Below are positions 1 to 64,000 of a stretch of DNA of 64,000 bases, piece by piece. The position numbers and the translations under genes were made by a program. The stretch comes from a virus (lineage: Duplodnaviria; Caudoviricetes): IMG/VR virus record IMGVR_UViG_3300011008_000021, positions 36,765-100,764 of that record. One strand, given 5' to 3'. The notes under the pieces are model-generated. The model searched no databases, was not told the DNA's origin, and saw only the letters and a program-made list of their open reading frames with translations. The number at the start of each line of letters is the position of its first letter. Positions within the stretch are counted from its first letter, which is position 1.

Positions 1-111
1 ATCCCATCTTGAGGTAAGTACCTTTGCTAAGTCAAGTAATTCAGGAAATATTGTCTGAAAATCTTTACTTGTATATGAAGTTGATTGAATAGGATTTAAA
101 ACATCACTCAT
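1..111 (-). CDS. N-terminus of baseplate wedge protein (T4 gp6 / baseplate J-like), runs off the window edge
   Basis: Manual translation MSDVLNPIQSTSYTSKDFQTIFPELLDLAKVLTSRWD; YTSKDF motif typical of gp6-like N-termini; directly follows gp25-like gene. Confidence 0.6.
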   Translation of the reverse strand, partial: MSDVLNPIQSTSYTSKDFQTIFPELLDLAKVLTSRWD

Positions 112-159
112 TATTTATTTACCCTAATAAAATTATACTATATACAATATATACAATAT

Positions 160-543
160 TTACAACTCATTTATCTGGTCTTCACCAGTCATTAATTTAA
201 TACTATACATGTTTGTTGTTAAATCTAATGAATTTGTTGCTTTTATTTCTACAAATAAAGCTGTTCCGTTTCTTGATACCTTTATATCATTTCTTGTCAA
301 TTTCAATTGTGGCATGAATTGTAGAATTGCTGTATATATTTCATCAATTACTATATCATTTAATGCTGAGTTATTTTGGGCATAAAATAACTCCATTAAT
401 CTTGTTCCAAAATATGGATCTCCAAATAAAGAATTCTTCGATGATTTTAAAAGTAATGTTAAATTACTTAGAGTTGCTTTTTTATCGTCAACTGTTAATG
501 TCCTTGAATTACTGAACATAACAGGATATGCTAATGATCTCAT
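160..543 (-). CDS. Baseplate wedge protein, gp25-like
   Basis: 127 aa; LFGDPYFGTRL motif matches gp25/GPW pattern; baseplate context. Confidence 0.8.
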   Translation of the reverse strand: MRSLAYPVMFSNSRTLTVDDKKATLSNLTLLLKSSKNSLFGDPYFGTRLMELFYAQNNSALNDIVIDEIYTAILQFMPQLKLTRNDIKVSRNGTALFVEIKATNSLDLTTNMYSIKLMTGEDQINEL

Positions 544-598
544 CTTTACACCTGATTTCGTTTATTTCAAATGAAAAATTATACAGTATCTTTTTTCG

Positions 599-1015
599 TT
601 ATTCTTCCATTAACCCATCTAATATATTATTTATTTCAGAAACATTCTGTATTATCTGTGGTAATGAATTTAAACTCTTTTTTGTATTTCCAATCTTTGT
701 TGAATCAGGTAGAGAGGCATCTGAATCGGCAGATATGGAACTACATCTTATATCTATTGTGGATTCACTATTCTTTTTTGAATAAAGTAGACCTATAATA
801 ACTGGTGTTCCTAATTCATCATTTTCAAAATCAACCCATACAACATCACCTACCTGATAAGAAGGACTTATACCGGGCATCGTACATACAGGTGCTATAG
901 GTAATTGATCTTTAGGTACTGCACCAGGAGTATTTTCTATTCTATGATATATGGGTATTCTTATCTTGTAAGAATACCCATTATCTTCAATTGATTCTAT
1001 AAATGCTTTAACCAT
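599..1015 (-). CDS. Baseplate spike/gp5-like OB-fold protein
   Basis: KIRIP...PSYQVGDVVWVDFE...PVIIG matches gpV/gp5 N-terminal OB-fold pattern. Confidence 0.7.
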   Translation of the reverse strand: MVKAFIESIEDNGYSYKIRIPIYHRIENTPGAVPKDQLPIAPVCTMPGISPSYQVGDVVWVDFENDELGTPVIIGLLYSKKNSESTIDIRCSSISADSDASLPDSTKIGNTKKSLNSLPQIIQNVSEINNILDGLMEE

Positions 1016-1017
1016 GA

Positions 1018-3972
1018 TTAAAATTTTACTCCAAATGGATCATAAGCTGTATTTCCACCTGGAAAACCTATGAACTTATATTTAGATCCCATAGTGTTAT
1101 AAACTATTGTAACATTAGGAATCCAAATAGAAGAATTATTTTTATTCTTTATTGTTGCTTTATCTGATATAACTGTATCATAAACAAGCAATTCTTTTAT
1201 ATCAGATACTGAATCATGCTCATTTGCGTTAGTCCATCTATTCCCATTAACAATTATATCTTTAACTAAATCAAAATGTTCTTTAGTTAAGGTATAACCA
1301 TCGATGTCGGCACCAATGTAAGCTGAATTTTTTACAAATTTCTTTGTTCTGGAAGCAAACCAACTACTATTAATAAAATCGTAAGGATTTGAATAAGATT
1401 TACTTTCATCTGTTAAATTAGCGATCAGTGATGCTTCCCAAGCTACACCAACCATTCCAGATCCTTGTTCCGCAATACATCCAGCAGCTATTCCTAAAAT
1501 CTGAGAATCTGATACTTGATAAGATCTTCCTTTTGATTTATTATTAGCATAAGAAGTAGAAGAATTTAAACCATAATTAACTGAATCATTTGATAACATG
1601 TCATCAGTGGTTGGGAAAATCTGTCCAGTATATCCTTCAAGATTATATGTATCATAATTTCTAGCACTTGAATATTTGGTAGTTACTTCGTCATAGCTTG
1701 GTAAAGTTGAATTCGAATTACCTGTTCGAGTAACATTAACAGCAACTGGAAGATTAGAGGTAACTTGCGTTTTAGTTTTTACAATGTAATCATTGTCTCC
1801 AGCAATTCTTAATAATGATAGTTTGGTTCTATATCCACTACCATCAATAGTATCAACTTGCTTTGTTATTACATACAACCCACTTGAAATATGACGCTGT
1901 CCAAAAAACAAAGCATTAACTCTAAGATATGTCATAAGCATTGCTGGTCTAACTAATCCTTTAATTCCTAATTCTGCATTAATAGGAAATTGAGTCATCT
2001 TAGTCCACCAAGTTTTTTGAGCTTCAGTCATTTCTTTATTCTTGGTTGAAGTTGCAACTGCTGGTGAATATTTTGTTATTAATTGACCTTCATTATTAAT
2101 TGAGTAAGCATATTCAGTATTATTTATTTTTTCTGAATAATTATATAAGAGTGCCCACGAACTATTATTAACAATATTAAAACTTGTTACGAGATTATCA
2201 GTTGGGTATCCAATATCTACTTCATATGTGTCTGCTGTTGCAAGTGTCTTAGTTGTACTGCTAACCTTAGTTACCCTAAAATATGGTCCGTTTAATTCAT
2301 TTTCTCCAAAAACATCATCATGAATTGTAAGATAATAAGCGGAATCTTTCAATGGACTTTCAGGGTCACTTGTATTAGAACACATGCATGTAACAAGATA
2401 ATTTAAATATGATAGAGCATCCATTCCTTGTTTAGCTTCAATTTTAACAGATCTATCATCTGTTGCAATTAAGTTCAACATCCTTACTCTTGTCATATTT
2501 GACATTCCAGTAAATATATCTTGCAATCCATATTGACTATCTTGTAACATTTGATAAATAACATCGGATGGTTTAGCAACTCTTTCTGGAAATGGAAAAT
2601 ATCCACTTGCTAGAACTAATGAATTACTTGTACATTTTAATGTATATGTAATTCTTGAATTTGAAAAATCTACACTCTCTGCTAAATCAGTAATAATTGC
2701 TTCTTCTTCTTTATATACAAAAGTTGGCGAAGACCAGTCACCGTAACTTATTTTAACAGCACCATAACCTACTGTACTGAATATTCTATCTAATAGATTT
2801 GGATCATCTCCAGCTTGTATTTGATAAATAAGATTTATTGTATATTGATTAACTTGACCGTTGATCTTCTCTACAGTCATTGATTGAATGTAATTTGGAT
2901 AATTTACATTAAGTCTTGTATCAATGAGTTGTTTTGAATATGTTCCAAATTTATAATCACCTACAGTTAAGATAATATATGGAGATTCAACTAAACTTGG
3001 ATAACTTAATAGGTTTGCAGATCTTACTCTATCTAAATTAGTTTCATCAACAGTTCTAATCTCATCACGTTCAATTTCTGTTGTAACTGTCTGATATGCT
3101 AATTCAAATGTGGCATCTAAAAATCCACCATTAAAATGTTCTCCGATAGCCGATAGTACAGATGGGATATCTGTAAGTGCTTTGCCAAAGGCGTTAGCAG
3201 AATCAATAAATTCTTGAATTGGAGCAATTAATCCACTAAAAGCTCCGCCGATAGCAGATCCAATACCTCCTAATGTATCAGTAACACCATTCCATATAGT
3301 AGATGCTGCTCCTTTTATATTTTGTGCTAAACCTTCAACTGAAAAACCTTCTGCAATACTATCAGACTCTAAAACACTTCCACCTGTATAAGGTGTTAAA
3401 GATCCAGTTCCAGTATATTTAGGTCTTCCAAACCAAGAAATATTTCCATTCTCATCTTTATGTGGTGTAGAAACTGTTATTCTATGACTCTTTGTATAAA
3501 CTCCATCTCCATTCCAGTCTGAACCGGAACTTCCTTGTGGTGAGGTGTTTCCTTCTATTGTATTTATCGCAATAGTAGATCTATCAGAACTAAGAGACGC
3601 ACTAATGATAATTCCAACATGACCTCCACCAGATCTTTTTCTCCACCAGATATCTCCTGGTTGAGGACTATCAACTATCTGACCAGCATTCTGGAAAGAG
3701 TCTTTCTGAGACATGGTTGATGATGTAGTTGAATTATTACATAAAAGATAGGATGCACCTTCTTTTCCATAAGCTTGAATAAAACACCAATCAACAAAAG
3801 TTTGACACCATGCATCACCAAAAGAATGACCCATATCTCTATGATATTTGGTATAATTACCACTTCCAGTATTAGCATGTTTATCATCAAGTTGTGAATT
3901 AGAAGATTTTTCTTGATATCCAACTTCACCTTGTGCAACTGTTAGAACTGACTGTACTAAATATTGAGCCAT
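1018..3972 (-). CDS. Baseplate hub / tail-associated lysin with N-terminal CHAP domain
   Basis: WCQTFVDWCF...GHVGII...IEGNT CHAP Cys/His motif; central gp27/GpD-like region ending SGLYVITKQVDTIDGSGYRTKLSLLR; extra C-terminal domain. Confidence 0.75.
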   Translation of the reverse strand: MAQYLVQSVLTVAQGEVGYQEKSSNSQLDDKHANTGSGNYTKYHRDMGHSFGDAWCQTFVDWCFIQAYGKEGASYLLCNNSTTSSTMSQKDSFQNAGQIVDSPQPGDIWWRKRSGGGHVGIIISASLSSDRSTIAINTIEGNTSPQGSSGSDWNGDGVYTKSHRITVSTPHKDENGNISWFGRPKYTGTGSLTPYTGGSVLESDSIAEGFSVEGLAQNIKGAASTIWNGVTDTLGGIGSAIGGAFSGLIAPIQEFIDSANAFGKALTDIPSVLSAIGEHFNGGFLDATFELAYQTVTTEIERDEIRTVDETNLDRVRSANLLSYPSLVESPYIILTVGDYKFGTYSKQLIDTRLNVNYPNYIQSMTVEKINGQVNQYTINLIYQIQAGDDPNLLDRIFSTVGYGAVKISYGDWSSPTFVYKEEEAIITDLAESVDFSNSRITYTLKCTSNSLVLASGYFPFPERVAKPSDVIYQMLQDSQYGLQDIFTGMSNMTRVRMLNLIATDDRSVKIEAKQGMDALSYLNYLVTCMCSNTSDPESPLKDSAYYLTIHDDVFGENELNGPYFRVTKVSSTTKTLATADTYEVDIGYPTDNLVTSFNIVNNSSWALLYNYSEKINNTEYAYSINNEGQLITKYSPAVATSTKNKEMTEAQKTWWTKMTQFPINAELGIKGLVRPAMLMTYLRVNALFFGQRHISSGLYVITKQVDTIDGSGYRTKLSLLRIAGDNDYIVKTKTQVTSNLPVAVNVTRTGNSNSTLPSYDEVTTKYSSARNYDTYNLEGYTGQIFPTTDDMLSNDSVNYGLNSSTSYANNKSKGRSYQVSDSQILGIAAGCIAEQGSGMVGVAWEASLIANLTDESKSYSNPYDFINSSWFASRTKKFVKNSAYIGADIDGYTLTKEHFDLVKDIIVNGNRWTNANEHDSVSDIKELLVYDTVISDKATIKNKNNSSIWIPNVTIVYNTMGSKYKFIGFPGGNTAYDPFGVKF

Positions 3973-3974
3973 TT

Positions 3975-4292
3975 TTATTCCTTATAATCTATCAATGAAA
4001 GTATTGGTAACTTTATATAACTACCTACTCTTAATTCTTTAAATGGATCTTGAATTCTATTAAAATCACAAATTACCCAATAATAAGTAGGATCGTTATA
4101 ACAATCTAACGCAATACTATCAATCGTATCATTTTTCTTAATTCTATATAATTGATATGCGGTGTTATTCTTAAGATGATTTGTTGTACCATACATATAT
4201 TTATTATCCAAAGTATTATAATAAAATGGAAAATTCGCATATCTACTTAATCTATTATATGCTCTTAATTGTTTATCTTTTAATACATCCAT
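3975..4292 (-). CDS. LysM-containing baseplate protein (gp53/GpX-like)
   Basis: YRIKKNDTIDSIALDCYNDPTYYWVICDFNRIQDPF..L..G..IKLP. Confidence 0.8.
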   Translation of the reverse strand: MDVLKDKQLRAYNRLSRYANFPFYYNTLDNKYMYGTTNHLKNNTAYQLYRIKKNDTIDSIALDCYNDPTYYWVICDFNRIQDPFKELRVGSYIKLPILSLIDYKE

Positions 4293-4984
4293 TATCTTAT
4301 ACCAAACAAATCATTAATTCTATTAAGACTTGTACCTGTCAATGTTGATGATGTAGCAGGTGCCCAAGAATTTCTATCTCCAAGATCCATACTAAGTCCT
4401 CTAAAACTTCCGTATTTCATAACATCATCTGCACTGTATGGCGCAACTTCTAATAAACCAAAATCAATTGCTACTCCAGCATATTTCTTACTTGACAAAA
4501 TTGGATAAGAATATGTTACACCAACATTACCATTTACAACACCTTTAATGAAGATATCGTTACCTAATCTTAAAGAAACTAATGGAGGGTTTACCATCTT
4601 ACCTGTAGTGCTATATGATGGAAGTGCTGCAGCCTGAATTTCTCTTGCCATTATATCAACATAATCATCTCCGTCTTCTCCTGATATTGGAAGATTACTC
4701 TGCTTATAATTTAACTGCCACATCATATCTCTATGAAGATCAAAATGAACCTGAACAGTTCTTGGTCCTGAATTTTGATATGAATAAATTGGAGCTGACC
4801 TTGATAATGGTGTTGATTGTGCAAAAGATATTGAAATAGAATCATTTACACTATCTGCATATGAAGGAAGTAAAATTAGAACACCATTTGTTCCTTTTAT
4901 GTTTTTAACATGATGTAAAAATATATAACATTCAGGATCGGGTAATAAATAATTATGATTTACTGCATATGTTTCATTTGCCAT
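4292..4984 (-). CDS. Tail tube initiator / baseplate protein
   Basis: RSAPIYSYQNSGPRTV and PPLVSLRLG motifs typical of tube-initiator proteins; position between tape measure and LysM gene. Confidence 0.6.
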   Translation of the reverse strand: MANETYAVNHNYLLPDPECYIFLHHVKNIKGTNGVLILLPSYADSVNDSISISFAQSTPLSRSAPIYSYQNSGPRTVQVHFDLHRDMMWQLNYKQSNLPISGEDGDDYVDIMAREIQAAALPSYSTTGKMVNPPLVSLRLGNDIFIKGVVNGNVGVTYSYPILSSKKYAGVAIDFGLLEVAPYSADDVMKYGSFRGLSMDLGDRNSWAPATSSTLTGTSLNRINDLFGIR

Positions 4985-4990
4985 ATCTTA

Positions 4991-6430
4991 TCACCTGCTA
5001 TATCCATTAAATATCTGTTTCATTAATAATTTTTCTGTGTCTTTATCCACGAAACCATTTAAGTCTAAATTCTTAGTACCTTTTGCTGATGTGCTAAAAT
5101 CATACAACATTGATCTTAAATAATTATTCCAAACACCTGGAGTATAACTATCTGCATTTAAGTAAGGTAGCAATTCTTGTACTAATTCAACATTTTCATA
5201 TATAACATCATGAGTATTAATAACATTCCATAAAAGATACTCTATTAATCTATTGCTATATACGAAGTTCATTCTTGAATTAAATTGAAGTAAACTTAAA
5301 TTTGAACAGAAAATTTTATTTAGTTCGTAATCGTGTAATTGCCATATTTCTGAATTATTTACAATCTTCTTACTATATGTATCTGAATACTCACCTTCTA
5401 AAATAACTATCGAAGAATTAAAAGATGAAGGTACCTGAATTAATAAACATAGATTTCTTTCATACTGTTGAAAATATGCACAATCAATTAAAGAAGAAGA
5501 AAAATTATTTCCAGTTGAGGTATTCTGAACTTCAAATACAATAGGAGATTTAAAACTTGTTGAACTATAATTCTGAATATAATCTCCATAAGAATGAAGC
5601 ACATCTGTCATTGCAATATCATCTTCAAAATCTTGTTTAAAAACAAGTGGAATTTCATTATTAAATAATGCAGGACACAACCACACCTCTGAAGGACAGT
5701 CAAGTGCTATTGTATATTTTTGATTATATTTAATCGGAACTTTTAATATTTTAAAAGTATTTGTATAATATTCTTCAAATCCATCATCAGAAATTCTAAA
5801 ATTAGTAATATAATTATCACTGTACATATTATAATATGGCATTAAATCAATACCTTTTACATCTCTTAAACATCTTAAAAATTTTCCAAGATATTCATGA
5901 GTTTCCATATCGTAATATCCAGAATTAGATTCATAGTTTTCAGTATATTTATTATAAAGTTGACCAAACTCATATGATCTTAATACTCTGTATGATGCGG
6001 TTTGATCTTGATATTCTTCGAACGAATCCTCAAGTATTAAATTACCAGAATCATTAATATTAAAGTTATACCTTTCCATTAATACTTCATCTGTTTCTAT
6101 TAAATCTCCAGGATCTTCTATACTGAAAGAATAATTCTGATACAGTTCACCCTCTTCGTTAGCTGTAGTCTGAATTAGATGCCCATCACTATTTATATTA
6201 AATCTAAAATTATCTAATATTTCACTTGTTCCATAAATCTGAGGTTGTGTATATTTACCACCTATGTAGCCTGTCTTAGTACATTTAATTACATTGGTTT
6301 CATACACATAAATAAAACCTTCAATAATAAAAGAACCGATATGAACAGTATTACATATAGGTAGATATGTATTCTTAAGTAAATTTTTTATAAATTTACT
6401 CATTATTGAATTATTAAAATATTTCTGCAT
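4991..6430 (-). CDS. Virion structural protein, unknown function
   Basis: 479-aa ORF in tail module; three FxIxxxGxLI repeats. Confidence 0.5.
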   Translation of the reverse strand: MQKYFNNSIMSKFIKNLLKNTYLPICNTVHIGSFIIEGFIYVYETNVIKCTKTGYIGGKYTQPQIYGTSEILDNFRFNINSDGHLIQTTANEEGELYQNYSFSIEDPGDLIETDEVLMERYNFNINDSGNLILEDSFEEYQDQTASYRVLRSYEFGQLYNKYTENYESNSGYYDMETHEYLGKFLRCLRDVKGIDLMPYYNMYSDNYITNFRISDDGFEEYYTNTFKILKVPIKYNQKYTIALDCPSEVWLCPALFNNEIPLVFKQDFEDDIAMTDVLHSYGDYIQNYSSTSFKSPIVFEVQNTSTGNNFSSSLIDCAYFQQYERNLCLLIQVPSSFNSSIVILEGEYSDTYSKKIVNNSEIWQLHDYELNKIFCSNLSLLQFNSRMNFVYSNRLIEYLLWNVINTHDVIYENVELVQELLPYLNADSYTPGVWNNYLRSMLYDFSTSAKGTKNLDLNGFVDKDTEKLLMKQIFNGYSR

Positions 6431-9120
6431 TATGCATTCCTCATACTACTCATACCAGAAAAAACATCACCACTGACTGAAACATCCATAGTTGAGTAAA
6501 CTCTGTCTCTAATAGATTCAAGAGTTGCAATATGTAGATCAAGCTGACCTTGTTCCTCTACTTTTGCTAGAGACACTCTAATTGGAGTTGTCTGTTTTTC
6601 AAATAACTCTGAATACAAATCATTTATATCTCTTGAAAGTACATTTTCTTGAGACATAACATTCTGAGCAGTTGCTGATTGATATTCATCTTGTTGTTGG
6701 AAAGTGGTTAAATTAGCATCAGAAGCTGTAGTAGAGATAATATCTGAATCAACATTATCTAATCCAAGAACTTCGAAACTTCTTGCACGACCACCGTGAA
6801 CTCCTCCACCAACACTATTATAAACAGTTGAGGCTCCTCCATCGTGTCCTTCATAAACGCTTGAATCAATATCGTCTACTGATAGACCAACAAAATAATC
6901 CTCTTCCTCTTCTGGGAAGACATTTTCTAATCTGTAAAGATTAGAAGATTCTGACATTCCATATTGAACATCTTCTGTGGTATTTGAAGAGGAAACATTT
7001 GAATATGATGATCCGCCTCTTGTAAGAACTGTTTGATAATTTGAAAAAACATTACCAAGTGAAGAATCTCCAGACCTTAATATCTCCCAAAGATTAGCTG
7101 GAATACTGAACAAATCATCTTTAAACATTACAAGAGAAGCTACACCTGAAATTAAATTTAAAAGAGTGCTTTCTCCAAGAAACTGTTCTCCAATTCCTTT
7201 TAAGGTGCTAACCAATTTCCATGCCGCATACTTTTCTTGATCATCTGCTATACCCATAGCAAAAGAAAAAACTGCATTATCAAGTGCTGTTTGAACTTGT
7301 TCTGATAAATGATATCTTGTAGGTAATATATTAGTCATGATATTATTTATCTCAGTTTCAGCTCCTTGTTGAGTAACAGCAGCATTATATAAATTAGAAA
7401 TATCTTCCATTGTTAGATTAGTTATTGCCTTCCAATCAGACATTTCTAAATTAAGTATATCACCCCATTGAGATTTTACAACCTGACTACTTGTATTAGT
7501 AGCAATATCTTGTAAATACTCAACCATTGATTTCATTAATTTATTAACATCGTCTGCTACTAATCCTGTTGTCAATATATTAGAATAACTTATACCAGCT
7601 CTGTTTGCAGCTAATGCTAAAAGTGTCTGTGCCTGGGAACCATTAAGTTGATTTATATCTCCAGTACCCAATAAATTAACAGCATTAGCAATTCCAGTAA
7701 TTGCATTAGAAGACATACCAACTGAATATAAAGCACCCAACCATTTTTGAACAGCAAAAGCAAATTGAGTTGATTGATCTGTATTTAATTGTGTCGATAA
7801 AGATTCAGAAATTGCTGAATATACGGTATCATATAATCCACTATCGTTTAAATAACTTGAATCTTTAAATACCGTATTTAATAATCTTTGCAACGCTGCT
7901 TCAGAACCCATCTGAGCCAAAGTAACATCAGCTTGTTGCAATCTTATCATTCGTGTTAATGTACTATCTAACGCATCAAATGTTGGTACTAATTTATCAT
8001 TCAAAGTTAATAATAAAGCTCTTTGTTCCAGATTATAATCAATTCCAGATTGAGTAAGTTTAACAACATTTTCAATCATTTGTTTTTGATTAATATAAGG
8101 AGAAGCCTTTATGTCACTTCTGATATTATCTACTAATCCTGTAAATGTGTATCCTTGATCTTCAAGCCCATATAAACGTGCATTTACTTTACCAACATTT
8201 TCAACAAAGATGGATGTTGCCGAATCAACACTTTTATTTAAACCGTCAATAATCTGTGAAGATAATCCAGCAATAGTGCTTATTGCCGAGCTAAGATAAG
8301 AAAACAATCTCATTCTAAAATCAGTATTTCCACCTGATTTTTCAATACTTGAAACTATTTGTCTGGAAATAGGATTTAAAGATTCGTCGATTGTTTCTTT
8401 TAATCTTCTATATTGTTCTTCAGTTATTCTACCTTCGTTCTTTTCTTTATTTAAGATATATAATTGTCTTGAATACTCTTTAAGTTCTCCAGAAGACTTA
8501 TTAAAATTTTCGTTGAAATCTTTTGTTGATTGAACAGGACTGGAAAACAAATTTCTTGCTTCCTTAGCTACTTCTGCTCTCCTTTTTGCAATTGAATATG
8601 ATTTTTCTAATTCTTTGTTATCTTCTTCTATTCTTTGTCTTTCAGTTTCTGTAAGAGAATTACTTTCAAGAAGAAGTTTATTTTGTTGTTGAAGAAGATT
8701 TATTCTTTTTAGTTCTTCTTCAGAACCTTGTATTTTATCTTGAATATTACGTAAACCAAATTCATGAATTTCTTGTTCTCTGTCAACAACCCGTTGAAGA
8801 TTGACAATTCGTTTTCTATCCTCAACTTCTTGTTTTCTAGATTGCTCATCAACAAGATTAATTTCTTCCTGTCTTTGATTTATGATAGAATTCTGTAAAT
8901 TTAATTGAGTTTGCAACAGACGATTTATTTCTTTAAATTCATCAGAATTAGGTTCTAAAGAATTTAATCTTACTTGAAGTTTATCAATCATTTGACTAAC
9001 TTCATCGAACTGTCTTTGATATTTATTTTTTATATTTCCAATATCCCTGTTCCAATTTTCCTGACGTTGCAATTGCTGCCTCGTAGAAATATCAGATAAT
9101 ATATCTTTACTGTAAGGCAT
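6430..9120 (-). CDS. Tape measure protein
   Basis: 896 aa, long coiled-coil/helical; downstream of tail chaperone, upstream of baseplate genes. Confidence 0.7.
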   Translation of the reverse strand: MPYSKDILSDISTRQQLQRQENWNRDIGNIKNKYQRQFDEVSQMIDKLQVRLNSLEPNSDEFKEINRLLQTQLNLQNSIINQRQEEINLVDEQSRKQEVEDRKRIVNLQRVVDREQEIHEFGLRNIQDKIQGSEEELKRINLLQQQNKLLLESNSLTETERQRIEEDNKELEKSYSIAKRRAEVAKEARNLFSSPVQSTKDFNENFNKSSGELKEYSRQLYILNKEKNEGRITEEQYRRLKETIDESLNPISRQIVSSIEKSGGNTDFRMRLFSYLSSAISTIAGLSSQIIDGLNKSVDSATSIFVENVGKVNARLYGLEDQGYTFTGLVDNIRSDIKASPYINQKQMIENVVKLTQSGIDYNLEQRALLLTLNDKLVPTFDALDSTLTRMIRLQQADVTLAQMGSEAALQRLLNTVFKDSSYLNDSGLYDTVYSAISESLSTQLNTDQSTQFAFAVQKWLGALYSVGMSSNAITGIANAVNLLGTGDINQLNGSQAQTLLALAANRAGISYSNILTTGLVADDVNKLMKSMVEYLQDIATNTSSQVVKSQWGDILNLEMSDWKAITNLTMEDISNLYNAAVTQQGAETEINNIMTNILPTRYHLSEQVQTALDNAVFSFAMGIADDQEKYAAWKLVSTLKGIGEQFLGESTLLNLISGVASLVMFKDDLFSIPANLWEILRSGDSSLGNVFSNYQTVLTRGGSSYSNVSSSNTTEDVQYGMSESSNLYRLENVFPEEEEDYFVGLSVDDIDSSVYEGHDGGASTVYNSVGGGVHGGRARSFEVLGLDNVDSDIISTTASDANLTTFQQQDEYQSATAQNVMSQENVLSRDINDLYSELFEKQTTPIRVSLAKVEEQGQLDLHIATLESIRDRVYSTMDVSVSGDVFSGMSSMRNA

Positions 9121-9130
9121 TTATAATCAC

Positions 9131-9406
9131 CTATTTCTTTTGTTGATTTCTTATCTTTTCCATCGCTTCATATTTTTTCTGCAAATCATCTCGTATAAAC
9201 TGAAGAAGAAGAATTCTTTCTGTAGGAGAAATTGAAGCAGTTTCTCCGTAACTTGTATTTATATGAGTTGAAATTAGATATCTTTCCTTAACAATATCTT
9301 TAAAGCGCTCTGGGGCATAAGGTTTATTTTCAGATGTCCAGCGCGGGTCGAAAAAATTCATTAGTAATAGAAAGATTACCTTTATGTTCAAGACCACACA
9401 TATCAC
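9131..9406 (-). CDS. Tail assembly chaperone C-terminal extension (probably expressed by frameshift from 9330..10118)
   Basis: Overlaps the end of the upstream chaperone at TTTTTTCGA; immediately precedes tape measure. Confidence 0.55.
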   Translation of the reverse strand: MICVVLNIKVIFLLLMNFFDPRWTSENKPYAPERFKDIVKERYLISTHINTSYGETASISPTERILLLQFIRDDLQKKYEAMEKIRNQQKK

Positions 9407-10118
9407 AAATAAAATCTAATCTATTATCAATTCCAATCATTGAATTAAGTTTGTCAGAATAATTAGCAATAATGTTAGTATCCTTCATTGGTAAATTTCT
9501 AATGAATTCTTCTAACTTTGCTTCATTTATCTTTTTACCATCAATCTTATCAATGACGCTGCTTATAGAATATATAATTGATGCATCAAGGGTCTTGTCA
9601 CCAGTCTTTCTTTTAAACTCTTTTAATCTATCTCTAATATTATCAAGCATTTTCGGAGTTGTCATTTTCAGTGTTATCTTTTTCTTTGAAACTGGCAAGG
9701 TAACTTCTTTATATTTTTCTACTTCCTCAGAATAATTCTTAACAACTAAATCTTCTAGATTTATCTTGCTTGATTGAGTTGTTCTACAATAAGGACAAGT
9801 TGTCTGAATTGAATATTCTGGTCCATATGTAACAATTCTAAGTTTATATAATAAAAACTGATAGTCTCCTAAGCACATATCATAAGAAGAAATTGGAGGT
9901 CCTTGAACAATACAGTCATCAATAATAGAGCACAAATTCTCATAAGGATGATCTGTTGGGGACAATCTTCTCATTTCTTCCGCAGTTGTCATACTGCGAA
10001 GCTGTACTCGAGAGTCTATCAGTTCCGAATAGACTTTACCTTCACTCGGTAAAGTAAAAAATTCTGCAATTGTGTAATCTTTTTGATTATTCATTCTTAA
10101 CCTCTTAAAATTTATCAT
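9330..10118 (-). CDS. Baseplate hub/tail assembly chaperone (T4 gp26-like)
   Basis: LPSEGKVY..., LRIVTYG, CPYC and CDMC zinc motifs, C-terminal EFFRP. Confidence 0.75.
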   Translation of the reverse strand: MINFKRLRMNNQKDYTIAEFFTLPSEGKVYSELIDSRVQLRSMTTAEEMRRLSPTDHPYENLCSIIDDCIVQGPPISSYDMCLGDYQFLLYKLRIVTYGPEYSIQTTCPYCRTTQSSKINLEDLVVKNYSEEVEKYKEVTLPVSKKKITLKMTTPKMLDNIRDRLKEFKRKTGDKTLDASIIYSISSVIDKIDGKKINEAKLEEFIRNLPMKDTNIIANYSDKLNSMIGIDNRLDFICDMCGLEHKGNLSITNEFFRPALDI

Positions 10119-10205
10119 TATACATATAAATATATATACAATAATATCTGATATTTTATCGTTTGGTTATAAATGAAAAATCAATGAGTTATCTTAATTA
10201 ATTAT

Positions 10206-10394
10206 TTAATAATATATCTTATATTTCTCTTTTTCTTTAAAATATTCTGGACACCCACAACATGATTGCTGAGTTGAAAAATCACACCCGTGTTTTTTAC
10301 AAAATTCTTTCATTGGATTATAATTAGAAATTTGATCTTTTAAATACTCAGTCTTTTCTAGAATATTCTTAATCTGGTTCATCTTGCAATTCAT
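10206..10394 (-). CDS. Small Cys-rich hypothetical protein
   Basis: 62 aa with CKKHGC...CCGC; overlaps the end of the upstream gene. Confidence 0.35.
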   Translation of the reverse strand: MNCKMNQIKNILEKTEYLKDQISNYNPMKEFCKKHGCDFSTQQSCCGCPEYFKEKEKYKIYY

Positions 10395-11229
10395 CCTCTA
10401 ATTCATCATATAAACTATCAAAGTCAAATTCTTGCTGACCTTTTATATTTTCTGATGGCCTAAATCTATATTCATTTCCTTTTTGGAATTGTCCTCTGGT
10501 AGAGGCCCACTTATTAGCAGTACTGACAATATCATCATCAGAATTTGTAGTAAGATCATCTGTATTAAACAAATCTTGTTGATACGGTTCTTCATATGGT
10601 TTATCATATAAAGCTGGATAAATTACAGTTGCATATAATTGTGCATAATACTTCTCCATATAATTAATGTAATTTCTAATTACATTACCCGTTCTAATTA
10701 ACCATGATGTATTAGCTAAAGCAATAGCAATATGTTTACAACCGCTACCTTTAGTATCGTTTGGATTTGTTATATTTGAAGGTCTGTCTTCTTTTTCCCC
10801 AGCAATAGCATCATTCTTTGAGAGCCAGAAAGCTTGTCTAAATTGAAAATCAGGACAAGTACATCTGACATAAACATTTTTACTATTAAATGCTTTTACC
10901 AATGCTCTTGTAATACACCTTAAATTAAGTTCATTGTTTGTTTGTTTTAGTTGTTGTCTTAACTCTTTTAAAAATCCACTAAATGATATTCTTACTATGT
11001 AATCGTCAGTTTCTCCATGAACTTCTAAATTTACATCTAAAATATCATCTTTAAACAACTTGTTCATATCAAGTCTGTTAAGTTGATTAACAGAAGTTCC
11101 TAATTTTGAATGAACTCTTCTTTCGTATCTGTTTCTGCCACGTTGACGATTCCATGGTACATAATTATCACCACGTTTATTTTTAGCATTCATTTGAGAA
11201 CGATTTACTTCATATAATATTTTTTTCAT
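10369..11229 (-). CDS. SWIM zinc-finger protein
   Basis: CTCPDF...GCKHI SWIM motif. Confidence 0.7.
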   Translation of the reverse strand: MKKILYEVNRSQMNAKNKRGDNYVPWNRQRGRNRYERRVHSKLGTSVNQLNRLDMNKLFKDDILDVNLEVHGETDDYIVRISFSGFLKELRQQLKQTNNELNLRCITRALVKAFNSKNVYVRCTCPDFQFRQAFWLSKNDAIAGEKEDRPSNITNPNDTKGSGCKHIAIALANTSWLIRTGNVIRNYINYMEKYYAQLYATVIYPALYDKPYEEPYQQDLFNTDDLTTNSDDDIVSTANKWASTRGQFQKGNEYRFRPSENIKGQQEFDFDSLYDELEDELQDEPD

Positions 11230-11231
11230 AC

Positions 11232-11738
11232 TTAATCATCCTCAAAATAAATATCGTCTTCTTCAACTTCACAATCTTTAAATTTTGGACTCTTTTTTAA
11301 AAATAATTCAGTCTCTGGATAATCATCCTTATTATTACGACTATTAGAAGTCCAAAAAATATATAAGGGCAATGTTCTATTCCAATTTACATCTTCCTTA
11401 TTTATAATGGTGGACAATAATAAATTACCAGCTAATTCATTACTTTGATAATACAATTCTGGGTCTGTAGTCCAATGTATCCCTACATTATTGGCATCTA
11501 CACCAAATGTCTCTGGGCTTGAATAAAACATTTTCTCAGATATTGTTAAAGAACGATACACCTTCATAGGAAATTGTAATGAGTTATACCATTTTTTACA
11601 ATTTTTAAAAGAATTTTCTTTTATTCTCCAAAAGGCAAGTTGAGCAGATTCCTCATCTTTATAAGAATTTAATAAAGAATTATAAGTTAATTCTTTTATA
11701 TCTTGTACAGTTGGAAAACTTTCTCTTAATATTTTCAT
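11232..11738 (-). CDS. Hypothetical protein, possible ADP-ribosyltransferase-like fold
   Basis: VYR...GIHWTT...ETE resembles R-S-ExE ART motifs; weak. Confidence 0.35.
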   Translation of the reverse strand: MKILRESFPTVQDIKELTYNSLLNSYKDEESAQLAFWRIKENSFKNCKKWYNSLQFPMKVYRSLTISEKMFYSSPETFGVDANNVGIHWTTDPELYYQSNELAGNLLLSTIINKEDVNWNRTLPLYIFWTSNSRNNKDDYPETELFLKKSPKFKDCEVEEDDIYFEDD

Positions 11739-11745
11739 TTGTAAA

Positions 11746-12483
11746 TTAAATCCTATTTACCATCTGTCCTCGAGTCATTGATTCTAGTGATAATTTTTTT
11801 GACGTTAATTCATCAATTTTGTTTTTAAGTTTATCAAGTAACCCTGTATTTCTTATGTCTTTAAACAATTGATTTCCTTTTCCAAATTCTCCATCACAGG
11901 CAATAGAATTATGTCTTATGAGATAGATTGTGTCGACTGTATTAATAACAGATTCCAGATTATCTGAATTAAGTACATTATTAATATGATTTACCCACTT
12001 CTCTACTTCTTTAGAATTATCATGTTGTTTAAAATTTTTAATTGGTTTTGGCTCTTTTATCCATGCATCATCGCATACAGAATATATACCATTTGAAGTT
12101 ACACCTGATCTAATATCCTGTACATACATTTCAACCTGGAGTCCTCTTATTTCTATATCGAACTTTCTATTATAAGAAGATTTTTTGGAATCGTATAAGT
12201 TCTGTAATAATTCTGTTTCGGGTGTAATAACTTCATAATTTGATATTATGTGAACATCGATATCAGATTTATCAGTATAATTATAAGAAGCATTTGATCC
12301 AACAATTTGAACATCAACAATTTCAATTGGAACTTCTATATAATCTTCGAAATGCTTTACAATTTCTATAATTTTATCTTTTACTTCTGGTAATAATTTT
12401 TTAGTAGTTATATCCCAGATCTTTGGATTTAATGTATCGTGTATTTGAATTTCTTCATTAAGTGTTTTCATTCTTTTGTCCAC
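11746..12483 (-). CDS. Pol-beta superfamily nucleotidyltransferase
   Basis: GSNASYNYTDKSDIDVH (GS...DxD) plus VEMYVQ third acidic strand; true start probably MKTLNEE. Confidence 0.75.
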   Translation of the reverse strand: MDKRMKTLNEEIQIHDTLNPKIWDITTKKLLPEVKDKIIEIVKHFEDYIEVPIEIVDVQIVGSNASYNYTDKSDIDVHIISNYEVITPETELLQNLYDSKKSSYNRKFDIEIRGLQVEMYVQDIRSGVTSNGIYSVCDDAWIKEPKPIKNFKQHDNSKEVEKWVNHINNVLNSDNLESVINTVDTIYLIRHNSIACDGEFGKGNQLFKDIRNTGLLDKLKNKIDELTSKKLSLESMTRGQMVNRI

Positions 12484-12780
12484 AAATATTTCTTAGAGCC
12501 TGCACTATATATTCTTGCTTGTGCATTACTTTTCTGCTTTAATGACTTTGTAAATGAACTCTGTTTACAAAGTTTAATATATCTATATTTAATAGTTTCT
12601 TGACTATATACTTTCTGACATATACTTTATTATCTAATCCACCAATGGTAGATTTTATAATATTAATTATTATGTTTTTTACTTATATTTTGTTTGGTTT
12701 CTTTTTAGGTACGACATCATTTTTAGTAGAATATTTTCTGTTGTACCATTTGAATATAATTTCGATCTACGTCTAATCAT
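12469..12780 (-). pseudogene. Possible decayed homing-endonuclease remnant
   Basis: Broken frames ending ...ARIYSAGSKKYLWTKE*, resembling the RIYDxG..KY.W C-terminus of phage free-standing endonucleases. Confidence 0.3.
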
Positions 12781-12898
12781 ATAAGCTTCTTAGATTGGTA
12801 ACGGTGTGCCTACCAAGTTACCAATCTAAGTTACTCATACTTTAAAAACATCTAACACTATATATTATACAATACTAAATGGTATTTGTATATAATTA

Positions 12899-13528
12899 TT
12901 ATTCAATATCTGAAGTATCAGGCATTGCTTTATCATACTGAATGGTACACTGAATCTGATTAACGCTATTAGCATCTGTATCATAAGTAGATTCAGACAA
13001 AGATGAAATCCAGCAACCATATAATTTCCAAGTTCTTACAAGTTGGAAATCTGGAGTATACTCAAGCAGGTAGCAGTCATGTTTATAATCCTTAGCTAAA
13101 CCTACTTTCTCTGTTCTCACATTGTATGATTGATTTTGCCATGCCATTAAAGCCATCTTAGCATCAGTTCCAATAAAATCATTAATTACAAGCTGACCTG
13201 CTTCAAATGATGGAACACCTGCATATTTAAGTGTTGAATTTCCTCTTCTAACTTCAATTACATTTTGTGTAAAATGAGGAACTGAAGTAGACTTAACTGA
13301 AAGTCTGATAACACTTTCTGGATCTGATAAATATGCATTTTGATCTGATGTATCAAATCCTGCCTTAAGAATTGTTGTACCTAATCCAGTTACCATGAAT
13401 TCAAAGTTATTTAATCTTTGTGGTTCATACATAGCTGGATTTTCAGCCATGTGATATGTACCATGTGGTATGGTAGAAGGAGTATTAATTGTTGAAGCTC
13501 TATCTACTCCATTAATAACAATAGACAT
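12899..13528 (-). CDS. Tail tube protein (T4 gp19-like)
   Basis: YEPQRLNNF, KYAG, RTWKLYGCWISSL, TIQYD; adjacent to sheath. Confidence 0.85.
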   Translation of the reverse strand: MSIVINGVDRASTINTPSTIPHGTYHMAENPAMYEPQRLNNFEFMVTGLGTTILKAGFDTSDQNAYLSDPESVIRLSVKSTSVPHFTQNVIEVRRGNSTLKYAGVPSFEAGQLVINDFIGTDAKMALMAWQNQSYNVRTEKVGLAKDYKHDCYLLEYTPDFQLVRTWKLYGCWISSLSESTYDTDANSVNQIQCTIQYDKAMPDTSDIE

Positions 13529-13546
13529 ATTTTAATTCTCCTTTAA

Positions 13547-14884
13547 TTATTCTTCAATGATAACTTCATCGTCTAACAGTAAAATTCCAACATTTACTGA
13601 TTCAACACCATAAGTTGGATAAAGTACAATCTGGCATTGTAATTTTGTTTTATCAGTTGATGGAACTTTTAACAATTTATAATTCTTTAATCCGCTTGCT
13701 GAAACCATTGTGTCAAGAAGTTCAGCCATGCTTGCTTTGAACTTAGTCCATAATACATCATTATTTACTTCAAACATAACAAGCTGAGCAGTCATGTAAG
13801 CCTGCTTTTTAACTTCTGAAACAAGATTTCTAAGATTAAGGAATGTAAGTGCAAATCCAGTTGATGCAGTTGTATATTGCTTTAAGGTTCTATTTCCCCA
13901 TATGGTATATCCATAAGGTCTAATATAGGTAATAGCATTTATACAAATTGTTGGATCGCTTGAATCAGTTGTGTATCCATACTGATAAGATTCTGCTATT
14001 CTATTTGTTAAAATTCTATCTGTATGAGTTGATTTAACAATAGTTGCAAGTCCTCTTGAAACACCTGCTACAGTTTGCCAAGACTCATTAGTTTTTAATG
14101 AATTTGCTAAGGTGCTTAAATATACAAAAGATGCAGGCATAACATAATTGTTAGTACAATTACACCATGGAGTAAACATAGTAGCATATTCGGAAGCTGG
14201 TAAGTTAGAATTAATTACTGAACCACTTCCTTCTAATGGTCTGTGAGGATTATCTGTGTGATCGATGAGTGCAACACAATCTCCTCTCATCTGTGCTACG
14301 TTTATTACTTGTGAAGATAAAGTTGATGCTGATATATTTGTATACTCGTGACATGGATATCCACCAGTTGTAATAAATTTAATATCATATGTTCCTTTAT
14401 CTAAAATTGGTGAATCAACTGATCCATCAAAAATCGAATATAAAGTAGTATATGCTTTTGATACAGTAACATCATAATTAGCTGAAGTATTATCTGTAAC
14501 ATCATTCATTCTCTCATAGATAATTGTTAAACCTTGTGAAAGAAGATTTAAAGCATATATATAAGATGGATCTGGATCTCCAGCAGCAAACCATTCTACA
14601 GTTGAATAATCCTCTGAATCAGTGGAATCAAGCGGAATAGCAGCTTGTGGGAATCCTGCAGAAGTTGCAGCCACATAATACGGATAATTCTGTGCTACTT
14701 TGAAGGTAGCAGGTTCTGTACCAAACAACGATCTAAACTGAGAAACAGAATAGCAAATTTGTGGAGTACCAACAGCTGCAGTAGCACCAGGACCAGCAAA
14801 TCCTGGAATGTACACTATATTATTCTGTTCAAAACTACTTCCATTAGTGGTTAAATCAGTCTCACTAATAATTATTCTATTCAT
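13547..14884 (-). CDS. Tail sheath protein (gp18-like)
   Basis: RGDCVALID, AGVSRG, INAI...GYTIWGNRTL, LNLRNL, FEVNNDVLW sheath C-terminal motifs. Confidence 0.9.
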   Translation of the reverse strand: MNRIIISETDLTTNGSSFEQNNIVYIPGFAGPGATAAVGTPQICYSVSQFRSLFGTEPATFKVAQNYPYYVAATSAGFPQAAIPLDSTDSEDYSTVEWFAAGDPDPSYIYALNLLSQGLTIIYERMNDVTDNTSANYDVTVSKAYTTLYSIFDGSVDSPILDKGTYDIKFITTGGYPCHEYTNISASTLSSQVINVAQMRGDCVALIDHTDNPHRPLEGSGSVINSNLPASEYATMFTPWCNCTNNYVMPASFVYLSTLANSLKTNESWQTVAGVSRGLATIVKSTHTDRILTNRIAESYQYGYTTDSSDPTICINAITYIRPYGYTIWGNRTLKQYTTASTGFALTFLNLRNLVSEVKKQAYMTAQLVMFEVNNDVLWTKFKASMAELLDTMVSASGLKNYKLLKVPSTDKTKLQCQIVLYPTYGVESVNVGILLLDDEVIIEE

Positions 14885-14903
14885 TTAATCTCCTTAAATA
14901 TTT

Positions 14904-15563
14904 TCAAGTAGTTGTATCATCTTTAAAAGTTAAATCCAAATCTTCGGTTACAACATCAGTATCTGAAGATACAATTACCAATCCACCTTCTAAGGTTAGA
15001 TATGGTTTTAATCTTGTATCCCACAGATAAGCATCAACAAGAGATATTGATAAAGATAATCTTGTAAATTGTCCTACAACTATTCTTTCTGGTATTGCTG
15101 AATTATCTTCTACTGTAGAGGATATCTCAATAGAACAATTATGGACTATATTTGAACCGTGATAAGGAATAGTTATCTGTAATTCTGGATAATTAATTAA
15201 ATTGAATACTAACTCTCTCATATATGCATCAGCTTCTCGATATTTTCTAGCATACACATTTATCTGATACTCAAGTTGAATTGGTATTCCATTTAACTGC
15301 AATGTATAGCGTTCTCCATTGTCATTGGTGGTAACATATCTACCATCATATGTCAATGGTCTTTTATTTGTATTGATTATTTGATAACCACCCGGTCTTA
15401 CTATTGTAATTATAGGAAGCTCGATTGGTTTATCTTTTTTAGTATCAGCAATTATTTCAAATAACTGTCTGGTTTGTTCAGGTCCATAAATATGAACATT
15501 TGTATTCTCTGTCCACCTATTAAATTTTTGAATTATTGCTGAATCATATAAATAAGCAGACAA
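14904..15563 (-). CDS. Tail terminator / sheath stabiliser (gp15-like)
   Basis: LPIITIVR, PIQLEYQINVY motifs; upstream of sheath. Confidence 0.65.
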   Translation of the reverse strand: MSAYLYDSAIIQKFNRWTENTNVHIYGPEQTRQLFEIIADTKKDKPIELPIITIVRPGGYQIINTNKRPLTYDGRYVTTNDNGERYTLQLNGIPIQLEYQINVYARKYREADAYMRELVFNLINYPELQITIPYHGSNIVHNCSIEISSTVEDNSAIPERIVVGQFTRLSLSISLVDAYLWDTRLKPYLTLEGGLVIVSSDTDVVTEDLDLTFKDDTTT

Positions 15564-15565
15564 TT

Positions 15566-15994
15566 TTAAACCCCCAAGATATACATATTATATATATCAT
15601 ATATATGATTATTAAAATATCCAAACATCTCAGAAAATATAGGATAAGGTTTTACAAATAAATTTCCATAGTTGATTAAATTAACTATGTCAATAATTCT
15701 AATAGTATCTAATCCATATATTTTTAAATCAGGGTTGACAGTTACTTTTACTCTGTTTGCCGACCTGTATATATCAAATCTTAATGTTTGAATTGCTACA
15801 TAACATATTTCTTTTAAATCTATATGTTTAATATATATAGATTTAAAAATTGGATCACTATTTACAAATAATTGTAGTTGATTTAACTTTTCTGGATTTA
15901 AATTACTACTCATCCAAAAGTACATTTTATCAACTAAATATTTATTGAAACCTTCATCTATAAAATTAAGAATTAACTGCATTGAAATGATCAA
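15566..15994 (-). CDS. Neck/tail completion protein, putative
   Basis: LINYG motif; neck-region synteny. Confidence 0.4.
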   Translation of the reverse strand: MIISMQLILNFIDEGFNKYLVDKMYFWMSSNLNPEKLNQLQLFVNSDPIFKSIYIKHIDLKEICYVAIQTLRFDIYRSANRVKVTVNPDLKIYGLDTIRIIDIVNLINYGNLFVKPYPIFSEMFGYFNNHIYDIYNMYILGV

Positions 15995-16514
15995 TATCTA
16001 TAGTTTCAAAATCATCTTCTCTGTTCAGTAAATTGAAACTTGTATTTTCATAATCATAATTGGTTTCCGGTAAGAAATTATCTTGATACTCAGGTATGAG
16101 TTCACAAGTAATTGAAGCAGGATAAACAATACTATTTGTTAATCTAACAACTCTAAATAATCTACCTTTTGAATTATCCAATCCACTTGGTATCACAAAC
16201 ATTGCACCTTGTTGCAATCCAGGAAGATCATAATCAACATGAATTATCGATGAATTTTCTTGAAGTTCCGCTACCCAACCAATTTTCTTTAGAGTCTGTT
16301 GATTTGGATGTTCATCAAAAATAACACCAACTTTTATAGCATTATTGTATAATGCTTCTAATTCTCCATATTGAGTGTAATGTTTACTTTCTGGTTTAGG
16401 TGGTATATAATAGACATAAATGCCAATCAACTTAACCATTTCTTTAAAATAATGTCTATGTAATTTTATGGAGTTGTGTAATAACAAACCATATTTATTA
16501 TCCATTTCAATCAT
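15966..16514 (-). CDS. Neck protein (gp14-like head closure)
   Basis: EMVKLIGIYVYY...YGE; synteny near gp13-like gene. Confidence 0.55.
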   Translation of the reverse strand: MIEMDNKYGLLLHNSIKLHRHYFKEMVKLIGIYVYYIPPKPESKHYTQYGELEALYNNAIKVGVIFDEHPNQQTLKKIGWVAELQENSSIIHVDYDLPGLQQGAMFVIPSGLDNSKGRLFRVVRLTNSIVYPASITCELIPEYQDNFLPETNYDYENTSFNLLNREDDFETIDIDHFNAVNS

Positions 16515-17716
16515 TTTCTTACAGTTCCATATAATCTAACTGACTTACCATCTGAATCTTTTTGTCTATAATTATAATTTAAAGACTCAGTCATAAACTT
16601 CTTATCTTTTAAATTACCAGTAATAGTAAATGCTTTTCTTCCTTTGGTAATTTGAGTATTCTCTCCGATGAACTTCATCTTTCCTGATTTAGTTACTTTA
16701 TAGGATTCAAATACAAAAGATGTACCTCTCTCTTTTCCAGAGTTAAATTTAATAATTCCTTCAACAAAAAGCTTATTATTCTTTCTGGTGATATTTTTAG
16801 TCTTATAAGACTCTACATTCTCATAAACTCTTCTGAGATAAGATTCACCAAGTTCATCGAAAGACTCTTCATCGAATTCATCAACATCTACGTCTACTTG
16901 ATCTTCAACATCTGATTCTGTATCTTCAATTTCATCTTCCTCTGGTTCCTGGTTATCTGAAATTTCAATAGCATCCTCTATGTCGATAGGAGCCATTGTT
17001 TCTCCTTCATTAGTCTTTGGCTCAGTTGTTATTGTAACTTTACCAGAATCAGTAGAATCCATAGACATTACTTGATCGTCAGTTTCAATAGTTGCAGATT
17101 GAAAATCTTCTTCTAAACATTCATCAGTATCTTTAAGACTATTTTGAATAGCATTACCAGCTAATGCACCAACTATAGGATGACCTACAGCTCCACCTAA
17201 TAAGCCACCTGCAGCTGCACCCAGAAGTCCTTCATCACATGATTGAAGATGTTTCTTTGATTCTCTAATTAAATTCTTATCCCCACATTCATCGATATCA
17301 ACTTTTGTATCAACTTCAGCTTCAAGATTTCCATCACCGTCTTCATCAGTAATTGTCACTTCTTCAACTTCCTCGTAAGGAACAATCTTACCAATTACTT
17401 TATATCCGTCTTGTGAAAAACAAACTGGACACTCTTCGTCAATATTGCAACAACCTGATTCATTATCAATTTTAATTTCTGATGGATCTTTATAGAACTT
17501 AGAATGACAGATGCAACATTCAGTAACAACTTTTCCAACATAAGAATCTTCTATATCGTCCTCTGTATCTGCCTGGACATCTATAATATCAATTTCATCT
17601 GACAATTCGTCAGTGTCTATAAAATTTCTTAAATCAGCAGAATCCATTGCAGAACTGATATTAAAATCTTCTGACTCAAGTAAATTTAATTTTTGAAATG
17701 CTTCGTTTAAATTCAT
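16511..17716 (-). CDS. Acidic head-associated protein with Zn-ribbon and glycine zipper
   Basis: CCICH...CPVC; GLLGAAAGGLLGGAVG; MNLNEA start and many xES/LxE sites. Confidence 0.55.
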   Translation of the reverse strand: MNLNEAFQKLNLLESEDFNISSAMDSADLRNFIDTDELSDEIDIIDVQADTEDDIEDSYVGKVVTECCICHSKFYKDPSEIKIDNESGCCNIDEECPVCFSQDGYKVIGKIVPYEEVEEVTITDEDGDGNLEAEVDTKVDIDECGDKNLIRESKKHLQSCDEGLLGAAAGGLLGGAVGHPIVGALAGNAIQNSLKDTDECLEEDFQSATIETDDQVMSMDSTDSGKVTITTEPKTNEGETMAPIDIEDAIEISDNQEPEEDEIEDTESDVEDQVDVDVDEFDEESFDELGESYLRRVYENVESYKTKNITRKNNKLFVEGIIKFNSGKERGTSFVFESYKVTKSGKMKFIGENTQITKGRKAFTITGNLKDKKFMTESLNYNYRQKDSDGKSVRLYGTVRK

Positions 17717-17729
17717 TTCATTCTCCTTG

Positions 17730-18458
17730 TTAATCTATTCCATAAGTTAATTGAGTATTCTGCCTCAAATAATCTTGTAATGTCTGATATTCACTTATAC
17801 CTTCTTGTAAGATCGTCTCTCCATCTTGTGTCCATAAGGCATTAGATTGAGTATATCTTGTTCTTATTCTTCCTAAGGTAATTTTAGTTAATGCCAAAGA
17901 CATTTGAGTAATAACATCAATCCAAAAATCAGATTTCACTTCTTCTACATCATCATATTTAGGAACATATTCAACAGTGATATATTGAGGTGTTCCACTT
18001 GAAATATTTACATATAAACAATTACTTGCTCTATCAAAAACAAAAGCTAAATCAGTTGATGTAGTATTTCTTATCTGAAGTAATGTATTCCAAGAAAGAT
18101 AATTGTAAACATAATCTTGAAAATTATACATGTTACCAGTTCCAGACAATAATTGCCACTGTGCTACTTGCATAGGATCCATAGTAGTAGAATTTCCATT
18201 ACTTGTAAATCCTTCTGTTCTGTAAACTCTGGAAACTGAATTAACTTTTATTTGCTTACCATTTGTATTTTCTTTATTTGAAAAATCAATACAGTTCTGA
18301 AATGGAATTGTGATGTAATTAGTATCGCAGATATATCTTTGTACTTCTCTTAAAGCAGAATTTATAATTCTATCAAGTGTTGAGTCATCAATTTCCATTT
18401 CTAATAAATAGCCAGTAAGTTTCAATTTTATTTCATCTCTGTATTCCTGAAGTGTCAT
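17730..18458 (-). CDS. Neck protein (gp13-like head-tail adaptor)
   Basis: IKLKL...MEIDD, LGRIRTRY...DGETILQEG pattern of gp13-like adaptors. Confidence 0.75.
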   Translation of the reverse strand: MTLQEYRDEIKLKLTGYLLEMEIDDSTLDRIINSALREVQRYICDTNYITIPFQNCIDFSNKENTNGKQIKVNSVSRVYRTEGFTSNGNSTTMDPMQVAQWQLLSGTGNMYNFQDYVYNYLSWNTLLQIRNTTSTDLAFVFDRASNCLYVNISSGTPQYITVEYVPKYDDVEEVKSDFWIDVITQMSLALTKITLGRIRTRYTQSNALWTQDGETILQEGISEYQTLQDYLRQNTQLTYGID

Positions 18459-18535
18459 TTACTTACTCCTATTTAAATTTATCAATATTGGAGGATATAT
18501 TAATATATCCTCCAATATATAATAATTATACAATA

Positions 18536-18691
18536 TTATTCGTTACCTTTAACAATATCAGTTCCATCAACTTTAATAACAGTCTCATTTGATGGCTTCT
18601 CAATAACTATGTCAGGTGTTCCAGTAGTAGGAATCTGATTTTTATTATTGACTTCAATATTTAATTTTCCATTTTTTTCATAAATAAACAT
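18536..18691 (-). CDS. Small hypothetical protein (51 aa, not in ORF track)
   Basis: AGGAG RBS then MFIYEKNGKLNIEV...KGNE*. Confidence 0.55.
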   Translation of the reverse strand: MFIYEKNGKLNIEVNNKNQIPTTGTPDIVIEKPSNETVIKVDGTDIVKGNE

Positions 18692-18719
18692 GTTTATATA
18701 TTCTCCTATTTAAAATATA

Positions 18720-19871
18720 TTAAATTCCAAATGTAGCAAAAGATCTTAAAATATCAACACAACTATCCATGGTATCGATAGTAGCTTCATCAAAGAATTC
18801 ATTCCATTTAGACATTGGATCATCAAGATATGATCCTAACTCTTCTTGAAAGTCCATTAGATCATTAGCAATCTTATTTGCTCTTAATTGTATTTTAGAC
18901 TGAACAGCTTCTCTTAATAAACTTTCTTCTTTACGAAGAGCTTTATTAATTCTTCCTTGATACCTATCTAATTGGCCTGCATGATAAGATCTATCTGTTT
19001 CCTTCCTTCTTTGAATTTCTGCAATTCTGTCTTGAAGCTTTTTTATCTCATCATCTGCAGTTGAATCAATATTACCTAAGTTATTCTTGTGATAATTCCT
19101 GCTCCAAAGATCATTCTTCATCTGATTATAATTTCCCTGCATTTCAGCATTTTGAAGCTCTCTGTCTCTTTCTAAAGCATTAACTCCACCTTGATGTCCA
19201 TAAGTATTTGGAGATCTTTGACCACTCACATATTTTCTAGCTCTGTCTGCAAGATTTATTTTATCATTAGACATACCTGAAGGACCTTGTGAGTGATATC
19301 TCCTACCATAATATCTACTTCTTCCTTCTGAATCATCATCTTCGGAACGAACAATAGCATTACCCCATGAACCTGGAGTATTAGGAACTATCTTAGCATT
19401 ATCATCTCTTTTAAGACCGTATTTATCAAGAACTTTCTTTTCTTCTGGTGTAAGTTTAGCATTTGATCTTTTTACAGATTTATTATATATACTTCTAAGA
19501 AGTTCAGAGTCAGCTCTATCTTCATCAGACATTTCTGCCTCATTTAAAGAATTTAATTTTTCTCTTAATTTATCTGTATCAACACATTCAGAGAAATTTT
19601 CTTCATTTCTACTTTCTTCATTTGAATAGAACTCTTTTGCTTCTTCTTCTGAAATATAATTAATTTCTTCTGGCTCTGAAGTTTCTTGATTTTCGGCTTC
19701 AACTACAACATTTCCATCTTCATCTATTTGAACATCAAGAAGTTTGTATGTTTCATCACCGTTAGTAAAAAGATCTCCTACTTCAATTTCATCTGTTTCT
19801 TTTTCAATTTCCTCAGATTCAACAAGATATCTTTTGTTAAATCCTTCGTTTAACATTTTTAGATTATTCAT
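18720..19871 (-). CDS. Putative internal head protein
   Basis: 383 aa; LNE/LVE/LRE motifs; downstream of capsid gene. Confidence 0.5.
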   Translation of the reverse strand: MNNLKMLNEGFNKRYLVESEEIEKETDEIEVGDLFTNGDETYKLLDVQIDEDGNVVVEAENQETSEPEEINYISEEEAKEFYSNEESRNEENFSECVDTDKLREKLNSLNEAEMSDEDRADSELLRSIYNKSVKRSNAKLTPEEKKVLDKYGLKRDDNAKIVPNTPGSWGNAIVRSEDDDSEGRSRYYGRRYHSQGPSGMSNDKINLADRARKYVSGQRSPNTYGHQGGVNALERDRELQNAEMQGNYNQMKNDLWSRNYHKNNLGNIDSTADDEIKKLQDRIAEIQRRKETDRSYHAGQLDRYQGRINKALRKEESLLREAVQSKIQLRANKIANDLMDFQEELGSYLDDPMSKWNEFFDEATIDTMDSCVDILRSFATFGI

Positions 19872-19972
19872 TTATCAATTTTCCTTTAAAATAAAAAAGA
19901 TGTAGTATATAAACTACATCTAATCAGTTATTATCAATATATAATACAATAATTATTTATTTTAAAATAATA

Positions 19973-20143
19973 TTAAACATCTGAAGGATCGAAATCTATC
20001 ATTTCATCAATTTCTTCCTTCGCTTGTTTGACTGTATCTGCTTCATACTTTATATCTCTTATAAAGAATAAATCAGTATCCTGATAAAATATATATTTTC
20101 CAGTATCACTATCAAACTCAATAATAAAAGATCTGTATTTCAT
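19973..20143 (-). CDS. Small protein (56 aa), YK/R...F.T.xxAK..ID family
   Basis: Manual translation MKYRSFIIEFDSDTGKYIFY...ADTVKQAKEEIDEMI; AAAGGTG RBS. Confidence 0.6.
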   Translation of the reverse strand: MKYRSFIIEFDSDTGKYIFYQDTDLFFIRDIKYEADTVKQAKEEIDEMIDFDPSDV

Positions 20144-20167
20144 AAAACACCTTTCTTAAAAAGAATG

Positions 20168-20305
20168 TTATAAATTATCAATTTCATTCTTTGCTTCTTC
20201 TATAGTGTCAAAAAAAGCATCTATTCTAATTGGATCCTCTTGAATAGTTATTCTATACATATCTGTATTTTCTACATATATAATATCATAACCTTTATAA
20301 TTCAT
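20168..20305 (-). CDS. Small protein (45 aa), paralogue of 19973..20143
   Basis: MNYKGYDIIYVENTDMYRITI...FFDTIEEAKNEIDNL*; ATGA overlap with upstream gene. Confidence 0.6.
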   Translation of the reverse strand: MNYKGYDIIYVENTDMYRITIQEDPIRIDAFFDTIEEAKNEIDNL

Positions 20306-20616
20306 ACTTCAATTATACCCTCTTTAACATATCTAATCATTACTTTGATATAAAGTAGAACCCAATTATTCCAACTCATTAAATCTAAATAATCAAAATC
20401 AATTTCATTTTTAGCGTAGAAACTTTCCAACCATACTCTAAAAGAAGAATCCTTTACATTAAGAGACTTATAAAAATTATACAGAGAGTTTTTATATTCC
20501 AAAGATGTAATATCTTTTAATGGTTTCTTATCATTTGGTAATCCTATTGACGAAGTCCATCTATCAAAAGCTTCAATTACTTCATTGTATCTATCTATTA
20601 ATTCAGCACTATTCAT
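20302..20616 (-). CDS. Hypothetical protein
   Basis: 104-aa ORF behind a sigmaA-type promoter. Confidence 0.55.
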   Translation of the reverse strand: MNSAELIDRYNEVIEAFDRWTSSIGLPNDKKPLKDITSLEYKNSLYNFYKSLNVKDSSFRVWLESFYAKNEIDFDYLDLMSWNNWVLLYIKVMIRYVKEGIIEV

Positions 20617-20711
20617 TTTTAAGAATCTATTTTCTTGTCCGTCATCATATATTTCTACGTTAAAAGTATTAGCTGTTAGAAACAGCTTGCAACCTAATGT
20701 CTTACAGGATT

Positions 20712-20740
20712 ATTATACGATATTTTTATTTAATTGTCAA
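20712..20740 (-). promoter_or_regulatory. SigmaA/sigma70-type promoter
   Basis: TTGACA-17 nt-TATAAT, perfect consensus. Confidence 0.8.
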
Positions 20741-20743
20741 CAA

Positions 20744-20778
20744 TAAAAAAGAGGAGTTACAGGTAATGTAACTCCTCT
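20744..20778 (-). terminator. Intrinsic terminator after major capsid gene
   Basis: AGAGGAGTTAC-loop-GTAACTCCTCT followed by T-run on minus strand. Confidence 0.8.
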
Positions 20779-20794
20779 GAAAACATTAAGTTAA

Positions 20795-23700
20795 TCAGTC
20801 AGTAATCTCACCTGCTACAATAAGGTCTGAATTCAGAACCTTAAGATCGTACAGAGTTGACCAACCTTGTGATGTACCACCATCAGCATACTGAAGAAGC
20901 TGAGTAGGAACAATAGGCATGTAAGGTGCATACACAGCAACTGAACTCATTAAGTCGTCACCGTTAACACCAACTAAATATCTGTTTGCAGCAATTGCTG
21001 GTGAAACAAAGACCTTTAACCCATTGAGGGTACCTGCAAAATATGGACCGTTGATTGATCCAGTAGGAGCTGCGTTCCATCCATCAATAAATGTAAGGAT
21101 AGGAATAATATTAGATGCAACTACCATATAGTTAGGAGCAACATTAATCTTTAATATGATTCGCTACATCATATTGGGAATTTTTATTCCCCACTTATTT
21201 TCATAAGTGATGAGACTATATCTTCATCTTTTCGGATGTGACTTACTTCCACTTCGCTTGAAGTGTACTCCCTTTCGGGATAGTCGTTGGGGCTGAATCC
21301 CATTAGGATTCCTGCCTGCTGATTATCCAATCCTACAACTTTTTAAACCATCATATATTCATTACTGATATATTGTGGTATGTAGGCTCTAAGGATTTTC
21401 CAGCATATCAAGTCATTTATTATTCAAACATGTTTCCATGTAAGCGAGACTTGTTTACCTAATTGTAAACTTGATTTATCAATATATTTGTTATATATTA
21501 TGCTGCTAATAATAAATCAGTTAATCTCTTTGTCTTATCGTAGATAAGTTGTCTTGCAATCTCAACTATCTCAGTAAATCCTGCATAGTGATCTCTCTTG
21601 CTAACACCAACAGGAAGTGTCTTGCTCCATGCAAGTGCGGTCTGTGCAGTTCCTGCTGTTTCATCAAGTAACTGAACTACTTCTGTATCAATTTCATATG
21701 AAAGCTGTCCAACTGCCTTCTCAGCTAACTGATCTCCAAGATCAAATCCATAATCAGTCTTAGCTTGGAATGCTGCCATTTGGCTTGCGTATCTTACGTT
21801 TATATCGTTTCCATATAAACTCTATATATTACTACATAGGCGGGACTATATCATATTCTTAATTTCTTTTACCAAAACTAAGAATCCATGCACTTCGATT
21901 CCACTTAGAATCTACTCTACTTTCTTGTTCACTTATGTCTTTCTCATAAGATATGATTTCGATAGTCTCTGAACTTTACTTTCATAATAGAAAGTCTTAG
22001 CTGCTGATTGTCCTATTAGCATGGCAATTCTAATAGGAGTTTCCAGCAATTCACATGGTTTTTCATAATTTATTTCATTAAACTCAATTTGGATAAATCA
22101 CTTCATAATTTAAATTATTAAGAGTTGCATAATTTCTTTTTTGAACATCCCTTTTTGTCCAAACATCTATAATCATATTAGACCAATCTGTATTATCTTT
22201 CTTTAACTGCTCTAATAATTTTAAATCGTCTGAATTATTTTCATCAAATGGATGTCCACCATGGGATGGGTGATAATTAACTTCTATAAATTTATCTTCT
22301 GACTTAATATAAAAATCACAATCAAAAGGGTATCTCTCATCAGAATATTGTCTAACAATATCTGACTCATCATACATTTCTAATAAACACTTGTATAATT
22401 CTTCTTCAGGTTTTGACTTATTAAAAGAATTATTCTTTTTCATTGTTTCAAAATGCTGATTCCAAATATCCTTATTCTTTAAAGGATTTGTTACACCATA
22501 ATTCTTTAACAATGTCTTTGTATATTTATCTCTACTTTCAGGAACTAAATTAGGTGATTTTTGACCATATCTTTCCAACATAGTATTTTCATATTTCTGT
22601 TGAGCTTCTTCGGTCTTTTTAGAATCACTTATTTTCTTCCTTATCTCTGGACTTTGATTGTGTTCTTTATAACCATATCTTTCTAAACTTGTTTGTTGTG
22701 CTTTTTCATAATTATTATAATTAGCATCTCCATATCTATCAAGCTTAGTTTGTTTTACCTTTTCAACATTTGTTAAACTCTTTTTACCATATCGTTTCAT
22801 CATGGTTGAATTACGAGCTTCTCTAAAATGTTTCTTTTGTTCATCGGTTAAATATCTTCTACCCATATTTACTCTCCTAATAGTAAAAATATATAAATGT
22901 AGTAATCTAAAGAATTTAGGACTTCTTTAAAAACAGTTTGCAACCTGCTGTCCTACATTATAATCATATTATAACACAATTATAATGATTTGTAAATTGA
23001 GATTTAATTTATAAAATTAAGCTACAGCTTTTAAGTCTTTATAGTAGACTGCGATTCTTCTGGCCTTTGCAATTAATGGAATGCTCTTCATTTCAGCCTT
23101 AAGCATTGGAAGATCATTTTGAGGAATTACAACATTATCGTAAACATAAGCAACTTTAACAGTATCAGTAGCTCCAATAGCAGTACCAGTACCATTTGAA
23201 AGAGTTAATGTTTTTCCATCGGTTGCAACAGTAACTGATGCATCATCTGCAACAGGAACTGCAACTCCAGCAGATGTGGTTATAGAAGTAATTCTTGCTT
23301 TTGATGCTGTATCAGGTCCATTATAAACTGGGAACCAAGAAGCAGTAACAGCAGCATTGGCACCTGTGAATGATTCTACCACTCTTGCAGCAGTATAATT
23401 AGGATCAACATTTCCTAATTTAAATGGGCTGTTAAAGACATCGCCGTTAGTGGTTTCGCCCTTTGTAGACCCAGCCTGATATTCAATCAATCATGTTAAT
23501 CATAAATATTCTTAATATATAACTTTATAATTTAAATTATTTTCTTTAGCAACTCTTTGTTTTTCAACATCTCTCACTGTCCATGTTTGAATAGCATTTT
23601 GATAAAATTGAGATGTTTTAGCTTTTTCTTTCCACTCATTAAGTTGCTGAATACATTCTTCATCATCTGGATTAAATGGTTTACCACCATGTGTCCAATG

Positions 23701-26700
23701 AGCATTTAACTCTATAAATAAATCATCTTCTACAATATAGAAATCACAATAAAATGGATATCTATCCTTATCCTTGTAATTTCTTAATATTGTTTTATTA
23801 GAATAATCTTTTAATAATGATTCATATAATTCATTTTCAGGCTTAGATGTATTAAAAGAATTATTCTTTTTTCTTGTCAAATACTGTTTATTAGTTTTAA
23901 TAATGAGTCTATCTTTAGGAAGGTGTTTACCTTTTAAAGAAATGGAATTAGATTCTCCAATTCTCCTTTTATGTTCCTCAGATAAGTGTTTGCCTTTATT
24001 ATAACTCGTAGAACCATATCGTTCTATTCTTGTGTTATTGGAATGTTCGGAATAACTTCTAACACGCTTATCCGTATCCTTGGTTAAACCTTTATTCCAA
24101 ACACTGATCTCATTAGTAGAATATCTTTCTTTAAGTGTTTTACTTATTTTTTCTTTTACTTCTTTTGAAACAGATTTACCTTTATTTGAAGGACTTCTAC
24201 CAATACGTTTTTTTCTGTTTTCTTCCTTGTGTTTTTCAGAAACACCTTTTATCCACCCTTCATTTAGATATCTCTGTAATTCATTTGGATAAATTCTTTT
24301 TTCCAAATCATCCTTATGAATAACTATTCTACCTTTTTGAGTATTTGAACATTTTTCTGATTTATTCATTTGTTGAATTCTCCATAAAGAATATATAATT
24401 TAAAATTATTACATTATAAGTTATGGCTTATAATGTTTGAGGTCATATATCAGTAATATCAAATTCTTAATATTACTATTAAGTTCAGACTATATCATAT
24501 TCCTATATCGTGTTAACCTTTATAGGAATCCATGCACTTCGGATATTCCATAATATCCTACTCTACTCACTTACCATATAAAGTATTTCTCTTTATAATC
24601 CGTTTTCGATAGTCGTTGAACCTTCCTATTGATTAATCATATTATAATTAGTGAAATTCGTCAATAGGCTTGGCTTCTGATTGTCCTGCTGGCTAATACA
24701 GGATATTCCAGAAATTCACATGGTATTTTTTCATATGCATTACTGCATACGCATACTGAATTTCAATATGTGACATATCCAGACATAGAACTCATCAATT
24801 ATGTTACGAATATATCGTTTCCATATATTCTCATTATATTACTATAATGTTCAGACTATATCATTATCCTATATTCTATTACCGTTTATAGGATACCACA
24901 CATTTCGAAAATACTTATTTTCTACTCTACTCACTTACCATATAAAGTATTTCTCTTTATAATCCGCTTTCGATAGTCGTTGAACCTTCTTCTTTTTAAA
25001 GAAGCTTGGCTGCTGATTGTCCTAAATACTATGTCATATATATATAGGGTTTTCCAGCAATTAATGTGGTTTTACATATTGTTTAATTTATTTATCTATA
25101 ATAAGTCCGTTTGGATATATAATTTTAAAATTTAAATTATTGTTTCTAAAAGTTTGAAGTTTTTTTGGATCTATTTCGGTCCACCATTTATAGATATTCC
25201 AATATCTACTTCTTGGACCTTTCTGTTCAGCTTTAGATCTAATTTGTTCTGCTTCTTTTATATGTTCTTCATTATTAGGATCAAAAGGTCTTCCATTATG
25301 TTCTATTGTTCCATTTACTTCAATAAATAAATCTTCTGAAGCAATATAGATATCACAATTATATGGATAACGAACATCTCTATATGGATGAATTACATCT
25401 TCTTCACCATATTCTTGTATCAACTCATTTATTAGATCTTTTTCTACTTTTGATGAGTTGAAGCTACTATTTTTCTTTTTAGTAGAATATTCTTTTTGTT
25501 TTGCAAGTTCCCAATCTTTTACAAAACATTCATGTCCTTTTAGTTTATTGCTAGCAGACATCAAAGAAGCATTTGTTTCTTTAGTTAAGCCTTTATTCCA
25601 AGGTACATGACCCATCATGGATTGAGATTGCTTTAATTTTCTCTCTTCACTTGCAGGTATTCCTTTATTCCAAGGTTCTTTTCCTTTTCGATAAAGACTT
25701 AATTTTTTAGAAATAGTTTCTAAACTATCATTTGTATCCTTAGTTAACCCTTTGTTCCAAGAAACATAATTTCCTTTTTGTAATCTTGTTTCCTTTGTTG
25801 CTTGTCCATTAGCTTTAACTCTTTCATCTGTTTCAGCAGTTAAACCTTTATTCCAAGGATTAGATTTAAAGGTTCTTCCTGGATAAAAACCAAGCGGTAT
25901 ATCATCACCAGGTTTTAACTTGATAGTTCTAACTCCATTAGTGAAAAATTTTATTTTATCCCCTTCATAAATATCTTCTATCAACTTAAATTTAAATTTC
26001 ACAATAAATAAATTAATATATGTATCATTATATATTACTACATAATGCCCCTGAGGTTAAGGGTGAACAATTACAAGATCGTTGGCAATTAAATTCGGAA
26101 GTGCGACATTTGTTAAATTTAAACAAAATTTCTTAAACATTCCCATGTCTGCTCTCTGAGTAGCAGAAGAAGCATCAAATGCCTCGTTTAAGAAATCTTG
26201 AGTGTTCTTTAAGCAACGAGCCAGTGTAATTTTTCTATTATTATCCATCTTTTCTCCAAGATGTGATTTTCCGTAGACTGACTCAGCAATTTGAATTCTC
26301 TTTTTATCAAATATGTTACGAATTAATCGTGTCCATTAATTCTCTATATGTTTCCATATAGTTCAGACTATATCATATACCTCAATTGTTTTAACCTTTT
26401 AAGGTACCCCATCACTTCGAAAATACTATTTTCTACTCTACTTTGTTATTCATATAAGTATTTCTCTTATATTATCATTTCGATAGTCGTTGAACCTTCC
26501 GTTCAAAGAACGGCTTGGCTGCTGATTATCCCTGGCTAAAGGATTTTCCAGCAATTCAATGGGTTTTATTAAACTAATGTTTATTTATTAATAACTAAAT
26601 TTTTATATATTATTTCAAAATTTAAATTATTATCTCTAAATATTAGTTCCACATATTACTATGTGGAAGCTCAAAAAATTTAAGCTTCAACTAAATTCTG

Positions 26701-26709
26701 ATTAGCCAT
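20795..26709 (-). CDS. Major capsid protein (T4 gp23-like), six exons: 26709-26682, 26307-26060, 24795-24766, 23487-23041, 21785-21524, 21141-20795; spliced CDS 1362 nt = 453 aa
   Basis: Spliced product MANQNLVEAYKKRIQ...PNLIANDLVIVHPMSSMSGYVTYIEY...KARRIAVYYSQMAAFQAKTDYG...LSYEIDTEVV...KRFAPNYMVVAS...AVYAPY matches gp23 motifs; every junction keeps frame; downstream of prohead protease. Confidence 0.93.
21142..21523 (-). mobile_element. Group I intron 5 of capsid gene (no ORF, 382 nt)
   Basis: P ATGCTGGAA, Q AATCAGCAGG, R CAACGACTA, S AAGATATAGTCT; IGS CAA-G-TCTC pairs with exon GAGAU and TTG; ends in G. Confidence 0.9.
21786..23040 (-). mobile_element. Group I intron 4 of capsid gene (1255 nt), with endonuclease ORF; apparent terminal A
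   Basis: P AATTGCTGGAA, Q AATCAGCAGC, R TCAGAGACTA, S ATGATATAGTCC; IGS GCT-G-TAG. Confidence 0.88.
22084..22866 (-). CDS. Intron-encoded endonuclease (RYG/NYG helical repeats plus Vsr/EDxHD-like C-terminal nuclease domain)
   Basis: Repeats LERYG..NP; C-terminal SKPE...RYPFDCDFYI...FIEVN.H..HGG; AGGAG RBS. Confidence 0.8.
   Translation of the reverse strand: MGRRYLTDEQKKHFREARNSTMMKRYGKKSLTNVEKVKQTKLDRYGDANYNNYEKAQQTSLERYGYKEHNQSPEIRKKISDSKKTEEAQQKYENTMLERYGQKSPNLVPESRDKYTKTLLKNYGVTNPLKNKDIWNQHFETMKKNNSFNKSKPEEELYKCLLEMYDESDIVRQYSDERYPFDCDFYIKSEDKFIEVNYHPSHGGHPFDENNSDDLKLLEQLKKDNTDWSNMIIDVWTKRDVQKRNYATLNNLNYEVIYPN
23488..24765 (-). mobile_element. Group I intron 3 of capsid gene (1278 nt), ORF in 3' (P9) region
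   Basis: P1 CATAU/GTATG, R TCAACGACTA, S ATGATATAGTCT, ends ...ATTG. Confidence 0.9.
23512..24369 (-). CDS. Intron-encoded endonuclease (NUMOD3-type repeats plus Vsr/EDxHD-like domain)
   Basis: NKGK..S.E.K.KI repeats, WNKGLTK; RYPFYCDFYI..DDLFIELNAHWTHGG. Confidence 0.8.
   Translation of the reverse strand: MNKSEKCSNTQKGRIVIHKDDLEKRIYPNELQRYLNEGWIKGVSEKHKEENRKKRIGRSPSNKGKSVSKEVKEKISKTLKERYSTNEISVWNKGLTKDTDKRVRSYSEHSNNTRIERYGSTSYNKGKHLSEEHKRRIGESNSISLKGKHLPKDRLIIKTNKQYLTRKKNNSFNTSKPENELYESLLKDYSNKTILRNYKDKDRYPFYCDFYIVEDDLFIELNAHWTHGGKPFNPDDEECIQQLNEWKEKAKTSQFYQNAIQTWTVRDVEKQRVAKENNLNYKVIY
24796..26059 (-). mobile_element. Group I intron 2 of capsid gene (1264 nt), ORF near 5' end
   Basis: P1 CCCU/GGGG, P AATTGCTGGAA, Q AATCAGCAGCC, R TCAACGACTA, S ATGATATAGTCT, ends ...AATTG. 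Confidence 0.9.
25088..26002 (-). CDS. Intron-encoded endonuclease (WNKG repeats plus Vsr/EDxHD-like domain)
   Basis: Four (P/S)WNKG repeats; RYPYNCDIYIASEDLFIEVNG..EHNG. Confidence 0.8.
   Translation of the reverse strand: MKFKFKLIEDIYEGDKIKFFTNGVRTIKLKPGDDIPLGFYPGRTFKSNPWNKGLTAETDERVKANGQATKETRLQKGNYVSWNKGLTKDTNDSLETISKKLSLYRKGKEPWNKGIPASEERKLKQSQSMMGHVPWNKGLTKETNASLMSASNKLKGHECFVKDWELAKQKEYSTKKKNSSFNSSKVEKDLINELIQEYGEEDVIHPYRDVRYPYNCDIYIASEDLFIEVNGTIEHNGRPFDPNNEEHIKEAEQIRSKAEQKGPRSRYWNIYKWWTEIDPKKLQTFRNNNLNFKIIYPNGLIIDK
26308..26681 (-). mobile_element. Group I intron 1 of capsid gene (no ORF, 374 nt)
   Basis: P1 GAAGCTU/GAGCTTC; P GAATTGCTGGAA, Q AATCAGCAGCC, R TCAACGACTA, S ATGATATAGTCT; ends ...ATTTG. 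Confidence 0.92.
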
Positions 26710-26824
26710 TTTATATATTTAACCTCATTTTTATTTATTTAATTTTTAATGTGCGATATATAGTACAATAATATACTTCTTAAAATAAGCAAGCACACAA
26801 TGTGCTATATCAACTATGCTACAT

Positions 26825-28360
26825 TTATTTTAAACCTGCTAAAGATATTAATCCATCATCTATCTCGTCATCGAAATTACTTGCAGGAATCGGTAAATCG
26901 ATCTTAGGTGATGAAATTTTCAGTTGAGTATTTTCAGTAAGTTTTCTAAATGGTAACTTACTCATATTTAATTTATACTCTTGTAGACTTTCACAAATAG
27001 AATCTATATCACTGAAAGTATAAGAAGAAGGAAGTTTATTTTTTATCTCATTACTTGTTACACCAAGTTTCACTGCCTGAGAATCAATATATTTATCAAT
27101 TGCTCTGTTAGCAATTTTCTTATATTTCTCGACTAACTTATTAGCTGATTCTAATTTGTTGTTATACTCTGATTGTTTTAATTTAAAGTCCTTATCAAGA
27201 TCAGCTAAATTTTCATTTAAAGATTTTAATTGATCATCTTTTTCTTTTAACTCTTTTGAGTATTTTTCGCTAAGCATTTGAAATCTATTATTATTTTTAT
27301 TAATAGATTCTTTTAACGAATTTTTGGTTTCATTTACTGAATTAAGTTGCTCAGTTAATGATGAAATTTTTAAATCTTTATTTTTATTTAATTCAACTGA
27401 CTTTTGAAGTTCTTTATTTAGTTTTGTTAATTTTTCTTCTAATCCTTTAACCTTGGTAACAGATGAAGTTAAATTTGAAATTACTTTTTTATATTTAGCA
27501 ATCTCATCTTCGTGTTCTGATTCTCTTGTATAACAAGCTGATAATTTTTCTTGAAGTTTAACTATCTTGTTTTCAAGTTGTTGATTAGCATTTAATGATT
27601 CTTGAAGTTCCGATAAAATATTATCCTCGTTATTATCGACTGAAACATCTTTCTTCTCTTCATCTATGTTATCAACTAATGCATTTTCATTAGTTGGTTG
27701 CACTGATTCTTCCAGATTTATATTTAATCTTTTTAATGTACTTTCCATGATTAATCTTTCATCTGGATTAGCTTTATTTAAAGATTCTGTTAAGGCTTTT
27801 CCTAAAGTAGATTTTTCTAATCCTTCTTTAAAAGTTAATCTTGCTTTTTTAACAGCAGGAAGAATTACTAAATCGAATGCTTGAAAATCATAACTGTCTG
27901 GATCAACTTCTTCATTTCCATTTAGTCCTGTATAAGTATCTCCACTACCTCTTGATGATATTCCAAATTTATATCCGTATTTTGCTAATGTGGCTGCTAT
28001 TCGTCCATTTGGAGTATCTAATACATCCCATCTTCCATACAGTAATCCGTCGTTACCTTTTGTAGGTGGTTCAGACATACAAATTGCTACTTCAGAAGTT
28101 TTTGTTTCTTCTCTGTCTGATGGATGATCTAATTCTCCTAAAATTCCACCACATTCAAATAATTCTTTTACTATAGGATCATTAAAAACTTTCTGCCAAA
28201 GTTCTTCTGAATAGTGTCTACCATTTCTGGTTCCATCTACTATATCTGCACAAGGACCTTCGAAAGTTCCTAAAATTGTTTCACCTTTACTGTTCTGCTT
28301 TTTAGAATCATCAAATATTAAATCTTCAGTTTTTTTATTTTTTAATTCTATATTAGGCAT
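26825..28360 (-). CDS. Prohead protease (gp21-like) fused to coiled-coil scaffold
   Basis: RNGRHY, LGELDHP, LDTPNGRI, GISSRGSG, FDLV..P catalytic motifs; ~300-aa coiled-coil tail. Confidence 0.92.
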   Translation of the reverse strand: MPNIELKNKKTEDLIFDDSKKQNSKGETILGTFEGPCADIVDGTRNGRHYSEELWQKVFNDPIVKELFECGGILGELDHPSDREETKTSEVAICMSEPPTKGNDGLLYGRWDVLDTPNGRIAATLAKYGYKFGISSRGSGDTYTGLNGNEEVDPDSYDFQAFDLVILPAVKKARLTFKEGLEKSTLGKALTESLNKANPDERLIMESTLKRLNINLEESVQPTNENALVDNIDEEKKDVSVDNNEDNILSELQESLNANQQLENKIVKLQEKLSACYTRESEHEDEIAKYKKVISNLTSSVTKVKGLEEKLTKLNKELQKSVELNKNKDLKISSLTEQLNSVNETKNSLKESINKNNNRFQMLSEKYSKELKEKDDQLKSLNENLADLDKDFKLKQSEYNNKLESANKLVEKYKKIANRAIDKYIDSQAVKLGVTSNEIKNKLPSSYTFSDIDSICESLQEYKLNMSKLPFRKLTENTQLKISSPKIDLPIPASNFDDEIDDGLISLAGLK

Positions 28361-28688
28361 TTTTATTTTTATAACCTCTTTATATATGTAAAAACCTAAT
28401 AGAAAATTTTTACAGTATAATTTAGCATTTTAAAATTTATTTATTTCTTACTTTTTATTGATAATTTATTATATTTATATACCTAATATAGTTTAGGTAT
28501 ATATTTATATATCTAAAGATGTATAGCAATATTTCATATTATTATTTATATAGCTAATTTGAAATAAAACTATAATATATATCTATATTATATATAGTTT
28601 ATATATTTATATATAAACTATATTATTTATAATATCGTATTAAAAAAGTTAAGTGGTACGTATTAACTTTTTTAAGGGGTTAGATATT

Positions 28689-29141
28689 TTATCTAGATAT
28701 CTCTTCCAATGCTTTTAGATCGAGTTTAAATAAATTCAATAATTTCTGACAAGGTATTATATCACCAGTTAATGAATAATTAAGCATTACTTTTTGTATT
28801 TCTTCAAATCTCATGTGTCTTAAAAACATTGTTGAATTTTCTACATTTTTATTATACAATAAAATTTGAAGATTTAAACTTGCGATACATGTTAATACTT
28901 CTTTTGGTTCTAGATTTCCTCTTACTATATTAATATATAAATTAGATCTGTGATCGTTATAAGATTTTCTTATTTTCTCATAGAATAATCTAGCATCAAG
29001 AGTTTTGTTATCATTTATAAATTTTAAAATTTCTAATGTTGGCTCTTTTATTCTTATTAATTTTTTTGTTATCTCAGAAGTATCAATTTCTTGCTCTTTT
29101 AATTCATTTAATAATATTAAACAATCACTCTTAGTTATCAT
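28689..29141 (-). CDS. Hypothetical protein between portal and protease
   Basis: 150-aa ORF with AAAGGA RBS. Confidence 0.6.
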   Translation of the reverse strand: MITKSDCLILLNELKEQEIDTSEITKKLIRIKEPTLEILKFINDNKTLDARLFYEKIRKSYNDHRSNLYINIVRGNLEPKEVLTCIASLNLQILLYNKNVENSTMFLRHMRFEEIQKVMLNYSLTGDIIPCQKLLNLFKLDLKALEEISR

Positions 29142-29173
29142 ATTATTCCTTTCCGATATAATCAGATAAGTTA

Positions 29174-31147
29174 TTAAATTTCCATATTAGCGTCTGTAAA
29201 ATCTCCACCAAGTTCTGATGGATTAGGTAATGTCATTGTATCTGAAGTACCCTCATCTTCTGCTGATGAAATATTTACATCTATATCAGATTCAGGATTA
29301 TTAAAAACATCATTTGGATCCATTCTACCAGGAGAACTGTGACCCCCTAACATCGGATTCGTTTCACCATTATTAAATTCTGTGGTATCGACTCCCATGT
29401 CTTCTTGTTCTTCTAGAAGATCTATTTGTGTCTGAATAATATCAAGTATTTCAGAATCTGTAACAATATTTGATAACAGTGCTTTTAAGATCTTTAATTT
29501 TGCTGAAGCATCTTCTACTTCTGCAAGCAGGTTCATTATATCACTGGCTACAGCAATCTTAGTAGACATATTATCTCTTCTATCTATTTGTTCCTGAGTA
29601 GTAGGCTCTTGCATCCTAAGATTATATTTATTAATATAAGAATCTAAACCCTTATCAAGTAGCATTAAATTTATTGCATCTGTTAATGCTTGGATCATTG
29701 TGTTTTGAATTCTTTTTATTGTTTTTGCATATCTGGATGAAATAATAGATAAGGATTGACCTCCATTAAATCCTGCGCCATCATCAGTAAATCCAAAATA
29801 CTGTTTAGGTATCTTAATTGCACCGAATAATTTATCTCTAAAATAATCTATATCTGCAATTTGCCGTACATCTACATCCCCACCAACTTGCTGTGTTGTT
29901 ATAGTACCTTGTCCATTGTGGGTAGGTATATACACATTATTTTCCATTGGTCCTGGATTGGTATATTCATTTAAAGATTTTCCTGTATCTAATGCAGATT
30001 TCTGTTCAATAAGTTGTTTGATACGCATAAGATGTTTTGGTATATTTTCTTTAGGCATATCTCCAACTTCAACTCCAATTATTCTGATAATAGAAGATTT
30101 AGTAATTCTATTTAATAATAAAGCATTTTCAAGTAAAGAAAGTTCTCTCCAAATTTTAAAAGTATTATAAAGAATGGACTGACCCCTCTTTACATTGAAA
30201 GTATAACTTGAATCAGAGTCAAGATTAATTTCATCATTTAGAAATATTGAAACTATTTCAGGTTGTCTTGTGCTGTTTTCGTCTAAACAAGCATGAACAA
30301 ATATAGTAGGTTCAAATACCTGTACATCTCTAAGTCTATAAACGTATCTAAAAGTTGATGGATACATTTGATCGGCAGCCATTCTTTGAAGACCAACATT
30401 TACTGGAGCTTTTATATATGAATATGATTTTCCAAATTTAGTTAATTCAAACATTTCTGCAGGATTTGCAACCATTTCGATATAATGCGCATATTTATCA
30501 TTTTTACTATAAGCTCTTACAATAACATCTTCCTGAAGTTTTTTCTTGTCCTCTTCACTTAGATCTTTTGATAATCTTTCAATAAGTTGATTATTATGAA
30601 TTTCATTTAATTGTTCATTTAATTTTTTCTTATCTGAATCTTTATCTTTACCAGAATCTATAACATCTAAGAAATCTTCAAAATCTGAATTCTTGTACAA
30701 TCTTAAATAACAATCACCATATTTACATAGTGAATATACCCATTTGTAAATATGTTTATTTATTTCCATGCTATCTAAAAGATACGTAATATATTTTCCT
30801 ATCTCAGGAATATCGGACTCAACCCAAACAATATCTCCATTTTCATTTGTTTCAGTTGCATCTTCTGCATAGGTTTCTAACACAGCTGACATCGTAGGAT
30901 CATTTGACATAGTATCAATTAGATCATATACCTGGTCTCTTGCTTGTGAAACTTGCTTAAAAGATTCTATTTTTGTAATATCTATTTGACTTGATTCTCC
31001 TCCATAATTGGCAAGTGAATCAATAAATGTATCTTTCAGATCTACACCTATACTTACATCTGGTACAGGCTTAGCATTTAATTTTTTTCCATATAAATCA
31101 TCATCTTGAATGATTGGATTATCGTTATTCTGAAATTCATTACTCAT
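29174..31147 (-). CDS. Portal protein (gp20-like)
   Basis: LCKYGD, GQSIL...WRELSLLENALLLNRI, VEVGDMP, DIDYFRDKLFGAIKIPKQY, RYAKTIKRIQ. Confidence 0.92.
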   Translation of the reverse strand: MSNEFQNNDNPIIQDDDLYGKKLNAKPVPDVSIGVDLKDTFIDSLANYGGESSQIDITKIESFKQVSQARDQVYDLIDTMSNDPTMSAVLETYAEDATETNENGDIVWVESDIPEIGKYITYLLDSMEINKHIYKWVYSLCKYGDCYLRLYKNSDFEDFLDVIDSGKDKDSDKKKLNEQLNEIHNNQLIERLSKDLSEEDKKKLQEDVIVRAYSKNDKYAHYIEMVANPAEMFELTKFGKSYSYIKAPVNVGLQRMAADQMYPSTFRYVYRLRDVQVFEPTIFVHACLDENSTRQPEIVSIFLNDEINLDSDSSYTFNVKRGQSILYNTFKIWRELSLLENALLLNRITKSSIIRIIGVEVGDMPKENIPKHLMRIKQLIEQKSALDTGKSLNEYTNPGPMENNVYIPTHNGQGTITTQQVGGDVDVRQIADIDYFRDKLFGAIKIPKQYFGFTDDGAGFNGGQSLSIISSRYAKTIKRIQNTMIQALTDAINLMLLDKGLDSYINKYNLRMQEPTTQEQIDRRDNMSTKIAVASDIMNLLAEVEDASAKLKILKALLSNIVTDSEILDIIQTQIDLLEEQEDMGVDTTEFNNGETNPMLGGHSSPGRMDPNDVFNNPESDIDVNISSAEDEGTSDTMTLPNPSELGGDFTDANMEI

Positions 31148-31202
31148 ATATGTTTATTAACCTTTATATAATTCTGTAATATTTTATTATACAATAATTC
31201 CA

Positions 31203-34200
31203 TTATATAGATATAATGGATCGTAATCTGTAGTTGCTCTTCCAAATCCAAAATTCAGAAATGAAGAATTTGAATCTTTTTTTTAATGGATCATGTAATT
31301 TATTTAACATATCTTCCATATCGATTTCTATTTGTTTTCTATCTGGTAAGATAGAAGCACTACTAACTTCAACAGTAGCATCTAAATCATCCCCATATTC
31401 AAATGTAAATTCATCTGCATGATTAGAGGCATTCCAAATTGAAGCTGCAACAGCATCAGCAGCATCCTTTGAATTATGTACAAACACCCCAGAAGACAAA
31501 GCAAAATTATGATTATCTTCTATTGTTAAATCATATACATCCTCTGTGTCACATATTAATTCAACAGAAACTACCTTATGATTTAAAATTTCTTTACAAA
31601 CAATCTTCCGATACCTTACAGCATAGGGTGGTTTATGATAAGAATCTAAAGAATCGTATTCAAATCCAAATATTTCTCTGAATTTATTTTTATCAATCAC
31701 AGGACATAATTCTTTTAGTTTCTTAGATTCTTGGTTACTCTTAGATAAAGCAACCTCAGAATTTTTATATTTCCCAAGTTTATGATTTTCAGAAACTGCT
31801 TTACTTATCCTTTGTTGAATTTCTGGGTCATTAATTCTTGATAGTTTAACTCCCAACGAGTTTCTTTCAGATAGACTAAGGTCTTTATAATCAACTCCAA
31901 AAACATCCTCAATCTCTTTTATATGAGATTCTTTTTCCATTCTTTTATTATCAGCAGAAATTTTGGATTGTTCCCATCTCTGTCTTCTTAAGGCATCTTC
32001 ATTTTCCTTTTTAATTCTATCCTTTATCGGAATCTTATTTTTTAAAGTATCTGAAATTTTTAAATTCCTGTTTATAAAAATTGGATTATCTTTATTTAAA
32101 GCATAATATTCACTCAAAGAATTACTCCGTTTTTTCTCTGCTTCCGGACTGTGTGCTCCAGTCTCCATTAGAGCATGGATTCTTTGATGAGATGCCTTAG
32201 ACATCCAAATTAAATTAGACGGAGTATTATCTTTCGGATTACAATTTTTATGATGCACGAGATACTTCTCATCTAAAATTTCATTAGCAAATTTTCTATG
32301 CTCATAATGCCATTTATCTTCTATAGGCTCATAATACAATCTGTAATTTTGTAAATTTGCTTTAGGATATTTTCTATATAATGGCATTAATGAATCATCT
32401 TTATTAAGCAACTTTGCTTCTTTATATGTTCCATCACGCATCATGAAAAGATGATTTGGAGTACATCTGATTACTTCGCCATTATCTAATGTAACTTTAA
32501 CAAGTTCTGCATTTTTCTTAGTACACCAAGCATTTATTATTTTTTTAGGCTCTATTATCTTTTTATCTTCATTAAAGGAATATACATAATTAATTTTGTT
32601 AGAATTGAATTCATCTACTAAATCTAAAAACGTTAACTCTCTTCCATCTACTAAACTAACTTTTGTATCTCCTGTAAAGCATCCATATCGTCCACCATCT
32701 GGATGGTCTATCTTACCTGTATTACCATTTCTTTCAAGACCTAATAACTCTTCAGTAAGTAATTCTGACTCATACATTATTATTCTTTGTTCATAGATAG
32801 CATTTTTTAAATATGCGTATGGCAAACAAATTTTACTTTGTGAATCAACTCTATCTACTGATATTACTTCATAATTATAGCCTTTAGAAATTAAATCTTG
32901 TGCTAAAGATGCATTTTGATATGTATCTGTAGAAATTCCTTTTATTGCAAATCCTTGTGATTTTAACCAATATATAAATTCTCTATTTTTCGCAAATGAT
33001 ACTTGATAACCTTTTGGAGCTTTAACTGAAACATTAAAGGCTAATTGATAATACATTTCTCTATTATTACTAATTCCTGCTTTTTTACCAAGTATCCAAA
33101 CACCCGCAATACCAGTTTTATCTCCTGATATTGACATATCCAAATGCATAAATAATGGTTTACTCTTCAATTCTGAAGGTATTCTGTTTATGTCAAAAAA
33201 GTCATAATATTGAACAATATCATCTGGAGCATTGCCAACCTCGATTATATCTTTAACGAACGGATTTAAAAATGATTTTGATTTACATTGTGCTAATCTT
33301 GGTCCACTTATATACTTGGTTAACTCACTTGAAGAGATTCCAGCAAAATCGCATAATGCTCTATCTATATTATCTAGAAAATCTTGTCTAAATTCTACTG
33401 GAACTTCTATTATTTTATAACCTTTATTTCTCCATTCTACTACATCAGTATCATCAGGTATTATTTCAGAAGCTAAAAATTTATTACCCACACCAACATT
33501 AAATCTTTTTCCACTATATGTATCTGGAGGTTTGATATCCCAAACTGCTTCATCAATAATTAATGCAGATGACTCTTCTGACTCTAATTTTTGTTTCATG
33601 TGTTCTTCAAGAAATGATTTTTCACTTCTTTTTGAAGAAGCTAAAATGAGTAATGTAGGATTTTTTCCTTTATGAATAAATCTTGTTTTCATACCACCGA
33701 TGGCAGTATCAATCATGTCAAGAGCTATCTTCTTTTGTCTGTCAATGTCTTGATTTCTTACAAATGAAATTTCATCAAAGAATGCTGCAAGAATTGGTTG
33801 TCCAATAACATGACTTGCTTGAGATCCAATTATAATATCTATATATTCAGGTGGGTTCCAATAAGGTTCATTATTTCTTTGAGTCATTGTACCTCTACTG
33901 GTGAACCACGGAGATAATTGAACAGTATTCTGGAATTTACTTACACCAATATCTTCAGATAAGACCTTTGTTATATTCATAAAAGCAAATGCTATTTTTT
34001 CTGTTGGTTTCAAATTAAAATATTCGTGAGGTTTCTTAATACACATTACTCTGTACATAAGATATAACATGCAAGTAATTGCAATTTCTGATTTACCTAA
34101 TCCTCTTGCTCCAGAAAATATAGCATTATTATAATTAGTTGATGTGTTATCAGGAAACAGTTGTTTTAACTTTTCTTCCCAATATGGATATAATTTACAA

Positions 34201-34421
34201 GATCCATCTGGCAAATGCCAAGCTCGTCCAAGATATTCATTGTCTTTAATAAAAGTAATTATATCTACTGGTATTTCATTGTAATCTTCAGATAGAATTG
34301 ATTTATAAGTATCTGAATTACCTTTCTCTTTATATTCTCCAAGAATATCTAGTAGAACTCTTTTTTCATTCTCAGACAATGACAATATTTCATCTTTAAA
34401 ATCATCTTTGTTATACATCAT
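31203..34421 (-). CDS. terL: Terminase large subunit with intein
   Basis: Walker A GARGLGKS, Walker B FFDE, nuclease HLDMS..GD and KIDHP...SKDAADA. Confidence 0.92.
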   Translation of the reverse strand: MMYNKDDFKDEILSLSENEKRVLLDILGEYKEKGNSDTYKSILSEDYNEIPVDIITFIKDNEYLGRAWHLPDGSCKLYPYWEEKLKQLFPDNTSTNYNNAIFSGARGLGKSEIAITCMLYLMYRVMCIKKPHEYFNLKPTEKIAFAFMNITKVLSEDIGVSKFQNTVQLSPWFTSRGTMTQRNNEPYWNPPEYIDIIIGSQASHVIGQPILAAFFDEISFVRNQDIDRQKKIALDMIDTAIGGMKTRFIHKGKNPTLLILASSKRSEKSFLEEHMKQKLESEESSALIIDEAVWDIKPPDTYSGKRFNVGVGNKFLASEIIPDDTDVVEWRNKGYKIIEVPVEFRQDFLDNIDRALCDFAGISSSELTKYISGPRLAQCKSKSFLNPFVKDIIEVGNAPDDIVQYYDFFDINRIPSELKSKPLFMHLDMSISGDKTGIAGVWILGKKAGISNNREMYYQLAFNVSVKAPKGYQVSFAKNREFIYWLKSQGFAIKGISTDTYQNASLAQDLISKGYNYEVISVDRVDSQSKICLPYAYLKNAIYEQRIIMYESELLTEELLGLERNGNTGKIDHPDGGRYGCFTGDTKVSLVDGRELTFLDLVDEFNSNKINYVYSFNEDKKIIEPKKIINAWCTKKNAELVKVTLDNGEVIRCTPNHLFMMRDGTYKEAKLLNKDDSLMPLYRKYPKANLQNYRLYYEPIEDKWHYEHRKFANEILDEKYLVHHKNCNPKDNTPSNLIWMSKASHQRIHALMETGAHSPEAEKKRSNSLSEYYALNKDNPIFINRNLKISDTLKNKIPIKDRIKKENEDALRRQRWEQSKISADNKRMEKESHIKEIEDVFGVDYKDLSLSERNSLGVKLSRINDPEIQQRISKAVSENHKLGKYKNSEVALSKSNQESKKLKELCPVIDKNKFREIFGFEYDSLDSYHKPPYAVRYRKIVCKEILNHKVVSVELICDTEDVYDLTIEDNHNFALSSGVFVHNSKDAADAVAASIWNASNHADEFTFEYGDDLDATVEVSSASILPDRKQIEIDMEDMLNKLHDPLKKRFKFFISEFWIWKSNYRLRSIISI
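31473..32681 (-). mobile_element. Intein (403 aa) with HNH endonuclease in terminase nuclease domain
   Basis: Starts CFTGDTKV, block B CTPNH, HNH motif VHHKN...DN...NL....H...H, ends VYDLTI..HNF...VHN followed by Ser. Confidence 0.93.
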
Positions 34422-34507
34422 ATATTTAATATAATTTATTTAAATTTAATAAAGAGGTAAGTTATTAGCCTACCTCTTTACACTCTTCCTATATATAATT
34501 ATACAAT

Positions 34508-35335
34508 TTATTTTAGTTTTTTCAATAGATCATAGATATCAATATCGTCCACTAATAAATCATCGATGTTAATTTCTTCCTCTGAATCATCTAATGAATT
34601 ATTTGTAATATTAATATCTGAAATATTAAAAATAAAAGAAACGTCTAAAACAGTTACAATGATTAAATCATTGTCTTTTTCTATCTTAAAAGGAACATCC
34701 TCAAAATCTTCAAATTCATCAAAATATCTAAATGAATTATTTAATGTCCATCGTAATTCATTTACAAATTGTTCAAAAGAATTATATTTATATTCACATG
34801 CATCCAGAACAGCTTGTTTTATTTTCTGCTCAATATTATTTTTTCTTTTATTTAATTCTACTTCTTTTTGCAAATTCTTATTATAATAATCTATAAAAAG
34901 AACTGGATATTTTTTATTATTCCAACCATAATCTTCACCTACTACATACATTCTATGCAGTCCTTCTTGTGATCCAGCAGCTGCATTAATCATTGTCATA
35001 GGTAATTGTACGTTATTATCTATAACGGTTCTTATTGTTTCTAATGACTCTGTATCCCTACTTCTTTCTTTTTTTAATTTTTCTACGGAAGAATTAGGAA
35101 AAGCATATTTAACACAATTTTCAAAATATTGCTCAGGTGTTAGATAAATTATTTCACCTACAAGATTTTTTTGATTTCTATAATAGTTTTCTTCAGAACT
35201 ACCCGGTAATAATTCATTGTAATATGATACTCCTGTTGTTGATGTATCAAATATATTATCGCCTGTTATTCTTCCTGTTCGATAATCATAAAATTCTTTT
35301 CCTGTTGTTTTATCTTTCCACTCTAAGACTTTCAT
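34508..35335 (-). CDS. ParB/Srx-like domain protein
   Basis: LTPEQY...LPM...QEGLHRM resembles the ParB GxxR motif. Confidence 0.5.
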   Translation of the reverse strand: MKVLEWKDKTTGKEFYDYRTGRITGDNIFDTSTTGVSYYNELLPGSSEENYYRNQKNLVGEIIYLTPEQYFENCVKYAFPNSSVEKLKKERSRDTESLETIRTVIDNNVQLPMTMINAAAGSQEGLHRMYVVGEDYGWNNKKYPVLFIDYYNKNLQKEVELNKRKNNIEQKIKQAVLDACEYKYNSFEQFVNELRWTLNNSFRYFDEFEDFEDVPFKIEKDNDLIIVTVLDVSFIFNISDINITNNSLDDSEEEINIDDLLVDDIDIYDLLKKLK

Positions 35336-35337
35336 TA

Positions 35338-35778
35338 TTATAAAAAATCACCTTTAGAATATGCTTCTTTTATATTTTTTATTGAAACTTCTGCTTTAGT
35401 ATTTTTATAATTTGGATGAGTTACACAAAAATTCTCATACGCATCAATATCTTCAATTATTTGATTATATTGCTCTTCAGTATGTCCAATTTTTCTTTTT
35501 ACTTCTGAATTAAAATTAAGTATGTTTCTTCTTTTTTGATCCATTTCATCTTTTAAATCTTCTTCAATATGACGATCAAAACTTTTCTGTAAAGAAAAGA
35601 ACTTTTTATCCAAATTATCTAATTTATCGTTGGTTTCTTTGTTTACACTTTTAAGAAAAAGCTGCCAAATATTTAACTCATATTTTGGCAGCTTTATGCA
35701 ACTCAAAATCAACATTACTAAAGCAATAATGAACCCGTTCTGATTAACTGATTGTATTATTTCTAAAAAGCTCATCAT
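35338..35778 (-). CDS. Membrane-anchored lysis-region protein
   Basis: N-terminal TM helix, coiled coil, next to holin. Confidence 0.55.
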   Translation of the reverse strand: MMSFLEIIQSVNQNGFIIALVMLILSCIKLPKYELNIWQLFLKSVNKETNDKLDNLDKKFFSLQKSFDRHIEEDLKDEMDQKRRNILNFNSEVKRKIGHTEEQYNQIIEDIDAYENFCVTHPNYKNTKAEVSIKNIKEAYSKGDFL

Positions 35779-35836
35779 TGTCTTTTTCGTATCCTTTATA
35801 ATAAAATGAGCTGTAAGTTATCTTTCTTTATAAAGG

Positions 35837-36043
35837 TTATTCATTGATTTTATTCTTATATACCTTGTTAGAAATTGTAACGAACGCACCTACAAGAACA
35901 TCAAGAGCTACGAAAGTAGCTTGAATCTGCTCTGCGTAAGGAATTCCCCAAATATTAAAAAATGTAGAAACAAAAGTTCCAATCGGTAAAATCAATAATG
36001 CCACAAATTTAAGTATGTCATATACTTTATCATTCATTATCAT
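35837..36043 (-). CDS. Holin (Dp-1-like)
   Basis: MNDKVYDILK...LP..GTF...WG.PY.EQI; two TM helices, basic tail. Confidence 0.8.
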   Translation of the reverse strand: MIMNDKVYDILKFVALLILPIGTFVSTFFNIWGIPYAEQIQATFVALDVLVGAFVTISNKVYKNKINE

Positions 36044-36056
36044 TTATATTACCTCT

Positions 36057-36200
36057 TTATTTAGTATATTTTTCTCCAGTAATCAGTTCGTATTCATTCT
36101 TAGTAATGCCATTTCTTTTTCCGACTAAAGCATGAACCATTGCCTTTGAATAATAACCATTATCATAAGCTTCTTTAATTTTTTCGAAATTCTTACTCAT
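36057..36200 (-). CDS. XkdX-like small protein (47 aa, not in ORF track)
   Basis: MSKNFEKIKEAYDNGYYSKAMV...ITKNEYELITGEKY; GAGGAGG RBS. Confidence 0.8.
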   Translation of the reverse strand: MSKNFEKIKEAYDNGYYSKAMVHALVGKRNGITKNEYELITGEKYTK

Positions 36201-36354
36201 TAGGTTGAACCTCCTCTTCGTCAGTATCAATATCTATGTCTGACATAATTGCTAGATACTCAAGAAGTGCCTGTTGCTTATCAAGTGCAGCTGCCATTGC
36301 TTCTTCTTTTCTTGCGGCATTGCTTAATTGCTCTTTTTGACTTACAGTACGCAT
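36193..36354 (-). CDS. Small tail-fibre-associated protein (53 aa, not in ORF track)
   Basis: AGGAG RBS; MRTVSQKEQL...ALLEYLAIMSDIDI; precedes XkdX-like gene; overlapped by RT 3' end. Confidence 0.65.
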   Translation of the reverse strand: MRTVSQKEQLSNAARKEEAMAAALDKQQALLEYLAIMSDIDIDTDEEEVQPNE

Positions 36355-37462
36355 TTTTACTCCTATCAAATTTTAAATTAACATTGAATAAATCATTGAA
36401 AAATTTATCCATTTCTTTTAAAAGAAAATCACAGTTACATCTGCTTACACAAGCAGACCAAGATTGATAATGTTCGTAAATATTTTTAAAAGTTGTTTCG
36501 TTATTATCTAATTTTATCTTTAACTTTTTTAACTTTCTTTTTTCTTCATATATCTTTTTCTTAGGTATTTTAATTATAACTTTACCTGACTTAGTCAAGA
36601 TAAATTTCTTACGCATAAAATTAAAACTTTTTTGTAATTTTGTTATTCCATGCTTATCTATAACTTGAATACCTAATTTAGACATTTCATCAGTTACATA
36701 CTCTTTAGCCTTAATTAAAATATCTTTATTATTAGCTATGATTAAAATATCGTCATTATATCTTTCAAGATACTTAATTTTTAATTGTTCTTTAAGATAG
36801 TGGTCGATCTTATTTGGAATAGCAAGTTGAAATAATTGTGCCATTTCAGATCCTAATCCAGTTCCTCTTGCCCCAAAAATATCATCTAATATTATCTCTT
36901 CATCTCGTTCATCAACATATGAATCAATTATATCACAGACACTTTCAGATTGAAACTCATCTCTAACATAAAATTTTACAACAGACTTAGATGTTGAATG
37001 AGGAGTATTTGGAAAATATCCTTTAAAATCTAAGTGAAGAATAAAACCGTTATTAGATTTTTCTTCTCTAAAATATTGTTGAAGAAAGTAGATAATTCGT
37101 TCAATAGCAAAATCGGTTCCACGATGTTTTAAACATGCACCATTATCATAAATAAATGATCTTGTTAAATCATCCCTAACTCCATTATTACACAGAACTT
37201 TTTGGAAAATTCTATCTTTTATTTTAGTTGCTCTTATTTCACGCAGTTTAGGTTCATACACATAAAATCTGGTATACTGAGATATCTTATATCTGTGACT
37301 TATTATTTCTTCAATTAATCTGTAGTTTTTTAATAAAGAATATAAATAATAATTTGCAACTGAATCTTTGTAACGAGTGCCTCTTGAACACTCTCTTGTA
37401 GCTTTCCTGAAATTTAAAAGTGTTAGATATTTTTTATTTTGTAAAATAGGATCTTTAAAAAT
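36281..37462 (-). CDS. DGR reverse transcriptase (about 393 aa if started at ATT 37462)
   Basis: EPKLREI, DRIFQ, DNGACLKHRGT, LDFKGYF, GLGSEMAQ, RYNDD; frame is open 67 codons upstream of the called GTG and encodes the usual RT N-terminal block; next to TR and avd. Confidence 0.92.
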   Translation of the reverse strand: MFKDPILQNKKYLTLLNFRKATRECSRGTRYKDSVANYYLYSLLKNYRLIEEIISHRYKISQYTRFYVYEPKLREIRATKIKDRIFQKVLCNNGVRDDLTRSFIYDNGACLKHRGTDFAIERIIYFLQQYFREEKSNNGFILHLDFKGYFPNTPHSTSKSVVKFYVRDEFQSESVCDIIDSYVDERDEEIILDDIFGARGTGLGSEMAQLFQLAIPNKIDHYLKEQLKIKYLERYNDDILIIANNKDILIKAKEYVTDEMSKLGIQVIDKHGITKLQKSFNFMRKKFILTKSGKVIIKIPKKKIYEEKRKLKKLKIKLDNNETTFKNIYEHYQSWSACVSRCNCDFLLKEMDKFFNDLFNVNLKFDRSKNAYCKSKRAIKQCRKKRRSNGSCT

Positions 37463-37705
37463 TTCTTTTTTTCTCCTATCAAATTATTTAAATATTGGCC
37501 TGCCGTTTACAGCAATACTTACTATATATAATATAGTAAATTGCATCTTAAAATGTAAAATATCCAATTTTCAATTACATCAACAGGATTGCTTTTATCG
37601 TTACATTATAACGAAAGGATAATATCTCCCTATATAATATCTCTGCTTTTGATAGTTCTATCACTATCTACTTGAACTGGATATGCCAGTATTTATTCTG
37701 GTTAT

Positions 37706-37830
37706 ATAGTCCAGGCACAGGCCCGTTAGTGTTGTTGGCGTTGTTGTTGTTGAGGGCACCGGAAGTGTTGACGTTACGAACGTTGTTCGCATTGGACGGA
37801 TTCGGCGAACGCAGCCACCAATTCCGGGCA
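37706..37830 (-). repeat. DGR template repeat (TR)
   Basis: 125-nt copy of VR rich in AAC/AAT codons; all 19 mismatches to VR are at TR adenines. Confidence 0.97.
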
Positions 37831-37852
37831 AGTTCTAACAGATATTACCCTA

Positions 37853-38557
37853 TTAATTTATTCTTCGATTATATCTATCTAGATCCGATTTTAACCACCC
37901 ATTTAAGAATGATAATAATTTATCTGCTTTTTCGATCCATGTACATAATTTATTATAATCATAATTATAAAGATCCATAAAGAAATCAAATTTCTGGGTT
38001 AATGTTATTAACAAAGCTCTTGCTTCATTCATGTAAGATCTTCGTATAGCATAATCAGTGCCACATTCAAATTTTATATTATTTGCAGTAAATAAACAAG
38101 TATGAAATCTTTGAGTTATGTTGACTATTTCATTAGCTCCTAACCATCTAGCACTCTTTGGAATTATTTTTTCACTCTTACATAATTTAATGGTTTCTCT
38201 ACATAGATCCCAACCATCGTCTAATATCCTTAATCCTCTCGGAGTGTGTGGATTGAATCTGCCTGGTCTGTGTGTAGGTTTCTTCATTTCGACCTTAGGC
38301 ACTTTTGATAAATCAAGATTAACTGGTTCCATATGTGTAGTAATAAGATTATTAGAACCAATCTCATCAAAAGGAACTGAAGATCCCTCAACTGATTCGT
38401 TCAGTTCAACTCTTGGTTTTTCAATATTCTTCGTTGGTAAATTAACAGGAACTTTAGGTTGTAAAGCTGGATTAAAATAACTTTCTTTTATTCTTTTGTT
38501 TTGTTCCTTTATTGCTTTATTTACTTCATTGATATTTTCAAAGCTAACTTGAGCCAT
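37853..38557 (-). CDS. avd: DGR accessory variability determinant (Avd-like) with long N-terminal extension
   Basis: C-terminal ~120 aa: IPKSARW, ANNI, RRSY..EA, W.....L..L.GW.KSD; located between target and TR. Confidence 0.8.
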   Translation of the reverse strand: MAQVSFENINEVNKAIKEQNKRIKESYFNPALQPKVPVNLPTKNIEKPRVELNESVEGSSVPFDEIGSNNLITTHMEPVNLDLSKVPKVEMKKPTHRPGRFNPHTPRGLRILDDGWDLCRETIKLCKSEKIIPKSARWLGANEIVNITQRFHTCLFTANNIKFECGTDYAIRRSYMNEARALLITLTQKFDFFMDLYNYDYNKLCTWIEKADKLLSFLNGWLKSDLDRYNRRIN

Positions 38558-38604
38558 TTTCTTTATAATCCATCTCTTATTTATTTACTTGAATTGTTGA
38601 AATT

Positions 38605-38653
38605 GGAGAGGGTCTTTTTTAGCCCCGCATATCGCGATGGCATGACCCTCTCC
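38605..38653. promoter_or_regulatory. GC-rich inverted repeat downstream of VR (DGR homing hairpin/cruciform)
   Basis: GGAGAGGGTC / GACCCTCTCC 10-bp arms, 10 nt after the target stop codon. Confidence 0.75.
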
Positions 38654-38663
38654 GGATTTCAGA

Positions 38664-40142
38664 TTACACAATGCATAGGCCAGGCACAGGCCCGTAAGTG
38701 CCGTAGGCGCCGTAGCTGTTGAGGGCACCGGAAGAGTTGACGACACGAACGGTGAGCGCAGAGGACGGATACGGCGAACGCAGCCACCAATACCGGGCAG
38801 TAGTACCTTCGTACTTAATACGCTTGTCGTTGCCAGCACCTACATAATAATCATATGGTGTTGTCTTCGGTGTACCATCTACAACAGGTGTTTCATAAAC
38901 ACCACTATTCTGATTAAGATTGACTTCAGTCATTGACAGTGGAAAGATAAGTTCATCAGTATCTACATATGCAACAGTAGTATCAGTTCTGTCTGCCATG
39001 TGAACAAAAGTTCTCTTCTTAACTCTTCCAAGAACTGATTTAAGTTCTGGATCAAGTCCATATAAGAATCCAGCAATATTAGCAGTACCTGGTAAATCGA
39101 AGATGGTCTGGAATTCAAACCAATTTGGAATATTATTTGTTAAGCCAGGAGCTGCATCACTGTTCATCCAGCAACGTTCATCTGATGTAAGATAATCGTT
39201 AGAACCGTGTCCACTTCTTCTGGTTAAATTACAATACGCTGATGAACGAAGTGTGATATCTTCAGCAGTAAATGTACCAAGATTTGTACCCGAAGCATCA
39301 GTGTCCTCAGCTGTAGCTAAACCTAACTCAATAGTCTGTCTGTAATTTGCAATAGTGTCAAAAGTTGTAAAAGTTCCAGTTAAAGCTCTTGTAACTGTAT
39401 AATCACTATCTGATCTGTAGACACCAATTATACTATGTCTAAATCCACCACCTGCTGGAATTACTTGTGTAGTGGTAAACTTATAAGTAGCATCTTGTGT
39501 TGTGGCAGCATTATAAGCACCATGATCAAGTGTAATACTATAAGTACCTGCTGCAAGTCCATCAGGATAAGTAGTAGGATCTACATAGAATAACATCTGT
39601 GGTTTCTTATAAGCTAAAATATTATAATTAACTACATTGTGAGGACAAATTGTAAGTGAATGCTCAAATGCATCATCTGATGGTTCATCATAATCAAGTC
39701 CGATAACATCATACACGTTTTCACTTGCAGTAATATGAACTACTAATGAAGCTCCTTCTGTTGGTGTTCCACTTGAAATAGTAATTCCATAATTTGATAA
39801 TTCTACTTCATTCTCATGTAATTTCCAAACAGATCCATCATAAATAAATTCATATGCCTCTGTATGTGAAGTTCCAACTGCATTCTCAAATGCAATCATA
39901 TCAACTGATGCAGTTAATCCGGTTGATGCATCAATGGAAACAGCAGTATCTCTGTCTACTGTAAACTGAGAAAATTCACTGAAAATTCTTGTGTGAAGTC
40001 CTGCTCTTACAAGTCCTTGAACTGTTTTCCAAGAATCAAATTTTAAACCGCCCATATTTTCTACAATAGCGGCAAGATAATAGTTTGTAGTATCCCATTG
40101 TTCTGCTCTTGGGAATAACTGGGTTACTGATTCAACACTCAT
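38664..40142 (-). CDS. DGR target protein (putative receptor-binding protein with C-terminal CLec/DUF6273-like domain)
   Basis: IFPLSMTEV...YDYY...YWWLRSP...GPVPGLCIV; contains VR. Confidence 0.9.
   Translation of the reverse strand: MSVESVTQLFPRAEQWDTTNYYLAAIVENMGGLKFDSWKTVQGLVRAGLHTRIFSEFSQFTVDRDTAVSIDASTGLTASVDMIAFENAVGTSHTEAYEFIYDGSVWKLHENEVELSNYGITISSGTPTEGASLVVHITASENVYDVIGLDYDEPSDDAFEHSLTICPHNVVNYNILAYKKPQMLFYVDPTTYPDGLAAGTYSITLDHGAYNAATTQDATYKFTTTQVIPAGGGFRHSIIGVYRSDSDYTVTRALTGTFTTFDTIANYRQTIELGLATAEDTDASGTNLGTFTAEDITLRSSAYCNLTRRSGHGSNDYLTSDERCWMNSDAAPGLTNNIPNWFEFQTIFDLPGTANIAGFLYGLDPELKSVLGRVKKRTFVHMADRTDTTVAYVDTDELIFPLSMTEVNLNQNSGVYETPVVDGTPKTTPYDYYVGAGNDKRIKYEGTTARYWWLRSPYPSSALTVRVVNSSGALNSYGAYGTYGPVPGLCIV
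38675..38799 (-). repeat. DGR variable repeat (VR)
   Basis: Colinear with TR; differs only at TR adenines. Confidence 0.97.
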
Positions 40143-40603
40143 TATGTTTCTTCAACCTCCGTGAGTCTTATTGCTAATTTACTATCTGTGTTTACTAAAA
40201 TTTCAAGACCATAAGTTTTGCTATCCCTCTGATCTTTTACATAAATTGATCCTGCATTTGCTGCAGCAAGAGCGGCACTATCTGCTGCATTCTGCTCAGA
40301 TACAGATGCTGCTGAAGCTGAAAGAACTGCAGTATCACTTGCGGACTGAGCGGTATTCTTATAACCAAGAGTAGTATCTCTTGCAGAAATAGCTGTGTCT
40401 CTTGCACTTTCTGCCGCTTCTTGAGCTGTTTGAGCTGATGTCGCAGATTCAGCTGCGTCATCTGCAGACAAAGCCGCCGCAGATGCATTTTCTGCTGATC
40501 TACCCAGGTCAGCTTCAAACTCTTCTTTTGTTCCAGTGTAACCACCATTTACTGCCTCAGCATATGCAGTTACCTGTCCTAAATCAACTTGTCTTACACT
40601 CAT
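40142..40603 (-). CDS. Tail fibre-like Ala/Ser-rich protein
   Basis: TAYAEAVNGGYTGTKEEF motif and SA-rich repeats typical of fibre proteins. Confidence 0.65.
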   Translation of the reverse strand: MSVRQVDLGQVTAYAEAVNGGYTGTKEEFEADLGRSAENASAAALSADDAAESATSAQTAQEAAESARDTAISARDTTLGYKNTAQSASDTAVLSASAASVSEQNAADSAALAAANAGSIYVKDQRDSKTYGLEILVNTDSKLAIRLTEVEET

Positions 40604-40794
40604 TTTATAATCCTTTTATGTCTTGCATTAATAGAAAAATCTAGATCAGTAATATCTTCAGTTCTATCCATTATAAGATGACCATTATTGTTTATATTAA
40701 AAGATATGATTGCTGCATTATTAACAGCTGCTTCGGCTTGATCAGCATATTTAGCAGCTTTTCTTGTTGCAAGCAGAATTGTCATTAAATCCAT
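40600..40794 (-). CDS. Small fibre-associated protein
   Basis: 64 aa with FNINNNGHLIM repeat unit. Confidence 0.5.
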   Translation of the reverse strand: MDLMTILLATRKAAKYADQAEAAVNNAAIISFNINNNGHLIMDRTEDITDLDFSINARHKRIIK

Positions 40795-40816
40795 ATAGTC
40801 ACCTTAAATATCTTGT

Positions 40817-40987
40817 TTATACCACCGTTCTGTTTCTTCTATATATATAGAAATCTCCAGTATCTGCTGCATAAGCAGCACTTCCTGTATGAATTCCTGT
40901 AGTAGGTAAATTTGATGGTACATCAACAGATAATCCAACATAATTAAATGTTCTTTCGTTATCTAATACTTTTATACTATCTGCCAT
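40817..40987 (-). CDS. Small fibre-associated protein (56 aa; possibly frameshifted at a TA repeat)
   Basis: GGAGG RBS; MADSIKVL...GLSVDVP...GSAAYAADTGDFYIY. Confidence 0.55.
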   Translation of the reverse strand: MADSIKVLDNERTFNYVGLSVDVPSNLPTTGIHTGSAAYAADTGDFYIYRRNRTVV

Positions 40988-40992
40988 CTATA

Positions 40993-41565
40993 TTATTCAA
41001 CCTCCATAGTCAATACTAAATTACCTACATCATTTATTTCAAAATTTAATTCGTCTGAGTCTTGTGTCTTATACATTATTAAATTTCCAGAATCTATTAT
41101 TTTAAAATAAATATATTGTGCGTTGTCAACAGCATCTTTTGCTTCTTGAGCACTCTGTGCCGCCGCATCCTCACTTAATTTAGCATTTTCTTCACTGAGT
41201 TTTGAATTGCTTTCACTTTCTTTTGCCTCGTTTGCTGAGTCAGAAGCGTTGTTCATATACTCGTATGAAGAATCTTTATATTGTTCTGATAATTCTGCAT
41301 AATGTATTGATTGATTCTTATAAAACAGTGAGTTATCTTCGTACCCAATAGAACCTTCTTCTACTTCAACACCATCTTCAGTTCCTTTTGCATATCTTTC
41401 TGATATGTAAGCATAGTTTCTAGCGTCTAGATCCTTTGTTTGAACTGTTATTATATTTGTAGCATTGTCAACAAATACAGAAGCAGTATCAGTATTTCCA
41501 CCTTGGTATTGATTAAATTTTACTTTATCATTAACTTGACCGTAAACGTAATCTATGATACTCAC
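40993..41565 (-). CDS. Tail fibre-like protein
   Basis: SERYAKG..., SE.NAK.SE repeats, two FxIxxxGNL units. Confidence 0.6.
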   Translation of the reverse strand: MSIIDYVYGQVNDKVKFNQYQGGNTDTASVFVDNATNIITVQTKDLDARNYAYISERYAKGTEDGVEVEEGSIGYEDNSLFYKNQSIHYAELSEQYKDSSYEYMNNASDSANEAKESESNSKLSEENAKLSEDAAAQSAQEAKDAVDNAQYIYFKIIDSGNLIMYKTQDSDELNFEINDVGNLVLTMEVE

Positions 41566-41580
41566 CTCCGATCAATAACT

Positions 41581-42141
41581 TCATTGCCATATTCGATTAC
41601 CATAATTATCATCAATAATATAGATAGGTAATCTATTTGTTACCGTATTATATACATAGTTATATACAACATTACCTTCAGAATCTTCCACAGGATTAAT
41701 GTCGGAATTAATTATCTTAGCTTTTACTTGATAAATATAACTTCCTTGAGGAATATTTTTAGTGTCATTATTAAACAACCAAATTACCATATCCCCATTT
41801 TCATTTATATTTTCAATTCCACTAATTTCTTCTTGTTCTTCTCCATTAATAATGGTTTTTATAATTCCATCATCAGTAAATACTTTAACAAGTATAGGCT
41901 CTTCAACAGTAGAAGTATCAGGATTATAACTGTATGAATCTATTTTATCCCAAGGATGTTCTTCAATATCATTATAATCAAATATATAAAAATATACTTC
42001 GCAACCTTGGCCCTCTTCAAATGCATACCTTATCGGTTCGTTTACAGTACCTTTATTAATAAATAGAGGGAACTTAACATCGTCCCCTCTACTCATCTTA
42101 ATACATTGATTACTATCTATTTTTAACATGTTAAGTTCCAA
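41581..42141 (-). CDS. BppU-like/baseplate upper protein, putative
   Basis: I.MSRGD...DTKNIP.GSY.YQV pattern. Confidence 0.5.
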   Translation of the reverse strand: MELNMLKIDSNQCIKMSRGDDVKFPLFINKGTVNEPIRYAFEEGQGCEVYFYIFDYNDIEEHPWDKIDSYSYNPDTSTVEEPILVKVFTDDGIIKTIINGEEQEEISGIENINENGDMVIWLFNNDTKNIPQGSYIYQVKAKIINSDINPVEDSEGNVVYNYVYNTVTNRLPIYIIDDNYGNRIWQ

Positions 42142-42156
42142 TTCTCATAATTATAT

Positions 42157-44355
42157 TTAATTATGCATCATTCTGGATCTAATTTTAGAGTTTCTATCTA
42201 AAGATATTAATTCTTGTGCAACTTCTTTTACCTGGGATATTAATTCATCTTTATCGTCATATCCACCCATTACAATAGATTTAACAAATTTTCCAGGACT
42301 ATGAATATAGATCTTATATCCTATACCATCATCTTTAGAAACTGCCCAATGATAATCTGCGTCATCGTATGGATGATATGTATTAACCCATATAGAACCA
42401 TCATCATATACTTTTGCACCACATTTAACTCTGTCAATATATCCTAAATCAATATATTCATAGTTCTTAACTGCTTCAGTAAATAATGACTCATCTAATT
42501 CCATTTTAGGTTCTTTAATTTTATCTGGAACAGGTTGTTTTAAAGCTCCAATAACTTTTTCAGAATTTTTATCTGGAATATTTTTTTCAATTTCTTCTAG
42601 CTCTTTATCTATTTGATCTTTTACCCAGGTACTTTGCTCATCTGCTTGTTGCATTACAGGATTTTGAGCTGATAAATCAATATCTAATAAATTTTCAATA
42701 TCTTCATTAAACAATGATTCATCAAGATCTAATTTATTATGTCTTAAAGATTCATTTGTATCCCAATCAACTTCCACATCAAATATTTCACTACCAGACT
42801 TCTTGAAATTTTTAATTTCATCTTTAAGACTAATAATAGCTGAAGATAAATTAGATAAAATCCGATCTTTTGTTTCTGGATCAGTTTCTGCTAAAGCTGA
42901 TTCAACCTTGGATGCTATATTATTATAGTGACTTTTAAGAAAAGTAAAATCACGTAATAACCCATTATATTTAAAAACTTTATCAAAATCCTTCTGATTT
43001 TTATTATTTCTGAAATCCCAATCCATAAGAACTTGACCTAAATTCATTTGAAGGTTCTTTAAGTCATTATAAATTCTTTCTAGGTTAGCAGAAATATTTT
43101 TCTTACCAAATTCTTTTAATTTATTCTTAAATTTATTAGGGTCAATTAAATAACCTGATTTATCTAATTTCCATCCAGACCAAGGTGAATGACCTGGACC
43201 AGCATCCCTTAATTCTTTATATCTATAGTAATCTCCAAGACCTTGTAATTCCTGCTTTGTTTTACCCCTAAGTTCTCTTTTAGAACCCATAAAATTATTT
43301 GGATCTGATCCATCTAACCAACAAAAATCTCTAATATGAGACATTAAGGTCTTTAGATTAACAGCTTTAAATGCTTTTCCTTCAGGTTGGAAAATCTCAT
43401 TATCATTTAATCCAGTTCCATAAACAGATCCATCGTCAAGATAGAAGAAAGCAATATTTGGTTCCTCAAGTCTTGTATCTTTCTTGGGTCTTGGTAATCC
43501 ATCTTGAATAAAATTAGCGTTACTAATATCTATTCCAGCTTTCGACATTGCTGCCCAAAGATCTAGATATTCTTGATCTTTTCTTTTCTTATCTGTAAAT
43601 GTTGTATCAGGTTGTTTTGAAAAATCAGCATATCTTCCTTTTGGCATTGCTCTTCTACTGTCTGATGATTTAGTGTATAGTAATCTAGCTCTTAACCATT
43701 TAGGCATAGAAGGACTGAAATCTTCTGTTAATTTCGCTTCAGTAAGAAAATTAAATTTTTCTGTTTGAGTTTCCTTATTCGGATGTTTAAATTTAAGATG
43801 TGATTTATAAAAATCAAGATCAATTTGTTTAATTCTTAATCTTCGAGAAGCATCAGATCTATAATTAGCATAAATTACAATATCATTACAATTATCAAAT
43901 GCTCCAGGTCTTAACTGTATCACTGAATCTGGTAAAAATATTTCTTTTAAAGAAGTATCATTTACGAAACATTCAGTTGGTATCTGATTTAAAGAATTAG
44001 ATAATTTAACCTGATTTAAATTGCGACATCCACTGAATGCGTTCTCCATTATTGAAATAACAGAATCACTCATTGTAACTGTACTTAGATCTGTACAATT
44101 TGCAAATGCATAAGATCCAATAGATCTAACATTATCAGGTAAATGAACACCTTTTAATTGAGTGCTGCCATAGAAAAGATAATCTGGTACATCTTTTAAA
44201 AATTCAAAAATATCTAAACCAATTGAATAGAAAAAATTTGCATAAATTCTTCTATCACTACTTCTTACTTTTTTAAAGAATCCATCAAAATCGTTTCTTT
44301 GTAAGAGACTTTTATTACTTTTTATAAATTCAATTTGAGATGAATTAAGTTCCAT
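42157..44355 (-). CDS. Multidomain protein with N-terminal BspA-type leucine-rich repeats
   Basis: LPDNVRSIGSYAFANCTDL and three similar repeats; LTE/LDESLFxE motifs between domains. Confidence 0.75.
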   Translation of the reverse strand: MELNSSQIEFIKSNKSLLQRNDFDGFFKKVRSSDRRIYANFFYSIGLDIFEFLKDVPDYLFYGSTQLKGVHLPDNVRSIGSYAFANCTDLSTVTMSDSVISIMENAFSGCRNLNQVKLSNSLNQIPTECFVNDTSLKEIFLPDSVIQLRPGAFDNCNDIVIYANYRSDASRRLRIKQIDLDFYKSHLKFKHPNKETQTEKFNFLTEAKLTEDFSPSMPKWLRARLLYTKSSDSRRAMPKGRYADFSKQPDTTFTDKKRKDQEYLDLWAAMSKAGIDISNANFIQDGLPRPKKDTRLEEPNIAFFYLDDGSVYGTGLNDNEIFQPEGKAFKAVNLKTLMSHIRDFCWLDGSDPNNFMGSKRELRGKTKQELQGLGDYYRYKELRDAGPGHSPWSGWKLDKSGYLIDPNKFKNKLKEFGKKNISANLERIYNDLKNLQMNLGQVLMDWDFRNNKNQKDFDKVFKYNGLLRDFTFLKSHYNNIASKVESALAETDPETKDRILSNLSSAIISLKDEIKNFKKSGSEIFDVEVDWDTNESLRHNKLDLDESLFNEDIENLLDIDLSAQNPVMQQADEQSTWVKDQIDKELEEIEKNIPDKNSEKVIGALKQPVPDKIKEPKMELDESLFTEAVKNYEYIDLGYIDRVKCGAKVYDDGSIWVNTYHPYDDADYHWAVSKDDGIGYKIYIHSPGKFVKSIVMGGYDDKDELISQVKEVAQELISLDRNSKIRSRMMHN

Positions 44356-44368
44356 ATTACAATTTACC

Positions 44369-46057
44369 TTAATCTAAATTATAGTTATTAGTTTCTTTTG
44401 CCCCTTTTAAATGTTGTTGTAAATTCTGTGATACTCCACCTTTCCACAAAAACCAAACAGCACCAGGAACTTCAACTGATGTTCTACAATCAAATATATC
44501 ATCATCAGTCATAATAATTACATTATCTGGTTTTGTTTGCTTAATATGGTCCAATATCGGTTGACCACTGGTTCCATATCCACCCAGAGAATTATAATCA
44601 TCGTATTCACTTACTTTATTTGCGAAATAATATAATTGAATCTTAATTTGTTTCTTACGTACATAATTATTTAATGTACCAATGGCCTGTTCACCAACCG
44701 CTGTTTTTGCTGCATCCCATGAACCGGATCTATCAAAATAAACATTTATTAAAGGGATATTTTTATTTTTTACTGTTGCGTGTCCAGGTCTCATTATACC
44801 TGTACCAACATAGCTCTTATTAAATCTTCTCCAAGTTGAGTTTCTCGAATCTCCAACTTCATTTTTAATAAATCTATTTAAAGAATCAGTAAATTTATTT
44901 ATTGGAGTATTTCTGTATTTTTTAGCATTTCTTTCTGCCGTTGCTGATCTACTTCTGGAAACCTGAGTATCAGTTTCGTCTGAAATTTGATCCGCTATCT
45001 CTTTGTCTTGAAGAATCTTTTTTATTCTTTCTAATCTACTCTGTTCAGAATCAACTGATCGATCTCCTGATCCAGAGGAATCAACATCTCCAGACGTAAT
45101 TTCATCATTAGATGAATAATCTTGTTCCTCTTCTTTTTCTTGTTTTATTTGCTGTTCTCGTTCAGCATCCTCTTTTGCAAGATCATCTGCATCACCCATA
45201 TCTCCTATTTCTGGTGTTGAAGATTCTTTATTATCTGTATCATCTTGCTGCTTCTTTTTTCTTCCACGTTTCTTTTTCTGAGGTTTTTCATCATCAGTTG
45301 ACTGAGATGAGTTAGAAGAACTACTTGAAGAAGTATCATCGTCTTCAGAAGAGTCATCATCCTCTTCAGAGTCTGAAGAATCATCAGTTTGATTATCTTG
45401 ATCAGATCCACTATCAGACGAATCAGTTGAATTTGATTGTTGTGATTTACTTGAATTATTTTGTTGATCATCCTCATCAGAAGAAGAATCATTCTTATCA
45501 TTTGAGTTGTCTTTATTTTGTTGATCTTCTTTAGGTTTATTTAGTTCGTCATACATATCTTCTAAGGTATAATCTACCCAATCTGGATGATCATCTTCTG
45601 TAACCAAACCTCTTAATATCTGACCATTTAACTCAATATTTCTAACATTTTCTTTATCTTCATCAGTATAACCTCGATTTGAGATTTCGTAATCACCAGC
45701 AATATTAAAATTTTTATTTTTATATATTTCTTTTTTTACATTCTCTAATTCATCAAGTGTTAAATTATCTGGATCTAGACCAAATTTTCTAGCAATTTTT
45801 TTAACTAATCTATTTTCGTGATCTAAAAACTGATGAAGAATTTCATGACGAATAATTACAGAAACTTGATCTTTATTTAGATTTCTGTTAATTACTATTC
45901 TGCCTTTAGAAGGTTCCATAAAACCAACAATATTTGGATTGTCAGTTAGATTTAAATCAAAATTACTAAAGATATTTGCATAGGTTGGATAACCTTGACT
46001 TGATAAAAGTGTTTGTATAAAATCTTTAGAAATTTTTTCCTCTCTTGTCATCCCCAT
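44369..46057 (-). CDS. HExxH metallopeptidase-like plus VWA domain protein (DUF2201-like)
   Basis: HEILH...NIAGDYEI; acidic linker; MIDAS DRSGS...GT...MTD. Confidence 0.85.
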   Translation of the reverse strand: MGMTREEKISKDFIQTLLSSQGYPTYANIFSNFDLNLTDNPNIVGFMEPSKGRIVINRNLNKDQVSVIIRHEILHQFLDHENRLVKKIARKFGLDPDNLTLDELENVKKEIYKNKNFNIAGDYEISNRGYTDEDKENVRNIELNGQILRGLVTEDDHPDWVDYTLEDMYDELNKPKEDQQNKDNSNDKNDSSSDEDDQQNNSSKSQQSNSTDSSDSGSDQDNQTDDSSDSEEDDDSSEDDDTSSSSSSNSSQSTDDEKPQKKKRGRKKKQQDDTDNKESSTPEIGDMGDADDLAKEDAEREQQIKQEKEEEQDYSSNDEITSGDVDSSGSGDRSVDSEQSRLERIKKILQDKEIADQISDETDTQVSRSRSATAERNAKKYRNTPINKFTDSLNRFIKNEVGDSRNSTWRRFNKSYVGTGIMRPGHATVKNKNIPLINVYFDRSGSWDAAKTAVGEQAIGTLNNYVRKKQIKIQLYYFANKVSEYDDYNSLGGYGTSGQPILDHIKQTKPDNVIIMTDDDIFDCRTSVEVPGAVWFLWKGGVSQNLQQHLKGAKETNNYNLD

Positions 46058-46075
46058 AAAGATAAAACCTCATGT

Positions 46076-47110
46076 TTAGTATTTAGCTAATTCTTTACTT
46101 ATCTTATCCCAAGCTGAAGGACCTTGCATAAAGGCTGGCTTAACGGTTCCACTATCTGACTTTTTAAAAACTGAATTTGCTTTATCTTCCACGTCTTGAT
46201 AATTTGCTAAAATTCTTTCAGCCATTCCTTTTTTATCAGGATTACATTGATCATTCCAGGATGCTAAGAAATCTTCTTTAGTTCCATCACAATATTCAAG
46301 TAATTTAGATAAAGAACGAGGATTTAATGGAGAATTTTGTTCTCTTTGAGCTTCAGCAGCCTCGTTTGAATCATCAAATCTAAATTGAGGACTTCTAAGA
46401 AGTGTTTGTGCAATTTTTAATCTTCCACGAATTTCTTTTTCTTCTTGAGGATCCTCTACTGTTTCTAATTCTTTTGTATACTTATTAGTTAAATAATCCA
46501 AATTATTTTTATTATCAAGTTGAACATGAACTTGTCTAAATCTAGATAGCTCTGCTGCATCTAATTCATCAGTATTATATGTTCCTGTAGGTGGATTAAT
46601 TGCTGCTATAGTAAATAAAAAATTTGGAAAATATCTATATCCATTTTCTTCTCTTGCATCTCTAATCTGATGATCGTTGATCAGTGTAAGAAGGGTTCCT
46701 CGGATATTAGAATCAGCTCTGTTAAATTCATCTAAAAATAAAACTGAACGAGGTCTTTCAAGTGCATCAAGTTCAGTAGTTGCTAATCTATTAACTGCTG
46801 TTCTATCGTCGTTTGGAGATATTGCTCCACCTAAATCAGTAATATCTAATGTTTTTGCGTCTACATTATATAAATTAATATTATTAGCTTTTGCCCATTC
46901 AAATACTCGTGCAGTCTTACCTGTACCTGCTTCTCCTATTAAAAGAACATTTACAAATTCTCTTCCACCATTTTTATTTTGACGTAGATTTGTTTTTAAT
47001 GCACGATCAAGAGTTTGTTCAATATCACCTTTTCCTGAATATGTGACTTCTGCATTAATTTTATTAGCATCTTGAACTGCTTGAGCTAATGTATCTTCAT
47101 TAATTCTCAT
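46076..47110 (-). CDS. MoxR/dynein-related AAA+ ATPase
   Basis: GEAGTGKT, LFLDEFNRA, AAINP, LDAAELSRF, NPRS. Confidence 0.9.
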   Translation of the reverse strand: MRINEDTLAQAVQDANKINAEVTYSGKGDIEQTLDRALKTNLRQNKNGGREFVNVLLIGEAGTGKTARVFEWAKANNINLYNVDAKTLDITDLGGAISPNDDRTAVNRLATTELDALERPRSVLFLDEFNRADSNIRGTLLTLINDHQIRDAREENGYRYFPNFLFTIAAINPPTGTYNTDELDAAELSRFRQVHVQLDNKNNLDYLTNKYTKELETVEDPQEEKEIRGRLKIAQTLLRSPQFRFDDSNEAAEAQREQNSPLNPRSLSKLLEYCDGTKEDFLASWNDQCNPDKKGMAERILANYQDVEDKANSVFKKSDSGTVKPAFMQGPSAWDKISKELAKY

Positions 47111-47133
47111 ATTTATATTACCTATTTTTATTT

Positions 47134-47991
47134 TTAATCTTCTTCAAACTCGCTCCATCTTTGACCAAGTATTTCAGATCTAACTTGATCCACGGATCGA
47201 TTATTATAACATGCTGTTTTATTGAGTGCCCAATTATCAATCATGTCTTCTGTTAATATAACATCTTCATTAACATGAGCTAACTTTCTGTATTGAGCAA
47301 TTCTCTTCTTTCTTCCTTCGTTAGCATCGTATTCATCTGTACCGATCTTATGATGAACTGTATTAATATTTTCTACAATCAAATTATCTTCAATATTATC
47401 AGTTTCTGGATCAGTATCAACATTGTTTTCATCAAACATGTCTAATCCTTTATTTACTAAATCTACAACTAATGTATCTCTAAATAATTCTGGATCATTA
47501 TAGAATGCTCTCCATCCATCGTAGATGTAATTTTCTTGTGATGCTGAAACTGATCTACCAAGAATATCTGATAATAAATCAGCTTTACTATCTTTAAAAT
47601 CTTCAGTTAATTTCATCATTGCTTCCTGTTCACCTACTTCAACATTTTCAGTATTCGGTGAAACTGTTTTTAATGTAGCTACTAATTTTCCAATATTTCT
47701 ATTTTCTTCATCTACTATATCTTTTAGGACAGAAATTATTTCTTCAGCATTTTCTACTCCTGAAGCATAAACAGTAGCTATCTTACTATTATATTCACTT
47801 ATTTTATTCCATAAATCTGAAATTGAATCAGTTAATATAGTTGCTACTCCATTTTCTTCTGGAGTAGCAACTACTGGTTGTTCTATATCATCAATTACTA
47901 ATTCATCTTCAGTATTAACTATTGGAATATCTATTTCAAATAATTCTTCATTTAATTTCATTATTTTACACCTGAGAAGGAGATAACCCAA
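47134..47991 (-). CDS. Acidic protein with ferritin-like helix motif, putative internal head protein
   Basis: True start probably MKLNEE; DIVDEENRNIGKL. Confidence 0.5.
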   Translation of the reverse strand: MGYLLLRCKIMKLNEELFEIDIPIVNTEDELVIDDIEQPVVATPEENGVATILTDSISDLWNKISEYNSKIATVYASGVENAEEIISVLKDIVDEENRNIGKLVATLKTVSPNTENVEVGEQEAMMKLTEDFKDSKADLLSDILGRSVSASQENYIYDGWRAFYNDPELFRDTLVVDLVNKGLDMFDENNVDTDPETDNIEDNLIVENINTVHHKIGTDEYDANEGRKKRIAQYRKLAHVNEDVILTEDMIDNWALNKTACYNNRSVDQVRSEILGQRWSEFEED

Positions 47992-50003
47992 TTCATTTCT
48001 TCGTCTGAATCATGTCTTCCATCAGAAACATCAACATATTTATAATATTTCTTTAGAATATTTTTTGCAAGTTCTTTTTCTTCCTTGTAGAAAGTTTTTA
48101 CTGAACCTTCTTTAGAAAAATCATTAGTAAGTTTTTTTAAGATTGAAGTTATTTCGTTTTCTGAATATGAATCTTCATCTAATGATTCATTCATTAATTT
48201 CTTAATAAATCCTGGAGTATATCTATGATCGCCTCCAAGTTTAACATTGTAGGCCATTGTTAGATCTTCAGCTAATCTGTTAAGATCACCTCTAATGTAA
48301 CCTTTTCCAGAAATAGAGCCACCGACAGTATATTTACCGTTAAATCCTTCTGCTTCAACAGGTACATATCCATTAAATCTAACATATGTTGGAGAATCTT
48401 GAGATGCTCCTGATTTTCCACCAACAGCTTTAAATGCATTATTAACTCTTTGAAGAACCATCGCATCATCACAATTATCATCTTTTTGAACATCGTCAAG
48501 TAAGATATGTGTTAATTCTTCAAATTTTTCTTTACATTGTTTTTCAATGTCAGTTAATTCTTCTGTCATCATATTATTATTCCTTGCAGCCTTATTCACT
48601 CTATGTTGATGAATCGCATCCAGTATACCACCAACAGCTTTTCCAACTTGTCCACCCACAGTAGCACCAGCAACTTCTCCAAAAGGTGTAGGTTCAAGTA
48701 GACCGAGAGCTGTACCTGCTGCTGTACCTACTCCACCTAATGTATCTGCATAAGATTCAGTCATTAAATCTATCTGTTGAGTTGCATCAGTGTCTGTTGA
48801 GTAAGATCCTATACACTTACCATCTTTATAAACATAAACAGGATCTCCATCAACTATAATGAAACCTTTATATTCAAATGATCCATTATCTTCTTTTAAG
48901 AGAGATTTATCTAAAGATTCAAATGGTAGTGGTTCATCAAATATATCATCTGGGTATTTATTAAATTTACTTACTTTACCCATTTGCCAATCATCATACA
49001 TTTGAGATTCAATCAAATCATCAATATATTTTTTTGCATCATCAATTGAAGTAAATCCATCTGATTCAACTTCTCCGAATTCATCAAATACTGTTAAAAA
49101 TTCGTCAGAAGATTTATTTTGTTTTATCTTATAATTCCTATACTCTATCGGTTTTGTAAAAACAGTTCCATCAGGAAATATTAAGGATTCTTTAACTGTT
49201 GATCCGTAAAGTTGATTATAAGCATCTTCTCCCCACTGAGCTCTAACTTCATCCTTAGTTAAAATATTAGTACCAAATTCTTTGTTTGTAAGATTATTAG
49301 CATTCATTATATCTTCAATCATATTATGATATGATTTTCCAGATTTATATAGAACACTCATTTGAGAAAGAAGAGTATCTGCATTCATCTTAGAAGCTAA
49401 CCATTTAAAGGCATCATCTTCTTTGCCAGTTCTAAGATAAAATTTTTCGTTAATTATCTTTTCTTTATTAACTGATTCATCCATCAAATCATCTTCAAAT
49501 CCATTATAAGAATCAAACCATTCTCTTGCTTCTTCTTCTGTTTCAAATTCAGCATCAAAATCAGCATTATCTGGATTATACAGATCTTTATCTCCAAAAA
49601 TACAAATATACTCACCTAGATCATTATCATAGTATAAGGTGTAGTCTGTTTGGAATCCATCTGAATCAAGAACCATCTTATGATCTAATTCTTCATAAGC
49701 TGGACCATCTGTGTGTGCAAATCTTTTATAATCATCTAAATCAAATGGTTTTCCATTTTGAATAGCATCGATAAGTTCATCGTCTGTTAAATATTCATTT
49801 AAAGATTCACTAACCATTTGATTTAAAGAAGCACTAATTACCTTAGGATCATTAGTATCACGGACTATCTTTGATAGTTCCATTTTTTCCTGTGGAGTTA
49901 ATTTAGGTTCAACAGATTCGTATAATGATCTTAAATCATAAAATTTTCGATTATTGTCAATACAATAATGATCTATTTTATTTAAACTTTCTCTTAAATC
50001 CAT
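47961..50003 (-). CDS. Modular acidic protein (putative processed internal head polyprotein)
   Basis: About nine xES/LxE junctions separating small domains, including a glycine zipper. Confidence 0.6.
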   Translation of the reverse strand: MDLRESLNKIDHYCIDNNRKFYDLRSLYESVEPKLTPQEKMELSKIVRDTNDPKVISASLNQMVSESLNEYLTDDELIDAIQNGKPFDLDDYKRFAHTDGPAYEELDHKMVLDSDGFQTDYTLYYDNDLGEYICIFGDKDLYNPDNADFDAEFETEEEAREWFDSYNGFEDDLMDESVNKEKIINEKFYLRTGKEDDAFKWLASKMNADTLLSQMSVLYKSGKSYHNMIEDIMNANNLTNKEFGTNILTKDEVRAQWGEDAYNQLYGSTVKESLIFPDGTVFTKPIEYRNYKIKQNKSSDEFLTVFDEFGEVESDGFTSIDDAKKYIDDLIESQMYDDWQMGKVSKFNKYPDDIFDEPLPFESLDKSLLKEDNGSFEYKGFIIVDGDPVYVYKDGKCIGSYSTDTDATQQIDLMTESYADTLGGVGTAAGTALGLLEPTPFGEVAGATVGGQVGKAVGGILDAIHQHRVNKAARNNNMMTEELTDIEKQCKEKFEELTHILLDDVQKDDNCDDAMVLQRVNNAFKAVGGKSGASQDSPTYVRFNGYVPVEAEGFNGKYTVGGSISGKGYIRGDLNRLAEDLTMAYNVKLGGDHRYTPGFIKKLMNESLDEDSYSENEITSILKKLTNDFSKEGSVKTFYKEEKELAKNILKKYYKYVDVSDGRHDSDEEMNWVISFSGVK

Positions 50004-50008
50004 TTATA

Positions 50009-51727
50009 TTATACCTCATCGTAATAATGGTCGATAAAGTCTACATACTGCTGACCATCATCCTCAGATTTGAAATAAAGTCTGGGTGAAGTCATTGAAC
50101 TTGCATCCTCAAATATAAACTCTATACCATTTACCACGAATTTCTTAGCTCTTATGTTTTTTGTTTTTATATCTTGTAACTCAATTAGATCTTCAATTTC
50201 ATAAGTTCTTGGATCGTATTGAAAATCTTCGTCTATCAACACATAAATATCATTTCTGTTAGAATTTAATGACTTTTCAACTTTTGAATTAAATCGTTCT
50301 TCTTCGTTAATAAAAGAATCATCGTCAAACCATCCTGTAAAACCTGATATTTCAGACAAAGGTGTAAACCAGGCTTCCATTAAAGACTCTGATATATTAT
50401 TAATCTTACAATTTTTTAAAATTGTTTGTTTCGTTGTTGATTCTTTTAACGATTCATTAATTCTAAGATAATTATTTGCATACAGCATATTCTGAATTGA
50501 GCGTTCGCTTCCAATTCGGACCTCATCTCCAATTCTGTATTGAATTCTACCATCTTTAGTTGGCTCAACAATAGTTATAACTACTCCATTTCTATTTTTA
50601 AATCTATCACCCGTATTTAATTTTCCAATTGAATTAACGGAATCAAAATCTGCTAATGGATCGTAATCTTCATTATATCCATTTGCATACATGGCGCGAG
50701 TTTGTTTGGTGGCAGCTTTCTTAGTCTTGAATCTTCCGTGCTTTCCTTCAGAACCTTTATTAGACCAAGTACTGTCTGAATTTTTTACAACATCCTCATT
50801 AAGTCTTGGAGATATTTCACTTGACCAATCAGAATACCATTTCATCGATTTTTCAGGATCTTCTGGTTCTTCTACATCTCCTATACGTACCATATAATCA
50901 ATAACTTCATCTACATCAGGATTATATCCTAAATCATTTCTAAAATGATTTATTGCATTATCTACTTCAGGTAATGAATATCTTTCATACAATGATTTAT
51001 TAGATAAATATTTTAATAAATCATTACCATATACTTTGAGTTGCTCATCGTCGATAGGTTTGATATAGGAATAGATATTCTCAGCTACTTCAACTAAATC
51101 ATCAATTCCTGTTTCTACACCGTCTTTCAAATCAACCCAACCATCACTGATCCAATTATTAGGATGTTTATAACCTTCTTCCCAAAGATAATTTATGATA
51201 TCAATTATCAGCTTTTTTAGAGGATTGAATCTAGAAGCTTCTGTTAAAGATTCTGCTTTATAATTTCTCGGTTTCCACCCATACGGAAAATTATTATCAA
51301 CAATCTTACATAAGTCTCTAAGTTTAATTAAATAAAAATCATTCTTACCATATCCAGTAGGACTTATTGATTGAATTAAAATCTTACATTTATCAACTAA
51401 CGGTCGGTACTTTTTATAAAAATTTCTTTGAAGATCATACATTAAATCTGGATCATCTTCTTGTTGTACATCTTTGTATTCTTTAATGAACGTATCAACC
51501 ATATCTTTAAATGATTTATAATCAATCTTTTCTGGATCTGAATCTAAGAATTCATAATCTTCCATTAAGCCGTTAGCACCATCGGCAACAGAATTGTTAA
51601 ATTTGTCAATAGCTAATGGAATATTTCCACCATCAAGTGAATAAAATGGACTTAATCCTCTTTGTCGTTTTCTATGATATTTTGCTCTTTTCTCGAGTTC
51701 ATTGTCTTCTACTAATCTAAATTTCAT
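50009..51727 (-). CDS. Modular acidic protein (putative processed internal head polyprotein)
   Basis: MKFRLVED start; LMED, ESLTEA, LNED, INESLKES, ESLMEA junctions. Confidence 0.6.
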   Translation of the reverse strand: MKFRLVEDNELEKRAKYHRKRQRGLSPFYSLDGGNIPLAIDKFNNSVADGANGLMEDYEFLDSDPEKIDYKSFKDMVDTFIKEYKDVQQEDDPDLMYDLQRNFYKKYRPLVDKCKILIQSISPTGYGKNDFYLIKLRDLCKIVDNNFPYGWKPRNYKAESLTEASRFNPLKKLIIDIINYLWEEGYKHPNNWISDGWVDLKDGVETGIDDLVEVAENIYSYIKPIDDEQLKVYGNDLLKYLSNKSLYERYSLPEVDNAINHFRNDLGYNPDVDEVIDYMVRIGDVEEPEDPEKSMKWYSDWSSEISPRLNEDVVKNSDSTWSNKGSEGKHGRFKTKKAATKQTRAMYANGYNEDYDPLADFDSVNSIGKLNTGDRFKNRNGVVITIVEPTKDGRIQYRIGDEVRIGSERSIQNMLYANNYLRINESLKESTTKQTILKNCKINNISESLMEAWFTPLSEISGFTGWFDDDSFINEEERFNSKVEKSLNSNRNDIYVLIDEDFQYDPRTYEIEDLIELQDIKTKNIRAKKFVVNGIEFIFEDASSMTSPRLYFKSEDDGQQYVDFIDHYYDEV

Positions 51728-51739
51728 ACCTAAATTCCT

Positions 51740-52147
51740 TTAAAAGAAATCACTTCTACTTACTCCATAATAAGCATATGGATCTTTCTGATATTCTTTC
51801 CAATCTCGATATTCATCATAAGCCTCATCCTCGAAATAATCCATAAGAACATCATTATAAATATCAGAATCAATTAAGTCATCAATAACTTCATTAACAA
51901 GATCTTCTTTATCTTCTTCTGACATATTATCTATACATTCAGCAGTACCATCGAAGTTATAATCTTTTAGAACTTCTTTTGAATTTTCTGTTTCATGTGG
52001 ATAAATATATTGAAGATAATCATATAAGATTTCATCATTTGAAAGAGTTCTTCTTATAAACTCAACAGCTTCGTTATCGTCAGCCTGTTCAAAATCGAAA
52101 TCTTCTCCATTAAAAGTATATACTAATTTCATACAGAAACTCCTCAC
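51740..52147 (-). CDS. Highly acidic hypothetical protein
   Basis: D/E-rich, ends DPYAYYGVSRSDFF; probable start MKLVY behind GAGGAG. Confidence 0.6.
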   Translation of the reverse strand: MRSFCMKLVYTFNGEDFDFEQADDNEAVEFIRRTLSNDEILYDYLQYIYPHETENSKEVLKDYNFDGTAECIDNMSEEDKEDLVNEVIDDLIDSDIYNDVLMDYFEDEAYDEYRDWKEYQKDPYAYYGVSRSDFF

Positions 52148-52288
52148 ATATAGAGTCTAAAATAATTTTTTATATATTTATAATACAATAAATTTAGCAA
52201 AAAATCAATTGAGATTATTTAATTTTTTAATTTTTTACAAAATAAAAAAAGTACAAGCATTTCTGTTTGTACTTATGAATTATATCTT

Positions 52289-52471
52289 TTAAGATAATTG
52301 AATTCTTATTACTTTAACATTTTCATCTAATGGATAATTTTTTCTTATATATTTGTTGATCTCGACTTCTGGTTCAGTTGATTTAAAGAATGACTGTCTG
52401 TTCTTATTTCTTACAGCAATGAGTCCTGTATTTTTATCTACATTTACAAATACTATAGAATTATAAAACAT
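52289..52471 (-). CDS. Hypothetical protein
   Basis: 60-aa ORF with AAAGGA upstream. Confidence 0.45.
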   Translation of the reverse strand: MFYNSIVFVNVDKNTGLIAVRNKNRQSFFKSTEPEVEINKYIRKNYPLDENVKVIRIQLS

Positions 52472-52492
52472 CCTATACCATCCTTTCTCTTG

Positions 52493-52969
52493 TTAACCAA
52501 TTGAAATTACATTATCAAGATTTACTTTATAAAATTCTTTTGTTGAAGGACAATCCTTCTTGTTTAAATAGGATTTAAGGATATAATCTTCAACAGTGGT
52601 AAGATCTTTTACTGTTCTTGTTCCTTTGCCTTCCTCTTTAATAATAAAGATTGATTTAGATTTATTAGGGGAGTTATAAACATTAAGATAGAACTTATCT
52701 GTATTAGTATTATATTCGATAATGTCTTTAAGAATCCATTTCTTGTTAGAAGTCTTCTTTTTTGTATCTTCAGTAGATTTTTCTTTATTTTTTACTGAAG
52801 CAAGATTTCCATAATTGATACCAAACCTTGCAGTTGCGTTTGAGTATTTAGTAATTCTAATCTTATCCTTAAACTCTGCTTTTACAGGAATCTCAGTACA
52901 ATAAACAAGATTTGTATAGGTGCCCTTCTTGATGTCGTTAAACTTTCTAATTGCTTCAGTAAGATTCAT
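52493..52969 (-). CDS. Hypothetical basic protein
   Basis: 158 aa, AAAGGA RBS, sigmaA promoter upstream. Confidence 0.65.
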   Translation of the reverse strand: MNLTEAIRKFNDIKKGTYTNLVYCTEIPVKAEFKDKIRITKYSNATARFGINYGNLASVKNKEKSTEDTKKKTSNKKWILKDIIEYNTNTDKFYLNVYNSPNKSKSIFIIKEEGKGTRTVKDLTTVEDYILKSYLNKKDCPSTKEFYKVNLDNVISIG

Positions 52970-53008
52970 AAACTCGTCCTTTCTTAAAAACTATTATTTA
53001 CATTATAT

Positions 53009-53037
53009 ATTTTAACATAAATATATTATTCTGTCAA
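53009..53037 (-). promoter_or_regulatory. SigmaA-type promoter
   Basis: TTGACA-17-TAAAAT with TG extension. Confidence 0.65.
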
Positions 53038-53478
53038 TACTGATTTCAAATTTTCTTTAAAGAAATCATCTGTAAAAGATTTTGCAATAATATTACTAAT
53101 ATTATGACTAATAATCTTTTCAATTCTCTTTTTTATTTCTAAATTAATATCTTCCTTATATTTTAGAATAATTTCCTCAATACAATCATTAATTAAATTG
53201 TTTTTATTTAGATCTTCTACGGACTGTTTAATATATTTTTCAACACTTTCAATTATGAGTTCGTCCATCCGAGTAATGGTACCGAATCTATTTACGTAGT
53301 TCTTCTGTTTAACAACTATTTCTAAAATTCTTTCAACTTCTTTAGATATTAGATTATTAAAGGTTTGATCAATTTCATTTCTTACCTGCTCTTTAATTTT
53401 AGATTTAATAAGATCAGTGACTTCTTTTTCAAATAAATCTTTCTCGTCAAACTGTACATCTAATTTAATTCTTCGCAT
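53026..53478 (-). CDS. Hypothetical helical protein
   Basis: 150 aa, GGAGG RBS. Confidence 0.6.
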   Translation of the reverse strand: MRRIKLDVQFDEKDLFEKEVTDLIKSKIKEQVRNEIDQTFNNLISKEVERILEIVVKQKNYVNRFGTITRMDELIIESVEKYIKQSVEDLNKNNLINDCIEEIILKYKEDINLEIKKRIEKIISHNISNIIAKSFTDDFFKENLKSVLTE

Positions 53479-53505
53479 CTAAACTACCTCCATTTGATAT
53501 ATATT

Positions 53506-53534
53506 AGTATAACATATCTCAATAAAAAGGTCAA
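53506..53534 (-). promoter_or_regulatory. SigmaA-type promoter
   Basis: TTGACC-17-TATACT with TG extension. Confidence 0.65.
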
Positions 53535-53581
53535 TAAAAAACACTCTTTTTACAAGAGTGTTTAATAAAAGATGTACCATA

Positions 53582-53654
53582 TGATCCTTACCAGATTCGA
53601 ACTGAGTATTTCAACCTTGAAAGGGTTGCGACCTTACCATTAGTCGAAAGGACC
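53582..53654 (-). tRNA. tRNA-Glu (UUC)
   Basis: Cloverleaf; anticodon arm CAACC-CTTTCAA-GGTTG; one bulge in T stem; no encoded CCA. Confidence 0.85.
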
Positions 53655-53795
53655 TCTTAAACCCTTTTTTATTATGTAGAAAGTCTTTCACATGGTAAAC
53701 TACTTATTATTAAACCGGCTATCTACGGGTGGCCCATAAGGTGGACCAGCTATGAATTCCACATATATTAAGAAAGGAGGACCAACTATGTTTCA

Positions 53796-53884
53796 TCGGA
53801 GCTCCGGGACTCGAACCCGGATTAAACCTTGTTAGGGTCTACGGTTTATAAGACCGTGGCTTTCACCAGTTACGCTAAGCTCCG
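53796..53884 (-). tRNA. tRNA with UAU anticodon (Ile) and long variable arm
   Basis: Acceptor CGGAGCT/AGCTCCG; ACGGT-CTTATAA-ACCGT; V-arm AGACC/GGTTT; T arm CCGGG-TTCGAGT-CCCGG. Confidence 0.85.
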
Positions 53885-54120
53885 TATATAGATAATGTGA
53901 AAGACCTACCACATTATCTTTGGCTCATATTTATTTATATAGCGCACCAACTTGTTTTTATAAACAATAAACATATCTGTTTGGGTCTTAGCCATCCGTG
54001 CGCTTTATATTAGCTTAGTAATTTTACATTCACTTTATACTATGCTATCTAATGTGAAAAACCAGGAAATATATTCCCTTATGAATTTATATACCAAGTT
54101 CGGTTGATCGGTTCTACGTA

Positions 54121-54317
54121 TGTTGCGGGTAAGGATTTGCACCTTACATAGTTGGAGTTTTAGGATATTATTGCTCTCGATTACACTCTGCGTTACACCC
54201 GAAGGCTGATAATGATAACTGGTTATCCGCTGACTCAGAGTTATTTTACGAATTACGCACACTCAACCAACCTATAAGAAGCCTCACTCTAGCGTCTACC
54301 TATTCAGCCACCGCAAC
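54121..54317 (-). ncRNA. tRNA-Leu-like shell with ~125-nt insert in the anticodon loop
   Basis: Acceptor GTTGCGG/CCGCAAC-A; D arm TGGCTGAATAGGTAGACGC; T arm GTAAGG-TGCAAAT-CCTTAC. Confidence 0.7.
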
Positions 54318-54386
54318 CTTTAAAGTGAGTTTACAGCGAACACCAACCTAACTCACTTTTAAATAGTGTTCTTACTATTTATATTA

Positions 54387-55289
54387 TTATGCGGCAATCT
54401 CGCTATAAAAAGCATCTACAATGCCATGACCATTTGCGATCTTATTCCAACGACTTTCTTCGAAGTTCTGAGTAAGTCTTCCAGGAGCTGCGTGGTCAAT
54501 ATAGTCAGTTACTGCATTCAGTGCGCCCCAAGCAGTTCCTCTAAAATTTCTAAGATCTGTTGCTTCCAGAGCCTTAAACATACCTTCTTTAATATCTACA
54601 ATATTTCTGATTTTTCTTTCAGAATCTTTGTTCTGATCAATTGGAAATACTCTGTCAAACACTCTTTCAAACTGATCAGTTGTGAATGTTGTTTGTGCAA
54701 GTCTGTCAGCATCATTCGCAAGACCAATCATATAATTGTTTGCAAGACCGAGTGTATGTTTTGCTTCCTCAAGTTTCTGAGTAATATTACCCATATGTCT
54801 TGTAGACCAACTTCTGCTTGCATTCTTAAGAGCAAAATTAAGTGCATTACTGCAAGCAATTCTGATAGGAGTCATTGCAACTTTGATTGCACCTGTTCCA
54901 TCGTGACTATTGATAAATACTACATAAGGATCGAACTTGTCACCTAAAATGTCGGTGGACGGAAGTTTAGCTAAGAGCCATACAGCTCTTCCATGATGAA
55001 ATACACCAGCCTTCTCAAAAGTTACACCTCTCTGAGTAAGAGAATTAGTGAAATCAAAAGCATCAACATTCTGTACGATCTGGTATCTTCTTCCAACAAT
55101 TCCAAGAACTTCACCATCACTGGATCGTGTGTTTGCAAAATATCCATCAATTACATTTCCAGAAGAATTGTAAACAGGATTGCTTACAACATCCCAATCA
55201 AGTCCAGACATTGCAAGTGCTTCGTCTGCTGTAGTTGCTGTGGTTACATCGGTTCCAAGCTGATTCCAAGGAAGATTTCTGTTAAACAT
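54387..55289 (-). CDS. DUF932 (phage/plasmid TIGR03299-like) protein
   Basis: GLDWDV, Y.IVQN.DAF, NSHDG, TPIRIACSN, RH, GTAWGALNAVT. Confidence 0.85.
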   Translation of the reverse strand: MFNRNLPWNQLGTDVTTATTADEALAMSGLDWDVVSNPVYNSSGNVIDGYFANTRSSDGEVLGIVGRRYQIVQNVDAFDFTNSLTQRGVTFEKAGVFHHGRAVWLLAKLPSTDILGDKFDPYVVFINSHDGTGAIKVAMTPIRIACSNALNFALKNASRSWSTRHMGNITQKLEEAKHTLGLANNYMIGLANDADRLAQTTFTTDQFERVFDRVFPIDQNKDSERKIRNIVDIKEGMFKALEATDLRNFRGTAWGALNAVTDYIDHAAPGRLTQNFEESRWNKIANGHGIVDAFYSEIAA

Positions 55290-55334
55290 ATTTTTTGTCC
55301 TCTTTTCTTTTTTTAGTTAATTTTTACATTATTT

Positions 55335-55363
55335 AGTATAACACAACTTGAAATTAATGTCAA
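55335..55363 (-). promoter_or_regulatory. SigmaA-type promoter
   Basis: TTGACA-17-TATACT with TG extension. Confidence 0.75.
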
Positions 55364-55564
55364 CCGTTTTCCTGTAAAATAGAAATTTATTTATTCAACT
55401 CTTTATCTATATATCTTTTTAATTCTTTAATTGTAGTTTCGGTTTTCTTATAAATCTCAAGAATCTTATAAGAACTATCTAATATAAGATATTCAGTATT
55501 ATTTTCTTTAATAATATAATTATTATAGACTAAATTTCTTGTTATGTATTTCATTTAACTATTA

Positions 55565-55774
55565 TTACCATTCAAAATATACACCACAGGTATTACATCT
55601 AAACATTCCTTCTGAAACATTATGAGGATATCCCATGCAATTACAGATTGGACAAATATAACCTTCAGATCTCTTTTTGGCTCTAATTCTTACAATAGGT
55701 TCGCAGAAATTCTCGTCCTGCATATAAGATCCTGAAAGAGTAATCTTTGTTGTATTATACAATTTATTTCTCAA
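55565..55774 (-). CDS. Small zinc-ribbon protein
   Basis: CPIC...CNTC. Confidence 0.55.
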   Translation of the reverse strand: MRNKLYNTTKITLSGSYMQDENFCEPIVRIRAKKRSEGYICPICNCMGYPHNVSEGMFRCNTCGVYFEW

Positions 55775-55971
55775 ACTCTTTTAGCCTCACCTTTCTCATA
55801 CTTGAGTTTAATTTCTTCAATTGAAATCTTCGAGATTGATTCTAAATCATCAAGGTGAGGATACTCTACGTACCATTTTTCTTTAGGAGTATTTTGAGTT
55901 TCTGAAATAGTACAAGCCTCGGTATAATTTCTTGTAAAGAACTGACCTACCTTATAAAAAACAATAGTCAT
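55771..55971 (-). CDS. Hypothetical protein
   Basis: 66 aa, AAAGGTGG RBS. Confidence 0.5.
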   Translation of the reverse strand: MTIVFYKVGQFFTRNYTEACTISETQNTPKEKWYVEYPHLDDLESISKISIEEIKLKYEKGEAKRV

Positions 55972-56008
55972 ACAACTTCCACCTTTCTTAATTATATAAA
56001 GATTGAAT

Positions 56009-56266
56009 TTAATCCAATGCTAATACAATTTCTTTCGTATAAAGGAGCCAGTTAAAATACTCAACATAGAAATAAGCTGTTTGATATCCTTCGTGTGATG
56101 CTCTAATCGTATACCCATCACTCATTAACTCGATATTACATCTTACCAAATCACAGAATTCTTCTTTTCTGTTAAGCTGTCCAATAGGTAACAACTTAAT
56201 CAAGTAAGGTACATCAAAATTAATCTTATATTTTGAAACATAATCCACAGATTTTTTCTTACGCAT
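56009..56266 (-). CDS. Hypothetical protein
   Basis: 85 aa, AAAGGAG RBS. Confidence 0.55.
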   Translation of the reverse strand: MRKKKSVDYVSKYKINFDVPYLIKLLPIGQLNRKEEFCDLVRCNIELMSDGYTIRASHEGYQTAYFYVEYFNWLLYTKEIVLALD

Positions 56267-56289
56267 TACTTAACTCCTTTCTTTATTAT

Positions 56290-56318
56290 AGTATAATACA
56301 TATTTTAATTATTGTCAA
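56290..56318 (-). promoter_or_regulatory. SigmaA-type promoter
   Basis: TTGACA-17-TATACT. Confidence 0.7.
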
Positions 56319-56907
56319 GACTAAATTTATCTACTAGACATTCAGTATATAACTGATGAATTAAATTATAGCAGTCTTTCCAATTATCAACTCTATAGAT
56401 ATAAGGATACTCTGAAATATCTACATCGCGATTATAGAATGCTTTAAATAATATTCCTTTATAATTTCCATTTTTTAAATTTTCAATATAATCATCGACT
56501 AATACAAGTCCATTTAATAATTGTTTATTATGAATGGTTATAATCTGACTTTCATCAATAAAAGGAAAATAATGATTAATTACATATTTATATTTATCTG
56601 AAAGATACTGAATATGAGTTGCGGTACAAAGATACACTTTAAATTTTTCATCTATTAATTTCTTTATGTACTTCTGTGCTCCAGAAATTGGATGAACTAA
56701 TTGCCACAACTTAGGATCTTCCAAAGCACCATAAATATGCTGTTTAGGCAAAGTCGTAAATAACTTAGTCATGTCCCATTCTTTAGCATCGTTTGGATCT
56801 ACACACAAACGATATTTATCATTTAAATATATACACCATGCAGACAGCAAATCTTCAATAGTATCATCTACATCAATATAAATAATTCTATTATAATCAA
56901 TCATCAA
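56305..56907 (-). CDS. 5'(3')-deoxyribonucleotidase (HAD, NT5C-like)
   Basis: IDVDDT, LCTA, K..L...LVDD...N motifs. Confidence 0.85.
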   Translation of the reverse strand: MMIDYNRIIYIDVDDTIEDLLSAWCIYLNDKYRLCVDPNDAKEWDMTKLFTTLPKQHIYGALEDPKLWQLVHPISGAQKYIKKLIDEKFKVYLCTATHIQYLSDKYKYVINHYFPFIDESQIITIHNKQLLNGLVLVDDYIENLKNGNYKGILFKAFYNRDVDISEYPYIYRVDNWKDCYNLIHQLYTECLVDKFSLDNN

Positions 56908-57106
56908 TAATTATACCTCTGTCTAATTCATAAGTGAAATTATGACCAGGACACCAATTTGGTTTTACGGTTCTAAGTGACATTTTTAAATTGGGTCTAT
57001 AAGAACAAAGTAGAAATCCACAATTATCTAGATTTCCATATTTTGGATCAACTCTAACTCTAGATCCACAATTAATACATTTACGATCCTGTACTTCCAA
57101 ATCCAT
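56897..57106 (-). CDS. Small Cys-rich protein
   Basis: CINC...C...PNWCP. Confidence 0.45.
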   Translation of the reverse strand: MDLEVQDRKCINCGSRVRVDPKYGNLDNCGFLLCSYRPNLKMSLRTVKPNWCPGHNFTYELDRGIIIDD

Positions 57107-57509
57107 TAGATCCTCTTTCTGTTTCCTTGAAGCAATCTACTAATACTGGTTCCGGCGTTGCAATAGGAAGTATTACTAATTGAGAAATTTTATCACCCTT
57201 ATTAAATTTAAGAAAAGTTCCAGAAGATCCATCTCTATACAACTTAACTACAATCGATCCAGTATAGCCTGAATCTATTACTCCTTCAGATCTAATGCTT
57301 GCTTTTACATTTAGTCCACTTTTACTTTTTATCATTCCAACATATCCATCTGGAATTTCAACATGTACACCAGTATCAATAATTATTTCACAATTACTAC
57401 CAAGTGTAAAATCAATTGGAGTATACAAATCTAGACCAGCATCGGACTTATGAGCTCTTGTTGGGATATAAGCACCATCATCAAGCATTACATTAATCTT
57501 ATCAAACAT
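57081..57509 (-). CDS. dut: Trimeric dUTPase
   Basis: DAGLDL, KSGL, GVIDSGYTG, ISQLV, RGSNGFGSTG. Confidence 0.95.
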   Translation of the reverse strand: MFDKINVMLDDGAYIPTRAHKSDAGLDLYTPIDFTLGSNCEIIIDTGVHVEIPDGYVGMIKSKSGLNVKASIRSEGVIDSGYTGSIVVKLYRDGSSGTFLKFNKGDKISQLVILPIATPEPVLVDCFKETERGSNGFGSTGS

Positions 57510-57640
57510 TTAATTTTCCTCGTTCAGTAAATTCTTCTTATGTTTTTCTTTCTTGTATTTTTTCGATTCAATAACTTTATTTGGAGGTGGAATTTGAATT
57601 CTATATTTAATTGGTTTCTTTTTCAATATCTTAGATTTCA

Positions 57641-58060
57641 TTAATAACTATCATAAAAATAAGCATAATCTTTTGGATTATCTTTTAAATGATTAATTAA
57701 CCAAGAAATATTAATAATATCTTGACCTAGATGTAGAATCATTTCACTTAATTCCCAAATAGTATTATCCCAGCACTCAGGATTCTTTAAAAAATCGTAT
57801 ATACCATTTCGAATTCCAATCAGCTGTTGAATATTAAGTTCATAATATCCATCATTATCTTCTTGAAGTAATTTTGGAATAAAACCAAAAATCATACTTC
57901 TAATATTCCAGCACTTACGCCAGTAACAAATGTCATAAATAACTGAATTGTCCTCTTTTTCACTTCTAGATACTTCACTGATATTTAAATAATCAGGTAA
58001 AGAATCTATATCCAGTTTATTTCCAATTCTTCTTAGATGTATACCATTATCTAATCCCAT
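57641..58060 (-). CDS. Conserved phage protein (MGLD...YWRK family)
   Basis: MGLDNG...ICYWRKCW...FYDSY. Confidence 0.65.
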   Translation of the reverse strand: MGLDNGIHLRRIGNKLDIDSLPDYLNISEVSRSEKEDNSVIYDICYWRKCWNIRSMIFGFIPKLLQEDNDGYYELNIQQLIGIRNGIYDFLKNPECWDNTIWELSEMILHLGQDIINISWLINHLKDNPKDYAYFYDSY

Positions 58061-58888
58061 TTAAATATCTCCTAAAATCGATTTCCAATGATTCCAATAT
58101 CTTACTACAGCTCTACTGTTTTCAGTTGAACCATGATGCTCAAGACCTCTGTTATAAGCATCATAAGCTCCTTCAGTGTTACCATATTTTACAACACATT
58201 TAGAAAACTCATACATTCCAGCATCAACTGAGTGATAAGGATCAAATAAAATTGTTATATCATTCCACCCAAAAACTCTTTTAATATCAGGCCAAACATA
58301 TTTTTTATTTGTTTGACACATTCCATAATCCTTTGTCGCACTAACAACATGAAACTGAATTTCATCAATAGTACCAAAGGTACCAAATTCACTTTCTTGC
58401 TGGCATAATCCTAAAAACAAACAATATTTAACACCGTTTTCAATACATTTATCATATATATAATGTTGAAGATCTTCAGATAATGGAATATCTAATGTTG
58501 GAGGATAAAATTTGTCCGGTTCAATTTCATTTTCATTTCCAAGATCTACAGTATTAATAAATCTATATTCGTTGTTGACAATAATCTTAGTAATATCTTT
58601 ATGTTGTTCAACAATTTCTACTTTACAACCTTTAAAGATCTTATAAGATACATTGCTAATATCATAAGCAACGGTATCTCTAATTACATATCTTACTTCC
58701 CTGATACTCGAAAAATTTTGAATTGATAATTCAGGGGAGATAAGAATTTTAACGTCATTGTCAAATGGACCTTCATTAATATCTATTACTTCATTTTTAA
58801 TATCTATAATTAAATTGTCGTTTGCATAGCAAACAGAACAAGAACTCATGATTAATAACATTGATAACTTAATTATCTTCTTTAACAT
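58061..58888 (-). CDS. Secreted lytic transglycosylase (SLT-like)
   Basis: Signal peptide; QQESEF, DYGMCQTN, AYNRG. Confidence 0.75.
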   Translation of the reverse strand: MLKKIIKLSMLLIMSSCSVCYANDNLIIDIKNEVIDINEGPFDNDVKILISPELSIQNFSSIREVRYVIRDTVAYDISNVSYKIFKGCKVEIVEQHKDITKIIVNNEYRFINTVDLGNENEIEPDKFYPPTLDIPLSEDLQHYIYDKCIENGVKYCLFLGLCQQESEFGTFGTIDEIQFHVVSATKDYGMCQTNKKYVWPDIKRVFGWNDITILFDPYHSVDAGMYEFSKCVVKYGNTEGAYDAYNRGLEHHGSTENSRAVVRYWNHWKSILGDI

Positions 58889-58911
58889 AATAAACCTCCA
58901 TAATCATTATT

Positions 58912-58940
58912 ATAATAACATAGTCTAAGAAAAAAGTCAA
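58912..58940 (-). promoter_or_regulatory. SigmaA-type promoter
   Basis: TTGACT-17-TATTAT with TG extension. Confidence 0.55.
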
Positions 58941-59003
58941 ATAAAAATAGCATAGTAATTTAAATTACTATGCTATTTTTATAAAATATATTTATTAATA
59001 AAA

Positions 59004-59075
59004 AGCAGGTAGCGGGAATTGAACCCGCATCAATTGATTGGAAGTCAATTATAATTACCATTATACCATACCTGC
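59004..59075 (-). tRNA. tRNA-Gly (UCC)
   Basis: Acceptor GCAGGTA/TACCTGC-T; ATTGA-CTTCCAA-TCAAT. Confidence 0.9.
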
Positions 59076-59087
59076 TTAGTTGTGTTT

Positions 59088-59220
59088 CTAGATCCAAAGA
59101 ATTCTACCAGTTAAACTATATTGTACAAAGAACACAACCAACTTTGTTGACAACAATAGGATTCGAACCTATACCTTTCTTGTAGCCTAAGAAATTAATT
59201 ATTTGCTGTTATGGATCTTA
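59088..59220 (-). ncRNA. Skipping-rope-like RNA 1, enclosing a permuted tRNA-like fold
   Basis: TAAGATCCATAACAGCAA...TGGATCTAG; inside, T arm then acceptor stem-loop then D arm. Confidence 0.7.
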
Positions 59221-59226
59221 ATTAAG

Positions 59227-59336
59227 TGGAGCCCTCCGGAGTTGCACCCGTGTCTCAGTTGACGAAACTGCCTGTTGCTTCTTGACATACCTAATATGTT
59301 GTCATCATATTCCCTTTGTCTACACAATATGGCCCC
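59227..59336 (-). ncRNA. Miniature tmRNA-like RNA (tRNA-like domain only)
   Basis: GGGGCC.../...GGCTCC-A with G3-U70; 5' ...TAGAC and 3' GACACGGGTGCAACTCC resemble tmRNA ends; only ~60 nt between. Confidence 0.5.
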
Positions 59337-59429
59337 TGATGGAGGCTTTCATTTTTACTGAATCTTATCCTCCCAGCATAACAGGTTTTTACTTTAATTT
59401 TACGCGTTCCTTCAGGAAGTAATTCCTAA

Positions 59430-59511
59430 CCGGCGGAGTTGGACTCGAACCAACGAAGACCGAAGCCAAGGGATTTACAGTCCCCCGCAATTGCCGCTAT
59501 GCGACCCGCCG
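59430..59511 (-). tRNA. tRNA-Tyr (GUA) with C1-G72 and G73
   Basis: GGGGA-CTGTAAA-TCCCT; long V-arm; acceptor CGGCGGG/TCCGCCG. Confidence 0.85.
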
Positions 59512-59678
59512 AAAAATGTTTGTTTTGACAATCTTATTGGTACAAACGAGAAAAACCTCACCAGTACAGTCGTAACAACGAGACGCCCTTGATACAAAGC
59601 CGGCATCAGTATCTCAGGCCGAACGGCCTCATCCGCTCCTGTCATATCCTGTTAATTCAGGCATCACTCCGGTTGAAA

Positions 59679-59751
59679 TACGCACAGAGAGATTCAAACT
59701 CTCAGTACACTGATCCTAAGTCAGCTGTGGATTCCGTTCCACCACGTGAGC
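59679..59751 (-). tRNA. tRNA-Leu (UAG), short variable loop, weak acceptor stem (possibly degenerate)
   Basis: GCTGA-CTTAGGA-TCAGT; T arm GAGAG-TTTGAAT-CTCTC. Confidence 0.6.
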
Positions 59752-59755
59752 AAAA

Positions 59756-59838
59756 TGCCGGATACCGGACTCGAACCGGTACGATATTTCTATCGAGGGA
59801 TTTTAAGTCCCTTGTGTCTTCCATTCCACCAATCCGGC
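59756..59838 (-). tRNA. tRNA-Leu (UAA)
   Basis: Canonical type II cloverleaf, AGGGA-CTTAAAA-TCCCT. Confidence 0.92.
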
Positions 59839-60008
59839 AGGCGGAAATTTTCCTCCTCAGAGCGGATTACTTTCCAAACCGATCAGCTGATTATACGTTT
59901 CTTTTTTATTAACAACATAAAAGAACACCTTAAAAGAAAATTGCGTGTGAAAATTATTTTTAACAGTTAATACAACACAAAAAACATCTGTTGGCCATTA
60001 ATAAGAAA

Positions 60009-60104
60009 CAAGACTCAATAAGTATAATAGACTTGTATTAATTAAAATCAATTCTTAATTATAATTCTATTTTCATTAGAAGATAATTGCTGTAATGAGT
60101 CTTA
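60009..60104 (-). ncRNA. Skipping-rope-like RNA 2
   Basis: TAAGACTCATTACAGCAA...TGAGTCTTG. Confidence 0.65.
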
Positions 60105-60110
60105 AAAAGA

Positions 60111-60908
60111 TCAAACTAAATCTTCTATGTAGCTTCTATTTTCTTTAAAAACTGGAGTAAACCTATCTAAATTCCAAGATTTTCTAATAAACGATTCACC
60201 TTTATCATTATATTTAGTTGTTTCTACTTTTACACACGCAGTACCATATTTTTGATTAGATGTATAACCATTCCAATCTTGTCCAATAGAAATTAACATA
60301 CTACAAATATCTTTACAAGATTTATTCAATAAATCTTTATTGGAGAAGTAAAATTGTCCAACAGATAATATACTATTTCTAATACAATCATCTTGTCTCC
60401 AAATAAGACAATTTATGACTTCTTCTTTTGGAATTGAAAAAACTCTTGAATCAAAACAAGCACTATTTTCTAATGCTTTTTTATATTGTTTAAATCTATC
60501 ACTATCCCAGCCACCCATCTGACTTTTTACCAAGAACTCATTAAAAATTTTATTAAAATAAAAAGTTGCAAGCGATGCTGAAACTGAACTCATTTTTTGA
60601 ATATTATATCCAAACCAAGCATCAGTATTGATAGTATTGTAATCAGTTAGAACAAGAGTTATTTCATCTGATTGAGTATATCCAAAAACACATCCTTGAA
60701 TATTTTCACAAAGATGTCTTGTAGTTTCTTGCATAACATACATAAAAATAGGATCAAAAGGTTTTTCAAATCCTCTTGTAAATGTATGAAATGCTTTTCC
60801 ATCTAACCTGATGATTACTGGAATATGTCTTGGAAGATATATTCTGGAAATATACTCATACTGCTTCATCCTATTTCCTAACGAATCTTTTCTGTATTTA
60901 TCAGACAT
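60111..60908 (-). CDS. thg1: tRNA-His guanylyltransferase (Thg1-like 3'-5' polymerase)
   Basis: IRLDGKAFHTFT, YTQSDEI, QKMSS..AS, FDSR, WRQDDC.RNSI. Confidence 0.93.
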   Translation of the reverse strand: MSDKYRKDSLGNRMKQYEYISRIYLPRHIPVIIRLDGKAFHTFTRGFEKPFDPIFMYVMQETTRHLCENIQGCVFGYTQSDEITLVLTDYNTINTDAWFGYNIQKMSSVSASLATFYFNKIFNEFLVKSQMGGWDSDRFKQYKKALENSACFDSRVFSIPKEEVINCLIWRQDDCIRNSILSVGQFYFSNKDLLNKSCKDICSMLISIGQDWNGYTSNQKYGTACVKVETTKYNDKGESFIRKSWNLDRFTPVFKENRSYIEDLV

Positions 60909-61240
60909 TATTTCTTCCTTCCAAGCTTGTAACCTAATTCCAGATATTCTTTTAATTTATCAGGTGTTATCTTTATAGTTTCTTTACCATTATTTATAAA
61001 TATCTTCTTTATTTTTCTTTTATCAATAACAGTATTTTCTATTACACCTAAATCAGTTGAACTACTATTTGTAGTTGATACAACATCTTTAAGCTCATTA
61101 ATTCGAATTTGTTTATTATATGTTTCTGCTAATCTTTTTAAAATAATTAAATCTTGATTAGATACATTACTAAAGATAATACCATCTGATTTTCCTTGAA
61201 AATAGGTACTTAAATCATTTGCTAAAGTAACTCTTAACAT
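60908..61240 (-). CDS. Hypothetical protein with C-terminal homing-endonuclease-type small module
   Basis: FINNG...L..YL..GY..GR; GGAGG RBS. Confidence 0.6.
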   Translation of the reverse strand: MLRVTLANDLSTYFQGKSDGIIFSNVSNQDLIILKRLAETYNKQIRINELKDVVSTTNSSSTDLGVIENTVIDKRKIKKIFINNGKETIKITPDKLKEYLELGYKLGRKK

Positions 61241-61264
61241 ATAATACCTCCCTTCTTATACTAT

Positions 61265-61293
61265 ATTATAACATATATATTAAAAGGTGTCAA
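61265..61293 (-). promoter_or_regulatory. SigmaA-type promoter
   Basis: TTGACA-17-TATAAT with TG extension, perfect consensus. Confidence 0.8.
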
Positions 61294-61345
61294 CTCAAGA
61301 AGAGAAGAAAGGAGGAAAAGCTCAGTTAGAGTTGACACCTTATTT

Positions 61346-62386
61346 TCATTTACTTAACATAAGAAACCACCATTCATCAAAAGACATTGTAATAAATTCA
61401 TCTACATTTTCAACTCCAATATCTTTTTCAATCATGTAATTTATAGTTCTATTAACCAACGTATGAATATCATCAATTCTAAAGTTGATTAAAATCTTTT
61501 CTATATATTTCTTACATTCTTTTATCAATGTTCTTGATAATACATCTTCTGACCCATAACGATATACTAATATATTATAATTAAAATATAAATAACCTAT
61601 ATCAGCAAATACCATTGATTTTATACTATCAAAAGATTCCTGAGTTGTAATAAATGGAACAGAACTAAGTATAGAATTAAAAACAATATTACAATAATAT
61701 TTTGCTATTCCATAATGATTAAAAACATATTTACCTTCAACTAATTTTCTATGAGTAGAGGATACGTGTTCATACCACTTATAAGTTAATACTCTATAAT
61801 AAGGTAATGTAAATCTATCAATTTCATTTAATTTAAAAAGAGTCTCTACTACCTTATTATTAAAATACAAGTCTTCTAAATATTGAAGATTTTTCTTAAA
61901 CTTGATCTTATATTTATTAAGAAGATTTTTTCTATTGTAAAATTTTCCATGCAACCACACATCTATATTATCTTGTGGATCTGTGTGATATGTAATTTCA
62001 TTAGTATCTTCGTTGTACTCATATAATAATGTACAACAAATATATTTTAAATTATCTCTATTGATTATTTGAAATACATTATTAAAAGCATCATCTTCAA
62101 ACTCATCGTCTTGATCTATAAAAGTAACCCAATCACCTGATGCTACTGACAATCCAAGATTTCTAGAATTACCTGCACAATGAACATCTAAATCTACTGT
62201 AATTAAACGAAGTGGTAAAATATTATAACAAAAATAATTTCTAATCTGCTCTAAAGAATTATCCGTACAATAATCTGCAACAATAATTACTTCATAATCT
62301 GAAAAATTTTGTTTTACAATTGAATCTAACGTTCTTATTATCGTATCTCCACCATTATGTAGAGGAATTATAACTGATAATTTCAT
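61346..62386 (-). CDS. Glycosyltransferase family 2
   Basis: LSVIIP.HN, D.CTD, SRN.GL..ASG.W..FIDQDD. Confidence 0.9.
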   Translation of the reverse strand: MKLSVIIPLHNGGDTIIRTLDSIVKQNFSDYEVIIVADYCTDNSLEQIRNYFCYNILPLRLITVDLDVHCAGNSRNLGLSVASGDWVTFIDQDDEFEDDAFNNVFQIINRDNLKYICCTLLYEYNEDTNEITYHTDPQDNIDVWLHGKFYNRKNLLNKYKIKFKKNLQYLEDLYFNNKVVETLFKLNEIDRFTLPYYRVLTYKWYEHVSSTHRKLVEGKYVFNHYGIAKYYCNIVFNSILSSVPFITTQESFDSIKSMVFADIGYLYFNYNILVYRYGSEDVLSRTLIKECKKYIEKILINFRIDDIHTLVNRTINYMIEKDIGVENVDEFITMSFDEWWFLMLSK

Positions 62387-62402
62387 ACCTAATTAATTAT
62401 TA

Positions 62403-62516
62403 CAAGACATTAAAAATGGGCAAAATTATTGGATTCGAACCAATCTTTATTTATTATATTAAATATCTTCTTCCTTTAAAGAATCCTGCATCTTAATTAT
62501 TGCTGTAAATGTCTTA
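62403..62516 (-). ncRNA. Skipping-rope-like RNA 3 containing an isolated T arm
   Basis: TAAGACATTTACAGCAA...ATTGG-TTCGAAT-CCAAT...AATGTCTTG. Confidence 0.65.
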
Positions 62517-62525
62517 TCTAATATA

Positions 62526-62598
62526 TGTGCCATGCGGGAATTGAACCCACGACCACTTGATTAAAAGTCAAGTGCTCTCCCAGCTGAGCTAATGGCAC
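62526..62598 (-). tRNA. tRNA-Lys (UUU)
   Basis: Canonical cloverleaf, CTTGA-CTTTTAA-TCAAG. Confidence 0.93.
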
Positions 62599-62604
62599 AG
62601 ATCA

Positions 62605-63759
62605 TTAAAGAATATATCTTAATGAATCTTTATTATTTACTCTCTTGAACAAAATACACTCTACTTCTTTTAACTTCAGCAGTTTAATCTTTTCATCCAA
62701 ATCTTTATCTTGCTGATCAGGATCATTCCAATCCATATTCCAAGTCCATTCAAATGAAATATCAGAAGCGTTTATATAATGCATTCTTGTTCTTAAATCA
62801 TATTGTGAGTCAGACGGAGTACATTTTATAATAGCTTGATGAGTATAATTACTTCGTGAATTTTCTAAAAAGAAACTTAATTCTTGTTCTTCTGTTCCAA
62901 ACAAATCACCATAAAATTTACTATCATTTTTTACAATAGTTCCATCAGTAAATCTAATATACCAATTATAAACATATTCATCTATTCTCACTATATTGAG
63001 ATCATTAATAGAATCTTTAAATGAATAACCTTGATTTAATTCTGAAACAATCGATCTTAAACAATCATAATTTAATTTTGCTTTTGATGCAAAACTTATA
63101 ATATTATCAACTTCATTTAAATAAGATGAATTTAGATTATCGTTTAGATACTCTTTAATTTCATCAATTGCTGGATAATTGAATCTAAAATGATAATGGA
63201 ATCTACCGGGTCTGTTAATAAAGTAATCACTTAATTTATTAATATCATTACAAGTAATTACAAATAACTTTTTAGAAGATACGATTCCATCAAACAACCC
63301 AAGCATTTCTGTTTGAGGATCCATTGATGTTCCAACAGAGTCTTCTTTAGTTCTAAAAACTTTATCGAATTCATCAAAAATAACCATACATTCTTGATTA
63401 ATTGAATTAATAAAGTCTGCAATTCCATCAATGTATTTATCAACTATTATAACTGGATACTCTTCTACAATCTTTTCTGCGAGAAATTTTACAAATAAGG
63501 ATTTTCCCATTCCTTTATCGCCACTAAGAATAACACCAAAATTCTTAATTGACCGTTTAAAAGATTTGATAACTTTAGATCTTTTATCTTTTAATTGGCC
63601 ATATATTTTTTCATTTACACTGATTTCATCAGTTTCTTCAAGACACCACCCAGACATAGGAAAAAACTCTACCTTGTAAAATTTACAAGGTAACATATCA
63701 GAAGTAATTAAATCATCTGCATATATTCTATATGTTGTTCCAGTATTTACGACTTTCAT
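62605..63759 (-). CDS. AAA+ ATPase
   Basis: GDKGMGKS, IFDEFDK, ITCN, NRPGRF. Confidence 0.9.
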   Translation of the reverse strand: MKVVNTGTTYRIYADDLITSDMLPCKFYKVEFFPMSGWCLEETDEISVNEKIYGQLKDKRSKVIKSFKRSIKNFGVILSGDKGMGKSLFVKFLAEKIVEEYPVIIVDKYIDGIADFINSINQECMVIFDEFDKVFRTKEDSVGTSMDPQTEMLGLFDGIVSSKKLFVITCNDINKLSDYFINRPGRFHYHFRFNYPAIDEIKEYLNDNLNSSYLNEVDNIISFASKAKLNYDCLRSIVSELNQGYSFKDSINDLNIVRIDEYVYNWYIRFTDGTIVKNDSKFYGDLFGTEEQELSFFLENSRSNYTHQAIIKCTPSDSQYDLRTRMHYINASDISFEWTWNMDWNDPDQQDKDLDEKIKLLKLKEVECILFKRVNNKDSLRYIL

Positions 63760-63777
63760 ATTAAACCCCTTTCCGTA

Positions 63778-63850
63778 TACCGATAATAGGACTCGAACCT
63801 ACACTACCTTGTTCCTAAGACAAGTGCCTCTTCCATTGGGCTATATCGGT
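63778..63850 (-). tRNA. tRNA-Leu (UAG) with short variable loop
   Basis: Acceptor ACCGATA/TATCGGT-A; CTTGT-CTTAGGA-ACAAG; variable loop GTAGT. Confidence 0.85.
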
Positions 63851-63855
63851 ATTAA

Positions 63856-63945
63856 CGACAGCTCAGGGACTCGAACCCTGACACCGCTTTCACGGCTACT
63901 ACTGGTTTTCAAGACCAGCTCCTTACCAATTAGGATTAAGCTGTC
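63856..63945 (-). tRNA. tRNA-Ser (UGA)
   Basis: Type II cloverleaf, CTGGT-CTTGAAA-ACCAG, G73. Confidence 0.92.
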
Positions 63946-64000
63946 TTTAAATTTATCTATTATATCCTCTATTGAAATCCTCTTCGTATCCAGCTTTAAT

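Follow-up and report, generated by a model that had tools for sequence, protein, structure and literature searches.

An uncultured T4-like phage has its major capsid gene interrupted by five group I introns, one of which appears to end in adenosine

The window that we analysed, a 64,000-nt stretch of a longer virus record, contains on its minus strand a gene in six pieces separated by five group I introns (Table 1). The six exons join into a frame of 1362 nt, stop codon included, which encodes a Gp23-family major capsid protein of 453 aa, and the introns take up 4553 of the 5915 nt of the gene (77%). An earlier note on this DNA had described five introns, micro-exons of 28 and 30 nt and a U-G pair in the P1 helix of each intron; we confirmed the arrangement to the base, with every number reproduced, and read a U.G pair at the 5ʹ splice site of all five introns. 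None of the exons contains a frameshift or an internal stop. The gene upstream encodes a prohead protease of the T4 gp21 type, and the capsid gene is therefore in its usual position in the head module; the same order of portal, protease, capsid and gp13 was found in the relatives L139 and L141.

Table 1. Exons, introns, intron-encoded reading frames and neighbouring features of the capsid gene, in the direction of transcription (positions in the window).
Feature	Position	Strand	Length	RF00028 core	Remarks
gp21-type prohead protease (Peptidase_S77)	26825..28360	-			long coiled-coil tail; upstream neighbour of the capsid gene
Exon 1	26682..26709	-	28 nt		start codon and nine codons (MANQNLVEA), then one base (T)
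Intron 1	26308..26681	-	374 nt	26602-26344 (68.9 bits)	without ORF; last base G
Exon 2	26060..26307	-	248 nt		colinear with homologues; last residue P92 (64/64)
Intron 2	24796..26059	-	1264 nt	25113-24832 (61.7 bits)	last base G
Putative endonuclease ORF of intron 2	26002-25088	-	304 aa		between P2 and P3
Exon 3	24766..24795	-	30 nt		micro-exon between introns 2 and 3; encodes MSSMSGYVTY
Intron 3	23488..24765	-	1278 nt	24775-24466 (74.1 bits)	last base G
Putative endonuclease ORF of intron 3	24369-23512	-	285 aa		downstream of the core
Exon 4	23041..23487	-	447 nt		~80% identical to intron-free homologues; last residue Y251
Intron 4	21786..23040	-	1255 nt	22106-21822 (75.1 bits)	last base A (21786)
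Putative endonuclease ORF of intron 4	22866-22084	-	260 aa		between P2 and P3; DUF7487
Exon 5	21524..21785	-	262 nt		first residues S252 (64/64) and Q253 (63/64); weak Gp23 match
Intron 5	21142..21523	-	382 nt	21466-21192 (53.5 bits)	without ORF; last base G
Exon 6	20795..21141	-	347 nt		with stop codon; Pfam Gp23 match (PF07068)
Intrinsic-terminator-like hairpin and T run	20750..20778	-	12 pairs		directly 3ʹ of the capsid stop codon

Exon 6 on its own matched the Gp23 family with an E-value of 1.8e-11 (44.5 bits, cut-off 24.4), and all of the listed homologues of exon 4, except P0094 and P0102, carry this domain. We compared the joined product with 64 intron-free, full-length homologues of at least 430 aa, a check that the earlier note had proposed. 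The product aligned with them end to end, gap-free at all five junctions, and the best identity was 77%. Residues flanking the junctions were conserved in 60 to 64 of the 64 homologues, with the exception of A9 before junction 1. The N-terminus obtained after joining matched the homologues as well (E8 in 64/64, Y10 in 63/64), and within exon 3 residues M93, G98 and Y102 were invariant in all 64, with S95 conserved in 63. Intron-free alleles are represented by P0004 (458 aa) and by P0252 on L140 (457 aa). The virus record, which is linear and about 66% complete, has just one Gp23 locus, which is predicted to be the single major capsid gene (gp23-type) of an uncultured T4-like phage. No related capsid gene was found in a phage GenBank collection, either by tblastn with exon 4 or by megablast with the whole locus; the latter returned only short intron-core matches and, for an endonuclease tail, a 74% match to Lak megaphages.

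The introns were examined with the Rfam covariance model RF00028, which scores sequence together with the P3-P9 structure and has a gathering score of 50 bits. This search, also suggested in the earlier note, gave five minus-strand matches of 53.5 to 75.1 bits, each spanning model positions 1-253 and thus a full-length core, whereas the remainder of the 100.8-kb record gave no RF00028 match. Aligned to the model consensus, each of the five cores showed the P7 G-binding G-C pair (GACUA/UAGUC). The P1 helices contained 4-7 exon pairs and were followed, after 0-1 nt, by the P2 hairpin; the exon and guide strands were GAAGCUU/GAGCUUC in intron 1, CCCU/GGGG in intron 2, CAUAU/GUAUG in intron 3 (where the P1 of the core takes in the end of exon 3), CUAU/GUAG in intron 4 and GAGAU/GUCUC in intron 5, for which a P10 of UUG/CAA was also read. 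With just 4 bp, the P1 helices of introns 2 and 4 are short, a point that we counted against the model.

The cores of introns 1-4 were 62-73% identical to each other, and introns 2 and 3 (73% identical) have a near-identical stretch of about 60 nt in common. Intron 5 was 45-51% identical to the other four. Introns 1-4 are paralogues, and intron 5 belongs to a different, unrelated lineage. In megablast against the phage GenBank collection, short core stretches matched introns of Twort-like and SPO1-like phages at 83-100% identity; these short matches are the sole lead towards the phage-type subgroup IA2.

Introns 2, 3 and 4 each contain an intact reading frame for a putative homing endonuclease, predicted to combine NUMOD3 or DUF7487 repeats with a nuclease domain of the Vsr-like PD-(D/E)XK type. 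The DUF7487 match of the intron 4 frame reached 49.2 bits (cut-off 27). The NUMOD3 matches of the intron 2 and 3 frames, at about 16 bits, stayed below the Pfam cut-off of 20.4, but many close homologues carry PF07460. The C-terminal domain, modelled with a pLDDT of 89.5, was similar to Vsr (Z 8.2, rmsd 2.6 over 89 residues, where a Z of about 8 is the borderline level of the tool) and to the catalytic domain of I-Bth0305I (PDB 3R3P; Z 6.3). Many PD-(D/E)XK nucleases ranked below these two, and Foldseek E-values were 0.13 or worse. The three intron frames may share with I-Bth0305I and Vsr a common nuclease fold in their C-terminal domain, with repeated DNA-binding motifs in front of it; they differ in that the domain has no detectable sequence match, since the intron 3 endonuclease found nothing in the PDB by sequence and its C-terminal domain nothing in Pfam.

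Group I introns nearly universally end in G (omega-G), which the standard mechanism needs for exon ligation, and model ribozymes that combine a canonical P7 G-binding pair with a missing omega-G are impaired in this step. Intron 4 differs from the other four introns in that its omega base appears to be A, despite a canonical G-binding pair in P7, a combination that we counted against the model. The assignment is supported by P1, by covariation in P10 and in P9.0, by the reading frame and by its recurrence in four diverged phages. The guide GCUGUAG pairs with CUAU|AGC, and P10 reads AGC:GCU in the window and in L142 and AGU:ACU in L141. In the intron family P9.0 takes the forms AA:UU, AU:AU, AG:CU and CU:AG, with GC:GC in intron 4, and the base after the P9.0 partner is G throughout the family except in the intron 4 lineage. 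Orthologues of intron 4 occupy the same site in L138, L141 and L142, and all end in ..GCA.

We also considered that intron 4 could end in a canonical omega-G, with the 3ʹ splice after G 21788 and the 5ʹ splice after U 23043, so that VYSSQ would replace VYYSQ in the product. This would agree with the near universality of omega-G and with the canonical P7 pair, and each of the four orthologues indeed has a G two bases before the proposed end (..GATA[C/A]G|CA). However, U 23043 faces a U of the guide, so that the U.G pair is missing, and an alternative guide was not found; in addition, the P9.0 partner GC would fall partly outside the intron, the P10 covariation marks AG(C/U) as the first exon bases, and residue 251 is Y in 63 of the 64 homologues and F in the remaining one, but never S. 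We therefore regard this placement as unlikely. Two other placements were rejected. If exon 4 ended at 23048 and exon 5 began at 21792, which would provide a canonical G and a P1 of 5 bp, an in-frame TAA would arise in L138, L141 and L142, and the invariant Tyr251 would be replaced by Ala; with a 3ʹ site after AAATG at 21777, the conserved S-Q-M codons would become intronic.

The number of introns in the capsid gene varied strongly among relatives. About three quarters of those sampled had none and about a quarter had one or two, while L141 had four and G001 had six, so that the range is 0 to 6, at varying positions. Intron 2 has orthologues at the same capsid site in L017, L124 and L126, with 65-69% identity over about 1.1 kb; the site of intron 3 (102/103) is also occupied in G001 and L141, and intron 5 has an orthologue at the same site in L138. 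An independent ENA assembly of the same phage, L139, was identical to the window over introns 3-5, exons 3-6 and the 3ʹ part of intron 2, outside an extra loop of 364 nt, an apparent duplication of exon 3, that passes through the repeat common to introns 2 and 3; this region is therefore hard to assemble.

Such a loop, together with the incomplete linear record and the missing omega-G of intron 4, could indicate that the locus is a decayed, non-functional copy or an assembly chimera in which introns of several strains were stacked, with a working capsid gene in the missing third of the genome. We give this possibility hardly any credence. The gene is canonically placed, with the prohead protease on one side and the neck genes on the other, its six open exons are 77% identical to intact homologues, all five cores score above threshold and the endonuclease frames are intact. 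Moreover, L139 agrees with the window from the 3ʹ part of intron 2 to exon 6 apart from the loop, and introns 4 and 5 are common to diverged relatives.

Taken together, the locus is very probably a capsid gene that was colonised by five mobile group I introns, which would be spliced out to give the 453-aa capsid protein, with intron 4 read as splicing after omega-A. Transcription would yield a pre-mRNA of about 5.9 kb that ends at the hairpin behind the capsid gene. A promoter scan gave 32 sigma-70-like sites, compared to 37 in shuffled sequence; as this is no excess, no promoter is claimed. Each ribozyme would then excise itself after attack of guanosine at the P1 U.G pair, and joining of the six exons would be aided by P10 and P9.0. 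In-frame stops are located at the junction in introns 1 (TAA), 2 (TAA) and 3 (TGA) and at most nine codons from it in introns 4 and 5, and they may keep ribosomes off the ribozyme cores. During co-infection, the endonucleases presumably cut intron-free alleles of related phages, into which the intron would be copied. Junctions in invariant codons, three endonuclease genes and the presence of introns 2-5 at the same sites in diverged relatives are together the signature of selfish homing. The accumulation of introns may be explained by the fact that every insertion point is in codons that are near-invariant across the clade and thus good, stable homing targets.

The earlier note had proposed that the splicing events may time or limit capsid synthesis and that exon 3 could be skipped in frame. 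If the introns were such a regulatory device, serial splicing would delay or throttle capsid synthesis, and skipping of exon 3 would provide a shorter isoform. The 30-nt exon is indeed in frame, introns 2 and 3 on either side of it are highly similar and have the near-identical stretch in common, and the layout matches those of Twort orf142 and Coxiella 23S, for which exon skipping was observed (PMC10136302). On the other hand, about three quarters of the related phages lack introns in this gene, and number and position vary freely, unlike a conserved regulatory feature; three of the introns also carry endonuclease genes. The arithmetic of skipping stands, as do the precedents, but because several residues of exon 3 do not vary in any of the 64 homologues, the product would lose a conserved core segment and would probably not function in the capsid. 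For timing or limiting of capsid synthesis we found no support; the pattern is accounted for by selfish homing into invariant codons, and we regard a regulatory role as very unlikely.

Several known systems resemble the locus in part. The Coxiella 23S rRNA gene reportedly has two group I introns around a 34-nt exon, one of them without the canonical omega-G, and exon skipping is said to occur. It differs in being a bacterial rRNA gene with introns of different subgroups, whereas we describe a protein-coding phage gene in which the omega-A intron carries an endonuclease gene. Orf142 of Staphylococcus phage Twort contains three introns of group I (Landthaler and Shub 1999, as cited in PMC10136302) and is, like the capsid gene, a single phage gene with several such introns, two of which are highly similar and surround a micro-exon, of 23 nt in Twort and of 30 nt in the present gene. 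The present case differs in having five introns, three of them with predicted Vsr-like endonuclease genes, and in affecting a T4-type capsid gene. In mycobacteriophage LittleE the major capsid gene contains a group I intron that carries an endonuclease gene and for which efficient splicing in late expression was shown (PMC3706429); that intron is single, experimentally verified and in an HK97-type capsid gene.

Further examples are uncultured phages in which core genes, including the major capsid gene, are broken by multiple group I introns with endonuclease genes. In crAss-like phages (Zeta group) the capsid gene is in five fragments, inferred mainly from protein domains (PMC7886860), and the splicing of the intron-dense Jug phages is backed by metatranscriptome reads (PMC12880540). 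Both belong to another phage lineage and have another capsid family than the gp23/T4-like one found here, and their introns are spread over the genome, whereas those of the present record are all in one gene; in contrast to the crAss-like case, direct scores were obtained for all five ribozyme cores. Phage structural genes were already known to harbour group I introns with homing endonucleases, and intron-dense gut phages were known as well. The word exceptional, used in the earlier note for five splicing events on this mRNA, was overstated in view of these five fragments (PMC7886860), of the six and four introns in G001 and L141 and of the quarter of relatives with one or two; the capsid gene is an extreme, though not the sole, example of selfish introns that accumulate in a single conserved gene, and it represents no new principle.

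Since public gene calls list it as short fragments, automatic annotation will miss the capsid gene throughout this clade of T4-like phages. The phage depends for its survival on efficient splicing of the capsid mRNA, and the locus is a compact natural test bed, in which one mRNA combines five ribozymes with two micro-exons and three endonuclease genes. We lean, by a small margin, towards a broader interpretation, in which intron 4 would belong to a natural omega-A lineage that keeps a canonical G-binding site in at least four diverged phages, within the most highly expressed essential late gene, and in which the capsid gene of the clade would be an intron sink like organellar cox1, with about 15 insertion sites or more, as many as six introns in a gene and exons as short as 28 nt. 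If its splicing were confirmed, intron 4 would be, to our knowledge, the second natural case of an omega base other than G and the first one located in a phage gene that codes for a protein; the comparative covariation for it is already in hand. If the broader interpretation is true, these capsid genes would offer a natural system for exon ligation without omega-G, and would also allow one to ask how many tandem ribozymes fold correctly on one mRNA.

The virus record is linear, 100,764 bases long and ~66% complete (IMG/VR), and it contains a single Gp23-family locus, at 26709-20795 on the minus strand. Since a T4 gp21-type prohead protease gene lies upstream, the gene order in relatives is portal, protease, capsid and gp13, and only one Gp23 locus is present, the capsid gene is in its normal place; a second capsid gene, in the part of the genome missing from the record, is unlikely. 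Beyond the stop codon lies a strong hairpin resembling a terminator. Just downstream of it, a perfect sigma-70 consensus (TTGACA, 17 nt, TATAAT; 20712-20740, minus strand) precedes small ORFs at 20616-19973, and promoter-like sites across the capsid region showed no excess over shuffled sequence. Nine tRNA genes were found clustered at 53582-63945 on the minus strand (Rfam).

The group I model of Rfam (RF00028) gave five full-length matches on the minus strand of the locus, with 68.9, 61.7, 74.1, 75.1 and 53.5 bits for introns 1 to 5 in order, all above the gathering score of 50 bits, and these are all the group I introns of the whole record. The junctions were obtained by reading the minus strand and by comparison with intron-free homologues. 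The six exons total 1362 nt (453 aa) and the five introns 4553 of 5915 nt (77%). The covariance model confirmed the group I identity proposed in the earlier note, and our junctions and sums reproduced its intron number, its sizes of exons 1 and 3, its protein length and its intron share exactly. The U-G pair it described in P1 is also present at all five 5ʹ splice sites, where the preceding U pairs with G and the P2 hairpin directly follows. In unspliced RNA an in-frame stop is found right at the junction for introns 1-3, and 8 and 9 codons in for introns 4 and 5, respectively. From the sequence we infer both splicing at the five junctions and its efficiency.

Features of the capsid region and of a related capsid gene
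Feature	Position	Strand	Remark
Prohead protease gene (T4 gp21-type)	28360-26825	-	upstream of capsid gene
Exon 1	26709-26682	-	28 nt
Intron 1	26681-26308	-	374 nt
Exon 2	26307-26060	-	248 nt
Intron 2	26059-24796	-	1264 nt
Nuclease domain, intron 2 ORF	25088-25498	-	C-terminal
Exon 3	24795-24766	-	30 nt
Intron 3	24765-23488	-	1278 nt
Nuclease domain, intron 3 ORF	23512-23922	-	C-terminal
Exon 4	23487-23041	-	447 nt
Intron 4	23040-21786	-	1255 nt
Nuclease domain, intron 4 ORF	22084-22494	-	C-terminal
Exon 5	21785-21524	-	262 nt
Intron 5	21523-21142	-	382 nt
Exon 6	21141-20795	-	347 nt
G001 capsid gene (IMGVR_UViG_3300028797_000104)	L097:1-5500 + L119:6200-7309		seven exons, six group I introns

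The joined protein aligned with 64 full-length homologues with zero gaps at the junctions, which bears out the earlier reading that splicing restores a continuous gp23-like protein; the closest homologue was the intron-free, 458-aa P0004 (77% identity). The residues flanking the junctions are near-invariant among these homologues, except A9 before junction 1 (35/64): E8 (64/64) and Y10 (63/64) at junction 1, P92 and M93 (both 64/64) at junction 2, Y102 (64/64) before junction 3, Y251 (63/64) and S252 (64/64) at junction 4, and R338 (60/64) and F339 (62/64) at junction 5.

No canonical 3ʹ end fits intron 4. Only one junction preserves both the frame and the conserved AVYY/SQM, and it makes A (21786) the final intron base, omega, a position that is near-universally G in group I introns. 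The guide GCUGUAG pairs with CUAU of the 5ʹ exon, with U.G at the splice site, and without a break also with AGC of the 3ʹ exon (P10). In L141, a related capsid locus, both partners of the latter pairing differ in a compensatory way, with AGU in the exon and ACU in the guide instead of AGC and GCU. Throughout this intron family, bases 3-4 of J7/9 pair with the dinucleotide that precedes the terminal base (P9.0), and these pairs covary (AA:UU, AU:AU, AG:CU, CU:AG, and GC:GC in the intron-4 lineage). The base after the pairing dinucleotide is G throughout the family, except in the intron-4 lineage (four diverged phages), where it is A; the P7 G-binding pair of intron 4 is unchanged. Of two canonical alternatives, a junction with exon 5 beginning at 21792 is refuted, as three orthologues would then contain an in-frame TAA, and an end at G 21788 would be without the U.G pair and would change Tyr251 to Ser. 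A natural intron without omega-G is cited in PMC3428280 as reported in Coxiella.

Introns 1-4 form one family (cores 62-73% identical), with a 3ʹ tail hairpin common to introns 1, 2 and 4, and intron 5 belongs to a different lineage (45-51% identical to introns 1-4). Members of the intron family marked by the tail hairpin ..TATGGAAACGATAT.. were found in 31 IMG/VR contigs, where they interrupt a variety of other genes, and >10 contigs share one near-identical copy. The ORFs inside introns 2, 3 and 4 (304, 285 and 260 aa) have N-terminal repeat modules and a common C-terminal domain, for which we found no covering Pfam model and no PDB match by sequence. Its structure model (pLDDT 89.5, built on 42 homologues) matched, at a level the tool regards as borderline, Vsr endonuclease (Z 8.2, rmsd 2.6, 89 residues), the I-Bth0305I catalytic domain (Z 6.3) and then many PD-(D/E)XK nucleases, consistent with its language-model neighbours (NUMOD3, Vsr and DUF559 clusters). 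The intron-4 ORF matched DUF7487 (Pfam, 49 bits), and the intron-2 and intron-3 ORFs matched NUMOD3 below threshold, with close homologues above it. We infer that all three encode homing endonucleases, their activity being predicted. The nuclease domain is one of a large family, from which the region search alone drew 387 proteins at E <= 0.001, and the invariant residues of its 136 aa include D60, E71, H78, D118 and K121. A stretch of about 240 bases in the intron-3 ORF shares 74% identity with Lak megaphage DNA.

Among ~100 related capsid loci in IMG/VR, about three-quarters are uninterrupted, 20 have one interruption and 4 have two, and these were group I introns wherever tested. In the related 151-kb phage genome G001, six introns split the same gene, one of its exons being a micro-exon of ~60 nt, and this gene holds all the group I introns of that genome. 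TAG encodes Gln in G001, where Q residues of the window protein line up with four in-frame TAG codons and treating TAG as sense makes open frames sixfold longer; no sign of recoding was seen in the window. L141 (Logan DRR595526 contig, 35 kb) has four capsid-gene introns (L141:4100-7700), located near residues 50, 65/66, 102/103 and 251/252; the one at 251/252 is the omega-A intron with its DUF7487 endonuclease ORF. A rough count, with HSP ends fuzzy by a few residues, gave at least 15 insertion positions in the clade, many crowded into residues 40-108. Site 92/93 (intron 2) is also occupied in L017, L124 and L126, by introns 65-69% identical to intron 2 over 1.1 kb including the endonuclease gene; site 102/103 (intron 3) is common to the window, G001 and L141, the intron 4 site is occupied in L138, L141 and L142, and the intron 5 site in L138.

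Capsid-gene introns were already known, so five of them in a gp23 gene represent the far end of the known range and not a new kind. Phage LittleE has one, with splicing demonstrated (PMC3706429), and Jug phages have a mean of 18.5 introns per genome, about half of the tested ones being backed by RNA (PMC12880540). The arrangement, earlier called exceptional, is indeed extreme in number, but it is not unprecedented, since G001 has six introns, L141 four, and a capsid gene of the crAss-like Zeta group comes in five pieces (PMC7886860).

In Twort orf142, which carries three introns, one exon measures 23 nt and exon skipping was observed (PMC10136302). The Twort and Coxiella skipping cases have the same layout as here, two similar introns flanking a short exon (30 nt in our case), and by this analogy the in-frame skipping of exon 3 proposed earlier would be possible in principle. 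A working product is not expected, since exon 3 encodes M93, G98 and Y102 (each 64/64 homologues) and S95 (63/64), and the skipped protein should therefore be defective. A second assembly of the same phage, L139 (ENA ERZ3810914 NODE_52), is near-identical to the window, and fully so beginning in the 3ʹ portion of intron 2, except for 364 extra bases at L139:2400-3510, which corresponds to window 25100-24360. There the segment made of the 3ʹ half of intron 2, exon 3 and the 5ʹ half of intron 3 is present twice, joined via a ~60-nt near-identical stretch common to introns 2 and 3. This may reflect a real unequal crossover duplicating exon 3; at 4x coverage, an assembly-graph loop traversed twice is the most likely explanation.

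Nothing we found pointed to splicing timing or limiting capsid synthesis, as had been suggested. As three introns have endonuclease genes, intron presence varies freely among relatives and the same intron occupies the same site in diverged hosts, the simplest account is that selfish mobile introns pile up in the capsid gene, their homing targets being invariant codons of the gene that may be the most conserved among co-infecting relatives.

Follow-up and report, generated by a model that had tools for sequence, protein, structure and literature searches.

A Probable Adenosine Ending in a Group I Intron of a Phage Major Capsid Gene

It is taken as a rule without exception that group I introns need a terminal guanosine for their second splicing step. 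In a phage gene for a major capsid protein of the gp23 family, the fourth of five group I introns appears to be an exception, and we consider it likely that this intron 4 is both intact and mobile, belongs with the IA2-like group I introns, and has an adenosine, A21786, as its last nucleotide. This unusual final base is probably genuine rather than a sequencing artefact, since an A ending is also found in an intron of a terminase gene that was recovered on two separate contigs. A base-call error at position 21786 is unlikely but not excluded, given that intron 4 comes from one metagenome-assembled contig for which there are no reads. From the DNA, it could be established where the two splice sites and the helices are, that the core is intact and the guanosine pocket normal, and that the last base is A; for splicing itself, there is no RNA evidence.

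The stretch of DNA that was analysed (64 kb, hereafter the window) is the last part of a linear IMG/VR virus record of 100,764 nt with a CheckV completeness of 66%. The capsid protein is encoded at 26709-20795 on the minus strand, and PF07068 (Pfam) matches exon 6 as well as the full-length homolog L005. Since this is the single capsid gene in the 100.8-kb record, it must be spliced. All five of its introns are matched by Rfam RF00028 above the threshold; the score of intron 4 is the highest of the five (75.1 bits, E 3e-17; gathering threshold, 50), so intron 4 is not a decayed element. The introns were placed on the basis of homolog alignments and of the sequence itself (Table 1). The six joined exons give an open frame of 453 aa that is 94% identical to the intronless gene of L001 and that has no deviation at 86 near-invariant columns in an alignment of 77 sequences.

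L001:977-2347 is the capsid gene of the closest relative (the 94% amino-acid identity extends over 444 residues), and its DNA has diverged from that of the window's capsid gene by about 17%, evenly spread. The idea that gene conversion, judged against L001, had left a tract around intron 4 was rejected because the divergence is even along the gene, including the intron sites. A split capsid protein starting from the ATG at 21779 was also rejected: M or I is what homologs ordinarily have here, and the ATG lacks a ribosome-binding site. Of the other introns, intron 2 contains an ORF of 304 aa (25088-26002, minus strand) with a weak match to an HNH-endonuclease PHROG, and the 285-aa ORF of intron 3 (23512-24369, minus strand) has no match in Pfam or PHROGs. 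Elsewhere in the window, nine tRNA genes are clustered at 53582-63945 on the minus strand.

Table 1. Positions in the window of the capsid-gene introns, of the exons flanking intron 4, and of the RNA elements of intron 4 (introns are given from first to last base)
Feature	Position	Strand	Remarks
Intron I1	26681-26308	minus	terminal G
Intron I2	26059-24796	minus	terminal G
Intron I3	24765-23488	minus	terminal G
Exon 4	23041..23487	minus	ends ...GCA GUC UAC UAU; homologs continue directly into exon 5
P1 exon strand CUAU	23041..23044	minus	U23041 in U.G wobble at 5′ splice site; read directly
Intron I4 (1255 nt)	23040-21786	minus	first base A23040, last base A21786
Internal guide sequence	23022..23028	minus	GCU 23028-23026 (P10), GUAG 23025-23022 (P1); read directly
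Intron-borne ORF, 260 aa, probably homing endonuclease	22084..22866	minus	between P2 and P3
Catalytic core P3 to P9	21822..22106	minus	RF00028, 75.1 bits
P7 5′ strand GAGACUA	21963..21969	minus	G21969, bulged A21968, guanosine-binding G21967
P7 3′ strand UAGUCC	21843..21848	minus	C21844 pairs with G21967, C21843 with G21969
P9.0 5′ strand GC	21840..21841	minus	covariation alignment
P9 hairpin	21822..21839	minus	7 bp, GUAA loop
P9.1 hairpin	21798..21820	minus	8 bp, GGAAACG loop
3′ tail GUAAGAUAC, then P9.0 3′ strand GC (21788-21787)	21787..21797	minus	aligned relatives
Terminal intron base A	21786	minus	G in 12 aligned relatives
P10 exon strand AGC (Ser codon)	21783..21785	minus	read directly
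Exon 5	21524..21785	minus	begins AGC CAA AUG (SQM...)
Intron I5	21523-21142	minus	terminal G

On the minus strand, the 5′ splice site reads ...GCA GUC UAC UAU(23041)↓AAAGAC... and the 3′ splice site ...GAUACGCA(21786)↓AGC CAA AUG GCA GCA. When IMG/VR was searched with exon 5, homologs were found to be encoded at 80 loci (56-94% identity; 56-92% to the exon 5 query), and in all 80, the counterparts of exons 4 and 5 are contiguous coding sequence with no intron. Enough upstream sequence was present in 79 of these loci for the junction to be tabulated, giving the profile A-[KR]-A-R-R-[IV]-A-[VI]-[YF]-Y↓S-Q-[IM]-A-A-[FY]-Q, in which position -1 of the junction is occupied by Y in 78 cases and by F in one, and position +1 by S in 78. 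The consensus peptide (...AVYY-SQMAAF...) results only from splicing after U23041 and after A21786. Indeed, the conserved Y and SQM are encoded exactly by the codons UAU and AGC CAA AUG that flank intron 4, a match that would be a coincidence if these codons were intron sequence. As around 80 intronless homologs share the YY↓SQ junction, exon 4, judged by their coding sequences, must end with TAT (23041) and exon 5 must start with AGC (21785), which puts the inferred end of intron 4 at A21786. Sliding both splice sites by +1 yields an identical mRNA, and the intron still ends with an A (21785). The ligated capsid junction is predicted to be GTCTACTAT↓AGCCAAATGG. The terminal A had been noticed in a first-pass annotation of the window; the homologs, by fixing the junction, confirm the observation and support its interpretation. 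They are stronger evidence than the alignment of VYYSQ with AAYS of T4 gp23 on which that annotation had drawn.

The structure of the 3′ domain leads to the same base. Alignment A1 comprises 13 such domains, taken from introns 1, 2, and 4 and from introns in the homologous capsid genes of other contigs. In their common architecture, UAGUC(U/C) as the 3′ strand of P7, a single-base spacer, and the two-base 5′ strand of P9.0 are followed by P9 with a four-base loop, an A, and P9.1 with a GGAAACG loop, and then by the tail GUAAnAUAn, the two-base 3′ strand of P9.0, and the last base of the intron. P9.0 is paired in 13/13 domains, directly before the terminal base, in the versions AA/UU, UU/AA, and AU/AU, and in intron 4 as GC/GC (G21841 C21840 with G21788 C21787); the pairs are A-U, U-A, or G-C at one position and A-U, U-A, or C-G at the other, and no one-sided change occurs among the 13 aligned domains. 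Compensatory changes are likewise abundant in P9 and P9.1. In a shuffle control, 0 of 500 shuffles reached the observed values, and with slid partners, 33-55% of the cells were paired versus the 98.6% observed. The column after P9.0 contains G in 12 domains and A only in intron 4. The rule proposed in the first-pass annotation, that the two bases before P9 pair with the two bases before the terminal base, thus extends by covariation from the siblings to other relatives, and it places the end at A21786. A fixed tail length was rejected as a rule because the tails range from 11 to 14 nt: it is P9.0, not tail length, that marks the end of the intron.

Apart from the terminal G, intron 4 meets every group I criterion tested (the RF00028 score, the U.G in P1, the G-C pair in P7, and P9.0 together with P10). 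The U.G wobble is at the 5′ splice site, as required, and can be read directly at 23028-23022, where the guide 5′-GCU-G-UAG pairs both with CUAU of exon 4 and with AGC of exon 5, as had been claimed earlier. P1 (CUAU with GUAG) is short, with only 4-5 bp, and it is not in the minimum-energy fold, where another hairpin is preferred; P10 (AGC/GCU) has 3 bp from +1. In the minimum-energy fold at 23034-23050 (minus strand), AGUCU of the exon pairs with AGACU of the intron, with the 5′ splice site in the hairpin loop; this fold is no more stable than those of shuffled sequences.

P7 in intron 4 reads UUCA-G-A-G-ACUA with UAGUC-C. We take G21967-C21844 to be the guanosine-binding pair, an assignment made via Tetrahymena numbering. 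This pair is kept in intron 4 and is invariant across the 15 related introns tabulated, and the earlier statement that the G-binding pair of P7 is normal holds (with G21969-C21843 as the outer pair and A21968 bulged). The outer pair, in turn, covaries across the 15 introns, being A-U in 10 and G-C in 4; in the four sibling introns, it is A-U with a bulged C versus G-C with a bulged A in intron 4. It might be thought that the G-C outer pair compensates for the terminal A. However, the same G-C/A-bulge variant exists in an intron of L215, which has a normal terminal G and an AA/UU P9.0, and this explanation was rejected. Compensation by the strength of P10 was rejected because the sibling introns, read by hand, also have a P10 of 3-5 bp.

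Two hairpins (P7.1 and P7.2) fold in 21896-21968, between P7 and P3. Two hairpins at this location and an extended P9 domain with P9.0 and P9.1 are features of subgroup IA2 (PMC4227781). Intron 4 is, therefore, described here as IA2-like, on the basis of P7.1/P7.2 and of the covariation-supported P9.0 and P9.1, no formal subgroup classifier having been applied. The 260-aa ORF that it carries matches Pfam DUF7487 (E 8.5e-13) and PHROG 3339, homing endonuclease (E 1.7e-8).

A covariance model, R1, was built from A1 and searched against the retrieved loci, including about 107 viral contigs found by the P4-P5 motif. Among the distinct 3′ domains scoring at least 45 bits, G is the last base of around 34 and A that of 2. 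L215:66-138 and L269:7051-7120 look like further exceptions, but their tails are most likely one base shorter, with G at the end; the basis for this is exon homology in the case of L215 and only a reading of the tail in the case of L269.

The second A-ending intron is in a gene resembling that of the terminase large subunit and was found in two loci from different IMG samples, L325:1516-2500 (= L240) and L327:1514-2500 (= L289). At its 5′ site, the exon ...UUC AAC AGA GAG UAU is followed by AAAAUGGUCUGUACUCU, and AGAGUAU pairs with GUACUCU to form a P1 of 7 bp that has U.G as its last pair. The 3′ side reads UAGUCU-C-AC-[P9]-[P9.1]-GUAAGAUAA-GU-A↓AGAUCAAUUUGG, in which P9.0 is AC/GU, and P10 is formed by AGAUCA with UGGUCU (6 bp from +1). 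At the corresponding point, 77 intronless homologs read ...SFNREY↓RSIWSGDVEN, their profile being ...SF[ND]RE-Y↓[RKE]-S-x-W-S-G-D, where Y is present in 76 and F in the remaining one; the ligated RNA is predicted to read AGAGAGTAT↓AGATCAATTTGG. The sole canonical alternative of the same length gives REL↓RS. Moreover, the 5′ site lies in phase 0, which leaves only A-ending choices among the in-frame 3′ sites from an upstream stop to the conserved W.

The introns of L325 and L327 are nearly identical (one substitution and a 2-nt run-length difference), and their flanking exons have about 11 differing sites; judging from these sequences, L325 and L327 are separate assemblies of distinct genomes. 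The terminase intron is matched by RF00028 in two parts, of 37.9 and 27.3 bits, which flank an inserted ORF. The likeness to intron 4 consists of the A directly after P9.0, the G-C binding pair, the U.G of P1, and the tail motif GUAAGAUA, whereas the terminase intron differs in its outer P7 pair (of the A-U type), in its longer P1 and P10, and in the location of its ORF between P7 and P3. The P7 variants of the two introns are therefore different, but both keep the G-C binding pair. Also common to the two are a P10 from +1, a 5′ exon ending with UAU, an intron starting with A, and a 3′ exon starting with AG. A P9.0 that contains G/C is present in 2/2 of the A-ending versus 5/34 of the G-ending introns (p ~ 0.03), which is a rough hypergeometric count made post hoc on two cases only.

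The capsid family of the window is absent from five complete genomes of the terminase lineage, so the A-ending introns occur in different genes of different phage lineages. Since the ending recurs in a terminase intron of an unrelated phage lineage, the terminal A is, as far as these predicted junctions can be trusted, a recurring natural variant in phage introns.

Two sets of loci met with in this comparison contain in-frame TAG codons. In the terminase homologs L331-L365 and L378 (e.g., L340:109-498), TAG occurs almost only at positions that are Glu in TAG-free homologs: in one terminase exon, the 62 TAG codons correspond to 57 E and 5 D, with columns such as 24 TAG versus 53 E. It looks as though TAG were read as Glu in these homologs and not as the usual Gln, a suggestion that rests on the codon positions alone. 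The other case is L215:1-5410, a capsid homolog on a 151-kb contig with at least six introns, none of which is at the site of intron 4; here, TAG is in frame at four Gln positions of the window's protein, which is the usual TAG-to-Gln recoding.

A comparison with the same intron in related genomes had been proposed, but no second copy of intron 4 was found in IMG/VR or in the metagenome collection. In IMG/VR, a 14-mer from P7/J7-9 matched only unrelated coding DNA, and the ORF of intron 4 found one weak relative and no second intron copy; in the metagenome collection, two intron 4 patterns had no matches. Using blastn against GenBank phages, only short core matches to intron 4 were obtained, with short identical core stretches being shared with Staphylococcus and Bacillus phage introns. 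The tail pattern with A at the twelfth base was present at five loci. L215 and L216 were rejected as A-ending since they resolve to a terminal G with tails of 11 and 14 nt, respectively, and L214 and L217 were rejected as introns. At L218:4519-4593 (minus strand), there is an intron of the same family with the tail GUAACAUAUAAAUG, where P9.0 has no clean pairing to any nearby G. A literature search for G414A found nothing, and no publication describing group I introns of phages or bacteria with A as the last base was found either, which is weak evidence given the incomplete coverage.

One simple explanation for the A would be an error in base calling or assembly, or else a variant from a minority of the population that entered the consensus, with the true end being ...ACGCG and intron 4 being an ordinary G-ending intron. 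A single transition would then explain everything, and the first-pass annotation had raised the base-call error as a caveat, which cannot be removed for a single contig in the absence of an independent copy of intron 4. The caveat is nevertheless weakened by the terminase intron: an A-ending intron of the same architecture exists in two independent assemblies, so an error is not needed. Nor is the contig error-rich, as is evident from the lack of deviations at the 86 near-invariant columns and from the five intron cores above the threshold, and we regard an error as unlikely. Another possibility is that A21786 is real but disabling, such that intron 4 has lost the ability to finish splicing and the genome in the contig is defective. 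Terminal G-to-A mutants of model introns reportedly ligate exons poorly. The natural A-ending intron ND5-717 of hexacoral mitochondria splices inefficiently, with most precursors (>70%) remaining unspliced (PMC6545197). However, the record contains no other capsid gene, gene and intron are otherwise intact, and the A ending persists in two diverged terminase alleles, which argues for its compatibility with phage viability; a disabling A is, in our opinion, very unlikely.

The remaining explanation is that the intron uses a canonical U/G pair nearby. All in-frame combinations of U at -1 with a terminal G were enumerated within 5 residues, and none reproduced the consensus peptide. Two of the pairs are in frame and preserve the length of the protein, namely U23043/G21788, which gives VYS↓SQM and had been named as the alternative in the first-pass annotation, and U23048/G21793, which gives VYA↓SQM; moreover, the guide region contains GCUGU, to which GCAGU could pair. 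Both pairs, however, replace the aromatic residue (Y in 78 of the 79 homologs, F in the other), neither G is preceded by a P9.0 pairing, neither P10 starts at +1, and a U at 23043 would oppose a U in P1. The homolog-like codons UAU and AGC CAA AUG would also be left unexplained as intron sequence. A canonical pair of this sort is hardly credible.

If, as we prefer, intron 4 is intact and ends with A21786, the first step of splicing would be an ordinary one, with free guanosine being held by the G-C pair of P7 and attacking on the 3′ side of U23041, which is in the U.G wobble of P1. In the second step, the 3′ splice site would be set mainly by P9.0 (GC/GC) and P10 (AGC with GCU), and A21786 would replace the usual terminal G in the binding pocket, where it would fit less well than G. 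The 3′-OH of exon 4 would then attack the bond after A21786 to give ...AVYY-SQMAAF.... The A might be tolerated because the G/C-rich P9.0 and P10 hold the site, and one may speculate that a protonated A mimics the two donor hydrogen bonds of G. The efficiency of intron 4 may be reduced or may depend on the stronger P9.0. By analogy with what has been proposed for hexacoral ND5-717, the second step would be slower, and hydrolysis at the 3′ site and the formation of intron circles would be suppressed. Both of these reactions require a terminal G (PMC3679873). Their suppression could, again by analogy, be beneficial in very highly expressed late genes.

This leads to a more general idea, which is tentative and about which we have somewhat more doubt than conviction: a small natural class of IA2 phage introns would combine a terminal A with the G-C pair, would have arisen at least twice (in the capsid and terminase genes), would rely on P9.0 and P10 to replace the contribution of G, and would perhaps be selected in very highly expressed late genes for suppressing 3′-site hydrolysis, circles, or reverse splicing. 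The intron in hexacoral mitochondria that is the natural exception in the literature is difficult to work with and inefficient in splicing; small phage introns that end with A, have a normal pocket, and are in essential late genes would constitute a tractable in vitro system that could reveal how a 3′ site is recognized without G and how P9.0 and P10 compensate. There is also a warning for annotation in that boundary rules demanding a terminal G will misplace some phage exon junctions.

The closest systems for comparison are the G-ending IA2-type introns of phages, that is, the four siblings of intron 4 and the introns in L002-L078, L195, L207, and L215. They share with intron 4 the core, P7.1/P7.2, P9.0, P9, P9.1 with its GGAAACG loop, and the GUAAnAUA tail, but their P9.0 is mostly A/U only, whereas intron 4 has GC/GC along with the terminal A. 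The introns of Twort orf142, of T4 td, nrdB, and sunY, and of Bacillus phages are presumably also IA2-type introns with a terminal G and the same architecture as intron 4. In Tetrahymena mutagenesis, a terminal A combined with the G-C pair is said to ligate poorly, and the activity of terminal-A ribozymes reportedly required a change of G264-C311 to A-U. In contrast to these engineered ribozymes with their A-U binding pair, both phage introns leave the G-C pair unchanged, so that neither intron 4 nor the terminase intron meets the criterion for an adenosine-specific ribozyme.

The only natural precedent found in the literature is hexacoral ND5-717, which ends in A and whose exons are accurately ligated in vivo (PMC6545197, PMC8146996), albeit with the inefficiency noted above; the mention of this precedent in the earlier annotation agrees with these publications. 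The authors of one suggest that the A prevents 3′-site hydrolysis and the formation of intron circles (PMC8146996). ND5-717 resembles intron 4 in having a terminal A instead of G in an otherwise conserved compact core. It differs in being mitochondrial, obligatory, and vertically inherited, in containing 2-15 host genes in P8, and in being partly removed by back-splicing, whereas intron 4 is an IA2-like phage intron with a homing-endonuclease ORF between P2 and P3 and is absent from 80 related capsid loci. Intron 4 thus works like ND5-717 at its 3′ end and is unrelated to it in host, architecture, and inheritance.
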